A stretch of DNA of 64,000 bases from Bacteriovoracia bacterium (lineage in GTDB: Bacteria; Bdellovibrionota; UBA1018; CAIPTA01): positions 1,248,001 through 1,312,000 of the forward strand of contig JBFWVL010000001.1 in assembly GCA_050246755.1 (NCBI GenBank). The letters are read 5' to 3'. The stretch's first letter is position 1. The number at the start of each line of letters is the position of its first letter. Below, piece by piece: positions 1 to 64,000 of this stretch. Under the pieces are notes generated by a model. The model worked only from the letters and a program-made list of their open reading frames with translations. It did not search any database and had not been told where the DNA came from. Both the position numbers and the translations under genes were made by a program.

Positions 1-132
1 AAATTCTACGATTTTTTCTTTGCGCACGAAAAAAATAGGATCATCGGTATTTTCCGATACTACTTCCTCAATGGCATCGCCGTAACGGGCTTTGATCCTG
101 TCGATTTTTTCCTTCGGAAAATCCATCTTCAT
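1..132 (-). CDS. nuoC: NADH-quinone oxidoreductase subunit C (or CD), N-terminal part; runs off the left edge
   Basis: My translation [44 protein letters not shown]; ATGA overlap with the nuoB stop; position after nuoA-nuoB. Confidence 0.75.
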
Positions 133-611
133 TGCAGCATCGCCTTACTTTTTTTAATTTTTTCCTGGAGCCGCATCACGCCGTGAATCACGCCCTCAGG
201 AGAGGGCGGGCAGCCGGGAATATAGATGTCCACCGGAATTACTTCATCCGCACCCTGCATAACACTGTAGGTATCGAAAATGCCGCCGGAAGAAGAACAA
301 GCGCCCATTGCGATCACCCACTTAGGATCGGCCATTTGCTCATAGAGAGTCTTGAGCACGGGGCCCATCTTCTCCGTGATCGTGCCGGCGATGATCATCA
401 TATCGCTCTGACGAGGAGAAAAGCGCACCACCTCGGCGCCGAAACGCGCAAGATCGTAGTCGGCCGAAAGCGTGGCCATCATCTCGATTCCGCAGCAGCT
501 CGTACCGAAAGGATAGGGCCAGAGAGAGTTGGCTCTCGCCCAATTTACAAAATCTTCCAGTCTAGTAGTTAAAACATCCGGTGCGCCGTCTTTTGGCATA
601 TCGCCCCCCAT
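129..611 (-). CDS. nuoB: NADH-quinone oxidoreductase subunit B (canonical)
   Basis: [34 protein letters not shown] and PGCPP motifs (N2 cluster ligands). Confidence 0.97.
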
Positions 612-636
612 TCAGGCCGCTTCTGCGGCCCAGAAA

Positions 637-999
637 CTATTCCCACTCGAGCCCGCCGCGGCGCCATTCGTATAAAAAGGCCACGGTAATCATGGTCATG
701 AAAAATAGCATTACGCCGAGGATGAAAAAGTTCACCCCGAGAAATTTCCGGTACGCGAGGGCCCACGGAAAGAGCAGGGCTACCTCCACATCGAATAATA
801 GAAAAGAAAGTGCCACGAGATAGAAGCGAACCGAAAAACGCTTTCTCGCGTCTCCACTAGGAGGTACGCCGCATTCGTATACGGAATTTTTGAATTTATT
901 AGGTCGCTTTGGTCCCAAGAGAGCCGCGCCGAAAATTACGGCGAACGAGATGCCTAACCCCACGAGAAACAAAAGCAAAACCGGAAAATACCCGGACAT
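637..999 (-). CDS. nuoA: NADH-quinone oxidoreductase subunit A (canonical)
   Basis: Three TM helices, YECG loop, FLLFDVE, C-terminal YEWRRGGLEW. Confidence 0.97.
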   Translation of the reverse strand: MSGYFPVLLLFLVGLGISFAVIFGAALLGPKRPNKFKNSVYECGVPPSGDARKRFSVRFYLVALSFLLFDVEVALLFPWALAYRKFLGVNFFILGVMLFFMTMITVAFLYEWRRGGLEWE

Positions 1000-1041
1000 G
1001 CTGCACCCCCTAATGTGTGCAAAAAATTTAGCATGTTGGAT

Positions 1042-2496
1042 TTATTTAAGAAAGACTTTTGCAGTTTCGAAAAGTAAGGCAAATACCCGATGCCAAAGGA
1101 ATCCAAGCGCGGCGAGAGCAACGATTGCGACGGCTAACGAGAGCCACTCCAACGCGCCGTACCGAAACAGAACAAGAGGCGCAGTGTTTGTCGACGACGA
1201 AGCGCGTTGGCGGAATAGTAAATCCGTTCCCACGCGAATGGAAATTAGCGAAAGGGTGGCCACCAGCAGTACTTCGGCCGCGAGGAAAAATAGGGATTTC
1301 TGTTCCATCATCGCCGCCAAAAGATTCAATGCCATGGGAAATCCAGGTAAACCAGGAATGCAAAGCGGGCTGGCGAGCGCCAATAATAGCAATAACCCCG
1401 AAGAGCGAAACGTGCGCGCGGCACCGTAGACATCTTTTAAATTTTCGCCGCCGGCACTTTCTTGAAATCGTCCCCAGTTAAAACCCAAAAGACTGGTCCA
1501 AACAAAAACCGAGGCAAAAGCATAGGTAATGGAGGATGCACTAAGTACGGTCGGCAATGCACCGGCCACTAAAATGGCCGACCACTGCGCGCCCACTAGG
1601 GCACTGAAAAGACGCTTTGAATTTTCCTGCGTGAGCGCCACTAGGGCCAGCCAAAAGCCACCGCTAAGCCCACAGAGCTGTAACGTGCGCAGTCCCTCGG
1701 AAACTTCCCCGGGCCGAGCCTTGCCAAAAACCTCCACTCCCATTTTCCACAAAGCGAGGGTAACCGTTCCCTGCCAGATCACGGAAAGGGTTACCACTAC
1801 CGGCCAGGGCATTCCTTGGTCGCGATCCACGTGCGCAAAGTGAAATGGAAAGAGTCCGGCGGCCATCACGAAGGGCAGGCAAAGCGCAAACACCACGAGA
1901 AGCGCGCTGAGGGAATAAATCGATTGCGCGTGAAGAAAAGAAGAGATCACATCATAGTGAACGCCGCCGGCGACCACGGCCAGAGCCGTAGCCGCGCCAA
2001 ACCCACCCGCCATTACCAGAGAAGCTTGAATCCAGTACTTCAAGACGGCTTCCCCTTCACCGCGACCCCGAAACGCCAGGCCGCCGAGGAAAAGAGATAA
2101 CCACGATCCGCAAACCAGAAGGATAATCGAAAGGGTCATCTGTCGGGAAAGCAGCAAGAGATCACAAAGCATTACCAGCGTGGAAAGCAGGAAAAGAACT
2201 TCGTGTTTTCTTTTTGCGGGTAACTCTTTGGTGGCCACAACGCCGCGCCCCAGGAGAAGGGCCGCCACGAAAAGAGCCGCACGCGGCAAACGGAAAAGCG
2301 GTTGATCTTCCAGAAGCCCGAACCAGATTTGGGACTGATCGGCCGATTGGCCCACGGCCAAGGTTGCCATTGCCGCCAAAAATCCGAGGCTTGAAAGAAA
2401 TTCAATCGCCGTGCGCGAGCGAGAACTGCGGTTAAAAAGCAGCGCCACTCCTTGCGCTAGCGTGGCTAATCCGACGACTAAAATCGATAAGGGCAT
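1042..2496 (-). CDS. nuoN: Divergent NuoN-like antiporter-type membrane subunit
   Basis: EAVLKY motif, FPFH, IPGLPGF, ~14 TM helices; last gene of the nuo-like operon; GAGGT RBS. Confidence 0.8.
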   Translation of the reverse strand: MPLSILVVGLATLAQGVALLFNRSSRSRTAIEFLSSLGFLAAMATLAVGQSADQSQIWFGLLEDQPLFRLPRAALFVAALLLGRGVVATKELPAKRKHEVLFLLSTLVMLCDLLLLSRQMTLSIILLVCGSWLSLFLGGLAFRGRGEGEAVLKYWIQASLVMAGGFGAATALAVVAGGVHYDVISSFLHAQSIYSLSALLVVFALCLPFVMAAGLFPFHFAHVDRDQGMPWPVVVTLSVIWQGTVTLALWKMGVEVFGKARPGEVSEGLRTLQLCGLSGGFWLALVALTQENSKRLFSALVGAQWSAILVAGALPTVLSASSITYAFASVFVWTSLLGFNWGRFQESAGGENLKDVYGAARTFRSSGLLLLLALASPLCIPGLPGFPMALNLLAAMMEQKSLFFLAAEVLLVATLSLISIRVGTDLLFRQRASSSTNTAPLVLFRYGALEWLSLAVAIVALAALGFLWHRVFALLFETAKVFLK

Positions 2497-2508
2497 GCCG
2501 ACCTCAAA

Positions 2509-3963
2509 CTAATTGCCATTTAATCCTTTCAGCAGGGCCGCCACCGATACTCCCATGGGCCCCAGAAGCAGGCTCGGCAAAACCCCTAAAACCAAAAGCA
2601 CCAGACCAAGCGGTGCAATCGCAAGAATCTCTTCCCAAACCAAGTCGTGAAACTCTCCGCGATCTCCATCACCGGCCCCGGCGTCGAGACGAAAAAACAT
2701 AATGCTCATCCCAGCAAAAGCAACCACCGGAACTGCTAGCGTAACCACGAGCAGCGGCCAGCTATGCACCCCGCTCAGCGACCAAATAACGAAAAGTACC
2801 CCGTAGAATCCAATGGAAACCGGCAGAAAGAGCGCAAAAAGGGAGGCCGCCGCCGTGCTGAGCGCAAAGGCAGGAAATTCACGGATTCTTTGGAGCGGTA
2901 AGGGGAATTTTCTTCTCTCGTGACAAGCAAGCACGAAGAGCATGAACGGAATAGAGAGCGTTTGGAAAAATAGGAGAATAAGAGAGCCGTGCCACCCTTT
3001 GGGATTTAAATTGAACAAGCCGATGGCGATGAACGAGCAAACGGTCTGCTGCAACCAAAATACGCGATCGCGCGCCTGGCGTGCGCCGAGAAAATTCAGC
3101 GCACAGTAAAGGGCGCCGATGGAGAAAAAGGCCAGAAGGTAATGGCCGAACCGCAAAAGCTCGCCGGGAAAAAGCTCCACCACGAAACGAGAGAGCAAAG
3201 TAAATCCCAGAAGCGGCTGCAGCGCTAGCGGCACCGCTTTTTCTACGGATTCCATTTCGAATATCCGGCGGGTGCTGCCGTGAAAGGGAAATATTCCGGC
3301 GCCGATCCCGAATGCCAGCAGCAATAATCCAAAGCCGATCGACCCCGGCAGTACCATATAGGTATCGCCCGATAGTCGGAACCACTCCCCGATGGAACCA
3401 CGGAATCCCTCCGAGAACGCCAGCACGCAAAGCAATAACGACAATGAAGCGATGGTAGAGAGAAAAGCCGCCTCGCGTACCGGCTCAATGCGATTTTCCT
3501 TTGCGTCTACCCCGGAAAATATAAATCGGGGGAGTAATGCGCCGGCAAAGAAAACAGAGAAAAGCAAAAGGTGATCAGCGCCTAGGGCACCGAGCACACA
3601 AGTCAAGTAGGCGGAAAGGCTGGCTACCGAGGCGCGGGATTTCTCGAGCATTCCCCTCGCCAGAAAGTGATAGCAAACGGTTACGGAAGAGACCGCTAGC
3701 GCCAATATTCCCGAATGAAATACCCAGCGGAGGCCCGTGTGATTCGACCAAGCGCTCTGGGCGAGAATCGCCGGAGAAAGCACGCTTCCGGCGTATTCGT
3801 TGGGCGAATAGAAGCCGATGGCCAAAAACAGAAAACAAACCCAAGAGAGAAGGTGCACCAACAACGAAAATGCCCAGAGCTTCTTCCCGCGCACGGGACC
3901 GCAAGCCGCCACCGTGACGAGCAGAGGCAAAAACGTAGCGATTAGTCCCGCCCAGCCTTTCAC
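2509..3963 (-). CDS. nuoM: Divergent NuoM-like antiporter-type subunit (second M copy)
   Basis: GIFPFH, LPVSIGFYG and NuoM-type C-terminus DLVWEEILAIAPL..LGVLP; GTG start at 3963 overlaps the upstream TGA. Confidence 0.75.
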   Translation of the reverse strand: MKGWAGLIATFLPLLVTVAACGPVRGKKLWAFSLLVHLLSWVCFLFLAIGFYSPNEYAGSVLSPAILAQSAWSNHTGLRWVFHSGILALAVSSVTVCYHFLARGMLEKSRASVASLSAYLTCVLGALGADHLLLFSVFFAGALLPRFIFSGVDAKENRIEPVREAAFLSTIASLSLLLCVLAFSEGFRGSIGEWFRLSGDTYMVLPGSIGFGLLLLAFGIGAGIFPFHGSTRRIFEMESVEKAVPLALQPLLGFTLLSRFVVELFPGELLRFGHYLLAFFSIGALYCALNFLGARQARDRVFWLQQTVCSFIAIGLFNLNPKGWHGSLILLFFQTLSIPFMLFVLACHERRKFPLPLQRIREFPAFALSTAAASLFALFLPVSIGFYGVLFVIWSLSGVHSWPLLVVTLAVPVVAFAGMSIMFFRLDAGAGDGDRGEFHDLVWEEILAIAPLGLVLLVLGVLPSLLLGPMGVSVAALLKGLNGN

Positions 3964-5303
3964 AGGATCCCCCCGGCCAGCTGCGTGGCCACGACAATGA
4001 AACACATCAGGAAAACTCCATACCCAGCGAAAGCGGCCGGGGCCGACTCGAGAGAGGATTCCGCTCCCGGCTCAGGAGGACGATCATCCACAAAAATTCT
4101 TCGGCAGATATGCACGTTGGCGCAGAAGTAAAAAAACCAAAGCAAGCCGAATACGATGCCGTAGCTGATACCGAGATCGAGGGAACGAGCGCCGATCCCA
4201 CTGAAAATCTGAAACACCGGGGTGCCGGGCACTCCGAGGATAAGCGCGAAAAGAATTCCCACGAAAACCTTCTGTAGCGGGCGCACCACTTTGACCACCG
4301 AAGCATAAAGTACTAGCCCGGTGAATACTGGTACGAAGAGACAGGTAAAGTACGCGGATAGTACTAAGCTTGTCTTCGAGACTCCCACCGAAACCAAAAT
4401 GAGCGAAAAGAAAAAACTCGGTAGGCTTCCCAGCATTTTTCGCCTGGATCCGGCCGCAAAAAGACCGCTGATAGAAAAGGCGCAGCCGGAGATTCCCAGT
4501 AGATACAAAGCCAGCTTCTGCTTCCACCCCATATCGGGATAAACCACAGAAAAAAGCGTGGATATCTTCAAGGCCACCGCGCTGATGAAGGTAACCAAGG
4601 TAACGGTTACGCCTTCCGGAAGATTTTCCACCGCCATACTGAACCATCGGGACCATGGCGGAAGCGGAATCGAGAGCACTACAAGGCCCAGCCAGATAAA
4701 TAAACCGAGCGAAGAACCGGAGCGGGGGCCGAATAGCATATCCTTCGCGCCGAATTCCACCACGCCCCATACAATCATCAGCAGTCCCAACAAGAAGTAG
4801 AGGCTATACATACGGCGGGAAATTCTATCTCCCATCTCACGACTGGCCCCGGCAATGGCAAAGCGAATTAGGTAGAAGAACACCGCCGCCGCCAGCAAAA
4901 GCAAACCCCCAGTAGCTACCGCGTTGTTAGAAATTATAAAAAGGCTGGTAAACGCCTGCGCCAGCGATAGCAGCACGCTTACCACTCGCAGGCCGCCCGC
5001 CACCGCCCCCATCGCATGGGCAAAAAGAAAGCAGAGTTCTGCGGTGAGCAAAAAACCAAGCCGGAAAGAATCAAGCGAGAGCACGAATTCGAGCGGATAA
5101 CCATCAGCAAGCGAGGTAGAAATTTCAATTACCGCTCCGCCAAATACAACCGGGCGTAAAAGCACGATGAGAAGTAGAGCGCGAAGGCTCGACGCGATGA
5201 TCCCCGGGGAAACGAGCCTTTTGTGAAATGCATTCGGCAAAGGTATCGCGGCGGCGAAGGGCAAAACTATATACAGTAAGAATATTAGCCGTTCTAAGCT
5301 CAT
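3960..5303 (-). CDS. Divergent NuoM/MrpD-like antiporter-type subunit (first M copy)
   Basis: LSLDSFRLGFLL (cf. GIDGISLL), IPLPPWSRW (cf. PLFPFHTW), LGVPGTPVF; ATGA overlap with the upstream gene. Confidence 0.65.
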   Translation of the reverse strand: MSLERLIFLLYIVLPFAAAIPLPNAFHKRLVSPGIIASSLRALLLIVLLRPVVFGGAVIEISTSLADGYPLEFVLSLDSFRLGFLLTAELCFLFAHAMGAVAGGLRVVSVLLSLAQAFTSLFIISNNAVATGGLLLLAAAVFFYLIRFAIAGASREMGDRISRRMYSLYFLLGLLMIVWGVVEFGAKDMLFGPRSGSSLGLFIWLGLVVLSIPLPPWSRWFSMAVENLPEGVTVTLVTFISAVALKISTLFSVVYPDMGWKQKLALYLLGISGCAFSISGLFAAGSRRKMLGSLPSFFFSLILVSVGVSKTSLVLSAYFTCLFVPVFTGLVLYASVVKVVRPLQKVFVGILFALILGVPGTPVFQIFSGIGARSLDLGISYGIVFGLLWFFYFCANVHICRRIFVDDRPPEPGAESSLESAPAAFAGYGVFLMCFIVVATQLAGGIL

Positions 5304-7048
5304 TTAGCCCCCAGGAGAAAGAGCACTCCGGCGAAAAGCGTGAGCACGGTTCCAAAAAACAAATAAAAGCGAATATTTCCGGAATGAAGAAAACGCATCA
5401 GCCGAGAAAGCGAGGATCCGTAAGCGAGAAAACCACCCGGAAATTTCTCGGCAAAGAGCATCCGATCCGTCTCTTGCAGGGCACTGGCAGCGCGAATATT
5501 TATGGTTCCAGCTCTAAGCGCAATCCAGTCCATTCCTTTTTCGGGCGCAAGCACGGCCGCCTGATTCCAGCGGACAACCGCAGGATCGATTCGCGGAAAA
5601 AGATCTTCCATTTTCTTTTCCTTATTGGCGCTCCAAATACTAAGGCGAGAATTAGCTCCAAGGAGCATACCCGCCAACCCTCCCACCAGCAGGGCGGCCC
5701 CGCGCACTACAAGGGAAATATCGGATAAGAAATCTATCGGGAACTGAAGCAGCCCGGACAACCCATCGTAGGCCCGGAATAGAGCGGCCAGTTGAATCAG
5801 GATAACCAGTGACGCGGGCAAAACCGCGGAAGCGAAAGTAAAATTATTTTCCTTCTCTTTGTTCTGCCGCAGAGAACCCACCAATGCCTTCACGGCCACC
5901 AGAGAAAGCAGAAAAGTGAGTATTCCCATGATGGCTATTTTCAAGATCGTTTCCCGATTCTCGGTATGCGCCGAAGGTACGCTCGTAAAAGGAACCACGC
6001 CGGAGATGATTCCCAGCAAAAACAGTGTGGCTAAGAATATGAGCGCCGTTCGCCACGCTTGGGCACTTTGGCGGGCGAAGCGGAGCAAAAGGCTTAGGGC
6101 GTAACAAGAAAGCAGGCCCATCGCTTCGAAGGCTCCCCAGCTTAATTCTTCCGGCTTTAAAGACGAGAAGCGCAGAAAGAGGATGTATCCAAAAATGCCG
6201 AATAACATCCAAAAGCTGGCGCTAAGCGTGGTGGAGGCGAGAAAAGACAAAGCCGAAAACAGTGCCGTGGCAACTGCAAATAGCGCCGAAAGCGGGATCC
6301 ATAATTCGCCCGACATGTCCTCGTGGATAACTCTACCCAGCAGAAAAAAGGCCGTACCCGCCTGAATCAACGCGAGCGGAACATAGCGCCACTCGCTGAA
6401 ATTATGCTTAGAAAGCATGAATGCCATCACGTAAAGCACCATGCCGAGCAGAACGACGGAGCTATTGGTAAAGAAGCTCGCCGCGGTGAGGCCGAGCATC
6501 GCGATCAATCCGAGAAATAAAAAACTATTTCGCTTAAAATAGGAAATTCTCTCGAGCTCGCCCTCTGTGCCGCCCATTTCTAGGCTGAAAGAATGCAAGA
6601 GGAAAACGGTGATTTCGATGAACATCAGCGAAAGGAGCGCGTTCTCGCTCAAGTAGGCGAGGGCCAGGAATAAGAACGAACCGCTTAGGAATAGAAAGCG
6701 CAGCGTACCCCTCGCGCCGCCGAAGGAAGAAGCGCCGTCGAACATGACCAAACCAAGCAAAACGGAGGCAGAAAGAAAAATCCAAACGTACCGCACCCAA
6801 TACATGAGTAACGACGGCTCAAAATAGCCGGAAGTGTCGGTGGAAAGGGGCAATAGAAATTCCATTTTCACCGGAAGCTCAAACTGAAAAATCCCGATTA
6901 GGGAGGCGAGCAGCATCGTGCCGAACAAAATAAGACCGCCACGCTTCTCGGAATCGGAACGGCGATCGCTCTTAAGCGCAAACAAAACCAGCGCCGCAAG
7001 CGGGGCGCAGAATATAAGCAGTGGCACTACGATATTCCCAAAATTCAT
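5300..7048 (-). CDS. Divergent NuoL-like subunit
   Basis: SENALLSLMFIE (TM5 Glu); amphipathic C-terminal helix ending RFLHSGNIRFY plus a final TM (cf. NuoL LQSG..Y); position after the K-like gene. Confidence 0.7.
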   Translation of the reverse strand: MNFGNIVVPLLIFCAPLAALVLFALKSDRRSDSEKRGGLILFGTMLLASLIGIFQFELPVKMEFLLPLSTDTSGYFEPSLLMYWVRYVWIFLSASVLLGLVMFDGASSFGGARGTLRFLFLSGSFLFLALAYLSENALLSLMFIEITVFLLHSFSLEMGGTEGELERISYFKRNSFLFLGLIAMLGLTAASFFTNSSVVLLGMVLYVMAFMLSKHNFSEWRYVPLALIQAGTAFFLLGRVIHEDMSGELWIPLSALFAVATALFSALSFLASTTLSASFWMLFGIFGYILFLRFSSLKPEELSWGAFEAMGLLSCYALSLLLRFARQSAQAWRTALIFLATLFLLGIISGVVPFTSVPSAHTENRETILKIAIMGILTFLLSLVAVKALVGSLRQNKEKENNFTFASAVLPASLVILIQLAALFRAYDGLSGLLQFPIDFLSDISLVVRGAALLVGGLAGMLLGANSRLSIWSANKEKKMEDLFPRIDPAVVRWNQAAVLAPEKGMDWIALRAGTINIRAASALQETDRMLFAEKFPGGFLAYGSSLSRLMRFLHSGNIRFYLFFGTVLTLFAGVLFLLGAK

Positions 7049-7063
7049 CCGTTAAAACTCCAG

Positions 7064-7384
7064 CTAATGCCGCAAACTATCTTCTTCATCCACATCCAGC
7101 GTTCCGCGAAATCGGCTACAGCGGTGCAATACCAGCAGACCCACCGCCACGAGCGCGGGAACCATTCCCAATGCCACTAACGAGAGCACGATGAGATCTC
7201 CGCCGCCGGAAGAAAAATATTGCGAGAATAAAAATCCACATGCCACCACGGCCTTAAGTGCGGTGGCCTGACCCACCAGCCCCCATGCCGCCACCCGGCG
7301 CAGCGCGATGGCCGAAAGGCCCGCCACAAATACGGCCAAGAGCAAGATCACGTTAATTTTGTTTGCCACCGAGGTTAAATCCAT
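7064..7384 (-). CDS. Divergent NuoK-like subunit (106 aa)
   Basis: Real start at the internal ATG 7384 (TAATG overlap); 3 TMs, GLSAIALRR and C-terminal RFRGTLDVDEEDSLRH typical of NuoK. Confidence 0.7.
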   Translation of the reverse strand: MDLTSVANKINVILLLAVFVAGLSAIALRRVAAWGLVGQATALKAVVACGFLFSQYFSSGGGDLIVLSLVALGMVPALVAVGLLVLHRCSRFRGTLDVDEEDSLRH

Positions 7385-7878
7385 TACCGCTCCCTCCGCA
7401 CAAGGAAGAATCCTCCGGTAACGATTACGATCAGGAAAAGCAGCGGAATCACCGCTAGCAGCCAGTCGGAGGTCCAGATTTTTTCGTGGAGCAGAGACAA
7501 ACTTGGCGCCGGCGTCACCCCCGGTGGCATCAACTCCTCGAGCTCCAAGATCGCCAGCGCGCCGGTGACCACCGAGCAAAGGCCTAGCCATAGGAAAAAC
7601 AGGCGATACAGCCAATCGGCACGGCGATTGCGGGCCGGGCGCGCGGGAAGCAGTTCTTGGGTGCGAAAATAAAGATAAATAGCGAAATCGGCCGAAAGAA
7701 ATACCGCAATCATCATAATCCCAAAGTATCCGCCACTCATGAGTTCTACGGCCGCGCCCAAGCCAATGGAGCAAAGAATAGATCCCCAGAGTAAACGTTC
7801 GGTGGAATCGGCGGTGATCGCCATAATCGCGGAAATCAATGCCAACGCCAAACAGCTGCCAACAAAAAATGAGATCAT
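7384..7878 (-). CDS. Divergent NuoJ-like subunit
   Basis: Five TM helices, 164 aa, position between I and K, ATGA overlap. Confidence 0.65.
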   Translation of the reverse strand: MISFFVGSCLALALISAIMAITADSTERLLWGSILCSIGLGAAVELMSGGYFGIMMIAVFLSADFAIYLYFRTQELLPARPARNRRADWLYRLFFLWLGLCSVVTGALAILELEELMPPGVTPAPSLSLLHEKIWTSDWLLAVIPLLFLIVIVTGGFFLVRRER

Positions 7879-8348
7879 CGTCTCACCTCGTAAGTACGAA
7901 TACGGGTGATGTCTTTATCGCTCTTCTGGCCGCCACCACGAAATACGGCGATTAAATCTTTCGTGCTCTCGGTAACGATTTCAAATTCTTTGGAATAGGA
8001 AAGGCTAGCCTCGGGACAGATCTCGATACAAACACCGCACGAAAAGCATTTTCCCAAATGAATATTGAATTCTTGCACGCGAATCGTACCGTCGCGCAGG
8101 TTCTCGGAAGTAAAATCAATTGCCTTCACCGGACAGGCCGGAACGCAAAGACCGCATCCACTGCACTTCGATAAATCATTGGTCACGTAGCCCTTATAGC
8201 TAGTGAACATGTCTAATGGGGCCTTGGCGGACACTAGGTCTGGATACTTTTCCACGACGCTTTTGTAACGATGCTTCGTACGGCGCAGAAAGCCGAAATT
8301 GATTTTCAGCGTGCTCTTGAGGGCGTTAATTACCTGCCTGACCTTCAT
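7875..8348 (-). CDS. nuoI: NuoI-like 2x[4Fe-4S] ferredoxin subunit
   Basis: CSGCGLCVPACP and CFSCGVCIEICP motifs, EKYPD; start at 8348 with ATGA overlap. Confidence 0.85.
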   Translation of the reverse strand: MKVRQVINALKSTLKINFGFLRRTKHRYKSVVEKYPDLVSAKAPLDMFTSYKGYVTNDLSKCSGCGLCVPACPVKAIDFTSENLRDGTIRVQEFNIHLGKCFSCGVCIEICPEASLSYSKEFEIVTESTKDLIAVFRGGGQKSDKDITRIRTYEVRR

Positions 8349-9280
8349 CCGCGCACCCCCACCCAAACGGCTTCGAGAAAGAATCCGATGAGACATAGAC
8401 GCAATAGCCAGCGGGCCGCCAATTCACTGGCGTCGGCCGAGCGAATCTTAGGAAAACTAGCCTGCAGAAGGGTGAACACGAATATTCCGGCCGCCACTTT
8501 CAGCGGAAAGAGAACTTTCACGATGAGCCCGCTGGCCCCTCCGCAAAAAACGTATACCCAGAAACAAATCAAAGAGAATACCCACATTTTCTGCACGAAA
8601 ATCGTGATGTATTGCATCGAGTGATTGAGGCTCTGCTCATCTTGCAGCTGCACTGGACTTTCCGTGGCGAAAAGGAAAATGGAGCAGAAGGCGGTTATGC
8701 CGCAAAGGAAAAGACCCGGACTGCTCAGCAGCGCGTGATAGGGGAAATAAATCTGAAAATCCGAAATCGCGCTCAAGTTGAGCTGACCCACCCTTAGGGT
8801 TACGGCGAAAACCGATAGCAGCAATCCCGAAACTCCCATCGCCCGAAGCAAAAGCCGGCGGCGGCGGTCGAAACGCTCGCGTGAATCGGCGGTGGCATGC
8901 ACCAGCAGCGCCTCTAAAGCGGCCGCGATCATCGGAAAAAGCAGCAGGAGTGGAAGATCAATTTGATCGCCGCCCTCCGGGTAAGTTACCGCCAGCAAAG
9001 CCAGCAGGAATACTATGGGAAGAATTCGCCAAACCAAGGAGGCGAGACGTATCCGAAACGGCAGGGCCAATAAATCCGCCGGCTTCTTTTTCCGGGTTTT
9101 CTGAAAATCTTTCCAGACCTGAAAAAAATCCGTTTGCCCATGCCGGCCGGGCCCGTCGCGATGCTGCACGCGAGCAGCGACGAAGCGTTCGCAAAAAAGA
9201 AGGAAGAAGGTTCCCCCAAAGAGAAAGAGTAGCGAGCCCACGAGCGCCGCCCCGGCGAGCAAGAAATCTAGCGCACTCAT
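8345..9280 (-). CDS. nuoH: Divergent NuoH-like subunit
   Basis: ERFVAARVQHRDGP, Q..KD..K and C-terminal ASFPKIR motifs of the NuoH/ND1 family. Confidence 0.8.
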   Translation of the reverse strand: MSALDFLLAGAALVGSLLFLFGGTFFLLFCERFVAARVQHRDGPGRHGQTDFFQVWKDFQKTRKKKPADLLALPFRIRLASLVWRILPIVFLLALLAVTYPEGGDQIDLPLLLLFPMIAAALEALLVHATADSRERFDRRRRLLLRAMGVSGLLLSVFAVTLRVGQLNLSAISDFQIYFPYHALLSSPGLFLCGITAFCSIFLFATESPVQLQDEQSLNHSMQYITIFVQKMWVFSLICFWVYVFCGGASGLIVKVLFPLKVAAGIFVFTLLQASFPKIRSADASELAARWLLRLCLIGFFLEAVWVGVRG

Positions 9281-10380
9281 TTGTCTACCTCCGAAAAGGA
9301 GATATCGAGCGAATGAATCACGAGGAAAGCGTCTTCCGCGTGAATTCCGCGCAGCAGGCGCGGCAGCACCTGAACCGCCATAGCCGAAGGGCAGAAAAAA
9401 CTTACTTGCGACGGCTGCGAACGGCCATCGGATTCAACCATCGCGTAGATAGCTCCGCGAGGGCCCTCCACGCCACAAACTGCTTTTCCGGGCGCCGGGC
9501 GCACGTCTAGACCCACCCGGATGCGGTGGTTACCCGAAGGAATATGGCGAAATACGGATTCGATGAGCTGAGCCGACTGCAAAATTTCCCGCTTGCGAAT
9601 GTGTGCGCGGTCGAACGCGTCTCCCAGATAATTCCTCGAGGTGTCTAGCATCATCTCTGTGCCACGATAAGCGCCGTAGGGGCGCGAAACCCGAAGATCG
9701 CAGTCCGCTAAGCCGCTCGCACGCGCGTTAGGACCAGTAATATTCCAATTTTTAACCATCGCCGCATCTAACTGGCCCAAACCCCGGGTGCGCTTTTCGA
9801 AAAACGGGTGCGTAAGGAGGGAGCTTTCTAGATCCGGCAAAAATTCTCTTAAGCTGGCCACGGCTTTTTCGATTTTAAAAAACCATCCGTCGGTGGCGTC
9901 GCTGATCACTCCACCAAGGCAAATAGAGCCGAAACCAAGGCGCGAACCGCAATACATCTCAAATATATCCGCGAAGCGCTCGCGTTCCCGGAGGCAGTGA
10001 TTCATGATCGCAGCCTGCCCGGCAGCCCTGGCCAAATTTCCGTAGTAATGAAGATGGCTGGCAATTCGGTTGAGCTCGAGCAGAATTAGGCGAATCTGCT
10101 CAGACCGAGCCGAGATTTCTATGCGCAGCAAGTCTTCGCAGGCCGAGGCAAGAGCGAAATTGAAGGCCGGAGCCGCGAGATAATCGAGGCGATCCATGTA
10201 ATTTAGGGCTTGGGCTAAAGGTAGCTGCAATGCGATCGCTTCCAGGCTACGGCGTCCATAACCCACGGTCATCCGGGCGTCGGCCACTAAGCCACCGTCT
10301 TCTTCGAGCTTCAGCCCGAAAGCACCGATTCCCTGCGTTCCCGCAAGATACATAGGAGTATAATCTAAAGTGGTCGCCAC
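9277..10380 (-). CDS. nuoD: Divergent NuoD-like (49 kDa) subunit
   Basis: DRLDY, ELNRIASHL, TGPNARASG, VEGPRG, SLDISFSEVDK; no NiFe CxxC motifs; probable GTG start at 10380. Confidence 0.85.
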   Translation of the reverse strand: MATTLDYTPMYLAGTQGIGAFGLKLEEDGGLVADARMTVGYGRRSLEAIALQLPLAQALNYMDRLDYLAAPAFNFALASACEDLLRIEISARSEQIRLILLELNRIASHLHYYGNLARAAGQAAIMNHCLRERERFADIFEMYCGSRLGFGSICLGGVISDATDGWFFKIEKAVASLREFLPDLESSLLTHPFFEKRTRGLGQLDAAMVKNWNITGPNARASGLADCDLRVSRPYGAYRGTEMMLDTSRNYLGDAFDRAHIRKREILQSAQLIESVFRHIPSGNHRIRVGLDVRPAPGKAVCGVEGPRGAIYAMVESDGRSQPSQVSFFCPSAMAVQVLPRLLRGIHAEDAFLVIHSLDISFSEVDK

Positions 10381-10757
10381 GTGGCGTCCCTTTCTGGAAT
10401 CATGCCGGCGAACTCTACTCCGTTGAAAGTGCGTAGCTCTTCTTCCCACCAAAGACTAAACGGCCAGAGGGCGCTGGGGCGCGGAAAGGCCGAAGAAGGA
10501 GCAACTTCCAGAATAAAAAAGATCGGTTCATTTCCGCACGTAAGCAGCAGCTCGATGGAAAGATTCGTGCCCGCGCCGGCCGTCGATAACCCATGCAAAG
10601 CGGGGCGTTCGCCAGAGGGTAGCGCGCCCCAATGCTCGAGCAATTTTGCCAGCTCCGAAGTTCCCGCCTGGACGCGAGAAACTTTATCTCCGGCCGCAGG
10701 GGTGCCCGGCACCTTCACGATGCCTCCCCAAATATTTTTTTCTCCGCCTGATCTCAC
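10365..10757 (-). CDS. Short divergent NuoC-like subunit
   Basis: SALWPFSLWWEEELRTFNGVEFAG resembles the NuoC motif S...WP.A.W.ERE..D.FGI.F.G; lies between B and D; GTGA overlap. Confidence 0.6.
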   Translation of the reverse strand: MRSGGEKNIWGGIVKVPGTPAAGDKVSRVQAGTSELAKLLEHWGALPSGERPALHGLSTAGAGTNLSIELLLTCGNEPIFFILEVAPSSAFPRPSALWPFSLWWEEELRTFNGVEFAGMIPERDATWRPL

Positions 10758-11203
10758 GACGCGGACCTCCGGATTTTTTCCTGCAATTTAATCAGCGCAT
10801 GAATCAATGACTCCGGTCGTGGAGGACAGCCCGGAATAAAAAGATCCACGGGAATTATGGCCTCGAGACCCGGGATACGATGTTTTCCTTCGGCCGAAAA
10901 CATTCCACCGGTGCTGGCGCAACTGCCAACGGCCACCACGAATTTTGGATCGCGCATCTCGGCGTAAATCTTTTTCAGTTCTTCGGCAATGCCGGGAGTT
11001 ACCGGGCCTGAAACAAAGAGCACATCGGCGTTACGATGATCGGTCACAATCCGGCAACCGAGCCTCTCCCAATCGAATCTCGGTCCGGAAGCAGCTTCCA
11101 CTTCCAGGGTACAGCAAGAAAGCCCCACATGATAAACCCATAACGAATCCGCGAGCGCGGATTTTGGCTGAGAGGGAGCGGATTCTTTTTGGATCTCCAT
11201 CAT
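10754..11203 (-). CDS. nuoB: Second NuoB-like Fe-S subunit
   Basis: SLWVYHVGLSCCTLE, RFDWERLG, GSCASTGG, IPGCPPRPE. Confidence 0.9.
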   Translation of the reverse strand: MMEIQKESAPSQPKSALADSLWVYHVGLSCCTLEVEAASGPRFDWERLGCRIVTDHRNADVLFVSGPVTPGIAEELKKIYAEMRDPKFVVAVGSCASTGGMFSAEGKHRIPGLEAIIPVDLFIPGCPPRPESLIHALIKLQEKIRRSAS

Positions 11204-11577
11204 TGGTTTTCCTTATCGGGCCACTCGAGATTGTCTATCCACTTCAGGTAGCTTTTACGGCCGCCGTACCAAAGTAGGGCCAGCATCAACGCGGGAAAAA
11301 TCAAAACCTTTCCCATCACCAGCCAGCGGTCGTGCATTTCGAGGGAAACTATTTTTTGCCGGTACGAAGCCCACATCGGCAAAGAGAGTGCGATTCCGCA
11401 CCAGAGCATTAGCAGCCAAAGAACGTGATAGAATGAACGGAACGCACCTTCCGGGGCGCCGTTCCCTGGCTCACGAATTCCCTGAACCTTTTCGAGACGA
11501 TCCCATAGCACGAGCACCAAAATGGCCACAAAAAGCAGCACTGCTGGAATTAAAAAGAGGAGAAATCTAGAATACAT
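11200..11577 (-). CDS. Divergent NuoA-like subunit
   Basis: Three TMs; FYHVLWLLMLWCGIALSLPMWASYRQK and WYGGRKSYLKW align by eye to the canonical NuoA in this window; first gene of the operon; AAGGA RBS before ATG 11577. Confidence 0.6.
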   Translation of the reverse strand: MYSRFLLFLIPAVLLFVAILVLVLWDRLEKVQGIREPGNGAPEGAFRSFYHVLWLLMLWCGIALSLPMWASYRQKIVSLEMHDRWLVMGKVLIFPALMLALLWYGGRKSYLKWIDNLEWPDKENQ

Positions 11578-11679
11578 CTGCCGTCCTTGAGTTTCAGTGC
11601 CTCTTCCCACAGCCATATTCACCCGGCGGCAATGCCGATCCGGATCCTTGAAATGCCTAATGTGAGAACTGACCTAGGA

Positions 11680-11708
11680 AGCGTAAGAACTTTGCAGGAA
11701 CGTGTCAA
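11680..11708 (-). promoter_or_regulatory. Sigma70-like promoter for the divergent nuo-like operon
   Basis: Minus-strand TTGACA (11708-11703), 17 nt spacer, TACGCT (11685-11680). Confidence 0.6.
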
Positions 11709-11736
11709 GAATTATGCTGTAATATGGGATAGTTAG

Positions 11737-14700
11737 ATGTCGCAATCCGCCGGTAAAAAACAGTCCGCAGTTTCGCTCAACGGGCTTTCCCCGGCGGCCT
11801 TCGCTTATCTGCTTCCGGAACTTCTGAGCGAAGGCAATGAATTGCGGGCAGTTGTGCTCGTAAGCGATGAGAGCGCGGCGGACCAAGTTGCGGAAGATAT
11901 CGCTTTTTTTGCGGACTTTCGGGGCGGTGCGTGGAAACACACTTCCTTGTTACGTTTGGGGGGGTGGGAGCAAAGCCCTTACCGAAACCTCCAGCCCGGT
12001 CTTTCCGCCCGGCTCGATCGCATCAAAGCGAGTCACTTTCTCGTTTCACCCAGCTCCAACCGAAACTGGATTCTGGTCAGCTCCGCCCGTTCATTTCTTC
12101 AGGCCGCCGCCACCCGCGAGCATTTAACCGAAACGGTTCAAGTGGGTAAGGGCATCGCTATTCATCCGGAAACCTTAGCCGCCCAACTTACTAAAATAGG
12201 CTACACGAAAACCGAAAACGTAGAAGATCCCGGAAACTTCAGCGTGAGGGGCGGGATCGTGGATGTATTTCCCCCTTCGCTGGAAAATCCCGTGCGCCTT
12301 GAATTCTTCGATGAGGAAATCGAGTCCGTTCGCATATTCAATCCCGAAACTCAACGCAGCGTGCGCCTGCTTTCCGAAAAAGAAACCGTAGAACTGATCC
12401 CGGTACGCGAGTTCACCTGCGATCCCCTGAGCCTCGCCGCGGCCAGAGAAACGATCAAGGAATGGTGTGATCAGCACGATCTCCCGCGGGCGGCAAGGGA
12501 AAGAATAGGCCTATTGCTGAGCCAAGGCGTGGCCACGCCCGAAATGGATTATTTGCTGCCCTTTTTCCGGAACGAGCAAACCTGGCCGGTCCAGCTTTTA
12601 CCTCCCGGCGTAACCCTTTGCATTTTCGAGCCAGAAATCTTCCGCGAAACCGTGGCGGCCTGGCGGGAAAAAGAAGAAGAACTATATAAGAACAGTTTAG
12701 ATAGGCAGCAGGTAGTTCCCGAGCCCGATCGATTGTTCATGCCGCTCAACACCGCGCTCGCCCCGGAACGCTGGAATAAAATTATGGAAACCCGCGAGCT
12801 CGCCCTCGGCGAAGGTTCGCCGCGCTTCGAGCGCATCCGGCTGGGATCCAAGAAAAAAGCCACCGACATGCCGGGCCTCATGCGCACCCTCACAAGTATG
12901 CGGGAGCGCGGCACCACCACGGTTATAGTGGCGAATTCTCAGTCGCAGCTCGATCGCGTACTTTTCCTGCTCAATCAAAGTAAAGTGCGCGCGGTGGCGG
13001 TGAAGGGTGAATTCGACCTGCCGAAAGATCCCTCGATCGTAGCCCTTGCGCTCGGCCAGCTCTCCGAGAGTTTTCACCTCCTCGAGAAAAAAATCGCTTT
13101 CCTTTCCGAAGACGAGATCTTCGGTGAAAAACAGCATATTCACCGGCCGGGACGTAAGCGTTCCGCGGCGCCCACCGTTACGATGGACGATCTCGTAGCG
13201 GGCGATATGGTGGTGCATATCGAGCACGGAATCGGACGTTACGTGGGGCTGGCGCGGGTAAAAGCGCTGGGCAATGAGGGCGATTTCGTTCAGCTGGAAT
13301 ATGCCGACGGCGATAAGCTTTATATTCCGGTTTACCGCCTCGAAGGCCTTTCCCGCTACGTGGGAACATCGGGCGAAAACGCATCGCTCGACCGCCTTGG
13401 CTCAGGCTCTTTCGCAAAAACGAAAGATAAAGTAAAAGCCGCGATCAAAGACATCGCCCAGGACTTGCTACGGGTACAGGCTGAGCGCGAGCTCCGCGAG
13501 GGTTACGCCTTTTCCTCTCCCGACGACGAATATCGCCGCTTTGAAGCCGAATTCCCTTTCGACGAAACGCCGGACCAGGCCAAAGCCATTCAGGAAACTA
13601 TCGATGATATGACCGAAGGAAAGCCCATGGATCGTCTCGTATGCGGCGACGTGGGTTTTGGAAAAACGGAAGTGGCCATCCGGGCGGCGTTCAAGGCCGC
13701 CCAGGATGGGAAGCAGGTGGCGGTGCTGGTGCCCACCACGATCCTCGCCGAGCAGCACTACCTCACGTTCAGTCAAAGAATTTCTTCTTACCCCTTTAAG
13801 ATCGCAAGTCTCTCTCGCTTCAAAACGCGCAAAGAACAAGCCGAGATCCTAGAAAATCTGGCGGCCGGAAAAATAGACATCGCGATCGGAACGCATCGTT
13901 TGCTTTCCAAAGACGTAAAATTTAAAGAGCTCGGCCTCGTGATCATCGACGAAGAACAGCGCTTCGGCGTGGAGCACAAGGAAAAATTAAAACAACTGAA
14001 GGCTACGACCGACGTGCTCACGCTCACGGCCACGCCCATTCCCCGCACCCTGCAGATGTCGCTGATGGGCTTAAAAGACGTGAGCATCATCCGCACCCCG
14101 CCGGGCGATCGCCTTTCTATCAAAACCCACCTCGCTACTTTCGATCACGAACTGATCCGCGACGCGATTCGCACCGAGCTCAGCCGGGGCGGGCAAGTTT
14201 TTTTCATCCATAATCGCATACAAACCATTGGAAAAATGGAAGAGTTGCTTCAGCGGCTGGTGCCCGAGGCGAAATTCGTAGTGGCGCATGGCCAGATGGC
14301 CGAGGGACAGCTCGAGCGGGCCATGATCGGCTTTTATCAGAAAAAGTTCGACGTGCTGATCGCTACCGCCATTATCGAAAATGGTCTCGACGTGCCCAAC
14401 GCGAACACGCTGATAGTAAATCGTGCCGATACCTTCGGCCTCTCGCAACTTTACCAAATCCGGGGCCGCGTGGGCCGCTCCCAGACGCGAGCCCATGCGT
14501 ATTTTCTGCTGCCCGAAAATGCATCGGTCAGCGACGAGGCCCGCGAGCGATTGTCGGTACTGCAGCGATTCGTGGAACTGGGTAGCGGCTATATGATCGC
14601 CACGCACGATCTAGAAATCCGGGGCGGGGGCGATGTTCTTGGCCAGGCTCAGTCCGGCCACATCGCGGCCGTGGGTTATGAAATGTATATCGAATTGCTG

Positions 14701-15186
14701 CAGGAGGAAGTGCAGCGGCTGAAGGGTGAAAAAATCGCGGAGCCACTCGCCGAGGTGGAGATCAACGTTCCCTTCTACGCCGTTCTTCCCGATAACTATG
14801 TTCCCGACATGAAAGCTCGACTGGCTCTTTATCGTCGTCTCTCCGCGATGCGCACCGAAGAGCAGACCGACGATGCCCGCAAAGAACTCGAAGATCGATA
14901 CGGGCTTTTGCCAAAAGAGACCGAGGAATTACTCTGCGTGCTCCGCCTCAAGGTTCTGATGCGCCGGATGGGCCTGAAAACTCTTTCGCTCGGACCCAAA
15001 GGCATGAGCTTAACACCAGGTAAGGATCCTATTTTCGAGCCAGCGCTCATTCTGCAGCTCGTTCACACGCAACCGAAAGAGTACTCGATTCTTCCCGACG
15101 GAAAGTTTGTGATTCAGGGAAGTTTTCGTTCAGCGTCCGAGCTATATGATCGGTTGCGTCAAATGCTGAACAGCTGCACGCAGTGA
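11737..15186 (+). CDS. mfd: Transcription-repair coupling factor
   Basis: CarD/RID domain (GDMVVHIEHGIGRY), CGDVGFGKTEVA, DEEQRFG, ATPIPRTL, C-terminal TRCF domain. Confidence 0.98.
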   Translation: MSQSAGKKQSAVSLNGLSPAAFAYLLPELLSEGNELRAVVLVSDESAADQVAEDIAFFADFRGGAWKHTSLLRLGGWEQSPYRNLQPGLSARLDRIKASHFLVSPSSNRNWILVSSARSFLQAAATREHLTETVQVGKGIAIHPETLAAQLTKIGYTKTENVEDPGNFSVRGGIVDVFPPSLENPVRLEFFDEEIESVRIFNPETQRSVRLLSEKETVELIPVREFTCDPLSLAAARETIKEWCDQHDLPRAARERIGLLLSQGVATPEMDYLLPFFRNEQTWPVQLLPPGVTLCIFEPEIFRETVAAWREKEEELYKNSLDRQQVVPEPDRLFMPLNTALAPERWNKIMETRELALGEGSPRFERIRLGSKKKATDMPGLMRTLTSMRERGTTTVIVANSQSQLDRVLFLLNQSKVRAVAVKGEFDLPKDPSIVALALGQLSESFHLLEKKIAFLSEDEIFGEKQHIHRPGRKRSAAPTVTMDDLVAGDMVVHIEHGIGRYVGLARVKALGNEGDFVQLEYADGDKLYIPVYRLEGLSRYVGTSGENASLDRLGSGSFAKTKDKVKAAIKDIAQDLLRVQAERELREGYAFSSPDDEYRRFEAEFPFDETPDQAKAIQETIDDMTEGKPMDRLVCGDVGFGKTEVAIRAAFKAAQDGKQVAVLVPTTILAEQHYLTFSQRISSYPFKIASLSRFKTRKEQAEILENLAAGKIDIAIGTHRLLSKDVKFKELGLVIIDEEQRFGVEHKEKLKQLKATTDVLTLTATPIPRTLQMSLMGLKDVSIIRTPPGDRLSIKTHLATFDHELIRDAIRTELSRGGQVFFIHNRIQTIGKMEELLQRLVPEAKFVVAHGQMAEGQLERAMIGFYQKKFDVLIATAIIENGLDVPNANTLIVNRADTFGLSQLYQIRGRVGRSQTRAHAYFLLPENASVSDEARERLSVLQRFVELGSGYMIATHDLEIRGGGDVLGQAQSGHIAAVGYEMYIELLQEEVQRLKGEKIAEPLAEVEINVPFYAVLPDNYVPDMKARLALYRRLSAMRTEEQTDDARKELEDRYGLLPKETEELLCVLRLKVLMRRMGLKTLSLGPKGMSLTPGKDPIFEPALILQLVHTQPKEYSILPDGKFVIQGSFRSASELYDRLRQMLNSCTQ

Positions 15187-15192
15187 ATCATC

Positions 15193-15221
15193 TTGACCGC
15201 TCCGCGCCGGGAAGCAATAAT
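15193..15221 (+). promoter_or_regulatory. Possible sigma70 promoter upstream of the PPIase genes
   Basis: TTGACC, 17 nt spacer, AATAAT. Confidence 0.4.
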
Positions 15222-15277
15222 TTAATTAAATTGAAGCGATACGAATCGCAAGGATGCGAGGGATAAGGGGAATACGT

Positions 15278-16108
15278 ATGCTGAACGGGTTAAAATTAGT
15301 AGGTTTCTTTGCCGCCATCTTAATTGCCTCGGCATCTCAGGCCGCGCTCGACAAAGAAACAGTTGCCGACGTGAATGGGAAAAAGATCACGAAGGAAGAC
15401 TTCGATCGCCGCTACAAAGAAAACGTCTCCTACTTTAATTATACCGAGCCCACAAAGGCTAACGTGCTTGATTCCATCATCAAGTTCGAAATCGCCGTGC
15501 AGGAAGCGAAGCGCCTAGGTCTCGATAAAGATCCACAGGTGCAAGAGCGCATGAACGCGGTTCTTTACCAGTCTCTCGTGGACAAACAACTTTCGGAAAA
15601 ATTCAAAGGCGCGGTGGATATCTCGGAAAAAGAAGCCCGTGACTATTGCGGACGCAACCCCGCCATCCGCATTAGCCACGTTTACGTAGCCCTCAAGCCA
15701 ACGGCACTGAAGAGCGAAGAAGCGGCTGCCCGGAAGCGCCTGCAAGATGCCCAAGCTGCCCTTGCCAAAGGGGAAAAGTTCGAGCAAGTAGTGGCCAAAT
15801 ATTCCGAAGGCTATAGCGCTCCCGCGGGCGGAGATACCGGCTTTGTGACCAAGATGCAGATTGATCCTACGATCTACATGGAAGCTCGCAAGCTAAGCGT
15901 AGGCCAAATCGCGAAGAATCCCATCCGTTCTCAGCTGGGTTTGCATATCGTAAAACTTACTGGCATTCAGGACTGCAAAGGAATCAACATTCCCGAGTGG
16001 CAGCGTATGGTTTTTGACGAGAAGCGTGTAAAAATCCTGGATAACTACCTTTCTTCTCTGCGCTCGAAATCGAAAATTTCCGTCAACGAGGAACTGATCA
16101 AAGAATAA
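15278..16108 (+). CDS. Exported parvulin-type peptidyl-prolyl isomerase (SurA/PrsA-like)
   Basis: Signal peptide, VADVNGKKIT, SHVYV, FEQVVAKYSE..GGDTGF, SQLGLHIVK. Confidence 0.9.
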   Translation: MLNGLKLVGFFAAILIASASQAALDKETVADVNGKKITKEDFDRRYKENVSYFNYTEPTKANVLDSIIKFEIAVQEAKRLGLDKDPQVQERMNAVLYQSLVDKQLSEKFKGAVDISEKEARDYCGRNPAIRISHVYVALKPTALKSEEAAARKRLQDAQAALAKGEKFEQVVAKYSEGYSAPAGGDTGFVTKMQIDPTIYMEARKLSVGQIAKNPIRSQLGLHIVKLTGIQDCKGINIPEWQRMVFDEKRVKILDNYLSSLRSKSKISVNEELIKE

Positions 16109-16148
16109 ATCTCTAGCTCTGCCTAGAGGACGGGAGTAGAACTTTTGC

Positions 16149-17075
16149 ATGCATAAGTTCACTCCCGTTTTTCTTTTTCTCCTCTTCTTCACAATCAACT
16201 CCGTGCACGCCCGCATAATTGATCGCACTCTCGCCCTCGTGAATGCCGAAGTGGTGCTGCAGTCGGACTTAACCGCCTTCCGCAAAGCTTTCCCCCTTCG
16301 CCGAGAAATCGACCCCTTCATTCAGCTCCTAGAATTCCCTTCGGATTCTACTCCCAAGCAAGCACTCGATTACCTGGTGCAAGAACGCCTGGTATTACAA
16401 AAATTTCCCGCCACCGAGGATGAAATTGAAGAGGAGATCAATGCCGTTCAGCGCAATAACCGCATCGACCGCGATCGGCTTAAGGAAGTTTTAGGCTCTC
16501 AAGGTGTAAAGTTCGACGATTACCGTCGCCTCATGTCGGTGAGCGTTTCTAAACGCAAATTGATCGAACGCGAGCTGCGCCCACTCGCCGCCGTTTCCGA
16601 TGAAGACGTAAAAAACTTTTATTATACCGATTCCGCCTTCTTGGCCCGGCGCAAAGAGCAAAAGCTGGTGCTCACCTATACGCTCCAACAGCTCCTCTTG
16701 CCCAGCGCGGAAATTGCCGAATCAGCGCAAAAGCGCCTACGCAGCGGCAGCGACTTCGACACCGTGGCCTCGGATTTAGCCAGTAAAGGAGTAGAATCAT
16801 CCCGACTGGCTGGCATTTCCGAAGAGAACATGAACAGCAAAATTCGTGAATCCATTCAGGGCCTGAAAGTGGGCGAAACGACCAAAACGCTTTCCGCCGG
16901 TTCCGGGTATATGATCCTGCGCATTCAGGAAATCGGCGCCCCTAAAGATCCCGTGTTCGAGGGGGAAAAGGAAAAAATCCGCGGGGCCCTCTTCCAAAAG
17001 GGTTTACTCAGCCAACTCAAGCTATGGTCGGAGCGCGAACGCAATTCTTCCTACGTGCACCTCTCGCAAAACTAG
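16149..17075 (+). CDS. SurA N-terminal domain chaperone with degenerate rotamase domain
   Basis: Signal peptide, IIDRTLALVNAEVVLQSD, rotamase-like C-terminal half (FDTVA, LKVGE, GYMIL). Confidence 0.85.
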   Translation: MHKFTPVFLFLLFFTINSVHARIIDRTLALVNAEVVLQSDLTAFRKAFPLRREIDPFIQLLEFPSDSTPKQALDYLVQERLVLQKFPATEDEIEEEINAVQRNNRIDRDRLKEVLGSQGVKFDDYRRLMSVSVSKRKLIERELRPLAAVSDEDVKNFYYTDSAFLARRKEQKLVLTYTLQQLLLPSAEIAESAQKRLRSGSDFDTVASDLASKGVESSRLAGISEENMNSKIRESIQGLKVGETTKTLSAGSGYMILRIQEIGAPKDPVFEGEKEKIRGALFQKGLLSQLKLWSERERNSSYVHLSQN

Positions 17076-17125
17076 CCTCTGCGCTTAGGCTTCCTTCCCC
17101 GGCATGATATCCTTTACTAAGGAAA

Positions 17126-20100
17126 ATGCCGGCACCAGGAAGCGCCAAAAATTATAAGATTCAACTTACGCCCGAGCGCACTTTAGGCCCGATCGGCATC
17201 GAACGCGTGCGCGCGCTCGTGATGAAGGGTCGCATTCACGGCGATGAGCCTACCAGCGTGGAACCATTCCTCGAATGGAAACCATTTACTTCTTTCTCCG
17301 AACTCGGTGAATTGCTGCTGAAAAAAATGGAACAGGACCAAAACCGGGGTTCCGCCGCAGATACCAATCCCGAAGTGGAAGTGGCCACCAAGACATTGGC
17401 CCACGTGAGTTTTCCCGATCGCCCGCCTGGTGCCGATAAAGAAGAAGATGAAAGCTACGGAATGCCCACCCTGGTGGATATTCCCACTCCACCTCCCGAA
17501 CCTGAAAATCCCGACAACGAAAAAACCATGGTCGGCCTCCTCATGCCTCTTCCGGAACAGGAAGACGGTGCCACTAAAATGCTTTCCCTCGACACCGTGG
17601 AAAAGGAGATGGAAAAATATATTCCGCCCCCTCCTCCGCCCGCTCCCGTGAAGAAATCGCTGTTCGGTCTCGGCAAGCCCATCAAGGCCGAAGACTACGT
17701 AACCGAGACCGGCAAAAAGCGCTTGCTCACTCGCAATACAGCGGCGCTCTTGGCCATGGGAATTCTGGCCATCGCCTATCTCTCCGCCCAACCCCAGCCC
17801 GGCGACCCTTCGCTGATTCTTCCGCGCTACCATACTTTCCCTTACGTGGAAGTGAATATGCCTCCGCGCCTCGGCGCAATCGCCGATCCCGCCATCTCCG
17901 CGGAACTCACGGAAAAAGGCCAAAAGCTTATCGAAGCGGAAACTCCCAGCGCCTATATCCTCGCGATCAGAAAGTTTTTCTACAACGGGGCGGGAAAAAA
18001 TCCGCAAAACTACGACGCGCGCGCGCTGCTCGCCTCCTCCTATATGCGCCTTTCCGAAATCGTGCCCCGCGATGAGCGCCTGTTCGAAACCGTGGACAAG
18101 CTTCTCCTTCCGGGCCCGTCCAGCAGCCAGTGGACTCCCGAATACGTGGTGGCACGTGCCGAATACTACCAAATGCTCAATCGCCACGATCAAGCGCAGG
18201 AAATCGTGGATAACTTTCTAAAAGCGCGGCCAACCGCCGAGCTCTATTACCAAAAAGCGAAAATCGCCTACGAGCGGCGTGAGCTCGACCTCGCCCTAAA
18301 CTCGATTAATAAATCGATTCCTCCCGAAGGCGTGCAGAAAGCAAACCCCCGCCACATTCTGCTTCAGGCGATTCTCTTGCAGAAAAAAGGACAGAGCGAC
18401 GCCGCTCAACAAGCCTTCAAGCGGCTCTACAAAGAGCACCGTAATTTCGGTCCCGGTTTAATCGCCTACGCGGAATATTTGCTTACCACTGGCAAACCCA
18501 AAGAAGCGCGTGCCTTGCTGGGGTATTTACTCGAGCGTCCTTACCTCATGGACCGCACGCAGCTCGCCGAAGCCTTCGTGGTAGCTGCCCGTACCTTCGA
18601 GACGCTGAAAGATATGCGCCGCGCGCTCGTTTTCGCCAACGCGGCCTACGGGATCCACTACAATAACGACGAAGCCGAAGATCTCCTAGTCCGGATCAAG
18701 TCCAAAATCCCCGAGACGCAAAAAGCCTATGAACAAATCATGCAGGGCCGGCAGAGAGAACAGGCCAAGCAAGCCGATCTCGCGCAGAATAACTACATCA
18801 AGGCGCTCGAAGAAAATCGTAAAGACCCTATCCCCTTCCTGCTCCTTGCTCATCTCTACGAAGAAAAAGGCAATATCGTGGAGGCCATCGATCGCTACCA
18901 AAAAGCGCTTTACGAAACCCCAGCCAAACCGATCGTGGCCGCCCTAAATCTCGCCCGCATCTACGCCACCCGTTTCGATTTCGAAAAAGCCGGAAACATG
19001 ATCAAGCTCGCCAGCGACATGAAGCGCAAGCGCGATCAGGTTCTCTTTTATCGGGGCTTAGTGCAACTCAAGCAAAAGCGCTACGATCTTGCCGAACCGT
19101 TTTTAGAAAATGCCCTTCATCTCGGATCCCGCTTCCCAGAGCTCTATATCCAAATGGGCGATTTTGAAACGAGAAGAAAAAATCAGAAGCTCGCCGAATA
19201 CTACTATTCCGTAGCGCTCCGTTACGAACCCTATCACGCCAAAGCCATGCTCGGCGTGGCCATGACCCGCTTTCACCTCGACAGCCCGTCGCGCGCCATC
19301 TCCTTCCTAAAAGACAAGCTCGCGGCCCAGCCTAATTCCGCCGCGATCATGACCAACCTTGCGATCATCTTCATTAAGTCCGGCGACCAAGATGCCGCCC
19401 GCTCTTATTTGCTCAATGCCATCCGCAGCGACGGAAAATACGCCGACGCCTTCCGGCTTCTCGGCAATCTCACCCGGGAAGAAGCGCTTCGCCAGAATTC
19501 CAACGATGAAGAGAAGAAGAAAAGCTACCAGCTTGCCCTGGCTAGCTACGTTCGCTATTCCCAGCTCGCCCCTCACGACCCCGAAGGCTACAAAGCCGTG
19601 GGCGATCTCTACCTAACCATCAACGATCTCGGCGCCGCCGCGCAGAACTACTATAAAGTTCTCGAGCTCACCCCCAACTATCCCGACGTTCGCCGCAGCC
19701 TGGCCGAAATTTCCCTCAACGGAAACGACGTGGACAAAGCCATGGAGCTTCTCAACAAAGAGATGGAGATCAATCCCGCCAACGACGCGGCCCTGGTCTC
19801 CAAGGGTGATATTTACCGCCGTAAAGGCGACTTTCAGGCCGCCACCAAGGCTTATACCGATGCCGCCCGCCTAAACGATAAAAACTCCGACGCCCTCTTC
19901 GGCCTCGGAGTTGTATATTCCGTGCAGGGTAGTTACGATAACGCCCTCTCCCTGTTTGGACGGGTAATCAAGCTCGACCCCCTCAAGGCGGAAGCGTATT
20001 TCGCCACGGGAGAGATTTACCAGAAGCAAAATAATCGCGGGAAAGCCAAGCAAGCGTTTATTAACTATAAGGGAATCGTACGGGATCCTCGCCTGGCCGC

Positions 20101-20137
20101 CCAAGCCGACCAGCGAATCCAGCAACTTTCGAGATAG
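17126..20137 (+). CDS. Large membrane-anchored TPR protein with N-terminal GYF_2-like domain
   Basis: N-terminal GP....VRALV.KGRI....W pattern, acidic/Pro-rich linker, one TM, many TPR repeats. Confidence 0.85.
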   Translation: MPAPGSAKNYKIQLTPERTLGPIGIERVRALVMKGRIHGDEPTSVEPFLEWKPFTSFSELGELLLKKMEQDQNRGSAADTNPEVEVATKTLAHVSFPDRPPGADKEEDESYGMPTLVDIPTPPPEPENPDNEKTMVGLLMPLPEQEDGATKMLSLDTVEKEMEKYIPPPPPPAPVKKSLFGLGKPIKAEDYVTETGKKRLLTRNTAALLAMGILAIAYLSAQPQPGDPSLILPRYHTFPYVEVNMPPRLGAIADPAISAELTEKGQKLIEAETPSAYILAIRKFFYNGAGKNPQNYDARALLASSYMRLSEIVPRDERLFETVDKLLLPGPSSSQWTPEYVVARAEYYQMLNRHDQAQEIVDNFLKARPTAELYYQKAKIAYERRELDLALNSINKSIPPEGVQKANPRHILLQAILLQKKGQSDAAQQAFKRLYKEHRNFGPGLIAYAEYLLTTGKPKEARALLGYLLERPYLMDRTQLAEAFVVAARTFETLKDMRRALVFANAAYGIHYNNDEAEDLLVRIKSKIPETQKAYEQIMQGRQREQAKQADLAQNNYIKALEENRKDPIPFLLLAHLYEEKGNIVEAIDRYQKALYETPAKPIVAALNLARIYATRFDFEKAGNMIKLASDMKRKRDQVLFYRGLVQLKQKRYDLAEPFLENALHLGSRFPELYIQMGDFETRRKNQKLAEYYYSVALRYEPYHAKAMLGVAMTRFHLDSPSRAISFLKDKLAAQPNSAAIMTNLAIIFIKSGDQDAARSYLLNAIRSDGKYADAFRLLGNLTREEALRQNSNDEEKKKSYQLALASYVRYSQLAPHDPEGYKAVGDLYLTINDLGAAAQNYYKVLELTPNYPDVRRSLAEISLNGNDVDKAMELLNKEMEINPANDAALVSKGDIYRRKGDFQAATKAYTDAARLNDKNSDALFGLGVVYSVQGSYDNALSLFGRVIKLDPLKAEAYFATGEIYQKQNNRGKAKQAFINYKGIVRDPRLAAQADQRIQQLSR

Positions 20138-20143
20138 GACATT

Positions 20144-21427
20144 ATGTTAGACCTCCGATGGATCATTGAAAACGAAGCCACTCTCCGCAAAAAATTGCAG
20201 GCCCGTAATAACTTTCCCACCGATTCCCTCGACCGTATCCTCGCCCAGGACGGAAAACGCCGGGAGCTTATTCAAAAAGTAGAAAAAGCCCGCGCGCGTA
20301 AAAACACTATCTCGAAAGAAATCCCGCAGAAGAAAAAGGCCGGCGAAGACGTTGCCCCCTTGATGGCGGAATCCACCAAGATCGGCCAAGAGATGGAAGC
20401 CGTGGACAAGGAGCTCAACGAGATCCAGGCCCAGATCGACAGCGATCTCCTCCAGATCCCCAACGCCTTCGACGATTCCGTGCCCGTGGGCTCGGATGCG
20501 GAAAGCAATAAAGAGATCCACCGCATCGGCGAGCCGAGAAAATTTTCCTTCCAGCCCCTCGACCACCACGACCTTGGCATAAAACTCGGTATCATCGATT
20601 TCGACCGCGCCGTGCGTCTCGCCGGACCCCGCTTTGCCGCGCTCCTCGGCAAAGGCGCCAAGCTCGAGCGCGCCCTCATCCAATTCATGCTCGATCTTCA
20701 CACCGAGCAACACGGCTATACTGAAATGATTCCGCCCTTCATGGCGAATACCAAATCCAATATCGGCACCACCCAGCTGCCAAAATTCAAAGAGGATCTT
20801 TTCAAGATCGAGGGCTTCGATCTCTACCTTATTCCCACCGCGGAAGTTCCCGTAACGAACTTCTACCGCGAAGAAGTGTTGGACGAAGAAAAACTTCCCA
20901 TCCAGTTCACCGCCTATACCCCCTGCTTCCGCTCGGAAGCCGGATCCTACGGCCGCGACACCAAAGGCCTCATTCGCCAGCACCAGTTCGATAAAGTAGA
21001 GCTCGTGATGTTCACCAAGCCCGAGCAATCGATGGAAATGCACGAGAAGCTCACCTCTCACGCCGAGCAAGTGCTCAAACTCCTCGAGCTTCCTTTTCGC
21101 CGTATGCTTCTTTGTTCGGGAGACATGGGCTTCGGATCCGTAAAAACCTACGACCTCGAAGTTTGGCTCCCGGCCCAGAACACCTACCGCGAGATCTCGA
21201 GCTGCTCGAACTTCGGCGATTTCCAGGCCCGCCGCGCCATGATCCGCTGCAAAGGCAAAGATGGGAGCAAGCCACGCTACCTACATACCCTTAACGGCTC
21301 GGGTTTGGCCGTAGGGCGCACGCTCGTGGCGATTTTAGAGAACTACCAGCAGGAAGACGGAAGCATTCTGATTCCTAGGGCCCTGCAAAAATATACCGGC
21401 TTTGACCGCATCGGCCCGGCAAGGTAG
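20144..21427 (+). CDS. serS: Seryl-tRNA synthetase
   Basis: [53 protein letters not shown]. Confidence 0.98.
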
Positions 21428-21449
21428 AAGAATTACGGAAGCGCACCTA

Positions 21450-21539
21450 GGAGAGATGGCCGAGTGGCTGAAGGCACCAGTCTTGAAAACTGGCAGGGTT
21501 GCAAGACCCTCGTGAGTTCGAATCTCACTCTCTCCGCCA
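21450..21539 (+). tRNA. tRNA-Ser (anticodon TGA)
   Basis: GGAGAGA/TCTCTCC acceptor stem, CCAGT-CTTGAAA-ACTGG anticodon arm, long variable arm, TTCGAAT T-loop, G discriminator, encoded CCA. Confidence 0.97.
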
Positions 21540-21625
21540 ATCAAAAACATTTTTCAGTCATGATGCTGAAAAGCGCGTAAATCTAAAATCAAAACATAAA
21601 ATAGATTAATAATTTTTCGAAAAAA

Positions 21626-22204
21626 TTAGTAAACCGTAATCGACTCTACGATCACCGGCTCGAGCGGCACATCGCTGAAGCCGTCTTTATCCCCGGTGGC
21701 CACGCCCTGAATCCTGTCCACCACGTCGGTTCCGGCTATCACTTTCCCGAACACGCAGTAGCCCCAGTCATAACGAGAGGGTGGGTTGAGAAAATCGTTG
21801 TCCACGGCATTGATGAAAAACTGGGAGGTGGCGGAATGGGGTTCGCCCCGGCGGGCCATCGCGATGGTATACGCTTTATTTTTTAGGCCATTTTTTGATT
21901 CGTTTTTAATCGGGGGGTAGAGGGGTTCTTTGGTTTCCATGTCCGGAGTTAATCCACCTCCTTGGATCATAAATTTCGTGATCACGCGGTGAAAGATCGT
22001 ACCGTTATAGAAACCGCTCTTCACGTATTTTAGGAAATTATTTACGGTGATCGGCGCCCTCTCGCGATTGAGCTCAATCTTCATATCGCCCACATTCGTT
22101 TTGATCAGAACTTTAGGGGTGCCGGCATTAGCAATACCGCCGGGGAGCATTGCTAGAAAAAGAATTATCGGAATAGCACGAAAAGTTCGCATCATTCGCT
22201 CCAA
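21626..22204 (-). CDS. ppiA: Exported cyclophilin-type peptidyl-prolyl isomerase
   Basis: Signal peptide, APITVNNF, FYNGTIFHRVI, FMIQGGG, SATSQFFIN, YCVFGKV. Confidence 0.92.
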   Translation of the reverse strand: MERMMRTFRAIPIILFLAMLPGGIANAGTPKVLIKTNVGDMKIELNRERAPITVNNFLKYVKSGFYNGTIFHRVITKFMIQGGGLTPDMETKEPLYPPIKNESKNGLKNKAYTIAMARRGEPHSATSQFFINAVDNDFLNPPSRYDWGYCVFGKVIAGTDVVDRIQGVATGDKDGFSDVPLEPVIVESITVY

Positions 22205-22209
22205 GAAAA

Positions 22210-22836
22210 TCAGGAAATCAAAGGTCCGGCGGCGAAGATTGCCACGTTTTCTTCGGGGTGCAGGATCTCTTCGATCTCGAAACCCGCGGCGTGGATTTCC
22301 GCCTTCACTTCCTCTTCGGTGGCGTAGTAGATCGTGCCCGATTTATTCATCTTCGTTTCGGGATTTATCGGATCATCAGCCACATTGGGCGTGCCGACTA
22401 CGGTGCTGATGAGCAGGATTCCATCGCTTTTAACGGACGCGCGGCAGTTGGTAAGCCACTTGGTGCGGTCAGCACCCACGAGGCATTGCAAAAATTGGTG
22501 GGCCACTAAGCAGCCGTATTTTTTGGTGTAGTACTGAGGATTGAGCGCGTCACCACGCCAAATTTTAGCGTCTTCAAACGCAGCTAAGCGTGACCTGGTA
22601 TTTTTTACGGCCGTCTCGGAGAAGTCAAAACCAGAGTAGGTTTTTACGCCCATTTTTAAGAGGTACTCGGCGAGCCAGCCGCCGCCACAGCCGATTTCGA
22701 GCACGGAACGCTTCGTAGCGTACTCTTTTAGAGACTCACGCATGGCTTCATTGGTTTTCTCCATCTGGAGGTACCAATCTTGCTTTTTTTCTCGGAGATA
22801 TCTTGGCTCGGCGTCGTAATAAGCGCGTGTCTGCAT
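22210..22836 (-). CDS. Class I SAM-dependent methyltransferase
   Basis: VLEIGCGGG motif I, GFDFSE, GDA. Confidence 0.85.
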   Translation of the reverse strand: MQTRAYYDAEPRYLREKKQDWYLQMEKTNEAMRESLKEYATKRSVLEIGCGGGWLAEYLLKMGVKTYSGFDFSETAVKNTRSRLAAFEDAKIWRGDALNPQYYTKKYGCLVAHQFLQCLVGADRTKWLTNCRASVKSDGILLISTVVGTPNVADDPINPETKMNKSGTIYYATEEEVKAEIHAAGFEIEEILHPEENVAIFAAGPLIS

Positions 22837-22894
22837 GCTTTAGATCTAGCATGCACCCTTGTCCGGCCCATAGAACCAAAATACTCTTCCGGGA

Positions 22895-23077
22895 TTAAGC
22901 TACGTCGCGGCGAATCGCTTCGTCGGCCGTGATCGATCCTGGTTCGGCAGTATTGTGATCATGGTTGATGTCACGAATGTCTTCGGGGGTAGGGGGATGG
23001 TATCCGCTCTCCGCCGCTTCCGCGCTTTCCACTAGTTCTTCGCCAGAAATCTGCTTTTGCTTCTTCTGTTTTTTCAT
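22895..23077 (-). CDS. Small hydrophilic hypothetical protein (60 aa)
   Basis: GGAGG RBS before ATG 23077; fills the intergenic gap; co-oriented with neighbours. Confidence 0.55.
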   Translation of the reverse strand: MKKQKKQKQISGEELVESAEAAESGYHPPTPEDIRDINHDHNTAEPGSITADEAIRRDVA

Positions 23078-23161
23078 AAAGGCCTCCAAAGAGCAGATTA
23101 CCAAAAGAGCAATACTTCCGCAGCGGAAGGAACGCCGCACAATAAGTGACCGGCTTGGTTA

Positions 23162-23353
23162 TTAATCGTCGAGCCGATCGGCCGCGAATCCAGTGATCTC
23201 GCCTTCCTCAGCCTCATAAGAAACCTGGATGGGGCGGCAGCAGACTTCGCAGTCTTCAATATAGGACTGAGGTCCGGAGAAAGCCTCGCAAACGAAAGAA
23301 ATGGGAGAAAAGCAATAAGGACACTGCGCGGGTATTTCTTGTTCACCCATCAT
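23162..23353 (-). CDS. CPXCG-motif cysteine-rich small protein
   Basis: CPYC...YIEDCEVCCRPI family signature. Confidence 0.85.
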   Translation of the reverse strand: MMGEQEIPAQCPYCFSPISFVCEAFSGPQSYIEDCEVCCRPIQVSYEAEEGEITGFAADRLDD

Positions 23354-24330
23354 TAGAAAAGCGCCACGAGCTTAAGGCCAAAACTAGAGGCAGGCTCTAC
23401 GTCTAGGCGACGCCCGGTCTTACGATCGCTAAAGCCCTTGCCCTCATAGTAATCTCGCTTAAAGGTATAGCGGGCGCCGAGGTCCATGAGCAAATAAGCA
23501 TTTAGAGGCATGGTAAATCCTAGGTGCAAATCTCTTTCCACGGCGAATAGACGATCCCGCTTATCGTCCCGCCCCGCGCGCAGGAAAACATCCTGGCCGG
23601 AACGAAACCCAAAGTAAGCACGAGCCGGCCCAAATAAGTAATAACTAATTTCCACTTGGCCGCTTTGCACCGGAAAGTAGAAGCCGCTCAAGAACCACTT
23701 TCCGCCGGGACGCCAAAAAAATCCCAGGACGGGAGCACCCACGAAAAGTTTCCAGCTGTCACTGCGGTCGAATAAGTACCCTACTCCGGGAAGGGGGATC
23801 CACGGCAGAAACCCGCGGGTATTGGATTCGTTCACCAGAACCAGCCACTGGTCTTTGGCCTTGCCAGCGGGAAAGCGGTAAGTAAAATTCGCGCTCAAGG
23901 AAACTTCTCGCATGGTGCGGAAGGGCTTATCGCTGGGAGAACCAATACCCAGGCTGGCGCCGATACTTCGCTCACCCTCGAGAGGCTTGCGGTAGTTTCC
24001 CGAAAGCGAAACGTTCCATAGCTGCTTGGGCAAGGCATTGCGTGAATCCGGAAATACGGCCGTTGTCTTCGTTTGATCGAGCTCTACGTTCCCTTCCACG
24101 TTGAGAAACGCGGGGTCATTGCGCAAAGTGTGACTGGCGCGCATCCGGTGTTTTTGCAGAGAGAGCTCTGCGATCTTTCCTTGCACATTTTCTTTCTCGT
24201 ATAGCTGCCCTTCGTAGCTGACGCGATTATTACCGGGGCGCTTCGGGGCTGCGAATAGATCCTGAAATAAATCAGCTTCGGCGGCGAACGCGGTGGAGGA
24301 AAGCAACGACAGGAGGAGAAAAATTTTCAT
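23353..24330 (-). CDS. Outer-membrane beta-barrel protein (DUF6268-like)
   Basis: Signal peptide, alternating beta strands, PLPGVGY, terminal Phe. Confidence 0.65.
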   Translation of the reverse strand: MKIFLLLSLLSSTAFAAEADLFQDLFAAPKRPGNNRVSYEGQLYEKENVQGKIAELSLQKHRMRASHTLRNDPAFLNVEGNVELDQTKTTAVFPDSRNALPKQLWNVSLSGNYRKPLEGERSIGASLGIGSPSDKPFRTMREVSLSANFTYRFPAGKAKDQWLVLVNESNTRGFLPWIPLPGVGYLFDRSDSWKLFVGAPVLGFFWRPGGKWFLSGFYFPVQSGQVEISYYLFGPARAYFGFRSGQDVFLRAGRDDKRDRLFAVERDLHLGFTMPLNAYLLMDLGARYTFKRDYYEGKGFSDRKTGRRLDVEPASSFGLKLVALF

Positions 24331-25565
24331 CGTTTTTCCGGAATCGCGCGATGAATTTGATACATCATGAATAGGGTGACTACCGAGGCGCCGATGATCA
24401 CGTAGCCAATTTTATCAAAATGCAAGAGCGGGCTTTTCTCGCTTTCTTGCACCACGATCAGCCCCGCAATTACAGAGGCAAAACCTCCCGAAATTTGTTG
24501 CAGGGAGGAACTAATTGCCATGAAAGATCCACGGCTCGCCGGATCCGGCACGGCCGACATCAATGCCTGGGAAGGGATCATTCGCGAAAAAATCCCCACG
24601 AAAAGAATGATATTCACGATGATCACCCAAGTCAGTGGCGTTACCCCGAGGTGCGTATAGATATAAACCATCACGATGCTCAGCATCGTACCGAATACGA
24701 ATACATTGAACTTTCCGTAGCGGTCGCTAAGCCGACCGACCATCGGGCCAATCAGAATCGCCGCGATACCCGTAAGCAAGTAGATCATCGGGAGTTTTTC
24801 CACCTGAATGCCGAGATTATTCACCGTGAAGGCGCTACCAAACGGCATCAACATATAGCCGCCCGTAGCCAATAAGGCGGTGGCACCAAATCCCGTGAGG
24901 TACCTCGTATTGGTAACCGTGGCGATTAAATGGTGGAAAGCGTTCTTATCGGGACGCAACTTCAAGTGCGCGTCCACCGGACGCAAATAAACGAAGATCA
25001 CCACCCCTACTAGGGAACTTACGGCCACGATCATCAGGAAAGGCGCGTGCCACCCCCAAAGGTTGGAGAAAAATAAGCCGGCCGGAATTCCTAATACTTG
25101 GCTGGCCGCAAATGCGGTTTGAATAAACCCCATCACCCGCCCGCGCATTTCAAACGGAAATAAATCCGCGGTGATGGCGAACACGGTGGACCCCACCACG
25201 CCGCCGAAAAAACCGGTGATCAGACGGGCGAACATCAAAAAATGAAAGTTCGGAGCAATGCCGCAGAGGAGAGTGCCAAGCACGAAACCGCAGTAGAAAA
25301 TCAAAAGCAGTTTCTTCCGATCGAAGCGATCGGCGAATCCCGCCGCAAGCAGCCCCGAAATTCCGGCCGCGAAAGCGTATACCGAAACCACCACGCCGAA
25401 CTGCGAAGGGGAAATTCCCAATGAGGGCATGAGGATCGCGCCCAGCGGCGAGATGATCATGAAATCGAGGATGATCGTGAATTGCAGGAATGCGAGGAGC
25501 GAAACTACGAATTTCTGGTATCCCGTGAATGCGACTACGCCGCCGCTAACTGCTTTCAATGCCAT
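24327..25565 (-). CDS. MFS transporter
   Basis: 12 TMs, FADRFDRK and LSDRYGK motifs. Confidence 0.93.
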   Translation of the reverse strand: MALKAVSGGVVAFTGYQKFVVSLLAFLQFTIILDFMIISPLGAILMPSLGISPSQFGVVVSVYAFAAGISGLLAAGFADRFDRKKLLLIFYCGFVLGTLLCGIAPNFHFLMFARLITGFFGGVVGSTVFAITADLFPFEMRGRVMGFIQTAFAASQVLGIPAGLFFSNLWGWHAPFLMIVAVSSLVGVVIFVYLRPVDAHLKLRPDKNAFHHLIATVTNTRYLTGFGATALLATGGYMLMPFGSAFTVNNLGIQVEKLPMIYLLTGIAAILIGPMVGRLSDRYGKFNVFVFGTMLSIVMVYIYTHLGVTPLTWVIIVNIILFVGIFSRMIPSQALMSAVPDPASRGSFMAISSSLQQISGGFASVIAGLIVVQESEKSPLLHFDKIGYVIIGASVVTLFMMYQIHRAIPEKR

Positions 25566-25772
25566 GAATGAACCCTTGGTTTGGAGAAATCTGGAGAAGA
25601 TTAATTATTGCGTGCTGCTTTTCTCTTTGGAAGAGATGGGGCCATTTTTCTGCTTTTTCCAGACTAACGCTGGTTCTAACCCCTTAAAATATTTAAAAAA
25701 TAGGCTATTCCTTGCGTATTTATGCATTGCGTTATAAAAGTCTTCAACCACTACTTCTTTTGGAGACCCCTA

Positions 25773-26339
25773 ATGCGTCACATCCTTCTCGCCCTAGCTT
25801 TCCTATCCGCCGCCCCGGCCTTTGCCGGAACGCAGATGCGTTCGCGTGCTACCGTAATCAAAGGCGCCTTGATTCGCGCCGGCGGCCCCGGAGGAGCACA
25901 ATCAGCTCCCGCCTCCACTATCCAAGGCCTCTGCGAAGAAGGCGTGCGCAAAGTATTCTATCTTTACCCTGAAAATAACTTCAACACTCGCGGCACCTAT
26001 CGCTGCTCGCGCGGAACCACCGAGTATACCGGCGGAGCCTTCCGCGGCCCCGCGGTAAAAGGCGTACTCGCTGAAGTACTACGCTCGGCGAACGAAGGGG
26101 GCGGCCCCGTTCTCGTTCATTGCTGGAATGGCTGGCATGCCGCCGGTGAAATTTCCGCGCTCGCGCTCATCCAATTCTGCGACTGGTCCGGCCAGCGCGC
26201 GGCCGACTACTGGGTAAAAGGGATCCAAGACAAAGGCAACCTCGGCAAATACGGAAGCATCATCAACCGCATCCGCAATTTCCAGCCAATTCCCGGCCTG
26301 CGCTTCTCCGATTCGCAAAAAGCCAGCCGCTGCCCATAA
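25773..26339 (+). CDS. Exported protein with PTP/dual-specificity phosphatase-like motif
   Basis: Signal peptide MRHILLALAFLSAAPAFA; GPVLVHCWNGWHAAG. Confidence 0.7.
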   Translation: MRHILLALAFLSAAPAFAGTQMRSRATVIKGALIRAGGPGGAQSAPASTIQGLCEEGVRKVFYLYPENNFNTRGTYRCSRGTTEYTGGAFRGPAVKGVLAEVLRSANEGGGPVLVHCWNGWHAAGEISALALIQFCDWSGQRAADYWVKGIQDKGNLGKYGSIINRIRNFQPIPGLRFSDSQKASRCP

Positions 26340-26364
26340 TTTTAAGGCAGAAATCAATTTTCAT

Positions 26365-26391
26365 AAAAGGCAGCGGAACCCGCTGCTTTTT
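26365..26391. terminator. Bidirectional intrinsic terminator
   Basis: AAAAG-GCAGCGG-AAC-CCGCTGC-TTTTT between convergent genes. Confidence 0.75.
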
Positions 26392-27063
26392 CTATTTTTG
26401 GGATAGGGCGGCTGATATTACCGATAAAATCCGCGCCCGCGCCGCTTTTCCACGAAGGCAACGCTGATTAATTTCCAGCTCTAGTCCAATATATCTGTCT
26501 GCCGGAAATTCTTTCCTTAGCGCCGTAACCAGCCCGTTCCCCGTTCCGCGGTAAGGAAGATTGCGGTGAACGGCGAAATCTGTTTCTTTGCGTAGTTTTT
26601 TTTGCAGTCCGAGGCACAATTCCGTTTCTAATTTCCTCTTGGGATCGTGGAGTAAGCCGATATCGGTTTTTCTCACTGAGCCATAGAGAACCGGGGTAAA
26701 GGAGTGCACGCCAACATGAATCACCCAGTCTAGCTTCCGAATTGCTTGGCGTACCTTGTTCCAATGAGCTTCGTGATATTTTTCAATCAACTCCCTTTTT
26801 TCTTTCTCGGGGAGTGGCCTCGTCCAATCAGAGAAAACGCCCCGATTATCGGAAGTGCGATTGAGATCCACCAGCAGTCGGGAATTTTTTCCTAGAATTA
26901 CCTTCGTCCGTAACGCTTTAGCCAGGCCCTCGGCTAGCTCCTTCGCGCCTTCATCCCAGCCGCGGTGCGTACGCAGAATTTTTTCTTCTCCGCGAAATAG
27001 TACTCGATACGCCGCGGGAATATCTGCGGAACTATGCTCGCAGGTAAAAAGATACTTGTTCAT
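26392..27063 (-). CDS. N-formylglutamate amidohydrolase family protein
   Basis: TCEH, HRGWD, SRLLVDLNR, HSFTP, NLPYRG, LELEINQ. Confidence 0.9.
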   Translation of the reverse strand: MNKYLFTCEHSSADIPAAYRVLFRGEEKILRTHRGWDEGAKELAEGLAKALRTKVILGKNSRLLVDLNRTSDNRGVFSDWTRPLPEKEKRELIEKYHEAHWNKVRQAIRKLDWVIHVGVHSFTPVLYGSVRKTDIGLLHDPKRKLETELCLGLQKKLRKETDFAVHRNLPYRGTGNGLVTALRKEFPADRYIGLELEINQRCLRGKAARARILSVISAALSQK

Positions 27064-27130
27064 CTCCTACCTATAGCAAATCCTCCGCGTTTTTATTGGC
27101 CGTATTATGAAAAAACGTTAGGCTAGCGCC

Positions 27131-27547
27131 ATGAATAAAGCGCTTATCTATCCAATGTTTTCCATGGTGCTGCTAACCTTCGCGGTGGCTGCAATTCTCT
27201 TGAAGGTGCGGGTCAAGGCCGCACTTAGCGGAAAAGTTCAGATGCGTTACTATAAAACCTTCACCGAAGGAGAACCTACCGAGGAAATGCTCAAAGCCTC
27301 GCAGCATTTTACCAACCTCTTCGAGATCCCCATTCTCTTCTACGCTGGCTGCTTGGCGGCCATGCAAACGGAGGTAACGAAAGGAATTATTATTTCGGCC
27401 TGGATCTTTGTGCTTTCACGCGTAGCCCATGCCGTTGTTCACATTGGATCGAATCGGGTGAAGTACCGCATGCGCGCTTATCTATTAAGCTGGTTCGCGT
27501 TGATGAGCCTGTGGATAGGAATCGTATGGAACGTGGCGCAAAGTTAA
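27131..27547 (+). CDS. MAPEG family membrane protein
   Basis: NLFEIPILFY, SRVAHAVVH. Confidence 0.88.
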   Translation: MNKALIYPMFSMVLLTFAVAAILLKVRVKAALSGKVQMRYYKTFTEGEPTEEMLKASQHFTNLFEIPILFYAGCLAAMQTEVTKGIIISAWIFVLSRVAHAVVHIGSNRVKYRMRAYLLSWFALMSLWIGIVWNVAQS

Positions 27548-27700
27548 CTATTCTTGCGACGGCCTTCGCGCCACTTCGGGGCTGCCGTTTGCTTTTTTCA
27601 TTTCGGATTTTGCACGGACAGGACGCCCTTTGATCACAGCCACGGAAAGTGCGCTCCCCAGCAAAACTCCGAATAGAACTAGAAATCTGACTTTTATCAT
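27548..27700 (-). CDS. Small (50 aa) protein with signal peptide/TM, not in the ORF track
   Basis: My translation MIKVRFLVLFGVLLGSALSVAVIKGRPVRAKSEMKKANGSPEVARRPSQE; its stop abuts the MAPEG stop. Confidence 0.5.
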   Translation of the reverse strand: MIKVRFLVLFGVLLGSALSVAVIKGRPVRAKSEMKKANGSPEVARRPSQE

Positions 27701-27850
27701 TCACCGTATGCTTCGGAGTTTTTGCGCACTCCATTAAGCGCTGATATTCACTACGATAAAAAATTTCACCCCACCTCCACCTTCCGCCGTGTAGGCGGAA
27801 CTAATTCTCTCGGAAACGCCCAAAAGCGCCGATAGATAAGGGAGTAATAA

Positions 27851-29149
27851 ATGTTTATTTTCAGCTGGATCGCCATTTTCACCGCCACCCTCGCTAACGC
27901 CGAGCCCCCACGTATTTTGCAGATTGCACCCGTGAAAGATTTCTTCCAGTTCAACCAAGAATCGGGCGGAAACTCTTCTTGCATGGTGAGCTTGCCCAAG
28001 CCTGTGCCCGTGAAGGTTCTAAGCGAGACCCCCACTGAATTCGAGGTGGAGTGGAAAGTAGAAATATCCGGCTGCTATTGGCAGCAGCTCAAAGGTCAGA
28101 GCATGAAGCGCGGCTTTATTAAGAAACGCGATATTATTTGGGATGAAAACCTCAAAGAAGAGCTCCCCATGATCAGTTTCGCGCAGAGAATGCCGGAAAA
28201 AGCCCTTACGCCGGTGGAGTGCCTTAACCCCGTAGAGCAGAAGTTCGTCCCCGACGCCGTGAAGGCGATGGACCTTAGTAATTTCGTAGATTTCCTCCGC
28301 CGCGAAACCGCCGGGATAAAACCCAAGGCGAAGGTAGACCAGTACCTTCGCTGTTACCCTTATAGAAATAATCCCGCTAATTATCAGAAATATAAAAAAT
28401 TCCTCGATATGACCGGAGATGTTTTTAAGCTCACCAATCGCAGGGAACCCCAGGAAGTAAATCCTAGCTTACTGAGCTGCCTCTATCGCCGGGAAAGTGG
28501 ATTTGAAATCCCTACTGGAGAAGGCGCGGCCGGTCTGGGCCAGCATACGAATATAAATATCAAAGAAATTTCTAATCGCTTGAAGAAGCCTGGCTCTTGG
28601 GAAGCCGCCCTATGGAAGCAATACTTTGAAAAAGTGCGAAGCACTTCCGACGGACGCGCCATGCTAGCCTCTTGCATGGGAAGCTCTAAGAGCGGAGAGC
28701 CCGCTTTCGATACGAAGCAAGATGCCGCTTGCCCGCTCCAGTCTATGGCGGCCGGGTCTATTTATATCTTAATGATTCAGCGCGAGCTTTCTAGAAATTC
28801 TAAGATCATAGATATTAAATGGGAAAACGAGCTGGAGTACCAAGTAGCGATTGCGGCCGCCTATAATCTGGGCGACGGCGCGGCCGGCAGCGCGGTTAAG
28901 AACCTTTTGGTAAATGATTGGGTGGGTGCGATTCGCCGGAAAAGCACCCAAGCCGCTCCGGGAAAAGATTGCGAGGTTCTCTTGCATATCAACGCCGTGA
29001 AAAATTGCCTACAGGCGAATAATCCGTGGCAGCCAATGCATCCTGGCGATACGCCCCAATGCGAAGAGTTACGAGGCGTGAAAATTAATTTGGTGGACAA
29101 GAAAAATTCCTGCGCGGTTCCACCGCCGGCCGTAAAACCAAAAAAATAA
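27851..29149 (+). CDS. Exported protein with lytic transglycosylase (SLT)-like motifs
   Basis: Signal peptide; RRESGF, GLGQ and AAAYNLG correspond to SLT motifs I-III. Confidence 0.65.
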   Translation: MFIFSWIAIFTATLANAEPPRILQIAPVKDFFQFNQESGGNSSCMVSLPKPVPVKVLSETPTEFEVEWKVEISGCYWQQLKGQSMKRGFIKKRDIIWDENLKEELPMISFAQRMPEKALTPVECLNPVEQKFVPDAVKAMDLSNFVDFLRRETAGIKPKAKVDQYLRCYPYRNNPANYQKYKKFLDMTGDVFKLTNRREPQEVNPSLLSCLYRRESGFEIPTGEGAAGLGQHTNINIKEISNRLKKPGSWEAALWKQYFEKVRSTSDGRAMLASCMGSSKSGEPAFDTKQDAACPLQSMAAGSIYILMIQRELSRNSKIIDIKWENELEYQVAIAAAYNLGDGAAGSAVKNLLVNDWVGAIRRKSTQAAPGKDCEVLLHINAVKNCLQANNPWQPMHPGDTPQCEELRGVKINLVDKKNSCAVPPPAVKPKK

Positions 29150-29151
29150 AC

Positions 29152-30873
29152 CTAATTGCCGGCCATTTGGCTATGCGCGCGCAGAAGCTCGTCGCATTCT
29201 TTCTGAATCCTATCCACGGCTTCATGGCTGCTGCAGGCTTGAAGGGGATTTCGGAACTGTTCCTTCCACGGAGCTAGGGCCACTGCTTGCACCGCGGATT
29301 CCCGCATCTTCTCGTCCGCATCGAAAAAATGATTCACCAAAACTGCGGTGCTTTCTCCCGTATTCATGAACCGAAGAGAAAATACCGCCTTCGCGCGCAA
29401 TGCAATCTGCGCTTGGCTTTCCACCAAGGTTTTTAAATCGGACACGAATTCGGTACGACCGCTATTTCCGATCGCGTCGAGAACGGAAAGCTGCGCACCA
29501 AGATCACCGCTCTGAACGGCCGCCTGCCATTGTGCCCGGAGGCTCGCCATTGCTGAATCCGCCACAACTCCCCTTGCGTTCTGTAAGCTCGAACCAAGCG
29601 CGTAGGAAGAGCCAGACTTTAGGTCGGGATCCTGCTGATTTTCCATTTCGTCGCGTAAGAAATCTACGGTTTCCGGAGTAGCAGCCGCCTGCGTGGTGGT
29701 GAGCGCACCGAGAATGGTTCCTTTCCCCGACAAAGGGCATTCCGGATTTTGATACAATGAAAGCAGAGCCTTCTGATTTTCGGCGCCGCCGGCGGTAGCT
29801 AATGCCCCCACTATCGTCTTGAATAGCGTGGAATCGGCACCGAGCCGGATATCTTTAGCGCCCAGTAAACCGAGAACTTTTTCCAGCGAGCCGGGTTCGC
29901 GGCGCAACACGCGGACGAGGTCCCCGAAAGCTTCGAGGCGTTCACCCGAAGTCATCGCATCGAGGCGCTGGAGTTTTTCCACGAGAGCGGCCCAATCTAC
30001 TTTGCCATATTCCAAGTTGTCCGCGGTATTTCCGGCGGCGAGGGTGAGCGAATCGGCGTGGTTTAAGGCCGCCATCTGGGCCTTCGTGTAAACGGGAGAA
30101 GGCCCGCGAGCTTGGAACTTCACGTGATAGCTAGTGAATGATTCCAAGTATGCGCCGTTTTGCCCCATGCGGGTGGCTTCGTCTCCCTTAAGTTCGGCCG
30201 GCAGAGAAAGGGTACTATCCCAGCGCAGCCAGTGCGTGGACGAGACGATCTCGGTTTTTGGCTGATTTAAATACTTTAGCTTCGTTTTTTTCTGAAGCTG
30301 AAAATTCGCCTGGGCAGGCAGTGCTTCCACGCGAAATTCGTATTTTCCCAGCGTGTCTGTATCCGCGGAAAAATTCCAGAGCGCGAGTAGATCTTTAGTT
30401 ACCGCAATGTATTGCTGGGTTTCTTCGTCGTGGGCCTGGCCCGTGTGGAGCTCCAGCTTTTTTCCTTTAGCGTTTAAATGCATTTTCACTAGCGGAGATT
30501 CTTTCCCAGAATATTCTTTCACCTTCGCCTGGGCGATGGCGCTAAATCCTTGTTTATCGACGCTAAGAATATCCAAGGTTAGCGTCCCGCCATAGGCGAT
30601 GGTGGGCACGTTGTCGCCGAAGCCGCGAATCGTAATTTTTCGCTGAAATCCGTAGGTATAGCGCTGCCCGGCTTGAGGACTAAAAACCAAATCCCCGGCG
30701 AGGGTGGAGGCGGGCGGCGATGCTAAGCTGGCCGGCGAACGGTCGACCGCTTTCTCTCCGGAATTTTGGGCGCGCTTTTCAATCGCCCAGCCAGCAACCA
30801 CTAGCAAGCAGGACAAGCCAATTCCCACTTTCACTAAGAGGCGGGAGGTTTTACCTACTGCTTGACTGGGCAT
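29152..30873 (-). CDS. Membrane-anchored vitellogenin/MTP N-terminal-like beta domain plus HEAT-repeat protein
   Basis: N-terminal TM; beta-rich region (YTYGF, DTLGKYEF, KKTKLKY); helical HEAT repeats (LDAIGNSG, RAKAVFSLRF, RESAVQAVA). Confidence 0.65.
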   Translation of the reverse strand: MPSQAVGKTSRLLVKVGIGLSCLLVVAGWAIEKRAQNSGEKAVDRSPASLASPPASTLAGDLVFSPQAGQRYTYGFQRKITIRGFGDNVPTIAYGGTLTLDILSVDKQGFSAIAQAKVKEYSGKESPLVKMHLNAKGKKLELHTGQAHDEETQQYIAVTKDLLALWNFSADTDTLGKYEFRVEALPAQANFQLQKKTKLKYLNQPKTEIVSSTHWLRWDSTLSLPAELKGDEATRMGQNGAYLESFTSYHVKFQARGPSPVYTKAQMAALNHADSLTLAAGNTADNLEYGKVDWAALVEKLQRLDAMTSGERLEAFGDLVRVLRREPGSLEKVLGLLGAKDIRLGADSTLFKTIVGALATAGGAENQKALLSLYQNPECPLSGKGTILGALTTTQAAATPETVDFLRDEMENQQDPDLKSGSSYALGSSLQNARGVVADSAMASLRAQWQAAVQSGDLGAQLSVLDAIGNSGRTEFVSDLKTLVESQAQIALRAKAVFSLRFMNTGESTAVLVNHFFDADEKMRESAVQAVALAPWKEQFRNPLQACSSHEAVDRIQKECDELLRAHSQMAGN

Positions 30874-31679
30874 GCATTTACGTCCGTAGCAAAACAGTAT
30901 CCGTTCCAGTTATAGAGGTCATAGTTCCACAGACGCTTCCAGCCCATTTGCGAGAGCCAGAAAACATCGGCGAAGGCATATAGGCGCCCCTTGAGGAATT
31001 CCACCATGGCCGAAATCAGTACCAAGGGTTTCGTGGAGGGAGTGAAACGAGCGTTCACGCTCGCGTGCGCGTCGATGAGATCGAGTTGTCCACCCACTCC
31101 GGCGCGCACGATAAAGAGCTTGGCGTAACCTTCGATGAAGCCCGCGGCGGCGGCCACGGCCTGCATATCTACCGCAAAGTTCGCGAATTGAAGGGGAAAC
31201 GCAATTTCGGTGCTATTTTGCACGATGATATTTGCTTCAAAGCGGGCGCCACCGTCTATCTGCAGCAGGAGAGGCCCAACGGGATAGGCATAAACGGGAA
31301 TTCTCACTTCCGTGGGGCTGATGCCCGCGCGGAATTTCAGCAGGCCGCTTTTTTCGATCGTGGTGCTATTGCTGAAAATGCGCTTCCCGAAAGAATAGAA
31401 TTCCGTATAGGTTTTTCCGCCGATCGTATTTGCCGGCTGCATGGACGCCATGAGGGCTTCCATCGCAATGCCGAGAACGGTGATCTTCGCCTTGGTTTTC
31501 ACCGTTTGCGAATCGGTAGGAACTCCGGCCGTAAAGGTACCGCTCATTTCCTTGCCTAATACCTCGGTGCCCTGCTTGCCTTCGAATTGGTCTTCGGAGG
31601 CAAACGCTGGAACCTCGATAAGGAGGGTTGCGATAGCGGTTGCGAGGGTCAGGGTATATCGGTGTGCTTTCCTGATCAT
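30855..31679 (-). CDS. Exported beta-strand-rich hypothetical protein
   Basis: Signal peptide from ATG 31679; long Gly/Ala-rich amphipathic strands; overlaps the downstream gene. Confidence 0.75.
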   Translation of the reverse strand: MIRKAHRYTLTLATAIATLLIEVPAFASEDQFEGKQGTEVLGKEMSGTFTAGVPTDSQTVKTKAKITVLGIAMEALMASMQPANTIGGKTYTEFYSFGKRIFSNSTTIEKSGLLKFRAGISPTEVRIPVYAYPVGPLLLQIDGGARFEANIIVQNSTEIAFPLQFANFAVDMQAVAAAAGFIEGYAKLFIVRAGVGGQLDLIDAHASVNARFTPSTKPLVLISAMVEFLKGRLYAFADVFWLSQMGWKRLWNYDLYNWNGYCFATDVNACPVKQ

Positions 31680-31688
31680 ATTAGTACT

Positions 31689-31717
31689 ATTATACGCAGA
31701 ATTACACGCAGTGTTAA
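31689..31717 (-). promoter_or_regulatory. Near-consensus sigma70 promoter
   Basis: Minus-strand TTAACA (31717-31712), 17 nt spacer, TATAAT (31694-31689), 9 nt before ATG 31679. Confidence 0.65.
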
Positions 31718-31766
31718 TATAATTAAACAATTAATATAAAATATTGATTTTATTGATTATTATTGT

Positions 31767-32636
31767 CTATTGAGGACGAGTAATGCGTGCGCAGACCAGC
31801 TCGGTATCCCCAGGAAAGGCCCCAATTGCCTTGGCTGCTAATGCCCCGCCCGGCATAAAAGCCAGGCTAGGAATACGGTGAAACAGGTTATCCAGGTCAC
31901 TATCTCCCCATCTCATCTCTATTGTAAGGCCCGCATTGCGCAGAAACCGGCCCAAAGAAACCCGAGAGAAATAGTGAAAATGGGGGGGAAAGGTGCCGGC
32001 CTGAAAAAGCTGCGCATAGACCCCTGGAGATAAGCCCCTTACCCCATTGGCGATCTGGAACAGCACTCCGTCCGAAACGGGCACCTTAATCACAAGCCAT
32101 TTTAAATCCGGCAGATCGCGCACGATGCGCTGAATGGAGCCTAGTGCTTGCTCCGCGGGAAAATGCTCTAGCACATCCAGGAGACTCACCACCCGGGGAG
32201 CGAAGGGCAAGCTTTCCCAGTCGGGCCAAAATTTTTCCCCCTTCTTGCTTTCCGCCATCACGAACCCGCGTTCAGTAAGCCATTTTTTCGAGAGCGCCGA
32301 AGTCTCGAAACCACCCAGAGTCTTTAATCCATGGGAACGGGCCTCTTCCAGAAAGGGACCGCGTCCACATCCAAAATCAAGCCATCCATCGGCCTCGTCG
32401 AGCAAAGGAACCAGATGGTTGAGAATGTCACGCGCCTGGCGTTTTCGCGTTTTTAGCAATGACGCCACGAATTTTTCATTCGTAGGCGTGTGCTCATAAT
32501 AATCGGAGGAGAGCGGAAGCTCGGAATGCTCCGCCCCGCGATGCCCACAATGTGAACAAAGCCATACCGAAAAAACGGAAGATTGATATTCCCATTCGGT
32601 AGGCGAAGCGCAAACGGTGCAGGAGCGAGATTGCAT
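31767..32636 (-). CDS. Class I SAM methyltransferase with N-terminal Cys motifs
   Basis: CTVC/CSHCG, LDFGCGRG, DVLEH, KVP, HFHYFS. Confidence 0.85.
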   Translation of the reverse strand: MQSRSCTVCASPTEWEYQSSVFSVWLCSHCGHRGAEHSELPLSSDYYEHTPTNEKFVASLLKTRKRQARDILNHLVPLLDEADGWLDFGCGRGPFLEEARSHGLKTLGGFETSALSKKWLTERGFVMAESKKGEKFWPDWESLPFAPRVVSLLDVLEHFPAEQALGSIQRIVRDLPDLKWLVIKVPVSDGVLFQIANGVRGLSPGVYAQLFQAGTFPPHFHYFSRVSLGRFLRNAGLTIEMRWGDSDLDNLFHRIPSLAFMPGGALAAKAIGAFPGDTELVCARITRPQ

Positions 32637-32701
32637 GGCAAATCACGCTAATACAGCTCTGGAGAAACAGCAACGCTTCGGGTACCCTGGAAGCACCCAA
32701 G

Positions 32702-33679
32702 ATGAAGATTGCCGTTGTCATTCCATCCTTCCGCGTGCGCAAACAAATACTCACCGTGCTTTCGGCTATCGGCCCGGAAGTAAGCCGTATTTTTGTGGTG
32801 GACGATAAATGCCCGGAGAACAGCGGTAGTTTTGTGCGCGAAAACTGCCGCGATCCGCGCGTGCAGGTAATTTTCCAGAAAGAAAATAGTGGAGTGGGGG
32901 GAGCCACCCTTCGCGGCTTCTTAGAAGCCGGCGCTCAGGGATACCAAGTGGCCGTGAAACTCGACGGCGACGGGCAGATGGATCCGAAGCTGATTCCTCT
33001 GTTGGTACGCCCCATTCTCGAAGGGAAGGCCGACTACACGAAGGGGAATCGCTTCCATTCGCCACGTAATCTTAAGGGCATGCCCACCACCCGCCTCCTG
33101 GGTAACGCGGGGCTGAGCTTTTTTGCTAAAATGGCCACGGGCTACTGGAACGTGATGGACCCCACCAACGGCTTTCTCGCGCTTCACACTTCCCTGCTGC
33201 CTCACCTAGATGCCGAAAAAATAGCGCAACGGTATTTTTTCGAGAACGATCTGCTTTTTCGGCTGGGCCTTTGCCGCGCGGTGGTCACGGATATGCCAAT
33301 GCGGGCTCATTATGGAGAAGAGAAAAGCAATCTCAGCGTAGTAAATTCGCTCATTACTTTTCCGTTTCGCCTATTGCTGCGCTTCTTAAAGCGGATGATC
33401 TACCGTTATTTCCTGAGGGATTTTAATATCGGTTCCGTGCTCATTTTAATGGGCGGATTTCTTTTTGCCTCTGGAAGCATATTCGGCGCCTACCACTGGA
33501 TCCTCAGCGCCGTCACCGGGCAGGTGGCCTCGAGTGGAGCGGTAATGATTTCCGCCCTACCGATTCTTTTAGGCTTCCAAATGCTTGGCTTCGCTCTTCT
33601 TTTCGACGTCTGGATGACGCCGCGGGAACCCGTGCATCCTTATTTTGCGGCCGAAGCGCAGGCCGAAACATCTCCGTAA
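32702..33679 (+). CDS. GT2 glycosyltransferase (DPM1/polyprenyl-phosphate sugar synthase-like) with C-terminal TMs
   Basis: VVIPS, VVDD, KLDGDGQMDP, GNRF, DPTNGF. Confidence 0.9.
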   Translation: MKIAVVIPSFRVRKQILTVLSAIGPEVSRIFVVDDKCPENSGSFVRENCRDPRVQVIFQKENSGVGGATLRGFLEAGAQGYQVAVKLDGDGQMDPKLIPLLVRPILEGKADYTKGNRFHSPRNLKGMPTTRLLGNAGLSFFAKMATGYWNVMDPTNGFLALHTSLLPHLDAEKIAQRYFFENDLLFRLGLCRAVVTDMPMRAHYGEEKSNLSVVNSLITFPFRLLLRFLKRMIYRYFLRDFNIGSVLILMGGFLFASGSIFGAYHWILSAVTGQVASSGAVMISALPILLGFQMLGFALLFDVWMTPREPVHPYFAAEAQAETSP

Positions 33680-35574
33680 GCCAATCTTTCCAGCTTACCT
33701 AAATCATATACATTGGAAGAAATACCCCGAAACAAAAGCGCCGAGGATAGGTCTTTGCCGGGAAACCTGAGGGCTAAGCCAATATTGGTGCGGGCATCGA
33801 GCAGGTAGGTTCCGCGGCTCGAAGAGCAGAGACCACGCATAAATTTCGCGAAGTCTTTTTCCCCGTAGGTAACGAAGTCAATATCAGGTCTTTCCGTCAA
33901 AACCGTAACGCGCAGGCCAGAAAGATAATAGGTTTCGTTATCAGCCATCAAAACGATTAGCTCACCCTTGCCTGCATTGTCCCTCAGCCAGGCTTTCGAA
34001 TCGCCCGCCGTATGCGTGAGCAGATAAGGGATGCCGGGCGGGATCCGTATCGCCTTCACCAAAAGATGGAAGGGCAGGTGCGAGCAGGCCAGTATCGCTA
34101 TCACCAAAATCGTGACCCCCACTTTCTCTGCACGGTACTCAGAAAGAAAATTCAATCCCTCGCAGAAAAGTAAGGTTCCCAGGGCCGCCATCAGCGGAAG
34201 ATTTGCCCCGAGATAACGAATCTCGATATTTCCGCTGAACGAAAAAGAAAAAATCAGGAACGTAAAAAAAGCGATCGCTAAGTACATCGCGTGGTTCCGG
34301 AGAAAATCTCTGCTTTGGGGGCGGAAGAAAAGAAAAGGCAGCAGTAACCATCCGGCCATCATGGGGCTTTCCCGGAGAAGCGACCCTACGCGCTCCCCCA
34401 GCACACCAAATTGCAGGAGATTTTCGTTCGGATGTACGGTGGCGAAATTGTCTGCCCACGATTGACTTACCCAGGGGCTGGGAAAGCGATTCTGGAACAT
34501 CGGAAAAAATGGATTTTTCGTTAAATAGAAATTCCGTAGGAAAAATGCCGAGGCGGTTAGCAAGCTGACCATCGCGGATAGATACAGGCCCAATGCTTTG
34601 GCCAGGTATCCCCCGCGTGCCACGAAAAACAGGAAAGATATCGCAAAGGCGGGGGCCAGAAAAATGGCGGCGTTCAGCTTAGCGGCAATCGCCAAACCGA
34701 AGAAAATTCCGGCGAATACGTAGTTTTTCCAGTCCGATTCTTCTCGGTGGTCGAAAGCCCGCACCCAAAAAAGAAATGCGCCCAGCGCCCAGAAAGCCAC
34801 GCCGCAGTCATTCTTGGAAAGCCCGCCGGTCCATTGCAGGCTGGTGACGAATAAAAGAGAAAGGAAAACGAGAAATCTATCCCGGGCCCTGCCCCCGCGC
34901 GGAAAAAATAACGCGTCCGCCACCAAAGGAATGCCAATCCAACCCCAGAGAAGGTGAATCCATTGCGAAAATATCTGCGCGGCCACCAGGCCGTGGATCT
35001 CGCCACTGCGGGCGAAGAGCAGTTGCGGCCAAAGATAAAAATATTCCCAGGCAGAAGCCAATAATGCGTTGGGGAGCTGGGGATGCATGCGCACTGATCC
35101 AAGATCCACCCACAACCGCGGCCCCAACAGATGATAGATAAAGGGGTCGCCATGGGCGATCGGGAGAAAGGCGTTGAAAAAACGGAGGGCGATAACTACC
35201 CCGAGAATGGCGGAAATCCAACTGGATTTGGGCCAGGGAATTTCTTTACGGCCAAGAAATATTCCGATGGTAAGCAGGGCGAATCCAAACCATCTTCCCA
35301 TTTCCCCCAGAAATCCTAGGTGACCAAAAAAATAAGCCGACGCCACGGCGAGGAGGCTAGAGAAAAGCGCGGTATCGGCGAGGCCATTTCTGCCCATGCG
35401 CAGGGCAAAATAACGGCCCCACCCCCCAAAACCGAGCACGAAGCCGGCGAAGACGAAAAGCAGAGGAATAAAACCGAACCATGAATCTACCAGCTGCGTG
35501 ACGCGCGAAATGCTTAGCGCCGCCGCCAAGAGGGCAACGAGAGACAGCTTCTGCAGGAGGCGGGAGATGAACAT
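33640..35574 (-). CDS. Polytopic membrane protein, probable GT-C glycosyltransferase (DUF1420/ArnT-like)
   Basis: GDPFIYHL, KND, GLAIAAK, RNFYLTKNPFFP, RY motifs; many TMs. Confidence 0.7.
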   Translation of the reverse strand: MFISRLLQKLSLVALLAAALSISRVTQLVDSWFGFIPLLFVFAGFVLGFGGWGRYFALRMGRNGLADTALFSSLLAVASAYFFGHLGFLGEMGRWFGFALLTIGIFLGRKEIPWPKSSWISAILGVVIALRFFNAFLPIAHGDPFIYHLLGPRLWVDLGSVRMHPQLPNALLASAWEYFYLWPQLLFARSGEIHGLVAAQIFSQWIHLLWGWIGIPLVADALFFPRGGRARDRFLVFLSLLFVTSLQWTGGLSKNDCGVAFWALGAFLFWVRAFDHREESDWKNYVFAGIFFGLAIAAKLNAAIFLAPAFAISFLFFVARGGYLAKALGLYLSAMVSLLTASAFFLRNFYLTKNPFFPMFQNRFPSPWVSQSWADNFATVHPNENLLQFGVLGERVGSLLRESPMMAGWLLLPFLFFRPQSRDFLRNHAMYLAIAFFTFLIFSFSFSGNIEIRYLGANLPLMAALGTLLFCEGLNFLSEYRAEKVGVTILVIAILACSHLPFHLLVKAIRIPPGIPYLLTHTAGDSKAWLRDNAGKGELIVLMADNETYYLSGLRVTVLTERPDIDFVTYGEKDFAKFMRGLCSSSRGTYLLDARTNIGLALRFPGKDLSSALLFRGISSNVYDLGKLERLAYGDVSACASAAK

Positions 35575-35660
35575 TTGTAGTTAAATAACCGTAATTCCGG
35601 TAATTTGAAAAGAAATTGCCCCGTAATCTGCGGTATTACAGGCCACAAGGATTAATTGAA

Positions 35661-37166
35661 ATGATTTCCCGTCCTGCACTTTTGCGCCAAATCATCTGGC
35701 TCTGGCTATTCTGCCTTTTGGCCCTGCGCTTCGTGTCTTTGTACGACACGGTTTTTATCGTGGATGAGCCTCTCTTCCAGCTGAAGCTGGATGAGCATAT
35801 CGCTCAGGGAACTTTTCCCCTTAGCAGTTTTCGTGGCAGCAGTATTCCTCTGCCCTACGGCGCGGGAGCGCTGTGGTTTTACGCGATACCCCGCTTGTTT
35901 TCCTGGAGTCCCTACGGCCTAATTTTCTTTCATATTTTGGCCGTTACGCTAGGTGCATTCTTATTTCTGAAAACCATTCATAAAAAATTTGGCGAGGAGC
36001 CCGCGCGCTGGTCGGGTTTGCTGATGGCGAGCTCACCGCTTCTTTTCTTCTTTTCCCGCCATCCCTGGGACAATACTCTTTTATTCTCCGTGGCGGCGGT
36101 CCTGCTTTGGTGCCTGGTGCAACTGGAAGAAGACGGGATGGAGTATCGATACCATGCCGTCATGGGATTGGCCGTGGGCTACGCACTAAATATTCACCTG
36201 ATGTTTGGGCCGGTAGCGCTCGCGCTCGGCCTGACTTTAATTTTCCGCGCCTGGAAAATGCATGGGCCGAGCGCGAAATCTTTCTGGCTTCCCCTGCTTC
36301 TGTTTGGGGGATGCGCCCTGCTCGTGCTGATTCCTTACCTTTGGGAAGCTTTTCGTATTATGCAGCTGGAGCATCCGCTCGAGCATACGAAGTACACTAA
36401 ACGGTGGGGGGACGGCCGCAACCTCTGGTGGCTACTGCAGAGGTCGGTGATTTTTTCCTCTATCTGGGGATCGCGCATTTACCTCGAAAACTTGCACCCA
36501 TACTTCCTGGCGTTCGTGGGACAGCCGTTTGCCTTTCTTTTTCGCAACGATCTTTTTGGCTGGTTCGCGAAAATTGCGGCCATCGCGGTGGCGGTTTCCT
36601 ATCCGGTACAATTCCTTCGTGGCCGCGCAAAATTCGATTCTCTGCGCCTTTTTGCTTCCCTCAGTCTCGCATCAATGATTTTAGTTCTCCATTATCTTAA
36701 TATACCGACTGCGCCTCACTACTTCCATTCGGTCTGGTGGCTGGTATTCTTGGGGGTGGCCGTTTCGCTCACCAAGCTAAATGGGATCGGCAAGAAATTT
36801 TTCGTAACCACCATCGTGCTCACGGCGCTGGTGAATACCGCCTTTATTCTCTCCAGCTTAGCTTTCTTCCATATCAATAAGGGGGGGAGAAATTTCCAAT
36901 TTTCAGTTTCTGTGGGCGAGCAGCTGCGCGCCATCCGGGAAATATGCGTGGAAGCAAACGCGAGGATTCCTAAAGAGGCGCGCGTGAACCTGGAGAAGGT
37001 GTGGGTCCTTGGGCCTTCGTTCACCTATATCGCGGCCCATATGCCGGAATGCCGGGGCGTCACGTTCTCCGCTCACCGGGAGCTCACCAATCCTAATTTC
37101 GTGCTCACTCATCCCGGCGATTCGGACACTAAGGCCGATATCGTCATAAACTGGATCTCTCCCTGA
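35661..37166 (+). CDS. GT-C (ArnT/PMT-like) glycosyltransferase
   Basis: DE motif after TM1 (VDEP), SP.LFFFSR..W, multi-TM topology. Confidence 0.7.
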   Translation: MISRPALLRQIIWLWLFCLLALRFVSLYDTVFIVDEPLFQLKLDEHIAQGTFPLSSFRGSSIPLPYGAGALWFYAIPRLFSWSPYGLIFFHILAVTLGAFLFLKTIHKKFGEEPARWSGLLMASSPLLFFFSRHPWDNTLLFSVAAVLLWCLVQLEEDGMEYRYHAVMGLAVGYALNIHLMFGPVALALGLTLIFRAWKMHGPSAKSFWLPLLLFGGCALLVLIPYLWEAFRIMQLEHPLEHTKYTKRWGDGRNLWWLLQRSVIFSSIWGSRIYLENLHPYFLAFVGQPFAFLFRNDLFGWFAKIAAIAVAVSYPVQFLRGRAKFDSLRLFASLSLASMILVLHYLNIPTAPHYFHSVWWLVFLGVAVSLTKLNGIGKKFFVTTIVLTALVNTAFILSSLAFFHINKGGRNFQFSVSVGEQLRAIREICVEANARIPKEARVNLEKVWVLGPSFTYIAAHMPECRGVTFSAHRELTNPNFVLTHPGDSDTKADIVINWISP

Positions 37167-38173
37167 TGCCGTTCGCCATTGAAACCAAAGGCCTCACGCG
37201 CGCCTATGAAACCTACGAAAAGCCCGAGGGTGTATGGAACTCCATTCGTGGTTTCTGGAACCGAAAATACATTCAGCGCGTGGCGCTTCAGCCAACCGAA
37301 CTGAAAATCGAGCCAGGACAGATCATCGGGCTTGTGGGGGCCAACGGCGCCGGCAAAACTACTTTGCTGAAACTTCTTTCCGGACTGATCTATCCCACCG
37401 GAGGGCAGGCCCTCGTGCTGGGGCATGAGCCGTGGAAGCGCGAATCGGCCTACCTGCGCCGCATCAGCATCTTGCTCGGCCAAAAAAATCAGCTATGGTG
37501 GGATATTCCGGCATCCGATAGCTTCCGTCTTCTGGCCCAAATTTACGATTTGCCAATCGAAGGAATCCGCAAGCGCGTGCTCGAGCTGGCCGAAATGCTC
37601 GACTGCCGTCACGTGCTCGATGTGCAGCTGCGCCGCCTTAGCCTCGGCGAAAGAATGAAAATGGAGATCATCGGCAGCCTCTTGCACGAACCCGAGGTTC
37701 TTTTTCTCGATGAACCCACGATCGGGCTCGACGTAGTGGCCCAAAGTTCCATCCGGAAATTTCTTGCCGAATATGTACGCGATAAAGGTCCGACCGTTAT
37801 CCTGACCAGTCACTACATGGACGATATCGCGCGCCTGGCTGATCGGCTGCTCCTGATTTCCAAGGGCAGCATCGTCTATGACGGTACCGTGCCGGAATTC
37901 ATGGGTAAGTCGGAGCAAGTACAAAAAATCTCGCTCCGCTACGCCGAGCCGCTTGCCGCGGGGTTTTTGCTGAATTCCGAGCACAATCTCTTGGCCGGAG
38001 AACAGGAATTTAATTTGCAGCTTTCGAGCAAAGAATTGCCGGATGCCGTGCGGCGCCTCACCCAATTTGCCACCGTTCAATCCCTAAAAATCGAGGAGCC
38101 GGACTTTGAAGAAGTTATCCGGAAATTTTTGGAGACGGAATCTCGCGTTCTTCCGTCTCGCGGTAATCTCTAA
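37166..38173 (+). CDS. ABC transporter ATP-binding protein
   Basis: GANGAGKTT, LSLGERMK, LFLDEPTIGLD, TSH. Confidence 0.95.
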   Translation: MPFAIETKGLTRAYETYEKPEGVWNSIRGFWNRKYIQRVALQPTELKIEPGQIIGLVGANGAGKTTLLKLLSGLIYPTGGQALVLGHEPWKRESAYLRRISILLGQKNQLWWDIPASDSFRLLAQIYDLPIEGIRKRVLELAEMLDCRHVLDVQLRRLSLGERMKMEIIGSLLHEPEVLFLDEPTIGLDVVAQSSIRKFLAEYVRDKGPTVILTSHYMDDIARLADRLLLISKGSIVYDGTVPEFMGKSEQVQKISLRYAEPLAAGFLLNSEHNLLAGEQEFNLQLSSKELPDAVRRLTQFATVQSLKIEEPDFEEVIRKFLETESRVLPSRGNL

Positions 38174-38924
38174 TCTAGAGTACCGGCTAAATTTTTTCAC
38201 CGACGTGGTTCTGCACCCCGTGGTGACGGCCCTTATCGAGGTCACGCTGTGGCTCGCCGTATTTCGTACCATGGGTACCGAAAACCTCGCCGGATTCGGC
38301 CGCGATAGCTATCTGGCCTACGCGATTTGGGGCGCCTTTGTGTCGCGCATCACCGTCACCTGGATGTACGAGTTCAGGATGGTGGAAGAAATCGAGCTTG
38401 GCACGCTGAATAACCTCCTCGTGCGTCCACTTTCCTTTTTCGAATACTATCTCAGCCAATTTCTGGGCTACAAAATGATCAGTTCGGTATTCTCTTTGCT
38501 GATTCCGGTAATCGCCGTGCTCGCCTTCAAGCTTCCCGGAGACCTTCGCCGCCTACCTCTCACCCTTGTTTTTCTCGCCTTCTACTTAGTGCTCGTGCAC
38601 ACCATCAGCTTCTGCGTGGCTTGCTGCGCCTTCCGCCTCAATAAAGCCAATTCCCTCACGGCGGCAAAAAATTTGGGCCTGTGGCTTTTTTCGGGAGAGC
38701 TTTTTCCCATAGACATGGTGCCCGAGCCTTGGAAGGGGATCATGCTCTCTCTTCCTTTTAGCAACGGAGTATACGTGCCCGTAGCTTACCTAACGGGCAG
38801 GGCAGACGAAGCACTTCTCCTACACGGCTTCACCACCACATTTTTCGGATTGGTCTTCTTCGGCGCGCTCGGAGCTTACCTGTGGCGCTCCGGACTCAAA
38901 ATATATACGGGTACCGGCGCATGA
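38106..38924 (+). CDS. ABC-2 family permease (DUF990-like)
   Basis: EYRLNF, G.L...LVRP, FSGELFP; six TMs. Confidence 0.88.
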   Translation: MKKLSGNFWRRNLAFFRLAVISNLEYRLNFFTDVVLHPVVTALIEVTLWLAVFRTMGTENLAGFGRDSYLAYAIWGAFVSRITVTWMYEFRMVEEIELGTLNNLLVRPLSFFEYYLSQFLGYKMISSVFSLLIPVIAVLAFKLPGDLRRLPLTLVFLAFYLVLVHTISFCVACCAFRLNKANSLTAAKNLGLWLFSGELFPIDMVPEPWKGIMLSLPFSNGVYVPVAYLTGRADEALLLHGFTTTFFGLVFFGALGAYLWRSGLKIYTGTGA

Positions 38925-39703
38925 AATACCTCCGCCTCTATGCCGCCTTCTTTCGCGCCAGCCTAACGGCCGATATGGAATTCCGCGCGAATTTCGCGAT
39001 CAAGCTTACTACCGAATTTTTTTGGTATATCGCCCAAATCACGAGCTTCGCCGTGATCTTTCGTCATACTGATTCAATTGGTGGCTGGAGCTGGCCGGAA
39101 ATGCGGGTATTTCTTGGCATTCTTTTTCTCGTAGATTCGCTGTACATGGTTACGGTTGCCGCCAGCCTGGATACATTTTCCGACGTGGTTCGTAAGGGCA
39201 GCCTAGATCTTTTGCTCGCCAAACCGGTGAATTCCCAGTTTATGCTCAGCCTGCAACGCGCCTCCACCGCGAACTTGATCACCATTCTAGTAACTCTGGG
39301 CTGGCTCTCTTGGTCAATTTGGCAAATCGAGAATTTCGAGCCGTGGCGCCTAGTGTGGCTAGCGGTGGCGGTTCCTAGCGGGGCGATAATTTTCTACAGC
39401 CTCCGCTTTATGTTCGCCGCCACAGCCGTAATTTTCACCCGGGTGGAGAGCCTCAACTACCTTTGGTATAATTTTTATCGTCTCGGCCTGCGCCCCGACA
39501 CCATCTACGTGCCATGGCTAAAATATATTCTTCTCACCGCCATTCCCGTGGGACTCATCGCCAGCGTGCCCGCACGCCTGGTTTTAGGAATGGCCGGTAG
39601 CTGGATGGCAATCTGGTTGGTCGCGGTTGCCGCATTTTTTCTCTATGTATCCCACCGCTTCTGGCAAGCCACCTTACGTCACTATACCTCGGCTAGCAGT
39701 TGA
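38921..39703 (+). CDS. ABC-2 family permease (DUF990-like)
   Basis: EFRANF, IGGWS, GSLDLLLAKPV, YTSASS terminus; ATGA overlap. Confidence 0.9.
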   Translation: MKYLRLYAAFFRASLTADMEFRANFAIKLTTEFFWYIAQITSFAVIFRHTDSIGGWSWPEMRVFLGILFLVDSLYMVTVAASLDTFSDVVRKGSLDLLLAKPVNSQFMLSLQRASTANLITILVTLGWLSWSIWQIENFEPWRLVWLAVAVPSGAIIFYSLRFMFAATAVIFTRVESLNYLWYNFYRLGLRPDTIYVPWLKYILLTAIPVGLIASVPARLVLGMAGSWMAIWLVAVAAFFLYVSHRFWQATLRHYTSASS

Positions 39704-39728
39704 GCGGTTGAGGTGGTAGAACCGCTCT

Positions 39729-42353
39729 ATGAAAAATCTGCTTATTTTCGTTTCTTTTTTTCTTTTCGCCTGCGCCGCGCAAACTAAAGACACACGTAAA
39801 ATTGCGGAAAGCAGTGCGGAAGAACAATCCAACCTTAGCCAAATAGAGGCGGCGCAGAGAGCGAAGCGCGTAACCCAGGTTCGCTACGACTTAGCGGTGC
39901 AACTAGACAGTGCGCCCACTTATCGCGGGCAGGAAACAATTTTTTTTAACCTTACCGACGCTGCCGATGACCTTCGCCTGGATTTTTTTCAGGGAGAAAT
40001 TCACTCGCTTCTGGTAAACGGAAAAGAAGTTTCGGTAACGCGAACGCCCACTTTCCTGATTTTAAAAAAAGAATGGCTTAAAGCCGGCACCAATACCGTG
40101 AAGCTTTCCTTCGCCACCGCGATGCAGACGAATGGCACCGGCCTGCATCGCTTCGAAGATCCGCTGGATAAATCGGTCTACCTCTATACGCAGTTTGAAG
40201 CTTTTTACGCGCATAAGTTCATGCCTTGTTTTGATCAGCCCGACCTCAAAGCGGTTCTGCGGCTAGACGTGACGGCACCGAAGAATTGGTCCGTGATCAG
40301 CACTACGCGCGAAACCTCGGTGGAAGCGAAGGGCGATCTGCGCATTTGGCATTTCCCGGCCACGGCTCCGCTTTCCACCTACCTTTATTCTCTTCACGCG
40401 GGCCCCTTCCAGGTTTGGGAGGACCGCTACGAAAATATTCCGTTGCGGCTCTTTGCGCGTCCCAGTATGGCGAAATTCGTGCAGCCCGAATTCTGGTTTC
40501 GGGCCACCAAACAAGGATTGGCCTTCTACAATAAATTCTTTGGGTACGCGTACCCATTCAAGAAATATGATCAGTTATTAGTGCCCGAGTTCAACGCGGG
40601 GGCCATGGAGAACGTGGGCGCCGTAACTTTTGCCGAGCGCTTCCTAAAACGCGGGCGCATGAGCCGCGAAGATCAGATGAACGTGGTGAGCGTACTGCTT
40701 CACGAAATGGCCCATATGTGGTTCGGCGATCTCGTGACCATGCGCTGGTGGAATGGGCTCTGGCTAAACGAATCATTCGCCACGTATATGTCGGCACTAG
40801 CAATGGACCAAGCCACCCCGTATAAGGAGTCCTGGACGGACTTTTTCTCCGACACCAAGCAGTGGGCGTATCACCAAGACCAGCTTTCTACCACGCATCC
40901 CATCGACGGAAACGTTCCGGATACGAACGCTGCCTTTTCGGCTTTTGACGGCATCACGTACGGTAAGGGGGCTGCGGTACTGAAACAAATGAGCCGCTGG
41001 CTTTCTCCCGCGGTATTTCAAAAAGGTGTCCAGTACTACATGAGCCGTCTTGCATTTCAGAATTCCGAGCTGAAAGACTTCATCGGTTCTCTGCAAAAAT
41101 TTTCCCCCCGCAATCTCACCAGCTGGGCCGACGTCTGGCTGCAGCAAGCGGGGGTAGACACGATTCACGTAAAGTTCACTTGCCAGAATAAAAAGCTCGA
41201 ACAAGTGTCTCTCTCCAGCACCTCCTCTTTACCGGCCAAGTTCCGCCCGCAGAGCCTGGTTCTTGGATTCTACCGCGTGAAAGAAGGCAAGCTGTCCCTC
41301 ACTTCCACCAAGCTGGTAGAGCTGGAAAAACCAGCGCAGAATTTTTCTTTTTCCGGCGCTTGCCCGGACCTCGTTTACCCAAATTACGGAGACCATGGCT
41401 ACCTAAAAGTTAGCCTAGACCCTTCCGCCGTTCCCGCGCTGTCGCATACTATCGGCACTATGCCCGACGTGCTTTCCCGCCTAATGCTCTGGGCGGATCT
41501 CTGGCAGATGGTGCGAGACCAAGAAATTTCTCTCTTGGACTATGCAGAAATTGCCGCTGCTCAGATCGCCACCGAAAGCAATGAAGAAGTGCTCAAGCTT
41601 ATCGATCGTTCCATCGGCGGCGTAGTTGGGTACTGGCCAACGAACAACCCGGCGGCGTCCCTCGAGCGGGATGCCTTCATTGAAAAACTGGAAAATATCT
41701 ACTTGGAAAGAATGGCCAAATCTCCCGCGGGCAAAGATTTACAATATTTTTGGTGGGACCGTTTCGTGGCCCTTTCCCGCTCCGCCGACGGCCTGAAGCG
41801 AAACGCCGATGCGCTAGCCGGCAAAGATCTACCTGCGGGCCTTACCCTTGACCAAGACCGCCGCTGGGCCGTGATTCGCCGTCTTTGCCGTTTCGCCTCC
41901 ACGGACTGTTTTGCAATGATTACCCGGGAATCCGAACGCGATAAATCCGATCGCGGCCAAAGAGCGGCGTTGAGCGCTAAAGCTATTTTTCCCGAGCTAA
42001 ACTCCAAAATTGCTCTTCTCGAAGAGGCTCTTCATTCTGATTCCCTTTCCCTGCAGAATAGAGAAGCCATTGCCTCGAATCTTTTTCCCCTGGAGCAAGC
42101 TGCATTTGCCGAAAGGCTGGAGAACGTCTTTTTTCGTTATTTCGCGGAAAATAAGCATAGCGGTGATTTCGAGATCTACGAAGCGATGACCAATACACTC
42201 TCTTCCCTTAACTGCGAGGAACGGCAATCTCGCAAGTTACTGGATTTTTTGGCCACTAACCAAGATTTACCGAGTCCTATCGCGCGCGGCTTTCGGGAAC
42301 AGCTGGACGAAGATACCCGGTGCCAAAAAATTCGTGCCCGAATAGGCCGGTAA
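39729..42353 (+). CDS. pepN: Aminopeptidase N (M1), lipoprotein
   Basis: Lipobox FLFAC, GAMEN, HEMAHMWFG, WLNESFA, YGKG. Confidence 0.95.
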   Translation: MKNLLIFVSFFLFACAAQTKDTRKIAESSAEEQSNLSQIEAAQRAKRVTQVRYDLAVQLDSAPTYRGQETIFFNLTDAADDLRLDFFQGEIHSLLVNGKEVSVTRTPTFLILKKEWLKAGTNTVKLSFATAMQTNGTGLHRFEDPLDKSVYLYTQFEAFYAHKFMPCFDQPDLKAVLRLDVTAPKNWSVISTTRETSVEAKGDLRIWHFPATAPLSTYLYSLHAGPFQVWEDRYENIPLRLFARPSMAKFVQPEFWFRATKQGLAFYNKFFGYAYPFKKYDQLLVPEFNAGAMENVGAVTFAERFLKRGRMSREDQMNVVSVLLHEMAHMWFGDLVTMRWWNGLWLNESFATYMSALAMDQATPYKESWTDFFSDTKQWAYHQDQLSTTHPIDGNVPDTNAAFSAFDGITYGKGAAVLKQMSRWLSPAVFQKGVQYYMSRLAFQNSELKDFIGSLQKFSPRNLTSWADVWLQQAGVDTIHVKFTCQNKKLEQVSLSSTSSLPAKFRPQSLVLGFYRVKEGKLSLTSTKLVELEKPAQNFSFSGACPDLVYPNYGDHGYLKVSLDPSAVPALSHTIGTMPDVLSRLMLWADLWQMVRDQEISLLDYAEIAAAQIATESNEEVLKLIDRSIGGVVGYWPTNNPAASLERDAFIEKLENIYLERMAKSPAGKDLQYFWWDRFVALSRSADGLKRNADALAGKDLPAGLTLDQDRRWAVIRRLCRFASTDCFAMITRESERDKSDRGQRAALSAKAIFPELNSKIALLEEALHSDSLSLQNREAIASNLFPLEQAAFAERLENVFFRYFAENKHSGDFEIYEAMTNTLSSLNCEERQSRKLLDFLATNQDLPSPIARGFREQLDEDTRCQKIRARIGR

Positions 42354-42407
42354 ATGCGTCAATAATCACCTTTACTGCAGACCCGAAAATTCAGTAATAG
42401 ATATCCT

Positions 42408-43280
42408 ATGCCTGAACTTCCCGAAGTAGAAACCGCCCGCCTTCGCTTAGAAAAAGCACTTAAGGGCAAGGTGATCCGCGAAGCGGACGCCGATGCTTCC
42501 GACCGCTTTCTTTTCCTCGGTACCGATGCTCAAGAGTTTCGCCGGCTTCTCGAAGGCGCTAAGGTTAAAGCCACCGGGCGTAAAGGAAAATATTTTTGGC
42601 TGGAACTCGATCGTAAGCCCTGGCCGGTTTTTCATCTCGGCATGACGGGCGACGTAGAAATCCGCCACCTCGGCAAAGGCGTGCACCGTCCCGGTTGGGG
42701 CGGGCTTAAGCTTTGGAGCGAACGCGGCCGCGACCAGGCTCCCCCCGCCGGAGTTCCTTTCTTTACCCGTGTTCACCTTCGCGCGAACAACGGTACCGAA
42801 GTGGCGATCACCGACCCGCGCAAGTTCGGCCGGGTATTCTTCGCGGAGAATCCCTTACTGCATCCACGGTTGAAAAAACTCGGCTTCGATCCACTCCAAG
42901 ATTTTCCCGCGGCCAAGAAGCTCGCGCTTCTGCTCCGAAAGCGCAAAGCCCCCATCAAGGCAGTGTTGCTCGACCAAAAGCTTTTTGCCGGCGTAGGGAA
43001 CTATCTAGCCGACGAATTTCTTTTCCAAGCCAAAATATCGCCGCATCGAATCGCCGCGAAATTAAGTGCCGCGGAGGTCGCGCGACTGCGCGCGAAAATC
43101 ATTTCCGTGATCAAGAAGGCGGTAGCGGTAGAAGCGGACTATGAATTTTTTCCCAAAGGCTGGCTCTTTCATCACCGCTGGGGGAAAAACGTGAATGCGC
43201 GCACGCACACGAAGCAGAAAATCGTTCACGAAGAAATCGGCGGCCGCACTACCGCCTGGGTTCCGAGCGTGCAGAAATAA
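42408..43280 (+). CDS. mutM: Fpg/Nei family DNA glycosylase without a zinc finger
   Basis: MPELPEVE, HLGMTG, DPRKFG, H2TH LLDQ..AGVGN, C-terminal GGRTT. Confidence 0.88.
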   Translation: MPELPEVETARLRLEKALKGKVIREADADASDRFLFLGTDAQEFRRLLEGAKVKATGRKGKYFWLELDRKPWPVFHLGMTGDVEIRHLGKGVHRPGWGGLKLWSERGRDQAPPAGVPFFTRVHLRANNGTEVAITDPRKFGRVFFAENPLLHPRLKKLGFDPLQDFPAAKKLALLLRKRKAPIKAVLLDQKLFAGVGNYLADEFLFQAKISPHRIAAKLSAAEVARLRAKIISVIKKAVAVEADYEFFPKGWLFHHRWGKNVNARTHTKQKIVHEEIGGRTTAWVPSVQK

Positions 43281-44258
43281 TTAGGCGTTATACGCGCGGC
43301 TCGACGCGCGCTCCAGGCGGTCCCAAATCGCATCCCAGATTCCGCCTTCTTGTTCTTTGCGGCGAAACACGTAGATAAAGGTAGCGCCGGAATCCGAGCA
43401 CTCGCGCATCCGCAAATAGAGCGAACGGGCCGCAATCCGCGGGTTAGCGTCCAGACGTAGCTCCGCCCCCTGCACGTTGCGCTCAAATTGAAAATCCGCG
43501 CAAACTTCATCGCGGGTACTCTGCTTTAACGCCGGCCCATTCTGCCGGATGATCACGAGTGGAATATTGGGCATATAGTGATTTTCGGTATTGCCGGGTG
43601 AGGCCATACTGGACGCGCGCCGTACTTCGAACGGCAGTCCCCGCTCCTTTAGCGCCGCCTCGAGGAGATCGGCCGTCACGGCTCCTGGCCTCAGCACCGT
43701 CACGATGCCCTTGCCATTTTCTTCCGTGATGGCCACCACGGTGGATTCCAGGCCCACTTCAGACTGGCCCCCGTCGAGAATGAAAATATCCTCTTTTTCG
43801 AACCCTTTACGCACGTGTTCGGCCTTGGTAGGGCTGGTTTTCCCGAACTTATTGGCACTAGGGGCCGCCAGCGGAACCTCGCATTTCTTGATGAGCGCCC
43901 TAGCCACCGGATGCGCGGGCATGCGGATTCCCACCGTTTCTAGCCCGGCGGTAATGAGGGGATTCAAGTTAGGGTGTTTAGGTAAAACCATGGTGAGAGG
44001 GCCTGGCCAAAAACGCTCGGCGAGAAAATCCGCCAAAGGCGGCCAAGAGGAAATTACCTGTTCCTTTTGCTCTAGATCGTCGATGTGTACGATCAGCGGA
44101 TCGAAAAAAGGCCTTTCCTTGATGGCAAAGATCTTCCGGATCCCTTCTTCGCTCTGAATGGAGGCCGCTAAGCCATAGACCGTTTCTGTCGGCAGAGCTA
44201 CCACGCCCCCCGATAGGATCAATTTTTTCGCCTGCTCTAGCTCGTGGTCTAAGGTCAT
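43281..44258 (-). CDS. sua5: Threonylcarbamoyl-AMP synthase, Sua5 (TsaC2) form
   Basis: PTETVYGL, KERP..PLIVH, FWPGPLT, APSAN, ESTV, SPG....HY linker. Confidence 0.93.
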   Translation of the reverse strand: MTLDHELEQAKKLILSGGVVALPTETVYGLAASIQSEEGIRKIFAIKERPFFDPLIVHIDDLEQKEQVISSWPPLADFLAERFWPGPLTMVLPKHPNLNPLITAGLETVGIRMPAHPVARALIKKCEVPLAAPSANKFGKTSPTKAEHVRKGFEKEDIFILDGGQSEVGLESTVVAITEENGKGIVTVLRPGAVTADLLEAALKERGLPFEVRRASSMASPGNTENHYMPNIPLVIIRQNGPALKQSTRDEVCADFQFERNVQGAELRLDANPRIAARSLYLRMRECSDSGATFIYVFRRKEQEGGIWDAIWDRLERASSRAYNA

Positions 44259-44279
44259 AAATTATACTATAAGGGGCCT

Positions 44280-44912
44280 ATGAAACTCTTTGGTACCTAT
44301 CCCTCGCATTTTACCCGAAAAGTCCGGGTGGTTCTGCAAGAACTGGGGCTGGAATATCAGTTTAACGTGCTCCCGAGCTTAGGGGAAATAGGGGTAGAGC
44401 ATTTTGCCAATAATCCGCTCCTCCAGCTACCGACCCTAGTGTATGGCGAACGGGAAATTATCGAATCAGACATCATCTGCCGTTATTTACTGGAAAATTT
44501 TGGGCAAAAATCCCCGGAACTACGTTTTTTACCGTCGAGCGGGGATAAGTACGCTCACGAAAAAAGGTTAGCCGTAATGAATGGCGGCATGGCCGCGGGC
44601 GTTAAAATTATTCGCGGGAAACGCAGCAATATACCAAATTTTATGGAGTTCCTTTTGTTTCGCCAGGAAGCGGCCGCGCTCCAATCGTCCCTAAAGTGGC
44701 TCGATGCAGACTTAGGCCATCGTACTTGTTACCAGGCCGGCGAATTTACTCTGCTTGATATCACCCTGGTGAGCTTCGCCGACTGGGCCGTGTTCCGCGA
44801 AATGATTCCCTCGCTCGCCGCCTTTCCCAATCTTCAGCGCTTCGTGGAAGCCAATCGCGGTCGGCTTTCTTTGGCCAGCACTCATCCCGCGCTCGAGGGG
44901 CCGGTAAAATGA
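44280..44912 (+). CDS. Glutathione S-transferase family protein
   Basis: SHFTRKVR, NPL..LPTL, ES..ICRYL, FTLLDI, FPNL. Confidence 0.88.
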   Translation: MKLFGTYPSHFTRKVRVVLQELGLEYQFNVLPSLGEIGVEHFANNPLLQLPTLVYGEREIIESDIICRYLLENFGQKSPELRFLPSSGDKYAHEKRLAVMNGGMAAGVKIIRGKRSNIPNFMEFLLFRQEAAALQSSLKWLDADLGHRTCYQAGEFTLLDITLVSFADWAVFREMIPSLAAFPNLQRFVEANRGRLSLASTHPALEGPVK

Positions 44913-45373
44913 AAACGTTTTGCCGCCTCTACTACCGCATCCCATTTTCCGAAACCGACGCTATGGGAATCGTTCATCACTCCAACCACGCCAAATATTT
45001 GGAACGGGGAAGGGTGGAATTTCTTCGCCTGATCGGCAGCAGCTACGGCGAAGTGGTAAAGGCGGGTTTTCATTTTCCCCTCACGGAACTTCGCACGGAA
45101 TTTAAACGCCCGCTGGTCTTCGATGAAGTAATTTTGATCGAAACCGAGATCTCGAAACTGACGCGCACCCGCATGAATTTTTCTTATAAAATTTATTCGG
45201 TGAAAGAGCTGGCCCTGCCTTCGCTGGCCCACGAGCCCTTTACCGAGCGCGCCAAAGTACTGGGCGAAACATTTCATTGCTGCACAAACATGCAGAACCG
45301 GCCGGTAGAAGTGTCGCCGGAATTATTTGCTACACTTCAAGGCGCGTATGGAGGCCAAGATGATAACGATTAA
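44909..45373 (+). CDS. Hotdog acyl-CoA thioesterase (YbgC/4HBT class I)
   Basis: FSETDAMGIVHHSN..YLERGR. Confidence 0.9.
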   Translation: MKTFCRLYYRIPFSETDAMGIVHHSNHAKYLERGRVEFLRLIGSSYGEVVKAGFHFPLTELRTEFKRPLVFDEVILIETEISKLTRTRMNFSYKIYSVKELALPSLAHEPFTERAKVLGETFHCCTNMQNRPVEVSPELFATLQGAYGGQDDND

Positions 45374-46136
45374 ATCGGAGCGCGAGATCCAGCTGATGCG
45401 AGCCGCAGGAAAATTGGCCGCCAAGTGCCTTCGCGAAATGGGCGCGCTGGTAAAGGCCGGAAATACTCCGCTCGAGATCGATCGCGCTTGCCGCGAATGG
45501 ACCTCGCGCCACGACGCCATCCCCGCACCGCTTAATTATAAAGGCACTTACCCGGCCAGCCTCTGCGTTTCGGTGAACGATGTGGTTTGCCACGGCATTC
45601 CCGACAAGCGACCATTTAAAAACGGCGACATCGTGAATCTCGACGTTACGCCGATTCTCAACGGCTACCACGGCGACACGAACGCCACTTTTTTCGTGGG
45701 GGAGGTTCCGGAAGACGTGAGGAAGTTCGTGAGCACCGCGTACCTCGGGATGTGGGCGGGAATACGGCAGGTTCGTCCGGGAAATACGCTGGGCGACGTT
45801 GGCTACGCGATCGAGACGCTGGTGAAAGCTCGTGGTTATTCGGTTGTTTTGGAATATTGCGGCCACGGCATCGGCAGAAATTTCCACGAAGATCCGGTGG
45901 TAATGCACGTCGGTCGTCCCAAGCAGGGCGTGATTCTTAAGCCCGGCATGACCTTCACCATTGAGCCAATGATTAATATGGGTGGCGCAAAAACCACCGC
46001 GGACGACGACGGCTGGACCGCGCGCACGGCCGACGGCTCTTTGTCGGCGCAGTTTGAGCATACCGTGCTCGTTACTCCAGACGGCGTGGAAGTCCTTACC
46101 CTGGGAGAAGGCGAAACGCCTCCGCCGGCGCAATGA
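45360..46136 (+). CDS. map: Methionine aminopeptidase type I
   Basis: CVSVNDVVCHGIP, GDIVNLD, GHGIG..FHE, FTIEPM, SAQFEHT; GGAGG RBS. Confidence 0.97.
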   Translation: MITIKSEREIQLMRAAGKLAAKCLREMGALVKAGNTPLEIDRACREWTSRHDAIPAPLNYKGTYPASLCVSVNDVVCHGIPDKRPFKNGDIVNLDVTPILNGYHGDTNATFFVGEVPEDVRKFVSTAYLGMWAGIRQVRPGNTLGDVGYAIETLVKARGYSVVLEYCGHGIGRNFHEDPVVMHVGRPKQGVILKPGMTFTIEPMINMGGAKTTADDDGWTARTADGSLSAQFEHTVLVTPDGVEVLTLGEGETPPPAQ

Positions 46137-47218
46137 TCGACAGCCAAGAAATCATTGAACGAGCGCGCGGCACCGGGCCATTCTTCGCACTCGCGGAATC
46201 CAGAAAGCCTACCACCTTTGCGTGGGGAGAAGGAACGGGCGAAGAACTCTCTTGCCGGCTAAGTAAATTTTATTCTCCGCTCGATAAAAGCTCCGAGCTC
46301 TGGAGCGGATTCTCCCTCTTCACCAACCTGCGCCCCATGCATTCGGAGACTCTGGAGCGCCTTCCGCTCATTTCTCCGGTGCGCCACCTGCCTCCTCCAG
46401 CGGTAGAAGAAAAATCTAATTGGAATCAGCTTTGCGCCAAGATCGCCGACGCAATCGACTCTGGGCTGCTTCAAAAAGTGGTTCCCGCGCGCCTTCGCTC
46501 CTTTCCTCTCCATCCCGAAGAAAGAAGTAAAATTCTAGATTCTATCTTCGCCAATCTATTCGCTCCGTCTTCCGCGAATGCCTATCGATTTTTGGTGCGC
46601 GAGAAAGAAGACGTATTTTTTGGCGCGACGCCAGAATTATTATTTCGCCGAGAAAATGAAACCATTTTTGTGCCCGCCATCGCCGGCACTCGCGCTCTTT
46701 CCATCGCCACCGAGGCGGAAGCCACTGCCGATCTCATGGAATCCGCCAAAGAACGCGAAGAGCATTCGCTGGTGGTAGAGGGAATTATTTCCAGCCTCCG
46801 CTCGTTGGGCCTTAGGCCTAAAGCCCCCAAAGCTCCCGACATCCTGAAGGTGCCCGGCCATATCCACCTTTTTACGCCCATTTCGGCGGAAGATACTGGC
46901 CTGATCCCGAGTGAGCAATTGATGGCCGCGCTTCATCCCACCCCCGCCGTTGGCGGATGGCCAAAGGTGCCGGCACAGGATTTTCTTTTTACCCACGAAC
47001 GCTGGGACCGCGGGCTTTTCGCCAGCCCTATTCTTTTTCAATTCCCGGAAAAGGAAATCTGCTTGGTTGCTATTCGTTCCGGTTTACTCCGTGCAGACGG
47101 CTTACACCTTTTTGCGGGGGCCGGATTTGTGCGTGAATCCCAGGCCGAAACTGAGTGGGCCGAAACCGATCGAAAAATGGATGTTCTACAGTCTTTGCTC
47201 ACGGGAAAATCGCTATGA
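46133..47218 (+). CDS. menF: Isochorismate synthase
   Basis: KVV.AR, GATPE, AGT, KEREEH, LHPTPAVGG, VAIRS, AGAG; men operon context. Confidence 0.88.
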   Translation: MIDSQEIIERARGTGPFFALAESRKPTTFAWGEGTGEELSCRLSKFYSPLDKSSELWSGFSLFTNLRPMHSETLERLPLISPVRHLPPPAVEEKSNWNQLCAKIADAIDSGLLQKVVPARLRSFPLHPEERSKILDSIFANLFAPSSANAYRFLVREKEDVFFGATPELLFRRENETIFVPAIAGTRALSIATEAEATADLMESAKEREEHSLVVEGIISSLRSLGLRPKAPKAPDILKVPGHIHLFTPISAEDTGLIPSEQLMAALHPTPAVGGWPKVPAQDFLFTHERWDRGLFASPILFQFPEKEICLVAIRSGLLRADGLHLFAGAGFVRESQAETEWAETDRKMDVLQSLLTGKSL

Positions 47219-48942
47219 ACGATTCTAACTCCACCTTATCATTTCGCGCGGCCCTCGTGGCGATGAGGCAACTGGAAGCCTCTGGAGTAAAAGTGGTCGT
47301 GGCGTCTCCAGGCCTGCGTAACTCCCCTTTGCTTTTAGCGGCCCACCAAACTCCCGGCCTAAAAGTTATAACCGCCGTAGACGAAAGGGGCGGGGCCTTC
47401 CTCGCCTTGGGTATCTGCCGGGCCAAGCGGGAGCCTACGGCCATCCTCTGCACCTCCGGCACGGCCGTGGCGAATTATTTTCCCGCTGTTCTCGAGGCAA
47501 ACCATTCTCAGCTTCCCCTGGTGGTATTAACCGCCGATCGCCCCACGGAGCTCGTGGGCACGGGGGCGAACCAGTGCACCGACCAAACGAAAATTTTTGG
47601 CTCGCACGTGCGGTTTTACGCCGAAGTAGGCCCCGTGGCCGCTACCGCTTCGAGCCTAGAGCAAGCAGCCTACGCCGTGGGACGCGCGGTCGCAAAGGCT
47701 CGGGGACCGAGCGCGGGCCCCGTGCACCTCAACCTCCGCTTTCGGGAACCTTTCCTCCCCGAAGCCGGAGCATTTCCCGACTCTTCGCGGCCCACCGGCC
47801 AACCCTGGGCATTTTTCCAGGCGATCTCTGCGCCGACGCAAGAACACGCCGAGGCGATCCGGTCGCTCCTCGAGGGTGCAGAACGCCCTTTAATCCTCCT
47901 TGGTCCAGCTCAACTTTCTAAGACTGACGCGAAGATGCTTGCGCAATTTTCGCACCGCACTCGCATTCCCCTGCTCGCAGAAGCGGCTTCCGGAATCGCT
48001 TTTCAGGGGAGTGATTCTTCTCCGTATACCATTCATCGTCTCGAAACGATTTTAGAGCAGATGCTGGATGGCAAGTTGCCCGCGCCGGACTTAATCCTCC
48101 GTTTCGGGGAACCCGTCACGGGCCGCGCACTGGGAAGGCTCCTCGCTAAGCATCCCGTTCCGCAATTGGTGTTTGAAGAATGGGGAGAGGCCAGAGAGCC
48201 GAATCTTCATCCATCTATTTTTCTCGAAGGCGGCCTATCTCTTTGGATTGCTTCGCTCGCTCAAATGGAGACTCCCCAAGTAAATCGCGCGTGGCCTGAA
48301 GGCCTGCTGAAAGCAGACGCGGATCTAGAATCCGACATAACGCTCCACCTCGACCAGGAAGACACGCTGACGGAGTGGCACTTCCATCGCGCGCTCGCCG
48401 AAAAAATCGGCGACTCCGCGGCGATTTTCATCGGGAACAGCATGCCGATCCGTGATTTTAATTCAGTATTTCCGCGCTCTCCAAAAAATTTCTCCGTGTT
48501 TGCGAACCGTGGCCTTAGCGGCATAGACGGCCTGCTGGCCACCGCGGCCGGAATCGCCTTCACCACGAAAAGTGAAACGCACGCCGTGGTGGGTGATCTC
48601 TCCGCGCTCCACGATATCAACTCGCTGGCCCTCCTCCATTCGTTACGCGAAGAAATAAACCTCACGGTTTGGGTGATGAATAACGGCGGAGGCGAAATTT
48701 TTCGGATTGTACCAACCGCAAAAACGGGAGAAAATATCGAGTGGTTCACCACTCCCCAGGAATTTGACCTGGCCGGCCTCGCAAAAGGATTCCGCATTTC
48801 TTACGCTCGTCTCTATAACCAGCAAGATCTTGCCGAGTTATCGGGAGAAGCATTTTCACATCGCGGAGTACGTCTGATCGAAGTTCTATTCGACCCGGAA
48901 ACTAATCTTCACGTGAGGAAGTCTTTCCAGGATCGCAAATGA
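47215..48942 (+). CDS. menD: SEPHCHC synthase
   Basis: SPGLRNSPL, DERGGAF, CTSGTAVAN, GNSMPIR, NRGLSGIDG, GDLS, NNGGG.IF. Confidence 0.95.
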   Translation: MNDSNSTLSFRAALVAMRQLEASGVKVVVASPGLRNSPLLLAAHQTPGLKVITAVDERGGAFLALGICRAKREPTAILCTSGTAVANYFPAVLEANHSQLPLVVLTADRPTELVGTGANQCTDQTKIFGSHVRFYAEVGPVAATASSLEQAAYAVGRAVAKARGPSAGPVHLNLRFREPFLPEAGAFPDSSRPTGQPWAFFQAISAPTQEHAEAIRSLLEGAERPLILLGPAQLSKTDAKMLAQFSHRTRIPLLAEAASGIAFQGSDSSPYTIHRLETILEQMLDGKLPAPDLILRFGEPVTGRALGRLLAKHPVPQLVFEEWGEAREPNLHPSIFLEGGLSLWIASLAQMETPQVNRAWPEGLLKADADLESDITLHLDQEDTLTEWHFHRALAEKIGDSAAIFIGNSMPIRDFNSVFPRSPKNFSVFANRGLSGIDGLLATAAGIAFTTKSETHAVVGDLSALHDINSLALLHSLREEINLTVWVMNNGGGEIFRIVPTAKTGENIEWFTTPQEFDLAGLAKGFRISYARLYNQQDLAELSGEAFSHRGVRLIEVLFDPETNLHVRKSFQDRK

Positions 48943-49655
48943 GTTTCGTTTACCTGCACGGAATGGGGGGAAGCCCGGCAGATTGGCGCCAGGTGCAATC
49001 TTTTCTTCCCGGAACATCTATTGCTCTTCCGGCCAGCGAGTCGTTCGCCGAAATGATTCCTTTGCTCGCGGAAAAAATTTCAAAAGTTCCCGCGCCGGTG
49101 CTTTGCGGCTATTCAATGGGCGGAAGAGTCGCTCTTCTTTTGGCGGAAGAACTGCTGCGCCGGCAAATCCCGCCCGCGGGGGTAGCGCTTCTCTCCGCGG
49201 GTACGGGTATCTCCGGAGAAAAGGAGCGGGAGCTCCGCAACCAGATCGACGAGAAATGGGCTAAACTTGCCGCGGAGAATCCAGATAAGTTTTGGCAAGA
49301 CTGGTACCGGCAGCCCCTGTTCGCCTCTTTTTCCGCCCTACCGGTCCATCTGCAAAACGAATGGTTAATTGATAGAAAATCTATTGATTTCAATTATTTG
49401 TCTCAACAGCTGCGTGATCTTGGGCCGGCCAAACACCCCGACCTTCTTCCTATCTTTCCCAAGTTGCGGGCCGCTTCGATCTCCGTGCTTTACTTAGCCG
49501 GAGAACTGGATAAAAAGTACTTAGATCTCGCGCAAATACTGGCAAAACAGGAGCGGGCAACGGTGGAAATAATCCCGGGGGCCGGCCATATTTTGCCTCT
49601 CGAAGCGCCCAAAAAAATAGCGGAACGGTTGAGAGCTTTTTTCCCGTACGCGTAG
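48939..49655 (+). CDS. menH: SHCHC synthase (alpha/beta hydrolase)
   Basis: LHG, GYSMGGR, WYRQPLF, GELDKK, AGH. Confidence 0.9.
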   Translation: MSFVYLHGMGGSPADWRQVQSFLPGTSIALPASESFAEMIPLLAEKISKVPAPVLCGYSMGGRVALLLAEELLRRQIPPAGVALLSAGTGISGEKERELRNQIDEKWAKLAAENPDKFWQDWYRQPLFASFSALPVHLQNEWLIDRKSIDFNYLSQQLRDLGPAKHPDLLPIFPKLRAASISVLYLAGELDKKYLDLAQILAKQERATVEIIPGAGHILPLEAPKKIAERLRAFFPYA

Positions 49656-49667
49656 CAGGAGAAATAA

Positions 49668-50522
49668 ATGGCAAAAAATACCGACAGAAAAATTCTACCC
49701 GCCGATATTACTTGGCAACCCGCAGGAAAATTTCAGGATATTAAGTATGAAAAGTCTCCGGAAGGAATTGCCAAGATCACGATCAATCGCCCGGAATCAA
49801 GAAATGCTTTTCGCCCGCAAACCGTAAACGAGCTCATCACTTGCTTTAACGATGCGCGCGAAGATCCCAAGGTTGGCGTGGTCGTGCTGACCGGTGAAGG
49901 CCCTGATGCATTTTGCTCCGGCGGCGATCAGCGAGTACGCGGCGATAAAGGGTACGTAGGTTTCGATGGTGTACCACGCCTCAATATCCTCGACGTACAA
50001 AAGCAAATTCGCAGCATGCCAAAACCCGTGGTGGCGATGGTGGCCGGTTACGCAGTTGGTGGAGGCCACGTACTGCACGTAGTATGCGATCTCTCCATCG
50101 CGGCTGACAATGCCCGCTTCGGCCAAACTGGCCCCAAGGTGGGCAGCTTCGACGGCGGATTCGGCGCTAGCTACCTCGCCAGCATTGTCGGCCAAAAGAA
50201 AGCCCGTGAAATTTGGTATCTTTGCCGCCAATATAACGCACAGGAAGCCCTTGATATGGGACTCGTTAACACCGTGGTTCCCCTAGAAAATCTCGAATTG
50301 GAGACTATTTCTTGGTGCCGCAAGATTCTCGAGCATAGCCCGCTCGCGCTCCGTTGCTTAAAATCGGCCTTCAATGCCGATCTAGACGGCCAGTCAGGCA
50401 TCCAAGAGCTTGCCGGCAATGCCACTCTCCTCTATTACATGAGCGAAGAAGCTCAGGAGGGGAAGAAAGCCTACGTGGAGAAGCGCCGCCCGGACTTCGG
50501 TCGTTTCCCTCGGGTTCCCTAG
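49668..50522 (+). CDS. menB: 1,4-dihydroxy-2-naphthoyl-CoA synthase
   Basis: [35 protein letters not shown]. Confidence 0.98.
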
Positions 50523-51395
50523 ATGTCGCCTTGGATTTCCGCTTCCCGGCCTAAAACTTTGGTAGCGGGATTAATTCCGGTGGTTTTGGGTTCAGCCTTG
50601 GCCTTCCAGCAGGGGGGGTTTCGTCTGGCCGTATTCCTATGTGCACTAGGGGGAGCGCTGGCGATTCAGATCGGGACGAATTACGTAAACGACGCTTCCG
50701 ATTTCGAACGCGGGGCCGATAGCTTAGATCGACTCGGCCCCCCGCGAATGGCGGCTTCCGGGCTCCTCACTCCCAAAGCCCTCTACCAGGGAGCGGGCAT
50801 CGCATTTTTTATCGCATTGCTGTTTGGTATTTATTTAATCGCCACCGCCGGTCTTTGGATGTTGGCGATTGGCTTATTCTCTATTTTTTTCGCCGTAATT
50901 TATACTGCCGGTCCGTTTCCTCTCGCCTACCTTGGGCTCGGAGATTTTTTTGTACTCGTTTTTTTCGGCCTAGTGGCGGTGCTAGGCACGGTATTCGCTC
51001 ACTTGCACCGGATCCCGCCCGAAGCCACCTATCTCGCCTTAGCCACCGGACTGCAGGGCGTGGCGCTAATCGCGGTCAATAATCTTCGTGATATTCCTAC
51101 CGACAAAAAAGTGAACAAAAAAACTTTGGCCGTTCGTCTTGGCGATCGCGGATCAAGATTTTATTATTCCGCGCTCGTTTTTCTGCCTTACTTACTATGG
51201 CTTCCGCTACAAATGCGGCTCGGGGGAAGCTTTGGCTTTCTTCCCTTGCTTTCGCTTCCGCTTGCCTTCTCGAACGTCGATACTTGTTTTCGGATTCAGG
51301 ATCGCCGCCAGTTCAATCGACTTCTCGGAAAAACGGCCGCACTGCAGCTTCTTTTCGGAATTCTGGCCGTGGTCGCCCTGGTAAATGCCGCGTGA
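50523..51395 (+). CDS. menA: DHNA polyprenyltransferase
   Basis: RPKTL, NYVNDASD..RGAD, YTAGP, NNLRD..D....K.TL. Confidence 0.95.
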   Translation: MSPWISASRPKTLVAGLIPVVLGSALAFQQGGFRLAVFLCALGGALAIQIGTNYVNDASDFERGADSLDRLGPPRMAASGLLTPKALYQGAGIAFFIALLFGIYLIATAGLWMLAIGLFSIFFAVIYTAGPFPLAYLGLGDFFVLVFFGLVAVLGTVFAHLHRIPPEATYLALATGLQGVALIAVNNLRDIPTDKKVNKKTLAVRLGDRGSRFYYSALVFLPYLLWLPLQMRLGGSFGFLPLLSLPLAFSNVDTCFRIQDRRQFNRLLGKTAALQLLFGILAVVALVNAA

Positions 51396-52408
51396 CCTCC
51401 TCCTTTTCCTTCGCGGTGTACGAGCGGAATTTCACTGCACCTTTTCGTTATGGCCAAGAAACCCTAACCTCGCGGCGGGGCGTAATTATTCGCCGCCACA
51501 ACTCCGAAGGATCGTTCGTATGTTCCGAGGCATCACCTTTGGCGGGTCATTCTTCCGACCGCCTGGAAGAGGTGATTCAAACCTTGGAGCATAGCAGCTC
51601 CGCGCAGCTAGAAATGAATCTTATTCATTCAGAAAAATCTGCCGATCTCCCGGCCTCTCTCCGCTTCGCTCTCGAGGGCATTGCGATCCAAAGTGAAAAT
51701 TACGGAAATTTTCAGCCCGTTCACTCCAACGCGCTATTGCCGTGGCTAGGGCCAGAGCAAACACTAAGCCGTTTTAGAATTTTACAGCGTGAGGGTTACC
51801 GCACTTTTAAAGTCAAAATCAGCGACGAATCAATTTCGCAAATTCCCATTTTTTTAAAGTCGATTCCCGATACCGGCTGGAAAGTTCGCCTCGATGGAAA
51901 CCGCGCTCTTTCTCCGGCTCCACTTGCCCAATTTTTCCAGGAAGTCTCGCGCTTAGAATTGGCTGGACGCATCGACTACCTGGAAGAACCGCTTGCCGGA
52001 TGGCAGCATCCTCTTTTACGAGAATCCCCACTTGCGCTCGCGGCCGATGAAAGTGCCGGATCTCCGCAGGCGGCTTTGCGCCTTCTTGAAACGCCGAATT
52101 GCCCGCAGGTTTTCATCTTGAAGCCGACGGTATTGGGAGGATTAGCGTCTGTGTCACCGCTGGCCTCCCAGCTTAAGCGAGCGGGGAGACGCGCAGTATA
52201 CACTTCCGCCCTAGAGACTGAACCGGGCCGGCGCTCGATTATCGCTCTTTTGGGCAGGGAAGGAGCAGGAGAAGTGCATGGGCTTTCGACTGGCTTTTTG
52301 TTTCGCACCAATCTTCTTCCCGATGTCCCGCTATATGGAGAACTTCCGGTTATTTCCATGGAGGAAAAGCAGCTTTGGCAGGCATTAGACTGGCGCGGAT
52401 GCCCCTAA
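51392..52408 (+). CDS. menC: o-succinylbenzoate synthase
   Basis: KVKI, RLDGN, YLEEP, ADES, ILKP; GTGA overlap with menA. Confidence 0.88.
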   Translation: MTSSFSFAVYERNFTAPFRYGQETLTSRRGVIIRRHNSEGSFVCSEASPLAGHSSDRLEEVIQTLEHSSSAQLEMNLIHSEKSADLPASLRFALEGIAIQSENYGNFQPVHSNALLPWLGPEQTLSRFRILQREGYRTFKVKISDESISQIPIFLKSIPDTGWKVRLDGNRALSPAPLAQFFQEVSRLELAGRIDYLEEPLAGWQHPLLRESPLALAADESAGSPQAALRLLETPNCPQVFILKPTVLGGLASVSPLASQLKRAGRRAVYTSALETEPGRRSIIALLGREGAGEVHGLSTGFLFRTNLLPDVPLYGELPVISMEEKQLWQALDWRGCP

Positions 52409-53706
52409 TTATAAAGGCTCCGCACACTCCTCCCGAAACGATTGCGGAGTCAGTCGCCGAGCGCGCGGCAATTCTAAACGCCGTCGAGGGAAAAGATTTT
52501 TTGTTGTTGCCGGTGGAAGATCCCATAGAAGCCATCACTTGGGCTGTCGCCTCTTTTTATTCTCCGCTAGCGGTTGTGCCGATTTCCGCCAGACTTCCAC
52601 ACGTGGCTCTTGAGCGGCTCCTCGCTCAGCTTCCAGCCGAAAAAATGATTCATTTGGCTAACCTACCAAAAGCCGCAAGGAAAATCCCGCTCGCCGAAAA
52701 ATCGCGCGAGCGCATTTGGGCGGTTCTCTTTAGTTCCGGATCCTCGGGCGAACAAAAAGGAATCGCTCTGAGCGGAAATGCGCTTGAAGCCAGCGCCCGG
52801 GCGCACGCGGCCCATTTGGAAATGCAATCCGGGAACTGGCTGCTTAATCTTCCGCTGTTTCACGTTGGCGGGTTCAGCGTGGTAAGCCGCTCCTTCTTTC
52901 TTGGTACCGGAATGGCGATAGGCTCGCCGAAATTTTCTGCCGAGGAAACGCGGGCATGGATAGAGAGCGGAGAAATTTCCGGGCTTTCCTTAGTTCCCAC
53001 CACGCTGCGGCGCCTGCTTGCGCTGCCAGATTTGCCTTTTCCGAAAAGCTTAAAAACCATTCTCGTGGGTGGAGCTCCGCTGCCCGATGAGCTTTTTACT
53101 CTGGCGCAGGCCCGGAATTTTCCCGTGCAAGCGACCTATGGAATGACGGAACACGCTTCCCAGATCGCTACCGCGAAGTGGCCGGGCAGTGGGCTTATTC
53201 CTCTTCCGGGAGTGAATATTTCTGTGGATAAGGCATCGGAAATTCTCGTTAGGTCGCCTTGCCTGGCTTCTGGTTTTTTTTCCGCCGGCCAGATTCAACC
53301 ACTGCCCCTCGAGGGCGGATTTTTCCGCACCGGCGACCTCGGTACCTTCGACGGGACCGCACTCGCAGTGCATGGCAGAAAATCGGACCTAATCCTTTCT
53401 GGCGGACTAAATATATTTCCGGCAGAAATCGAGAAAGAACTAGCCCAGTTTCCAGGCCTATCCGATTTTGCCGTAACCGGCTTGCCCGATACGGAGTGGG
53501 GTGAAGTGGCCTGTGCCGCCTATGTTTGCCTCGACCGAAAGCTGGATACACGGGAGTTACGGGCCTTTTTACAGGAGCGCCTAGATGCAAGAAAGGTCCC
53601 TAAGCACTTTGTCTCCCTCGACTACATACCCCGCTCTTCGCTGGGAAAGGTGATTAGAACGGAGCTGAAAGAACGTCTTCAGAAGAAGATTCTCGCCGTG
53701 GAATAA
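52399..53706 (+). CDS. menE: o-succinylbenzoate-CoA ligase
   Basis: FSSGSSG..KG, LPLFHVGG, YGMTE, TGDLG, SGG.NI.P.EIE. Confidence 0.9.
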   Translation: MPLIIKAPHTPPETIAESVAERAAILNAVEGKDFLLLPVEDPIEAITWAVASFYSPLAVVPISARLPHVALERLLAQLPAEKMIHLANLPKAARKIPLAEKSRERIWAVLFSSGSSGEQKGIALSGNALEASARAHAAHLEMQSGNWLLNLPLFHVGGFSVVSRSFFLGTGMAIGSPKFSAEETRAWIESGEISGLSLVPTTLRRLLALPDLPFPKSLKTILVGGAPLPDELFTLAQARNFPVQATYGMTEHASQIATAKWPGSGLIPLPGVNISVDKASEILVRSPCLASGFFSAGQIQPLPLEGGFFRTGDLGTFDGTALAVHGRKSDLILSGGLNIFPAEIEKELAQFPGLSDFAVTGLPDTEWGEVACAAYVCLDRKLDTRELRAFLQERLDARKVPKHFVSLDYIPRSSLGKVIRTELKERLQKKILAVE

Positions 53707-54243
53707 ATGTCCTATCATGGACGTATGAATAAACCCTGGGCGCGCGGTCTAGTTAGCGCATTTCTAATTTTTCATTTAGTGGGAGTTTTCACCGCCCCCA
53801 ATCCTTACTCTTACTTAAGTCAATCTATTGCCCCCGTCTATCGCCCATACATGAATTTTTTCGGGCTCGCACACACTTGGGGATTCTTCGCGCCCGAGCC
53901 AATTTCCCCGCCACTTTATATCGACTACACGCTCGAAATGAAAAATGGACTCGCGGTAAGCGGTCGTTTTCCCGATGAAACCAACCCATTCTTTTTCCGT
54001 GATCGCCACAATCGCCGGATGAGCATGAGCCGCTTTATCGCCTCCACCGACGAAAATATACGCAATATGTTTGTGCGCTATTTATGCCGGCAGCACCCAG
54101 GCATGACGTCTGGAAAGCTTTGGCGCGTCGTGGGTTCACAACCTTCGCTGGAGATGGTGCAAAAAGGGGAAAGGCGGATGACCGATCCCGTAGAATTTAA
54201 GATCGACGTCTTGGGAACTTACTATTGCCCGGAGGACTTATGA
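53707..54243 (+). CDS. SdpA/DUF5819-like membrane-anchored protein
   Basis: N-terminal TM with His, then Y...F.....WGFFAPEP, the motif typical of partners of HTTM/SdpB proteins. Confidence 0.65.
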   Translation: MSYHGRMNKPWARGLVSAFLIFHLVGVFTAPNPYSYLSQSIAPVYRPYMNFFGLAHTWGFFAPEPISPPLYIDYTLEMKNGLAVSGRFPDETNPFFFRDRHNRRMSMSRFIASTDENIRNMFVRYLCRQHPGMTSGKLWRVVGSQPSLEMVQKGERRMTDPVEFKIDVLGTYYCPEDL

Positions 54244-55190
54244 TTTCTTGGCTAAGATCACAAATCCTCGCGCTAGGCACGGGCTGGAATTATTTTTGGT
54301 TCGATTCACGCTCGAATGCCCAGCTCACGTCTCTGGCTATTTTCCGTTTTTGCTTCTGCCTGGTTATGTTTTTTTTCTATTTTTCTCGCGCATTCGACGT
54401 GGAGTTCTTCTATTCCGGAACCGGAATTCTTCCGGCCTGGTACGCAAAAAATTTGCCTTTCTTTCAATACCATCCAACTATTTTTACCGATTCCAGTCCG
54501 CTTTGGCTATTGCACGGCCTGCACACCCTATTTTTAGCGTTACTGCTTTCGCAGGCCCTTGGTTTGTTCACCAGGTTTTCCGCGATCGGCACGTACGTAT
54601 TGCATATTTTATTTTTGAACCGCAACCTCAGCGCCATATTTGGCGTAGACATGATCGGCACATTTTTTCTCCTCTACCTCTGCTTTGCAAACTCGAACGC
54701 CCGCTATTCCATAGACGCCTGGCTGGGCCGGGGAAGCAAGCGACAATCGGCGGCAAGCCATATTGCATGGCGCCTCATGCAGCTGCAGGTTTGCGTCGTT
54801 TATGGATTTTCCGGGCTGGAGAAGTGCAAGGGCACCCGCTGGTGGGATGGGTCCGCACTCTGGGATATTCTTTCCATGGGAAATCTACAGCGCTGGGATA
54901 TGAGTTTCATGGCACACGCCCCAGTGCTGCTCGCCACCGGAGTGTACGTAGTTCTTTTTTGGGAAATCTACGTTCCGATATTGGTTTGGGTACCACGCTT
55001 AAGATTACCGATGCTTCTATTCGGAACCTTCATGCACTTAGGAATTTTCCTATTCATGAATTTGCCGGGCTTTGGATTTATGATGATTTCTCTTTATCTT
55101 CTTTTCTTAAAGCAGAATGAAATCGAAAGTGGCGTGGCGAACGTGAAAAATCTCGTTAATAAATATTCGTTCATTCCCAGCCGTAGTTAA
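54240..55190 (+). CDS. HTTM domain protein (SdpB / vitamin K-dependent carboxylase-like)
   Basis: LAIFR, GLFTR, RN....G.D, QLQVCVVYGFSGLEK..G..W.DG, HLGI; ATGA overlap. Confidence 0.85.
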   Translation: MISWLRSQILALGTGWNYFWFDSRSNAQLTSLAIFRFCFCLVMFFFYFSRAFDVEFFYSGTGILPAWYAKNLPFFQYHPTIFTDSSPLWLLHGLHTLFLALLLSQALGLFTRFSAIGTYVLHILFLNRNLSAIFGVDMIGTFFLLYLCFANSNARYSIDAWLGRGSKRQSAASHIAWRLMQLQVCVVYGFSGLEKCKGTRWWDGSALWDILSMGNLQRWDMSFMAHAPVLLATGVYVVLFWEIYVPILVWVPRLRLPMLLFGTFMHLGIFLFMNLPGFGFMMISLYLLFLKQNEIESGVANVKNLVNKYSFIPSRS

Positions 55191-55782
55191 AACTAATACT
55201 AATGCGCGGCTCGTGGGATGCATTCATCGGCACCTCATGCCTTAACCAGCTTTCAAACAGAAGCAGCGACCCTGATTTAGGGGCAAATTCCACGAAGGTG
55301 CGGTTCGTTTTGCTTGCTCCGGCTCTCTTCGGGGGCGCCCCCATAAAACCCGGTAGCCGCGGGTCCTCGAATTTAATCGCGCTAGCCCCCTTAGGGGTGC
55401 TTACGTAAAAAGTTCCGCTGATCACGGATAAAGGATGGAGATGCAGGCCATGATGCACATTTACCGGCATGATGTTTATCCAGCAATTGGTCATGGCAAG
55501 CCTACCGCCCTGCAAATCGAATTCGAGGGCGGCGGAAAATTTTCGCACGTGCCTATCAATAATTTTTTCCAGGGCGCCGAAAGTAGGAGACACCCGATGA
55601 AGGTTGTTGGCCGACGCATAGGAAGTAAATCCATTGCGGTAATTTTTCTTAGACCAATGCACACCCGCTACGTCCAAGCCGGCTATGTCATCCACTTCGG
55701 CTAAAAGCTGCCTTCGGCGAAATGATTTTCCCGTCAGCGTTGCTTGGTAGAGAAGCGTTGGAAATAGGCGCTCGATCGACAT
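55171..55782 (-). CDS. TIGR02466 family putative 2OG-Fe(II) oxygenase
   Basis: LFPT, WINI, HLHP.SVISGTFYV, FESWLRHEV, RISISFN. Confidence 0.9.
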   Translation of the reverse strand: MSIERLFPTLLYQATLTGKSFRRRQLLAEVDDIAGLDVAGVHWSKKNYRNGFTSYASANNLHRVSPTFGALEKIIDRHVRKFSAALEFDLQGGRLAMTNCWINIMPVNVHHGLHLHPLSVISGTFYVSTPKGASAIKFEDPRLPGFMGAPPKRAGASKTNRTFVEFAPKSGSLLLFESWLRHEVPMNASHEPRISISFNYGWE

Positions 55783-55783
55783 T

Positions 55784-56263
55784 TTAGTTTCGAACTAAAT
55801 CAACCGAACACGCATAACGATTGCCGTTTGATATTACGCTGCGCGAACATAGTATTTTAACCGACTCATCGGTATCGGAAAAAATTTTTGCGTCGCCGAT
55901 GCGACCAACGTATACGACCCCGCTCATAGACTCGTAAAGCGCTTTCGCGTCTCCGCCAAAAAGCATCATTTCTTCTGCATCTTCCATTTCATCCGCCTGA
56001 ACGGAAACGGAGCAGGCGGTAGCCAAAAATGAATTTTGGCGGCAGCTGATTCCAATTGGGTTTTCCTTGCCTTCAAAAATTTTCTCTCTGGCTTCGTCGG
56101 TCCCGGATAGGGGCAAGTCCAAAGCGCCGAATAGCTGCAGGGCATTGGGGCCAGACAGGATCCGGGTTACCATCTTTTTATTTCCTGCGGCCTTCGGCAT
56201 GGCTTGCGCAGCTGGCAGGGCCGAGCAGAGGGCGAAGGCTAAGAGAGAAAGCGACTTTTTCAT
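55784..56263 (-). CDS. Exported hypothetical protein with two internal repeats
   Basis: Signal peptide; repeated G..A..L(F/Y)...KIF....I.C...ACSV unit. Confidence 0.75.
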   Translation of the reverse strand: MKKSLSLLAFALCSALPAAQAMPKAAGNKKMVTRILSGPNALQLFGALDLPLSGTDEAREKIFEGKENPIGISCRQNSFLATACSVSVQADEMEDAEEMMLFGGDAKALYESMSGVVYVGRIGDAKIFSDTDESVKILCSRSVISNGNRYACSVDLVRN

Positions 56264-56400
56264 TTTGTCTCCGTGGGTGATTCAAAGATCTAGGCGCAAC
56301 CTAGCATACTTGATTAAAATGGTACAACATAAAATTTAATAAAAGCGCCACCTTAGCTCCACCGAGGGGACGACCAAAAAAGCCGCGTGATTTTATATAG

Positions 56401-57159
56401 TTAGCGCCAAAAAAACCCTGAGGGCAGCACGACGGCCGCTTTTTCTGAGGTTACGATTGCAGAAGGATTCTCCCATTTCAGCTCTCCACCAGTAACTGCC
56501 CTTAGCTCAAGCACGGCCGTGGAAGAAATTGGGGTGTCGGGCCGTACCACGCGCGCGCTTACTTTGCCGCGCTCCACGATGAGATGCTGATTAGTTCTCT
56601 TTTTATCCGCGTCATCATATACCTCTACCAATACACTCGCCTCTTCTTGCGACTGAATCTCCACCTCGCCAATCGGGGAGCCCCATAAAACACGGATATT
56701 CTTTCCGATTATACGCACTCGGCCAACGCTTACCGGGGTGAACCGCATAAGCTGTCCGGGCGCTCTTTCGATAACCGCGCGAATGGGATTAACAGCTTGA
56801 AATTCGAATTCATGCCCCAAAGAATCATGGCAACGTAATTTTTTGGGATTCGGCGCGGGCTCGGTTAGCCAAACGGGCCGCGCGAAAGGGAAAAAAAGAA
56901 ATGGGCTGAGCTCGAGCCGCTTAGGCGGCCACAATGCCTCGGAAAATTTTCCGGAAGAGCTGCTACAGGTGCCGGCAATCTCGTCGAAATAATGGGAAAG
57001 CCGGTTTTTCCCGTTAAACCGCTCCTGAACGATGCTGAGAGAAGAATCGATTTTGAAAAAAATACTGCGCGAACCATGACCAGGACTTGTAAACCAAAAA
57101 TACGCGGCGATACCCGCTAAAAAAAAGACACCGATCAAAGCTAAAATGATTCTTTTCAT
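56401..57159 (-). CDS. Membrane-anchored hypothetical protein
   Basis: N-terminal TM, 252 aa, ATGA overlap with the upstream gene. Confidence 0.65.
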   Translation of the reverse strand: MKRIILALIGVFFLAGIAAYFWFTSPGHGSRSIFFKIDSSLSIVQERFNGKNRLSHYFDEIAGTCSSSSGKFSEALWPPKRLELSPFLFFPFARPVWLTEPAPNPKKLRCHDSLGHEFEFQAVNPIRAVIERAPGQLMRFTPVSVGRVRIIGKNIRVLWGSPIGEVEIQSQEEASVLVEVYDDADKKRTNQHLIVERGKVSARVVRPDTPISSTAVLELRAVTGGELKWENPSAIVTSEKAAVVLPSGFFWR

Positions 57160-58217
57160 TTCGATATATTTTCACCACTGATGAATTCTTGTGGCGCAGT
57201 CGCATTAACTGGATTCGGCTCCGGTATTCCTGGAGAAACTTGGCTAATTTCTGGCTGGTGGATAAAGGCCTGAAAGGCCGTCGTTCCACAAAATGGAGCC
57301 TCGAATTCTCTGCCGGTAATTCGAAAGCGGGCAGGATTACTGGCGTCGGAGGAGATCGGGTAATTACGTGCGGCGCAACTCTTGAGCGCCTCGCCCTCGG
57401 CACACTTAATGGCCGTTAAAATTAAAAATGGCGAAGTTGTTTTTTTAAAAGGAATGGAAAATTCTACCGCGCCCTTACTGAAGTCTATAAATTGATAATG
57501 AATTGCCACTGCATCCAGGTCGTCCGGAAGAATTTTATCTTGGGAAACGCTGCTGGGAGGAACCTCATCGGGAGAAACCACTAACGCGAATTTACCTGCC
57601 TGGTTATTTTTTAAAAAATCGGCCGAGGGCGTAATCTTCCCGGACAATAGAACGGAGCTAGAAGAGCAATTTTCGCCACCACCATGCCTATAGAAGCGCG
57701 TTAAATACAAATTCCCGATGTCCACCGCCTCAGGCACGTTCATGCTTTCTACTTGCTCCTTCGAGAGAGCAATTCTTTTTCTGCCATTTACCTGCGGCTG
57801 AGCGAGAAGCGATCGCATTTGCTCTAGCGAAGTAGAGGCATCGAATCGGTAGGTGGCAAAAACAGTTAAATTATCTTTGATCAGGCCTCTGCTTTTAAGG
57901 TCGGCTCGCGAAAATGTTCGGCTGAACTTTATGGGAAATTTTGGCTCCGGTATCGGTAGGCTGATCAAATCCACGGGCGCATAAAGCGGACCGCTGAAAA
58001 GATGAATAACTAGCTGTCCATGGCCATTCTTGACCGCGGCTTTAAGTGGCGGCGGAACAACAATCGTGCCCGAGATCGTAAATCGATCTTTCGGACCAAT
58101 CGCCAATGCTAGATCGGCTTTTTTCGCTTCGGGTGGGACGAAAAGAAAATAGAAAAATCCGGCGATCAATACAAAGGTGGCAGCTAAACCAGAGATAAAA
58201 ATGAGAAAAATTTTCAT
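57156..58217 (-). CDS. Membrane-anchored hypothetical protein with possible tandem Ig-like domains
   Basis: N-terminal TM, 353 aa, upstream GGGAG and TATAAT. Confidence 0.7.
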   Translation of the reverse strand: MKIFLIFISGLAATFVLIAGFFYFLFVPPEAKKADLALAIGPKDRFTISGTIVVPPPLKAAVKNGHGQLVIHLFSGPLYAPVDLISLPIPEPKFPIKFSRTFSRADLKSRGLIKDNLTVFATYRFDASTSLEQMRSLLAQPQVNGRKRIALSKEQVESMNVPEAVDIGNLYLTRFYRHGGGENCSSSSVLLSGKITPSADFLKNNQAGKFALVVSPDEVPPSSVSQDKILPDDLDAVAIHYQFIDFSKGAVEFSIPFKKTTSPFLILTAIKCAEGEALKSCAARNYPISSDASNPARFRITGREFEAPFCGTTAFQAFIHQPEISQVSPGIPEPNPVNATAPQEFISGENISK

Positions 58218-58508
58218 AAGCCCTGCTCCCCTAACTCAGCTCTAATTATAGCTAAAACGCCTGCGTTTTCTTCGGTCAGACTGACGCATTCGTTACTACT
58301 ATTGTTTACTTTCACGGTTAGGAACAACAAGACAATCCGCATTTTAGATGGAGAATTTAGAACTTTGTTGCTTGAGGTACCGACTGCCTATAAGTGGCGG
58401 ATAGTTAGGAAATCCCACTAAATCACCAACTTAGATCATTAGTGCCCGGAGTTTGCCCGCCCCATGCGGACAAGCCCCTTAGCACTACGAATAGCTCCGG
58501 TTGTTGTT

Positions 58509-59678
58509 TCAGGCACTGTGCTCCGCATTGAAAAGCTCCACGGTTCGATCAAGCACCGCCGTATCAGGCAAGAGCTTGAGGCTCGCCGTTCCGCCCTCAA
58601 TCTCAATCCCAGCAAGACGGATGTACCGCTGCATGGTCTTGATGTCTTTCCAACCTCCCATTTTCATCACAACACCAGGAGCCACGCGGTCGCGGATAAG
58701 CTGGGTCGCCCAGCAAGCCCGCAGGGTGTGAAACTTGATGCTCGGAAACCCGCAGCCATCACAGAAGGCCCGCAAGATTTTCGCCTGCTCCCCACGGCTC
58801 CAGGCAATGGGGTGAGGCAGAACGAACTTGTCGTCTCCTGTGACCGCCTTCAGCTCTTGCAGGAGCTTCAGGACTTGCGTGTTCCCGATTGGAACTGAGC
58901 GCCAGTAACGACCCTTGGTGGGGCCGATTCCCGTTTTGCTCGTCCAGTTGCGATGCACATAGATAAGGTTGTTTTCAAAATCCACTTGATCCCAGTGAAG
59001 CGCGTACAGCTCACCGGAACGCATTCCCGTGAAAAGTGCTAACGCCCAGTGATGGAACCACTCGTGCTTGATTTCGCCCGCGTACTTCAGCAAATCCCGA
59101 ATCTGTGTGAGATTCAGAATCTCCGGCATCTTCTCTTCTTCGCGGATCGAGCCTTTGAAGCCCTCCGTGGGAAACGAGACGACACCCTTTAGACGCCCAG
59201 AAAGCGTCGCCCAACGATAGACCGCATCAACCGCGATCCTTAGACGTTTGCGCCGCGATACCGAGACTGTCCGTTCAACGTGATCGAGAGTTTTCCAAGC
59301 CAGCGCACGGTCGACTTCTTTCGCGTGCAGCCGCTCCCATTCCTTGCAATGCGTTCTGATGACAATGGTGTAATCAGCAATCGTATTGGGATTGAGTTGT
59401 TTTTGGAAAATTGTCTCTGCCGCGTTGTAGCCGCTTGCGACCTTCTCCCATTCATCCACAAGGGTTGACCAGAGAAGACCTTTTTGTTCGGCCTCCAGCA
59501 ATTCGCGCTCGGCTTCAAGGAGGAGCTTTCGCTCTGCCTTTTCTGCGGCGGCCAGGGTTTTGAATCCCTTTTGCCGCTTATCAATCTCCAGCCCAACTTG
59601 GACGGAACTTGAACGCCTTGCACGGACTTTGAAAAGCTGCTCTCCGGTTTTTGAATCAATATATGAACTTACCGACAT
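58509..59678 (-). CDS. Tyrosine recombinase/integrase
   Basis: TGMRSGEL, TK, FHTLR, GGW, RY catalytic residues; N-terminal arm-binding-like region (KGFKT..AA). Confidence 0.95.
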   Translation of the reverse strand: MSVSSYIDSKTGEQLFKVRARRSSSVQVGLEIDKRQKGFKTLAAAEKAERKLLLEAERELLEAEQKGLLWSTLVDEWEKVASGYNAAETIFQKQLNPNTIADYTIVIRTHCKEWERLHAKEVDRALAWKTLDHVERTVSVSRRKRLRIAVDAVYRWATLSGRLKGVVSFPTEGFKGSIREEEKMPEILNLTQIRDLLKYAGEIKHEWFHHWALALFTGMRSGELYALHWDQVDFENNLIYVHRNWTSKTGIGPTKGRYWRSVPIGNTQVLKLLQELKAVTGDDKFVLPHPIAWSRGEQAKILRAFCDGCGFPSIKFHTLRACWATQLIRDRVAPGVVMKMGGWKDIKTMQRYIRLAGIEIEGGTASLKLLPDTAVLDRTVELFNAEHSA

Positions 59679-59923
59679 TTGAATCCTCCTTTGCGAGAGG
59701 ACTCAATGAGCTGCTTCAATTCGGACTTCTTAAACAACAGTCGTCCAAACGGTTTGTAGAAGGGAATCTTCCCTTGATTGACAAGGTTGCGAATCCGCTC
59801 CACACAAGGCGTTCCATCTTTGCGTAAGATACGCAAGTAAAGTGCCGCCTCGGAAGCACCCAACCAATCAGAGCCGTCAAAGCTAAGATTGATCGCCTGC
59901 TTCGGCGTGAGACTTACTTCCAT
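59669..59923 (-). CDS. Excisionase-like helix-turn-helix protein
   Basis: WL...EAA.YL...IRNLV..GKIP..K..GRLLFKKSEL; directly upstream of the integrase. Confidence 0.85.
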   Translation of the reverse strand: MEVSLTPKQAINLSFDGSDWLGASEAALYLRILRKDGTPCVERIRNLVNQGKIPFYKPFGRLLFKKSELKQLIESSRKGGFKCR

Positions 59924-60093
59924 AAGTCACCGCCCGTTTGAACTTCCAGAACTACTATTCGGTTGAGAAAGAGCAAATCACTCTTTTTACAGAGTGAAAA
60001 ATCAGATTTCACCATAGCAAAATCCCCGTGATTTTTCAAGAAATGAGGGGCGAGTGCGAGGCGGAAATCAGAGACGAAATTCGGACATTTTAC

Positions 60094-60513
60094 CTATGAA
60101 AATTCGTCTGCATGGGGCGTCTCAGAGTCCGCACAAATGGCTTCTGTGGATATTTCTTTCGGCGCACGAGGCTTGCGCGGTTTCTTGGGTTTTACGCTCT
60201 GCTCGTCGCTCATTAGAGCCTGTAGCGAGAGCGTTTCGCCGCGACCTTTTGCGTCTCGCACCCGTTTGAGGGCCTGCTTCAAGAATCGCTCCTGATCGAA
60301 GAACTGCGCGGCCAAGTCCGCTATCTCGCCCGCGCTCAGTTGTTCCGGCGCGTTCAGGAGATACCAGTTCAAAATGTCTTTCCTGAATAGCGAGACTCCT
60401 GCTTTGGAGTCCTGCACTTGCTTGATCCAACCATCGACGCGCTTCATGGCTTCCTCATAAAGCGTTACGCGGTCGTATTTCGGAATACGCTTCTTTTTGA
60501 TTTCTTCAGACAT
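60094..60513 (-). CDS. Hypothetical protein of the element, possibly DNA-binding
   Basis: 139 aa basic ORF with TAATG coupling to the upstream gene. Confidence 0.65.
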   Translation of the reverse strand: MSEEIKKKRIPKYDRVTLYEEAMKRVDGWIKQVQDSKAGVSLFRKDILNWYLLNAPEQLSAGEIADLAAQFFDQERFLKQALKRVRDAKGRGETLSLQALMSDEQSVKPKKPRKPRAPKEISTEAICADSETPHADEFS

Positions 60514-60734
60514 TATTCAGCCCTCCACGTCGCAGGCTTTTCAATGATGTAGAGGTAATGGCCCTCTTCGTAGCGGTCAGATTCGATTTTGTCTGGAATC
60601 CATAGCGTTTTGACTTCGGCGTTCCTCAGCGATGGCGGGAGTTTCTTGTCTCCATTCGCTGCGGGTTTCTTTCCTATGGTAGAACACCCAACCAAGAGAG
60701 ATACAAATAAGGAAACTATAATCGTCTTTTTCAT
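60513..60734 (-). CDS. TraV-like conjugative lipoprotein
   Basis: Start at ATG 60734, lipobox LLVGC, LWIPD...EGHYLYII.KP..W resembling the TraV C-terminus. Confidence 0.6.
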   Translation of the reverse strand: MKKTIIVSLFVSLLVGCSTIGKKPAANGDKKLPPSLRNAEVKTLWIPDKIESDRYEEGHYLYIIEKPATWRAE

Positions 60735-60832
60735 GCGGAAACTCTCCTTCGAGCTAGAACAAATAAGGATTTGGGAGCGTGAGATTTTTGTAAGGATGGG
60801 GAGTGATGCGGATTTTGATGCGGAAGGTGTAG

Positions 60833-61741
60833 TCATGCACGAAATTTTGAATTTCGGGCCGCTGAGGAAGTGCTTGAATTGAATCGCTTTAGATGGAAGT
60901 TGAGCATTTTCTCAGCGTAACCGTGGTGATGGGTTGGAGACGGCCTGGTTACGGATTGGTTACGACGAGCACTTTCTAAAAAATTATGGATGGATGATCC
61001 GGCGTTAGGGCCGAGGGCGATCACGGAAGCCCAGCCTGATTTTTTGAGATCATCGAGCAGCACGAAATTATGAATGTCTCGATAGCTGTTTGCGGTCGCC
61101 TGAAATGCGGCAATCATCGAACTTGCATGGCCCTTGCTTTGAACGATCCAGAGGACAGAGCTGATGCTTTTTTCTTCTGAGTAGAACACACCCAGAGCCT
61201 CGTATTCGTTCGCCCGCTTGCGACTGATTTCGACTTCCAGAGCTAAAAGCGTTTTGGCATTTGATTCGGGGAAATACCAAATTCCGTCTGGCTTGTGGCT
61301 TTGCAGTGGTCTTGCCCACCTGGGAAGATCGACGCCATCAATGCGACGTAACTCCTGCTCAGTCACAAAGCGAACGTCGGGGGCAGCCCCTTTTGGAATC
61401 CACTCACCATAATGGGCTGCAAGAACATGAAGGTCATGCCCGACGCTTTCGGAAGCATAGCCCACTTCCTTAAGCGTTAAGAGATTCGGCTGGATTGCTT
61501 TAAAACCCTTTGCCGTTAGCGTCCACACGCGAAAACTTCCCGAATCGTCTGAGCGAGTATCTAGGCAGCCTTTCTTTCGGAGGATCAGGAGCCGCTTGTA
61601 AGCCGTAAATTCCTTCCAGCGAAAGTCTGCCTCGAAGCGAAGAAAGATTGCCGAAGTGGAGGCAACCTTAACGCGCCAAAGGAAATGCAGGATCGGAAGC
61701 TCTGTGTTTGCCGAGAGCGAGAAAATCTTTTTCTTACTCAT
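60833..61741 (-). CDS. Replication-relaxation (Replic_Relax, PD-(D/E)xK fold) family protein
   Basis: N-terminal winged-helix pattern (LT.KG), GHDL, KPDG, ALEVE. Confidence 0.7.
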   Translation of the reverse strand: MSKKKIFSLSANTELPILHFLWRVKVASTSAIFLRFEADFRWKEFTAYKRLLILRKKGCLDTRSDDSGSFRVWTLTAKGFKAIQPNLLTLKEVGYASESVGHDLHVLAAHYGEWIPKGAAPDVRFVTEQELRRIDGVDLPRWARPLQSHKPDGIWYFPESNAKTLLALEVEISRKRANEYEALGVFYSEEKSISSVLWIVQSKGHASSMIAAFQATANSYRDIHNFVLLDDLKKSGWASVIALGPNAGSSIHNFLESARRNQSVTRPSPTHHHGYAEKMLNFHLKRFNSSTSSAARNSKFRA

Positions 61742-63201
61742 ACGCCGACCTCTTTTGAATCTTCGCTAGGATCGTCAAGCGGAGTGACCTCATTAGAGGT
61801 GATGACTTTCTTCTCTCTCATCGGACTCAAAAGGGCCTCGATTTTGTCATCGGCAAGAAGGGGCACCTGCACCTCCGACATTTCAGTTCCATCGCGCCAG
61901 ATAGCACGGCCCTTGATGTCGGGAAGGTCTGCGGCGCGAACGCTATCTAGGATAGTCATGCTGGAGGCGTTGTCTGGCATGTGAAAGCAAAGACGGCCCT
62001 GCAAGTTTGTCTTGATCGTTCCGTCGATCACTTTCACATCGGGACGCTGGGTAGAGACGATGACATGAACGCCGACCGCGCGGCCTTGAGCCGCAAGCTG
62101 CGCCACGACCCGGCGAGCCTTAGAAGCACCCTCCGCATTTAGCTCCGCGCCAACGAGGAATAGCTCGGCAGCTTCATCTACAATGACAACGTGACGGCCA
62201 AAATCCTTGTCCGACTTGAAATCATCCGTCCATTTTTTCTTGTCTTTAGGGAGCGCGAAAAATTCTTCGATTTTATGACAGCTATTTTCTAGGAGAAACT
62301 TTGCCCGCTTTGCGATCACGCCTTGAAGACGGGCAAGGCGCTCGACCGCTTCTTGCGGGCGAATGATGACTTGAATCCTCGGCAAGTTATGAAACTGGAT
62401 CGACTCAAGGCCGTTCTTAAGGTCGATCAGCGTGAACTCACACGAGGGATTGTTCAAGTAAAGGGTCGAGATGAATTGCTTGAGATAAGTCGATTTACCG
62501 GAGTTACTTGTTCCTGCGATCAGCAGGTGCGGCGTCGATTCCAGGCTTGAGCGCTTCTGACCCGTGCGGGTGTTGCCGATAATGAAATTATAGCCTCTGT
62601 ATCCATAGGGGCTATCCAGGGTGATGATCTTCGGGATGTCTTTTTCGGCGTACTTGATTTTAATGAGGCCCTTGGTGCGAGCCTCCTTCATCTCCTCGAT
62701 GAATCCGAAAACATCCGTCTCCAGCTTTTCCCGCGCCTGCTTAAATGCCGAGAGCGGAACGCCATTCATGGAAAGCACCATCTCGCGCACACCACCATCA
62801 ATCGGGCGGTCAGCAATGAACGAAGGGAGGCGGCCCAAGGTGGTCTTAAGCCCCGCCTCGATGAAAATTGCCGTCAGGGTCGAAAGGAGCTTGTGTAGTT
62901 TCACGGCCTCCCTGATTCCCCAGAGCCAAAAGCCAGAGGTCAGAAGGGCCGCCTGGAACGTCCAATAAATGATGGGGTGATTGTATGGGTAGAGAAATGC
63001 GAGATGCGCTTTTTTTAGAAGCCACACATCAGCCCCGCAGGCAGTGAAAACGCTCAACATCACCGCCCACGCGCCACACTCGAAATAGGGAATAGTGCCC
63101 TTTCGCACGCCGTGCGCGACCTCGACGAAGGGGCGTGATAGGCGCTTCATTGCCCTGATAAACTTCCCGATGTTGTCCTGCTTTTCAGTTTTAGTTTTCA
63201 C
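61738..63201 (-). CDS. FtsK/SpoIIIE-family DNA translocase / coupling protein
   Basis: Two N-terminal TMs, PHLLIAGTSNSGKS, IDLK, VIVDEAAEL, GRAVGVH...STQRP. Confidence 0.9.
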   Translation of the reverse strand: MKTKTEKQDNIGKFIRAMKRLSRPFVEVAHGVRKGTIPYFECGAWAVMLSVFTACGADVWLLKKAHLAFLYPYNHPIIYWTFQAALLTSGFWLWGIREAVKLHKLLSTLTAIFIEAGLKTTLGRLPSFIADRPIDGGVREMVLSMNGVPLSAFKQAREKLETDVFGFIEEMKEARTKGLIKIKYAEKDIPKIITLDSPYGYRGYNFIIGNTRTGQKRSSLESTPHLLIAGTSNSGKSTYLKQFISTLYLNNPSCEFTLIDLKNGLESIQFHNLPRIQVIIRPQEAVERLARLQGVIAKRAKFLLENSCHKIEEFFALPKDKKKWTDDFKSDKDFGRHVVIVDEAAELFLVGAELNAEGASKARRVVAQLAAQGRAVGVHVIVSTQRPDVKVIDGTIKTNLQGRLCFHMPDNASSMTILDSVRAADLPDIKGRAIWRDGTEMSEVQVPLLADDKIEALLSPMREKKVITSNEVTPLDDPSEDSKEVGV

Positions 63202-64000
63202 TCATCCCCCGTTGTCGGCGAAGAAAAGGAAAAACTCTGTTCCGGCCTTCACCTCGATTACTGGCGCAGAGTTTTTGTATTCAGACGCAATCTGATTCGA
63301 CTCTTCGAGTGCAGCCTCGGCGGTACCGTTCAAGAGAGCGTTTCGCATAGTGGGCTTTCTGATCGTGGCCCCATATTGCCCTTCCGTTTCCTGAAGGGCT
63401 TGCGAAGCTCCCGAAAGAAATTTGAGCCCCACATTTGCCGCAAGTTTGATAGCGCGGCTTGCGATTTTCGATCCCTTTAACCCCATCGTCTTATCGGAGC
63501 TATCTGCGGCTTCCGCCGCCACCTGAGAAATATCACCGTCCTTGTGCAGAATTTTTGTGAACGCCACGAAAAGACGATCCTCAGTGGAAGCCCCTCGGCC
63601 CAAGATCGTCGATCCCGCCTCGATCAACGTTTCGCCATTCACTCGCACATCATCCTTCAAGATGGCTTTCACCGCTCCATTTGAGGCACCAGTCACTAGC
63701 TCGGCACGGACAAGAGTGCCGGGAGGAACTTGTAAATTTCTTGACCGCGCAATGAGCTTTGGGCCGGAGAGTTTGAGTGGAACTCCTGATCTTGGGGAAC
63801 GGCGGTTCTGATCCAACTGCCTTGCGTCCACGGCTCGGGAATAGTTGCCCTTTGTGGGATCAACTTGCTCCAAGCCGACCGAGGGAATCGACATCGGCGC
63901 ATGGGCTTCGATTGGTTCCTCGGGTTCACCGCGAAAGAAGGAAATGCCGATGGCGATAAACGCCATCAGCACCCCCGCGATCTTGTACCGCCTGCCTTGA
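63202..64000 (-). CDS. TrbI/VirB10/TraB-like T4SS core protein (5' end outside the window)
   Basis: TM followed by VPPGTLV.A.L.T, I.AGS.ILG, RLFV.F, D.....GL.G, I.V.AGT.F..FF; frame stays open to the window edge. Confidence 0.7.
   Translation of the reverse strand, partial: QGRRYKIAGVLMAFIAIGISFFRGEPEEPIEAHAPMSIPSVGLEQVDPTKGNYSRAVDARQLDQNRRSPRSGVPLKLSGPKLIARSRNLQVPPGTLVRAELVTGASNGAVKAILKDDVRVNGETLIEAGSTILGRGASTEDRLFVAFTKILHKDGDISQVAAEAADSSDKTMGLKGSKIASRAIKLAANVGLKFLSGASQALQETEGQYGATIRKPTMRNALLNGTAEAALEESNQIASEYKNSAPVIEVKAGTEFFLFFADNGG

Follow-up and report, generated by a model that had tools for sequence, protein, structure and literature searches.

Directly upstream of the canonical nuo operon of a Bacteriovoracia bacterium, the window (the whole 64,000-nt stretch of DNA analysed) contains a second, twelve-gene complex I-like operon which, in the best reading of its sequence, would encode a paralogue of respiratory complex I that has become catalytically degenerate. 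This paralogue would comprise the Q-module and the membrane arm without the NADH module, and would act neither as a canonical pump nor as a canonical quinone reductase. Homology or fold is supported for 11 of its 12 subunits (all but J'), and its residue losses, conservation, synteny and constraint at the protein level are shown as well. Our preferred reading, held with moderate confidence, is that the operon specifies a maintained 'pseudo-complex I' that does not pump and that serves canonical complex I as an accessory or a partner, in a structural or regulatory capacity.

Gene content and organization

The twelve ORFs, marked here by a prime, are all intact and run on the minus strand from 11622 to 1042 in the order A', B', C', D', H', I', J', K', L', M1', M2', N', each being the counterpart, in sequence, fold or position, of one member of the series NuoA, B, C, D, H, I, J, K, L, M, M and N. 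NuoE, F and G are missing and an extra M-like subunit is present. The features are:

11680..11708, minus strand: promoter-like TTGACA-17 nt-TACGCT, within the 114 nt that separate A' from the divergent mfd (read from the sequence; weak evidence)
11200..11622, minus strand: A', NuoA-like, three TM; likely start ATG 11577 (125 aa), as in relatives; longest ORF from GTG 11622
10754..11203, minus strand: B', NuoB-like, cluster N2 carrier; PF01058 1.4e-28; NF005012 157 bits, exceeding the cut-off
10365..10757, minus strand: C', truncated NuoC-like, 130 aa versus 217 aa in the canonical protein; hhalign to canonical NuoC probability 95.7%, N-terminal core
9277..10380, minus strand: D', NuoD-like, 367 aa from GTG 10380; PF00346 7.3e-49
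8345..9280, minus strand: H', NuoH-like; PF00146 3.5e-15; family profile versus E. coli NuoH (7nyh_H) 2.8e-22
7875..8396, minus strand: I', NuoI-like, 2x[4Fe-4S]; Fer4 families; TIGR01971 NuoI 1.9e-19; likely start ATG 8348 (157 aa)
7384..7878, minus strand: J', in the place of NuoJ, 164 aa; assigned only from its location in the operon, its size and its hydrophobicity
7064..7384, minus strand: K', NuoK-like, 106 aa; PF00420 2.3e-06; hhalign to canonical NuoK probability 95%
5300..7048, minus strand: L', NuoL-like by fold, 582 aa; AF2 pLDDT 63, pTM 0.69; Foldseek
3960..5303, minus strand: M1', antiporter-like by fold, 447 aa; hhalign to M2' probability 93.7%; AF2 pLDDT 86, pTM 0.91
2509..3963, minus strand: M2', NuoM-like, 484 aa from GTG 3963; TIGR01972 4.5e-22, under the cut-off
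1042..2496, minus strand: N', NuoN-like, 484 aa; TIGR01770 1.9e-15, under the cut-off
1..999, minus strand: start of the canonical operon, with nuoA 637-999, nuoB 129-611 and the 5' end of nuoC from 132 leftwards (from ORFs and the downstream genome)

Pfam, NCBIfam and PDB sequence searches gave no match for A', J', L' or M1', and Pfam and NCBIfam searches gave none for C'.

The preliminary description of this DNA had reported twelve intact ORFs in nuo order directly upstream of a canonical nuoABC, with eight of the 11 junctions coupled, and these points were borne out by the ORF calls and by reading the sequence. The stop of N' lies 42 nt from the start of canonical nuoA, no terminator-like site was found in that gap, and the remainder of the canonical 14-gene nuoA-N operon, including E, F and G, follows just left of the window. 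ATGA, GTGA or TAATG overlaps join A/B, B/C, D/H, H/I, I/J, J/K, L/M1 and M1/M2, those at H/I and M1/M2 being counted with the start codons used in relatives; the remaining junctions are a 16-nt overlap (C'/D') and gaps of 15 nt (K'/L') and 12 nt (M2'/N'). The promoter that had been proposed upstream stands only in part: the site is present at 11708-11680 with a perfect -35 element, but its -10 matches the consensus at only 3/6 positions and a consensus promoter scan of 500-12000 reported no site.

In the whole genome NuoF is encoded once, and NuoB and NuoD are encoded at only two loci, the primed and the canonical. Codon usage of the primed operon fits the genome less closely (RSCU r 0.86) than that of the canonical operon (0.96), which would fit low expression, and GC3 is 0.59 versus 0.65. 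A menaquinone biosynthesis cluster is also present in the window.

Membrane subunits

Residue losses were read from profile-profile alignments to the canonical subunits of the clade and from HMM alignments to solved chains. N' was aligned to canonical NuoN with an hhalign probability of 99.9% (family profile versus 8e9g_N, 1.9e-24), and in ten sequences an acidic residue at the TM5 Glu position, a basic residue at the TM7 Lys position and the TM12 Lys were each found in 0/10 and the TM8 Lys in 1/10 (mostly Gln). The TM7 His of N' is retained, as is the loop Lys in its 'EAxxKY' motif. The same probability was reached between M2' and canonical NuoM (family profile versus 8qby_M, 5e-35), with TM5 Glu in 0/10, TM7 Lys in 3/10, TM8 Lys in 0/10 and TM12 Glu in 0/10; the three basic TM7 residues are Arg, Arg and Lys, in deep branches. 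Neither N' nor M2' has a conserved charge within its hydrophobic stretches, except for the counterparts of interfacial Arg/Lys. M1', which can be aligned to canonical subunits only through M2', has in that alignment neither the TM5 Glu nor the TM7 Lys nor the TM12 Glu; its model retains the broken-helix antiporter fold, with Foldseek TM-scores of 0.7-0.8 to MrpD, NdhD and NuoM/N. The canonical proton-translocation residues that had been reported as missing from N' and from both M copies are really absent in alignments to canonical and solved Nuo subunits, made through M2' in the case of M1'.

The fourth antiporter-like subunit, L', is recognizable by its model, for which the top 45 Foldseek matches are all NuoL, ND5 or NdhF chains (best E 1e-6); by sequence, only 36 matches at E<=1e-3 were found among 1.84 billion representatives. 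Its Glu145, Tyr206 and Tyr562 are invariant (48/48), and L' appears to keep an invariant TM5-type Glu that the preliminary description did not mention, this assignment resting on a profile alignment to M2' (probability 58.9%) with no direct alignment to canonical subunits.

Both canonical Glu positions of K' are non-acidic in 9/9 sequences, in keeping with the TM2/TM3 Glu loss claimed for NuoK, and a Lys44 four residues past the TM2 Glu position is invariant (9/9). H' retains the N-terminal ER..Q.R.GP..Q..D..K motif and the C-terminal R..D motif; aligned to the solved chain, it lacks the 'SYE' Glu (9/9) and the acidic TM5-6 loop. For J', hhalign to canonical NuoJ gave a probability of 3%, so that the claimed loss of the NuoJ Tyr could not be upheld: the 'GGYFG' of the window J' may match the canonical 'VYAGA', and no reliable alignment supports the comparison. 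The Tyr at that position is present in only 5/9 family members, and Asp64, inside a hydrophobic stretch, is invariant (12/12). K' and J' carry a new invariant buried Lys and Asp, respectively.

Q-module subunits and Fe-S ligands

In the window, B' has all four N2 Cys and I' all eight Cys, as expected from the earlier claim that the operon keeps its Fe-S wire. Across the family, the claim holds for I', in which both CxxCxxCxxxC motifs are intact in 10/10 sequences, but not for B'. Of 78 rows in the B' alignment, 61 have CCCC, 15 have lost 2-4 ligands and two are fragments, so that all four ligands are kept in 61/76 full-length sequences and 2-4 are lost in 15/76. The 15 deficient sequences form one clade in the tree, in which B' has a mean column identity of 73% and ~70 invariant columns of 144; the two operon-spanning loci of this clade (L008 and L036) have all 12 ORFs intact and 8/8 Cys in I'. 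Because the ligands were lost in one clade while B' stayed conserved and the 12 ORFs intact, redox chemistry at N2 is, on this evidence, dispensable in the primed family.

The D' family profile matched Thermus Nqo4 (2fug_4) at 5.4e-74. At the counterparts of Nqo4 His38, Asp139 and Tyr87, which we take to be quinone-site residues, 24 D' sequences had His in 0/24, an acidic residue in 1/24 and Tyr in 14/24, with Phe, Ser, Cys or His replacing the Tyr in 10/24. The quinone site of NuoD' is degenerate, a point that goes beyond the preliminary description. In A', the loss of the NuoA FDVE stretch agrees with its falling in a gap of a weak hhalign alignment to canonical NuoA (probability 54-73%); the position and size of A' are kept among relatives. 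C' is the fastest-evolving subunit, with 27-34% identity (where BLAST detected it) and dN/dS of 0.33-0.53.

Distribution and evolution

When related genomes were searched, M1' was found without internal stops, and with it the operon, in 11/11 genomes of one Bdellovibrionota order, and the remaining 116 genomes of the class gave no strong M1' match (six weak ones, 22-37 bits, in ORFs of 325-536 aa). In the 11 operon-spanning loci (the window, L007, L008, L009, L011, L012, L014, L024, L027, L036 and L042), all 12 ORFs are intact and in identical order, and canonical nuoA directly follows N' in 11/11 loci reaching that junction, with a gap of 17-162 nt (longest ORFs). Amino-acid identity of primed subunits between loci is 17-65%, with conserved lengths, and dN/dS of the primed genes is 0.05-0.53, values that are rough since dS is saturated. 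Taken together, these data sustain the earlier view that the operon is not decaying. Against genome G106, identities are 29-70% for primed and 69-93% for canonical proteins; by this measure, the primed operon is the faster evolving. The D' tree has the same branching order as the canonical NuoD tree, and in a 34-row tree D' branches deeply as a separate lineage, apart from the NuoD sequences sampled. The primed operon was inherited vertically and is specific to this clade.

Comparison with known complex I systems

Compared to canonical NuoA-N (E. coli, T. thermophilus, M. smegmatis, P. denitrificans), folds and gene order are alike for A, B, C, D, H, I, (J), K, L, M and N, and the window's primed set shares the N2, N6a and N6b ligands, the NuoH N-terminal loop motif, and the TM7 His and 'EAxxKY' Lys of N'. 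It differs in gene content (no NuoE/F/G, an extra M-like subunit and a truncated C'), in the membrane arm (N', M2' and M1' without TM5 Glu and TM7/TM8/TM12 Lys/Glu; the NuoK Glus, NuoA Asp/Glu and tested NuoH Glu lost) and in the Q-module (NuoD quinone-site His and Asp lost, and N2 ligands lost in one subclade).

Eleven-subunit enzymes without the NADH module generally keep the pumping residues and a site for quinone or its equivalent, and they count as energy-converting, whereas the primed set lacks both and D' stands apart as a deep lineage. In subunit content (ABCDHIJKLMN) the primed set resembles such enzymes as they appear in the passages drawn on here (cyanobacterial/chloroplast NDH-1, Fpo, enzymes of anaerobes including Desulfitobacterium; PMC3144371, PMC11238625). 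D' is of the short type: its family profile could be aligned full-length with the large subunits of MBS and MBH, and D' itself with NF008974, a NuoD model of 366 aa.

The '2M' complex I of Nitrospira and others was reportedly described by Chadwick et al. in 2018. In the relevant passages of two papers, it has a lengthened NuoL with a ~26-aa insertion in helix HL and is thought to pump more protons (PMC9040806, PMC6606698). As in the 2M complexes of those passages, the primed operon has a second NuoM-type subunit between L and N, lacks NuoE and NuoF and adjoins canonical copies; unlike them, it has an L' of 582 aa versus 646 aa in canonical NuoL, with the HL region of low confidence in the model, and the pumping residues are missing. 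One genome in which the N-module genes occur once and those for the remaining eleven subunits twice was put forward as encoding potential isozymes (Spero et al. 2015, PMC4453560). The primed set differs from the isozymes of those passages, which do not mention degenerate residues, in adjoining the canonical operon, in its extra M and in its degeneracy.

Possible roles of the primed complex

Most likely, the twelve primed proteins still form a membrane complex with the shape of complex I. It would retain a short chain of Fe-S clusters, with N6a and N6b in every case and N2 in most lineages. The canonical mechanism would be impossible for it, because N', M2' and M1' have lost the hydrophilic axis, H', A' and K' those E-channel carboxylates that were tested, and NuoD' the quinone-site His and Asp. 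As the operon is degenerate and probably co-transcribed with canonical nuoA-N directly downstream, we propose an accessory or partner role, rather than that of an independent energy-converting enzyme.

A non-pumping redox enzyme that still works without charge translocation is possible but doubtful. Such an 'electron valve' would receive electrons from a low-potential donor, for example ferredoxin or flavodoxin, or from the single NuoEFG module shared with the canonical enzyme. It would hand them on by way of N6a, N6b and N2 to an acceptor, menaquinone or some other, bound at a modified D'/B'/H' site. Most lineages keep all 12 Fe-S ligands (B' 61/76; I' 10/10) over deep divergence, so electron transfer may still matter there; the H' N-terminal loop motif is conserved, the single nuoEFG set lies directly downstream, the menaquinone cluster is at hand, and in the passage concerned a genome that has nuoEFG once and the remaining genes twice 'could potentially' make two isozymes (Spero et al. 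2015, PMC4453560). Against this, the quinone-site His is absent in 24/24 sequences, the Asp in 23/24 and the Tyr replaced in 10/24, a whole subclade lacks the N2 ligands despite its strongly conserved B' and the 12 intact ORFs in both of its operon-spanning loci, and eight membrane subunits of ~2,700 residues would be kept without evident reason. An exchange of single primed and canonical subunits, giving hybrid complexes of altered stoichiometry, is very improbable: the operons are neighbours, probably co-transcribed, and only E, F and G are missing from the primed set, but the BLAST matches between primed and canonical proteins reach only 20-42% identity (A', H', J', L', M1' and N' had no match to the window's own canonical copy), which makes shared interfaces unlikely. 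Moreover, no member of the primed set is missing, and its genes evolve together, as their congruent trees show.

The L' TM5-type Glu and the invariant buried charges of K', J' and H' make some ion or proton chemistry possible, and translocation through non-canonical residues (L' Glu145/Tyr206, K' Lys44, J' Asp64, H' Glu123/Lys261/Glu303, M1' Glu89) would agree with the invariance or near-invariance of such buried positions (L' Glu145 and Tyr206 48/48, K' Lys44 9/9, J' Asp64 12/12) and with the antiporter fold kept by M1'. We consider it very improbable, since N' and M2', the link from the proximal part to L', are devoid of conserved charges in their hydrophobic stretches (interfacial Arg/Lys counterparts excepted), and an inactive quinone site would leave no energy input. 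Least probable of all is a functionless relic whose reading frames survive only because a nonsense or frameshift mutation in them would have a polar effect on the canonical operon that lies downstream and is essential. Fast evolution, the progressive loss of catalytic residues, including N2 in one clade, the weaker codon fit and the lack of a terminator-like site ahead of nuoA in the window would all suit it; however, polarity keeps frames open and does not conserve amino acids, whereas dN/dS is well under 1, B' of the N2-less clade has ~70/144 invariant columns, individual residues are invariant across 48 L' sequences and subunit lengths are conserved.

Therefore, the earlier proposal of a maintained complex without canonical pumping residues stands, but its 'uncoupled electron valve' version is weakened by the degenerate NuoD' quinone site, and of the options then offered the scaffold or partner readings appear to fit best. 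With the 'pseudo-complex I' as the preferred reading, this order of Bdellovibrionota would carry a second full complex I-like set that is kept by selection even though the residues for pumping and quinone reduction have been lost.

Layout of the second operon

The ORF reading of the window revealed twelve intact genes on the minus strand (11622-1042), in the order A', B', C', D', H', I', J', K', L', M1', M2' and N', where the primed names denote the subunits of a second complex I-like operon; nuoE, nuoF and nuoG were absent among them. Start and stop codons overlapped by 1 or 4 nt (ATGA, GTGA, TAATG) at 8 of the 11 junctions when the starts of I' and M2' were set as in their relatives, C' and D' overlapped by 16 nt and the two remaining junctions were gaps of 15 and 12 nt, in agreement with the intact and coupled ORFs claimed in the preliminary description. 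The canonical operon follows directly downstream:

637-999, minus strand, canonical nuoA, 42 nt past the N' stop
129-611, minus strand, canonical nuoB, next after canonical nuoA

The remainder of the 14-gene canonical nuoA-N operon, including nuoE, nuoF and nuoG, lies just left of the window, and no terminator-like site was found in the 42-nt gap between N' and nuoA. Upstream of A' there is a gap of 114 nt up to the divergently transcribed mfd gene. The TTGACA-17-TACGCT promoter proposed previously was found inside this gap as a sequence (11708-11680, minus strand), but its -10 element is weak (3/6) and a consensus scanner reported no promoter over positions 500-12000. No RNA families were found by Rfam in positions 1-12500. 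In codon usage, the primed operon fits the genome more poorly than the canonical one does (RSCU r of 0.86 vs. 0.96), and its GC3 is 0.59 vs. 0.65.

Beyond the canonical and primed copies, no other NuoB or NuoD loci were detected in the genome; NuoF is single and located in the canonical operon, and the PF00361 matches correspond to the three canonical antiporter-like genes only. The canonical NuoG of the clade is short (465-481 aa), and canonical nuoC and nuoD are fused into a 597-aa protein in one family member (genome G169; locus L024 = G169:C34, 13114-14907), being separate in the others.

At the right end of the window, a mobile-element-like stretch was observed, apparently the border of an integrative conjugative element; it includes several ORFs without family:

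58512-63972, minus strand, the whole stretch
58512-59678, minus strand, phage-type integrase
61741-63201, minus strand, FtsK/SpoIIIE ATPase
63205-63972, minus strand, TrbI-like protein

ORFs of 159-573 aa without Pfam match at E<=1e-5 were also found at 23356-24330, 27851-31730, 53707-55187 and 55787-58217.

Identity of the primed subunits

Pfam families matched only 5 of the 12 primed proteins: B' (PF01058, 1.4e-28), D' (PF00346, 7.3e-49), H' (PF00146, 3.5e-15), I' (Fer4 families) and K' (PF00420, 2.3e-06). M2' and N' matched the NCBIfam models NDH_I_M (4.5e-22) and NDH_I_N (1.9e-15) below the cut-off, and A', C', J', L' and M1' matched no Pfam or NCBIfam model. With profiles of orthologues, N' matched NuoN of M. 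smegmatis (8e9g_N, 1.9e-24), M2' matched NuoM (8qby_M, 5e-35), H' matched E. coli NuoH (2.8e-22) and D' matched Thermus Nqo4 (5.4e-74); searching PDB chains with the M1', L' (9- and 28-row), J' and A' profiles gave nothing meaningful. Profile-profile alignment (hhalign) against the canonical subunits of this clade, whose profiles are shallow (7 related genomes), paired C' with NuoC (95.7%) and K' with NuoK (95%), and A' with NuoA at only 54-73% probability.

M1', L', A' and J' are tied to canonical subunits only indirectly. The hhalign probabilities of M1' and L' against the canonical M, N and L of the clade were below 2%, so their residues were assigned through alignments to M2' and through folds. 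M1' aligned with M2' at 93.7% probability, and its AlphaFold model (pLDDT 86, pTM 0.91), with TM-scores of 0.7-0.8 to MrpD, NdhD and NuoM/N, predicts an antiporter-like fold. For L', the model was poorer (pLDDT 63, pTM 0.69), and the top 45 Foldseek matches were all NuoL/ND5/NdhF chains, with a best E of 1e-6. J' was assigned by position, length and hydrophobicity only; complex prediction of K' with J' gave a score of 0.11 (mark, 0.32), a value that counts neither for nor against a complex of the two. Where a source names the relatives of L', they are called 'hypothetical protein', and one relative of D' is named 'subunit D-related protein'.

Conservation and distribution of the primed operon

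Every related locus long enough to hold them carries these 12 genes, in unchanged order and with almost equal lengths. In all 11 operon-spanning loci (the window and L007, L008, L009, L011, L012, L014, L024, L027, L036 and L042, fetched from other genomes), canonical nuoA lies directly after N'; a further locus (L039) contains the 12 ORFs, but the stretch fetched for it stops short of the nuoA position. In one draft contig (L022 = G392:C1), L' is split into 328 + 126 aa; canonical nuoD is likewise split there (292 + 113 aa), so that frameshifts of the assembly are a more probable cause than decay.

When the genomes of the order were searched with an M1' profile, full-length, stop-free matches were detected in 11 of 11 species. 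Across the class, 17 of 127 genomes matched at E<=1e-3. Eleven of these matches were strong (E<=1e-134) and came from exactly the genomes of the order; the other six, weak (22-37 bits) and in ORFs of 325-536 aa, are probably canonical NuoM/N. A phylum sample of 401 genomes, searched with one M1' protein, contained 12 genomes with a match, namely the window genome, 7/7 in its family, 2/2 in the sister family and two marginal ones elsewhere. The L' profile found 36 matches at E<=1e-3 among 1.84 billion representative proteins, with no canonical NuoL among them.

The primed subunits evolve faster than the canonical ones, with identities between the window and the relative G106 of 29-70% vs. 69-93%. 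Closer relatives exist, with B' identities of 82-91% and a D' identity of 85%. The dN/dS (NG86) between genus members was 0.05-0.43 for the primed genes wherever computable, figures that are rough as dS was saturated (>1.1, or not computable). The primed complex is maintained at the protein level.

In a NuoD tree of 34 rows, a fully supported branch set the nine D' rows apart, the seven canonical rows were likewise grouped, and D' and canonical NuoD of the same genomes were not sisters. The internal branching orders of both groups agree, indicating vertical descent from the ancestor of the order onwards, and this tree, in which long-branch artefacts are possible, gave no sign of a recent tandem duplication. 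The best matches of B' outside the family were NuoB of Ignavibacteriales and Bacteroidetes (48%), the genome's own canonical NuoB reaching 42%. An origin from a Bacteroidota-type 11-subunit operon was considered and dropped: the three Bacteroidota-like loci fetched (L015-L017) were of the 14-subunit type and closer to the canonical genes, and the NuoD tree says no more than that D' and the canonical copies are not sisters.

Loss of the membrane-arm residues

The reference positions were located by motif in the genome's own NuoL, NuoM, NuoN, NuoK and NuoA and transferred by hhalign; the transferred positions agreed with HMMER alignments to solved chains. For N' (probability 99.9%), the TM5 Glu corresponds to Val128 (acidic in 0/10 family sequences), the TM7 Lys to Ala212 (0/10), the TM8 Lys to Gln242 (Lys in 1/10) and the TM12 Lys to Ala389 (0/10). 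N' does keep the TM7 His (10/10), the Lys of the 'EAxxKY' loop (9/10) and, as Lys or Arg, the Arg at the end of TM8 (10/10). For M2' (99.9%; numbering from GTG 3963), the TM5 Glu is replaced by Ala140 (0/10), the TM8 Lys by Leu251 (0/10) and the TM12 Glu by Val389 (0/10). The TM7 Lys is Gly221 in the window; the three loci that branch more deeply (L011, L012 and L014) have Arg, Arg and Lys there, which suggests a stepwise loss of the Lys. Thus, pumping-axis residues were present in 0-3 of 10 sequences at every position of N' and M2'. In M1', aligned via M2', the TM5, TM7 and TM12 positions are occupied by Leu136, Ser211 and Phe367. K' has Ala40 and Pro76 in place of the TM2 and TM3 Glu, neither of which appears in any of nine sequences. 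The losses from N', from both M copies and from K' read by eye in the preliminary description therefore stand after proper alignment.

H' retains the N-terminal ER..Q.R.GP..G..Q..D..K and C-terminal R..D motifs; its position equivalent to the Glu of the E. coli 'SYE' motif is non-acidic in 9/9 sequences (Ser, Thr, Ala, Leu, Cys or Gly), and the acidic NuoH loop 'PFD..E.E.EL..G...EY' has no counterpart in it. J' reads 'GGYFG' in the window, with that Tyr in five of nine family members, and the FDVE stretch falls in a gap of the weak A'-NuoA alignment. The primed family also has invariant buried residues of its own. In L', the TM5 Glu position is matched by Glu145, with an alignment probability of 58.9%. 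This residue, Tyr206 and Tyr562 are each invariant in the 48 full-length sequences. Lys44 of K' (9/9), placed four residues past the lost TM2 Glu, and Asp64 of J' (12/12) are invariant too, and position 123 of H' is acidic in 9/9 (six Glu, three Asp).

Conserved hydrophilic C-terminal tails, absent from the canonical counterparts, were also observed in three subunits encoded on the minus strand, and may be new inter-subunit contact sites:

7064-7384, minus strand, K', tail 'RC.RF.GTLD.D.E..LRN'
7875-8396, minus strand, I', tail 'RIRTYEVRR'
11200-11622, minus strand, A', tail 'YG.R..YLKWI..L.WP'

Quinone site and Fe-S ligands

The quinone-site columns of D' were located by alignment to Thermus Nqo4 (2fug_4), whose Tyr87, His38 and Asp139 are established as functionally important in complex I. 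The counterpart of His38 is Ile or Leu (His in 0/24), that of Asp139 is Ala or Val (acidic in 1/24) and that of Tyr87 is Tyr in 14 of 24 sequences, Phe in seven, and Ser, Cys and His in one each; at the His38, Asp139 and Tyr87 positions the D' of the window has Ile, Ala and Tyr. By these columns the quinone site of D' is degenerate, a point that goes beyond the preliminary description.

A menaquinone-pathway-like cluster of six co-oriented genes, recognised by their Pfam domains, was found elsewhere in the window, and the organism probably uses menaquinone:

46133-53703, plus strand, MenF-like (Chorismate_bind), MenD-like (TPP enzyme), MenH-like (alpha/beta hydrolase), MenB (ECH_1, 8.6e-81), MenC-like (MR_MLE_C) and MenE-like (AMP-binding) genes

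Regarding the Fe-S clusters, the ligands are complete in the window, with 4/4 Cys for N2 in B' and 8/8 for N6a/N6b in I', and all eight Cys of I' were kept in 10/10 family sequences. In this sense the retained Fe-S wire described earlier holds for the window and for I', but not for the whole B' family: among 78 sequences, 61 had all four N2 Cys, two were fragments and 15 (of 76 full-length) had lost two to four of them (patterns CSCS, YSCS, CNCS, CSSS, FSCN, SECS, GDCS and GDSN). As one branch of a quick ML tree separates these 15 proteins from the rest (SH-aLRT 93), a single ancestral loss of N2 followed by further erosion is likely. Within this clade B' has a mean identity of 73%, with ~70 of 144 columns invariant. 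Its two long loci (L008 and L036) have the 12 ORFs, the place before nuoA and all eight I' Cys, and a dN/dS between them of 0.09-0.53 where computable. Therefore, in one clade the primed complex persists without cluster N2.

Comparison with known complexes

The primed operon is a member of the complex I superfamily. Compared to respiratory complex I, it carries the N2 and N6a/N6b ligands in the window, but lacks the NADH-oxidising module NuoE/F/G, the complete Tyr/His/Asp set of the NuoD quinone site, the axis of TM5 Glu, TM7 Lys, TM8 Lys/His and TM12 Lys/Glu, with the exception of L' Glu145, and the E-channel carboxylates (the two Glu of NuoK, the NuoH Glu and, by the weak A' alignment, the TM2 Asp/Glu of NuoA). 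It shares the ABCDHIJKLMN set without EFG with the 11-subunit enzymes that have no N-module, plus one extra M-like gene, but unlike them has lost the energy-converting machinery, both pumping residues and acceptor site.

A second NuoM-type subunit (M1') is common to the primed operon and the '2M' complex I of Nitrospira. The 2M type is defined by a NuoL made longer by some 26 aa inserted in its lateral helix HL, and stronger pumping is attributed to it (PMC9040806, PMC6606698). L' (582 aa) is shorter than canonical NuoL (646 aa), and pumping residues are missing. The L' model places ~93 residues (466-558) between TM15 and TM16, with pLDDT <50 at 484-507 and 527-574, and no residue-level alignment of L' to NuoL was obtained. 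In the literature searched, a degenerate nuo operon is nowhere described for Bdellovibrionota, although operons of this kind could be listed in the supplements of complex I surveys; for Peredibacter, another arrangement is reported, with a nuoAHJKLMN cluster and a 14-gene cluster (PMC13147790).

Possible role of the primed complex

Judged from its sequence, the primed complex cannot work as a redox-driven proton pump of the canonical kind, and a canonical quinone reductase activity is unlikely for it. Its maintenance at the protein level, together with the lost pump and quinone functions and the persistence without N2, points to a degenerate 'pseudo-complex I'. The constant place before nuoA, the short gaps and the absence of a terminator-like site in the window suggest that it is co-transcribed with the canonical enzyme and linked to it in its role. 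The whole statement, that the operon would encode a pseudo-complex I co-transcribed with and functionally tied to the canonical enzyme, is the reading that we favour, at about even odds. As a more specific and tentative possibility, the entire 12-subunit complex could be a dead or nearly dead pseudoenzyme whose persistence would be due to its docking on the co-expressed canonical complex I, as an obligate partner of structural or allosteric kind, for instance in a heterodimer or as a supercomplex scaffold. The invariant Lys of K', Asp of J' and Glu and Tyr residues of L' would then be structural staples or sensing sites and not a proton path.

The main alternative, to which we give the same tentative standing as to docking, is that the primed complex still moves electrons without pumping, with ferredoxin, flavodoxin or a shared NuoEFG module as possible donors. 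In its favour, the 12 Cys ligands have long been retained in most lineages, and a comparable gene complement in Syntrophobacter is noted by Spero et al. (PMC4453560); on the other side are the degenerate quinone site and the clade lacking N2. An exchange of subunits between the primed and canonical complexes, which lie in adjacent operons and differ widely in sequence, is improbable, and so, to a slightly greater degree, is ion translocation through non-canonical residues, for which the invariant buried residues would be the candidates. Least probable of all is that the operon is a relic whose frames stay open only through polar effects on the genes downstream, a reading against which the low dN/dS of the primed genes speaks.

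Complex I is among the most conserved energy converters, and to our knowledge its Glu/Lys axis and the Tyr/His of its quinone site are treated as near-universal. Here almost all such residues have been removed, with the 12-subunit scaffold still under selection across a whole order, so that building and keeping a complex I-shaped assembly is separated from running one. As B' and D' are annotated as ordinary NuoB and NuoD, the primed operon may be counted as a second working complex I in metabolic reconstructions. Should the primed complex prove to assist or regulate the canonical enzyme as its partner, it would represent a new type of respiratory-chain component.

Follow-up and report, generated by a model that had tools for sequence, protein, structure and literature searches.

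A candidate split GGCX-like enzyme encoded at the end of a menaquinone operon in Bdellovibrionota

At the end of the menaquinone biosynthesis operon in the window (the whole 64,000-nucleotide stretch of Bdellovibrionota DNA analysed here), we found two coupled genes whose products are predicted to form one heterodimeric enzyme. The larger product, an HTTM protein, is a complete membrane core of human gamma-glutamyl carboxylase (GGCX), and the smaller, its partner, is by sequence comparison a remote homologue of DUF5819. We put at about even the chance that the pair is a split, GGCX-like, quinol-using enzyme, with an HTTM core, a partner cap and a periplasmic substrate. In overall terms it is a variant of the DUF5819-HTTM kind of pair already modelled as GGCX-like and itself uncharacterised. 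To our knowledge, hardly any bacterial HTTM protein has an established chemistry.

The gene pair and the men operon upstream

The menF-menD-menH-menB-menA-menC-menE genes (46133..53706, plus strand) encode the classical menaquinone pathway according to Pfam and NCBIfam. Against NCBIfam, MenD (390 bits, cut-off 244), MenB (449, cut-off 343) and MenA (199, cut-off 102) all score above their cut-offs, and MenF, MenH, MenC and MenE have men families as their top match with scores under the cut-offs. The partner gene (53707..54243, plus strand) and the HTTM gene (54240..55190, plus strand) follow. The first-pass annotation of this DNA described the pair as starting with zero gap after menE, and the menE stop codon TAA (53704-53706) is indeed followed directly by an ATG at 53707, from which the partner would have 178 aa. 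However, the homologue alignment and the database gene call of 172 aa make Met7, with its ATG at 53725, the likelier start, so that the gap is 18 nt and not 0. The coupling described between the two genes of the pair is plain in the sequence, with an ATGA at 54240-54243 common to the partner stop and the HTTM start; the HTTM-like frame stops at 55190.

A separate promoter for the pair inside menE had also been considered, and no sigma-70-like promoter site was found near the 3' end of that gene. The men genes and the pair probably form one transcription unit in the lineage of the window. The pair is flanked by menE upstream and a convergent 2OG oxygenase gene downstream, and no peptide-precursor, immunity or candidate substrate gene adjoins it, in agreement with the first reading of the sequence. 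In Bdellovibrio a conserved lipoprotein gene follows the pair; a search of the window's genome for this Bdellovibrio-type lipoprotein found none with the query used.

The two subunits and their predicted assembly

The HTTM subunit, an all-helical membrane protein of 316 aa, has no match in Pfam even at E<=10, the HTTM model PF05090 included. A precomputed PF05090 label is carried by many of the 117 HTTM relatives listed, and the HTTM paralogues at loci L050 and L051 match this model at 6e-18 and 1.3e-15. Its relation to GGCX, proposed at first from a by-eye match around the catalytic lysine, is borne out at the level of both profile and fold. In an hmmsearch, the HTTM family profile matches GGCX chains with E 2.7e-9, the match covering positions 22-305 of the profile, and a Foldseek search with the HTTM model (pLDDT 93.8) returned 15 chains at E<=0.001, exclusively GGCX, with E about 1e-6. 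When superposed on GGCX by VIA-align, as had been suggested for the pair, the HTTM model aligns with residues 41-330 of the human protein, 279 residues being matched at Z 23.1 and rmsd 3.6; the best-scoring unrelated fold reaches Z 7.9.

When the GGCX chains are aligned to the family profile by HMMER, K195 falls on the catalytic Lys218, and the other corresponding residues are W201 with Trp223, E242 with Asp263, M265 with Phe286, H266 with His287, F278 with Phe299 and N129 with Asn159. GGCX residues were mapped as chain numbering +31, an offset under which Lys218, Asp263, Phe286 and Phe299 fall on residues named in the accessible part of PMC12647623. The equivalence of the lysine, on which the first-pass interpretation had turned, therefore holds, and K195 is invariant in the HTTM family together with R36, Y188, G204, H266, F278 (the counterpart of the CO2-stacking Phe299) and F289. 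W201 and E242 are kept in at least 90% of 40 HTTM sequences, the latter being a Glu in place of Asp263. Two differences are counted against a full carboxylase: GGCX His160, which binds the Glu substrate and is required for carboxylation, aligns with L130, so that the histidine is not kept, and the Glu-binding Tyr395 and Arg436 sit in the lumenal domain that is absent from the HTTM chain and, like Met401, have no sequence counterpart here. Human GGCX (PDB 9wfc, 9bux, 9l6q) is one chain of 758 aa in which a large lumenal domain binds the propeptide and Glu, whereas here the 316 aa core is accompanied by a separate, upstream-encoded protein of 172 aa; the pair is not known to have a Gla-type substrate.

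The N-terminal membrane helix of the partner (residues 10-29) contains a conserved His23. A PNP motif lies at 31-33 and a WGFFAPEP loop at 58-65, and the alpha/beta domain carries two conserved cysteines, Cys127 and Cys174; P31, F60, F61, P63, P89 and C127 are invariant in the homologue alignment. The partner has no match in Pfam even at E<=10, and no relevant Pfam family was found in any of 48 further proteins scanned (47 distant partner relatives and the neighbour of one HTTM-DCC1 fusion), that neighbour reaching E 0.09 against PF19136 (DUF5819). PF19136 was likewise not found in the window's genome. Aligned with DUF5819 proteins of the same phylum by hhalign, the partner family gives a probability of 98.1% and E 1.2e-13 over 115 columns. 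The homology spans partner residues 9-126 only, and the features in common are the N-terminal helix with its His, the P-N-P motif and a W-x-(L/F)-F-A-P-x-P loop. The DUF5819 alignment was drawn from DUF5819 loci of the phylum genomes because the L050 neighbour, used as a homologue query, returned 3 proteins, too thin a set for a profile. DUF5819-HTTM pairs proper are separate paralogues in the phylum and score above the cut-off in 13 of 401 genomes. With the partner model (pLDDT 89.7), Foldseek found no match at E<=0.001, and the highest score among 48,161 chains compared by VIA-align was Z 4.9; GGCX residues 402-491 stood among ties at Z 4.0, within noise. This absence of a fold match should not be taken to indicate a new fold. 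A search of the ESM Atlas gave unnamed clusters only, commonest in Planctomycetota, Acidobacteriota and Bdellovibrionota.

Complex prediction supports the earlier idea that the two proteins act as one enzyme, and the partner and HTTM subunit are predicted to form a heterodimer. All three runs gave an ipSAE of 0.90, and the highest value among 3 controls was 0.00. Of 80 solved complexes 58 reach the mark of the pair, as do 2 of 110 mismatched pairs; these counts apply here only approximately, since we used alignments of our own. Partner pLDDT was at least 79, and at least 89% of contacts agreed between runs. These contacts join partner residues 56-69 to HTTM residues 189-201, 131-136 and 274-277, placing the WGFFAPEP loop over K195.

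A similar arrangement has been described in a 2026 preprint (bioRxiv 10.64898/2026.08.19.745780), the accessible part of which presents an independent model of a DUF5819-HTTM pair, GGCX-like and with menaquinol placed at the conserved Lys. Pairs of DUF5819 (PF19136) and HTTM proteins share with ours the gene order and the partner motifs, and our pair is likewise predicted, at high confidence, to form a heterodimer with the loop at the quinol site. They differ in that our partner family lies below the Pfam model (our partner and 47 relatives without a match) and that our HTTM subunit has no DCC1-like domain. The same part of the preprint makes no mention of a men-operon context. [quoted passage not shown] Unlike our pair, MloH is described as having its HTTM region fused to a DUF5819-like region, and its gene lies in a natural-product cluster.

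Distribution, neighbourhood and quinone supply

Among the 401 genomes of Bdellovibrionota studied, 131 have an HTTM match, and the partner lies directly upstream in 31 of 32 loci, the 32nd being without upstream DNA. A search of the genome contigs with the HTTM protein gave 2 loci. Across the phylum the pair behaves as a conserved, single-copy-like gene pair among housekeeping genes. We found menE directly upstream of it in 7 of the 32 loci, representing 6 distinct genomes of one family (f1) including that of the window. The same holds for 7 of 41 metagenome loci. In a second arrangement, seen in genome G272 and two metagenome loci, the pair opens the unit and is followed by genes for a thioesterase, map, menF and so on. 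The linkage to men genes is thus not unique to this genome, as had been feared at first, but both arrangements are confined to the window's own order. In other families, 17 larger loci were inspected, and none has men genes within about 10 kb of the pair. Instead, scpA and scpB are directly upstream in 9 of 18 loci of more distant families, and genes for a glyoxalase, a rhomboid protein, a thioredoxin-reductase-like protein and a class II aminoacyl-tRNA synthetase stand beside it in three loci. In the same-genus genome G215, the series GST-thioesterase-map-menFDHBACE runs straight into the same convergent oxygenase gene without the pair, which is located after pfk instead.

Co-occurrence of the pair with men genes across genomes was also not found. 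Genome G221, of the same order, has the men operon and no HTTM match, and in family f22 MenD is present in 90 of 100 genomes and an HTTM match in 12 of 100, none of them at E<=1e-30. Conversely, among the 93 genomes whose HTTM match reaches E<=1e-30, 21 are without MenD at E<=1e-40, a figure obtained by cross-reading the separate HTTM and MenD genome surveys. In six of these MenD-less, pair-bearing genomes (five per search, with G335 and G334 in different searches), we found no MqnA/D, and no MenB, MenA or UbiA above the cut-off. On this distribution, the pair was rejected as a step of menaquinone biosynthesis.

These patterns are what would be expected of a GGCX-fold enzyme that does not use quinones and that came to lie in the men operon by chance, through local gene shuffling in one order: the neighbours change with the lineage, the men locus of G215 is otherwise identical but cleanly lacks the pair, and orthologues and menaquinone genes each occur without the other. 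We nevertheless regard this explanation as somewhat unlikely, given that the residues handling the quinol in GGCX (Lys218, Trp223, Asp263 as Glu, and Phe299) correspond to the most conserved positions of the family, and that the men cluster has been joined to the pair in two different arrangements. The retention of VKOR argues in the same direction. A VKOR homologue is present in the window's genome and in 375 of the 401, so its co-occurrence with the pair is uninformative. However, the tested pair-bearing genomes that lack quinone synthesis genes still carry this quinone-using enzyme and therefore probably hold quinones from some source.

The same evidence bears on a role in late tailoring, turnover or salvage of the quinone pool, in which menaquinone itself would be the substrate. 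This could account for the position of the pair inside the men cluster in both arrangements, and GGCX is capable of vitamin K epoxidation, the half-site for which is the part conserved here while the Glu-binding His160 is missing. Menaquinone synthesis genes are nevertheless common without the pair, the pair is present without men genes, and the partner has a large conserved surface towards the periplasm that hints at a separate substrate, leaving such a role very unlikely.

In Bacillus subtilis, SdpA and SdpB have a role in maturation of the SDP peptide. Like our pair, they are a small protein and an HTTM membrane protein, encoded in that order. Maturation or export of a secreted peptide by such a system, as at the SDP cannibalism locus, is the least probable explanation and can be largely set aside: the sole direct family match of the HTTM protein is indeed NCBIfam TIGR04033 (SdpB family, E 7.5e-8), but at 32.3 bits against a cut-off of 178.4, none of the partner's matches in Pfam or NCBIfam at E<=10 is to a family named SdpA (the original label 'SdpA-like' gives way to remote DUF5819 homology), no toxin or immunity genes adjoin the pair, and its conservation among housekeeping genes across the phylum is unlike such a locus.

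Proposed mechanism and significance

For the split quinol-using enzyme that we favour, the HTTM subunit would be the membrane core holding the quinol. The partner would be anchored through its one membrane helix packed on this core. Its small domain, which probably contains a disulfide bond and faces the periplasm, would close over the active site together with the WGFFAPEP loop, in the role that the lumenal domain has in GGCX. K195, stacked on W201 and beside E242, would deprotonate the reduced quinone (menaquinol in this organism), and addition of O2 would then yield a quinone epoxide and a strong base, which would take a proton from the substrate at the periplasmic face. Carboxylation may be possible because the CO2-stacking Phe is kept as F278. 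In the lineage with the pair in the men operon, the enzyme would be made together with its cofactor.

The first-pass annotation had suggested a menaquinol-dependent modifying enzyme. The GGCX homology, the lysine and the men linkage speak for this, and the local nature of the linkage and the persistence of the pair without men genes speak against it. Menaquinol dependence is plausible, and we infer it as a reasonable reading and do not present it as a finding, because of the restriction of the linkage to one order, the gap in G215, the scpA-scpB context elsewhere and the genomes having the pair without men, mqn or ubiA genes. Taken by itself, the position in the operon should not count as proof of quinol use, because only one lineage shows the linkage and the pair is retained where men genes are absent. 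The position does offer independent genomic support, with the pair housed in the operon of its presumed cofactor in one order, for a quinol idea that has so far come from structure prediction alone.

With 316 and 172 residues, the pair represents a minimal form of the enzyme that controls human blood clotting, retaining the quinol-activating half of the GGCX active site, and provides a small, tractable system for direct epoxidase or carboxylase assays. VKOR could recycle a quinone epoxide. In the most far-reaching reading, Bdellovibrionota would run a bacterial vitamin K cycle: with menaquinol and O2, the split enzyme would carboxylate a periplasmic protein or envelope component, or otherwise activate it at a C-H bond, and the near-universal VKOR homologue would reduce the menaquinone epoxide. 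We consider this larger scheme quite unlikely as it stands, but if true, the vitamin K cycle would be a housekeeping, non-eukaryotic Gla-type chemistry in this phylum.

Homology and predicted assembly of the pair

The two genes downstream of menE very probably encode a two-subunit homologue of the membrane core of human gamma-glutamyl carboxylase (GGCX), composed of a DUF5819-like partner (P0001) that caps the active site and an HTTM protein (P0002). P0002 has no direct Pfam match even at E ≤ 10, and many of its 117 listed relatives carry a precomputed PF05090 (HTTM) label. A profile built on 40 relatives (A2) matched human GGCX chains with an E-value of 2.7e-9 over profile positions 22-305. 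When the AlphaFold model of P0002 (pLDDT 93.8) was searched with Foldseek, all 15 chains found at E ≤ 0.001 were GGCX, and VIA-align superposed model residues 11-310 on GGCX 41-330 (Z 23.1, rmsd 3.6 Å, 279 residues aligned), compared with Z 7.9 for the next unrelated fold.

Residue correspondences were taken from the HMMER alignment of A2 to GGCX with a chain-numbering offset of +31, checked by Lys218, Asp263, Phe286 and Phe299 falling on residues named in parts of PMC12647623, from which the roles below also come. K195 lies on Lys218, the general base for hydroquinone, bearing out the by-eye match of the first-pass annotation to the catalytic-Lys region; it is invariant in A2, as are H266 (His287) and F278 (Phe299, which stacks on CO2). 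W201 (Trp223, stacking on the Lys) and E242 (Asp263, adjoining it) are conserved at 90% or above, while M265 (Phe286, beneath the naphthoquinone ring) and N129 (Asn159, which binds the Glu carboxylate) are absent from the listed conserved columns. His160, which serves in Glu binding and is needed for carboxylation, is replaced by L130, and Tyr395, Met401 and Arg436 belong to a lumenal domain that P0002, at 316 aa, does not have. By this alignment, the quinol-activating half of the GGCX site is preserved, whereas no recognisable Glu-binding half remains. We consider the chances evenly balanced that the pair activates reduced quinone with O2 through K195; in such a mechanism K195 would act, together with O2, on what in the window's organism would be menaquinol. 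Carboxylation as the outcome of the reaction is unlikely though conceivable, F278 being kept but not His160.

P0001 has no match in Pfam or NCBIfam, none of 47 relatives scanned gave a relevant Pfam family, and the ESM Atlas returned unnamed clusters only. The family is nevertheless large: with a profile of 42 members (A1), 1139 cluster representatives came up at E ≤ 0.001, of which 316 also passed E ≤ 1e-10. From the N- to the C-terminus, the family signature consists of a membrane helix with conserved His23, P31-N32-P33, the loop W58-G-F-F-A-P-E-P65, and C127 with C174. True DUF5819 proteins, above the Pfam cut-off in 13 of the 401 sampled Bdellovibrionota genomes, are likewise encoded upstream of HTTM genes, and have in common with the P0001 family the His, P-x-N-P and W-x-L-F-A-P-x-P motifs. 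Profile-profile comparison (probability 98.1%, E 1.2e-13, residues 9-126) identifies P0001, at the level of sequence, as a DUF5819 relative. Its AlphaFold model (pLDDT 89.7) found no significant structural neighbour, with GGCX 402-491 scoring Z 4.0 among ties.

According to structure prediction, the two proteins make up a single enzyme. Three complex-prediction runs gave the pair scores of 0.89-0.90; among three controls the highest score was 0.00. In calibration, 58 of 80 solved complexes reached the pair's mark, as did 2 of 110 mismatched pairs, counts that are only rough here because the alignments for this prediction were custom-made. The partner's pLDDT did not fall below 79, and the runs shared at least 89% of contacts. 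In the predicted complex, the partner helix packs on HTTM residues 16-21 and 175-186, and partner residues 56-69, the WGFFAPEP loop, contact HTTM 189-201 (K195 and W201 among them), 131-136 and 274-277, beside F278.

Gene layout in the window

Pfam reads the plus-strand order as GST, 4HBT thioesterase and methionine aminopeptidase (map), then menF-menD-menH-menB-menA-menC-menE (men genes, 46133-53706). MenD, MenB and MenA exceed the curated NCBIfam cut-offs; MenF, MenH, MenC and MenE have their best matches in men families, yet under the cut-offs. The menC ORF as listed (51197-52408, +) overlaps menA by about 200 nt, and its true start is probably later because family matches begin only at residues 69-84.

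The menE stop (53704-53706) is abutted by an ATG at 53707 that opens the 178 aa frame of P0001. The zero gap first described holds for this ATG; ATG 53725 (Met7), 18 nt past menE, is the likelier start, matching the point at which homologues and the 172 aa call of the database set in. The ATGA coupling, by contrast, is plain in the sequence, where the start of the P0002 gene (54240-55190, +) overlaps the P0001 stop. A simple sigma-70 scan of 44000-56500 found 6 promoter-like sites against 7.4 expected from shuffles and none in or after menE, giving no sign of the separate promoter inside menE that would have spoken against the first-pass reading. From spacing only, we infer co-transcription of the pair with the men genes.

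A convergent gene for a TIGR02466-type 2OG-Fe(II) oxygenase (55171-55782, -) overlaps the last 20 nt of the HTTM gene. Beyond it, at 55784-59678 (-), lie three ORFs without a Pfam family (159, 252 and 353 aa) followed by a phage-type integrase (58509-59678); this stretch may mark the boundary of a mobile element.

Reach of the men linkage and quinone supply

Of the 401 genomes sampled from the phylum, 131 have an HTTM match at E ≤ 1e-10, among them all seven other genomes of the window's family (f1). The partner immediately precedes the HTTM gene in 31 of 32 loci, the 32nd lacking upstream DNA. Directly upstream of the pair, menE was found in 7 of the 32 loci, representing six distinct genomes of the window's family including its own (L001 and L008 being one place). 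It holds the same position in 7 of 41 metagenome loci, in each of which the partner is at least 58% identical; a further 32 metagenome loci have no men genes, and upstream DNA reaches 1 kb or more in 9 of them. G272, from a second family of the order, and two metagenome loci have the arrangement pair-thioesterase-map-menF-D-H-A-C-E, in which the genes upstream are divergent and the pair thus opens the unit. In G215, of the same genus, the full GST-thioesterase-map-menFDHBACE run leads into the same convergent oxygenase, which stays behind menE even with the pair absent; the pair sits elsewhere, after a phosphofructokinase gene. G221 (same order, 94% complete) has the men operon and no HTTM match. 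Outside the order, none of 17 larger loci had men genes in the roughly 10 kb around the pair, a count that leaves out a weak acyl-CoA-ligase match 8 kb off in L049. By the first-pass annotation, a link unique to this genome would have counted against its reading; the link is shared with related genomes and at the same time lineage-local, being confined to the window's order.

Elsewhere, scpA-scpB directly precede the pair in 9 of 18 loci examined (families f21, f25, f33, f37 and f38); six of the nine have trpS before them, and in the remaining three it fell outside the set scanned. Three f4 loci have a conserved ORF of about 670 aa without a Pfam family directly upstream (L036:1696-3729, L046:11196-13199, L047:11197-13221) and, downstream, glyoxalase, rhomboid, thioredoxin-reductase-like and class II aminoacyl-tRNA synthetase genes. 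In Bdellovibrio-like f21, all four loci examined carry a same-strand ORF of 160-187 aa directly downstream of the pair (L038:10501-11064(+), L045:10571-11053(+), L044:9176-9664(-), L041:9265-9801(-)), with a lipoprotein-like N-terminus, further invariant Cys and Gly and no Pfam family. This ORF is a candidate for a third component or for the substrate, and the query used found no match to it in the window's genome. Bdellovibrio-like genomes also have 2-4 additional HTTM paralogues each (for example G220:C1:3113001-3114835, G131:C1:2863627-2865432 and G259:C1:2813774-2815579), some as adjacent divergent copies and some adjoining true DUF5819 genes; L050 (G057) contains an HTTM-DCC1 fusion.

In all, 194 of the 401 genomes have MenD above cut-off. 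Cross-reading the two result tables by eye, we found that 72 of 93 genomes with HTTM at E ≤ 1e-30 have MenD at E ≤ 1e-40, leaving 21 (19 in the window's class, plus G199 and G334; completeness 74%-98%). Six of these, 90-98% complete, were searched further, five per search: MqnA/D matches and MenB above cut-off were absent from G041, G278, G230, G165 and G335, and neither MenA nor proteobacterial UbiA exceeded its cut-off in G041, G278, G230, G165 and G334. In family f22, MenD occurs in 90 of 100 genomes and an HTTM match in 12, none at E ≤ 1e-30. On this distribution we rejected the pair as a step in making menaquinone; it can also survive where no endogenous quinone synthesis is recognisable. 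VKOR is a quinone-dependent enzyme. It was found in 375 of 401 genomes, and since all six further-tested genomes are among them, they probably hold quinones from some source, which may be scavenging or an unrecognised pathway. The VKOR homologue of the window's genome (G000:C1:389688-390083) is part of a 417 aa frame some 860 kb away from the window; across the phylum most frames are about 400 aa long, a size suggestive of fusion with another domain.

The MenD-less genomes count only partly against a strict menaquinone tie. A quinone-independent enzyme placed in the men operon by accident is rather unlikely, and an enzyme acting on the quinone pool itself is improbable.

Relation to known systems

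A two-subunit GGCX-like enzyme remains our preferred reading, the pair having the same core and the same base as GGCX. A carboxylase orthologue has reportedly been described in Leptospira. An SdpAB-type peptide system, of the kind needed for maturation of the exported SDP peptide in Bacillus, is very improbable: the resemblance is weak, P0002 matching only SdpB in NCBIfam and scoring 32.3 bits where the cut-off is 178.4, and the "SdpA-like" label first given to P0001 was rejected in favour of DUF5819 kinship, no Pfam or NCBIfam match being found.

The same architecture is seen in the Firmicute DUF5819-HTTM pair that parts of a 2026 preprint (10.64898/2026.08.19.745780) describe as a GGCX-like model, with menaquinol-7 at the conserved Lys and two DUF5819-loop residues contacting the pocket. 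The P0001 family is sister to the DUF5819 partners of that work and lies outside Pfam coverage. MloH, known by description as a fused bacterial carboxylase, is given there as the fused form of DUF5819-HTTM (10.64898/2026.08.19.745780), whereas the pair here is two separate proteins. The GGCX-like DUF5819-HTTM idea is thus already in print as a prediction, and the pair is a variant of an uncharacterised kind; the parts of the preprint drawn on here make no mention of a men-operon context. The pair offers a minimal, testable system, and its men-operon position, though lineage-local, gives a separate hint, from gene context, as to the cofactor.
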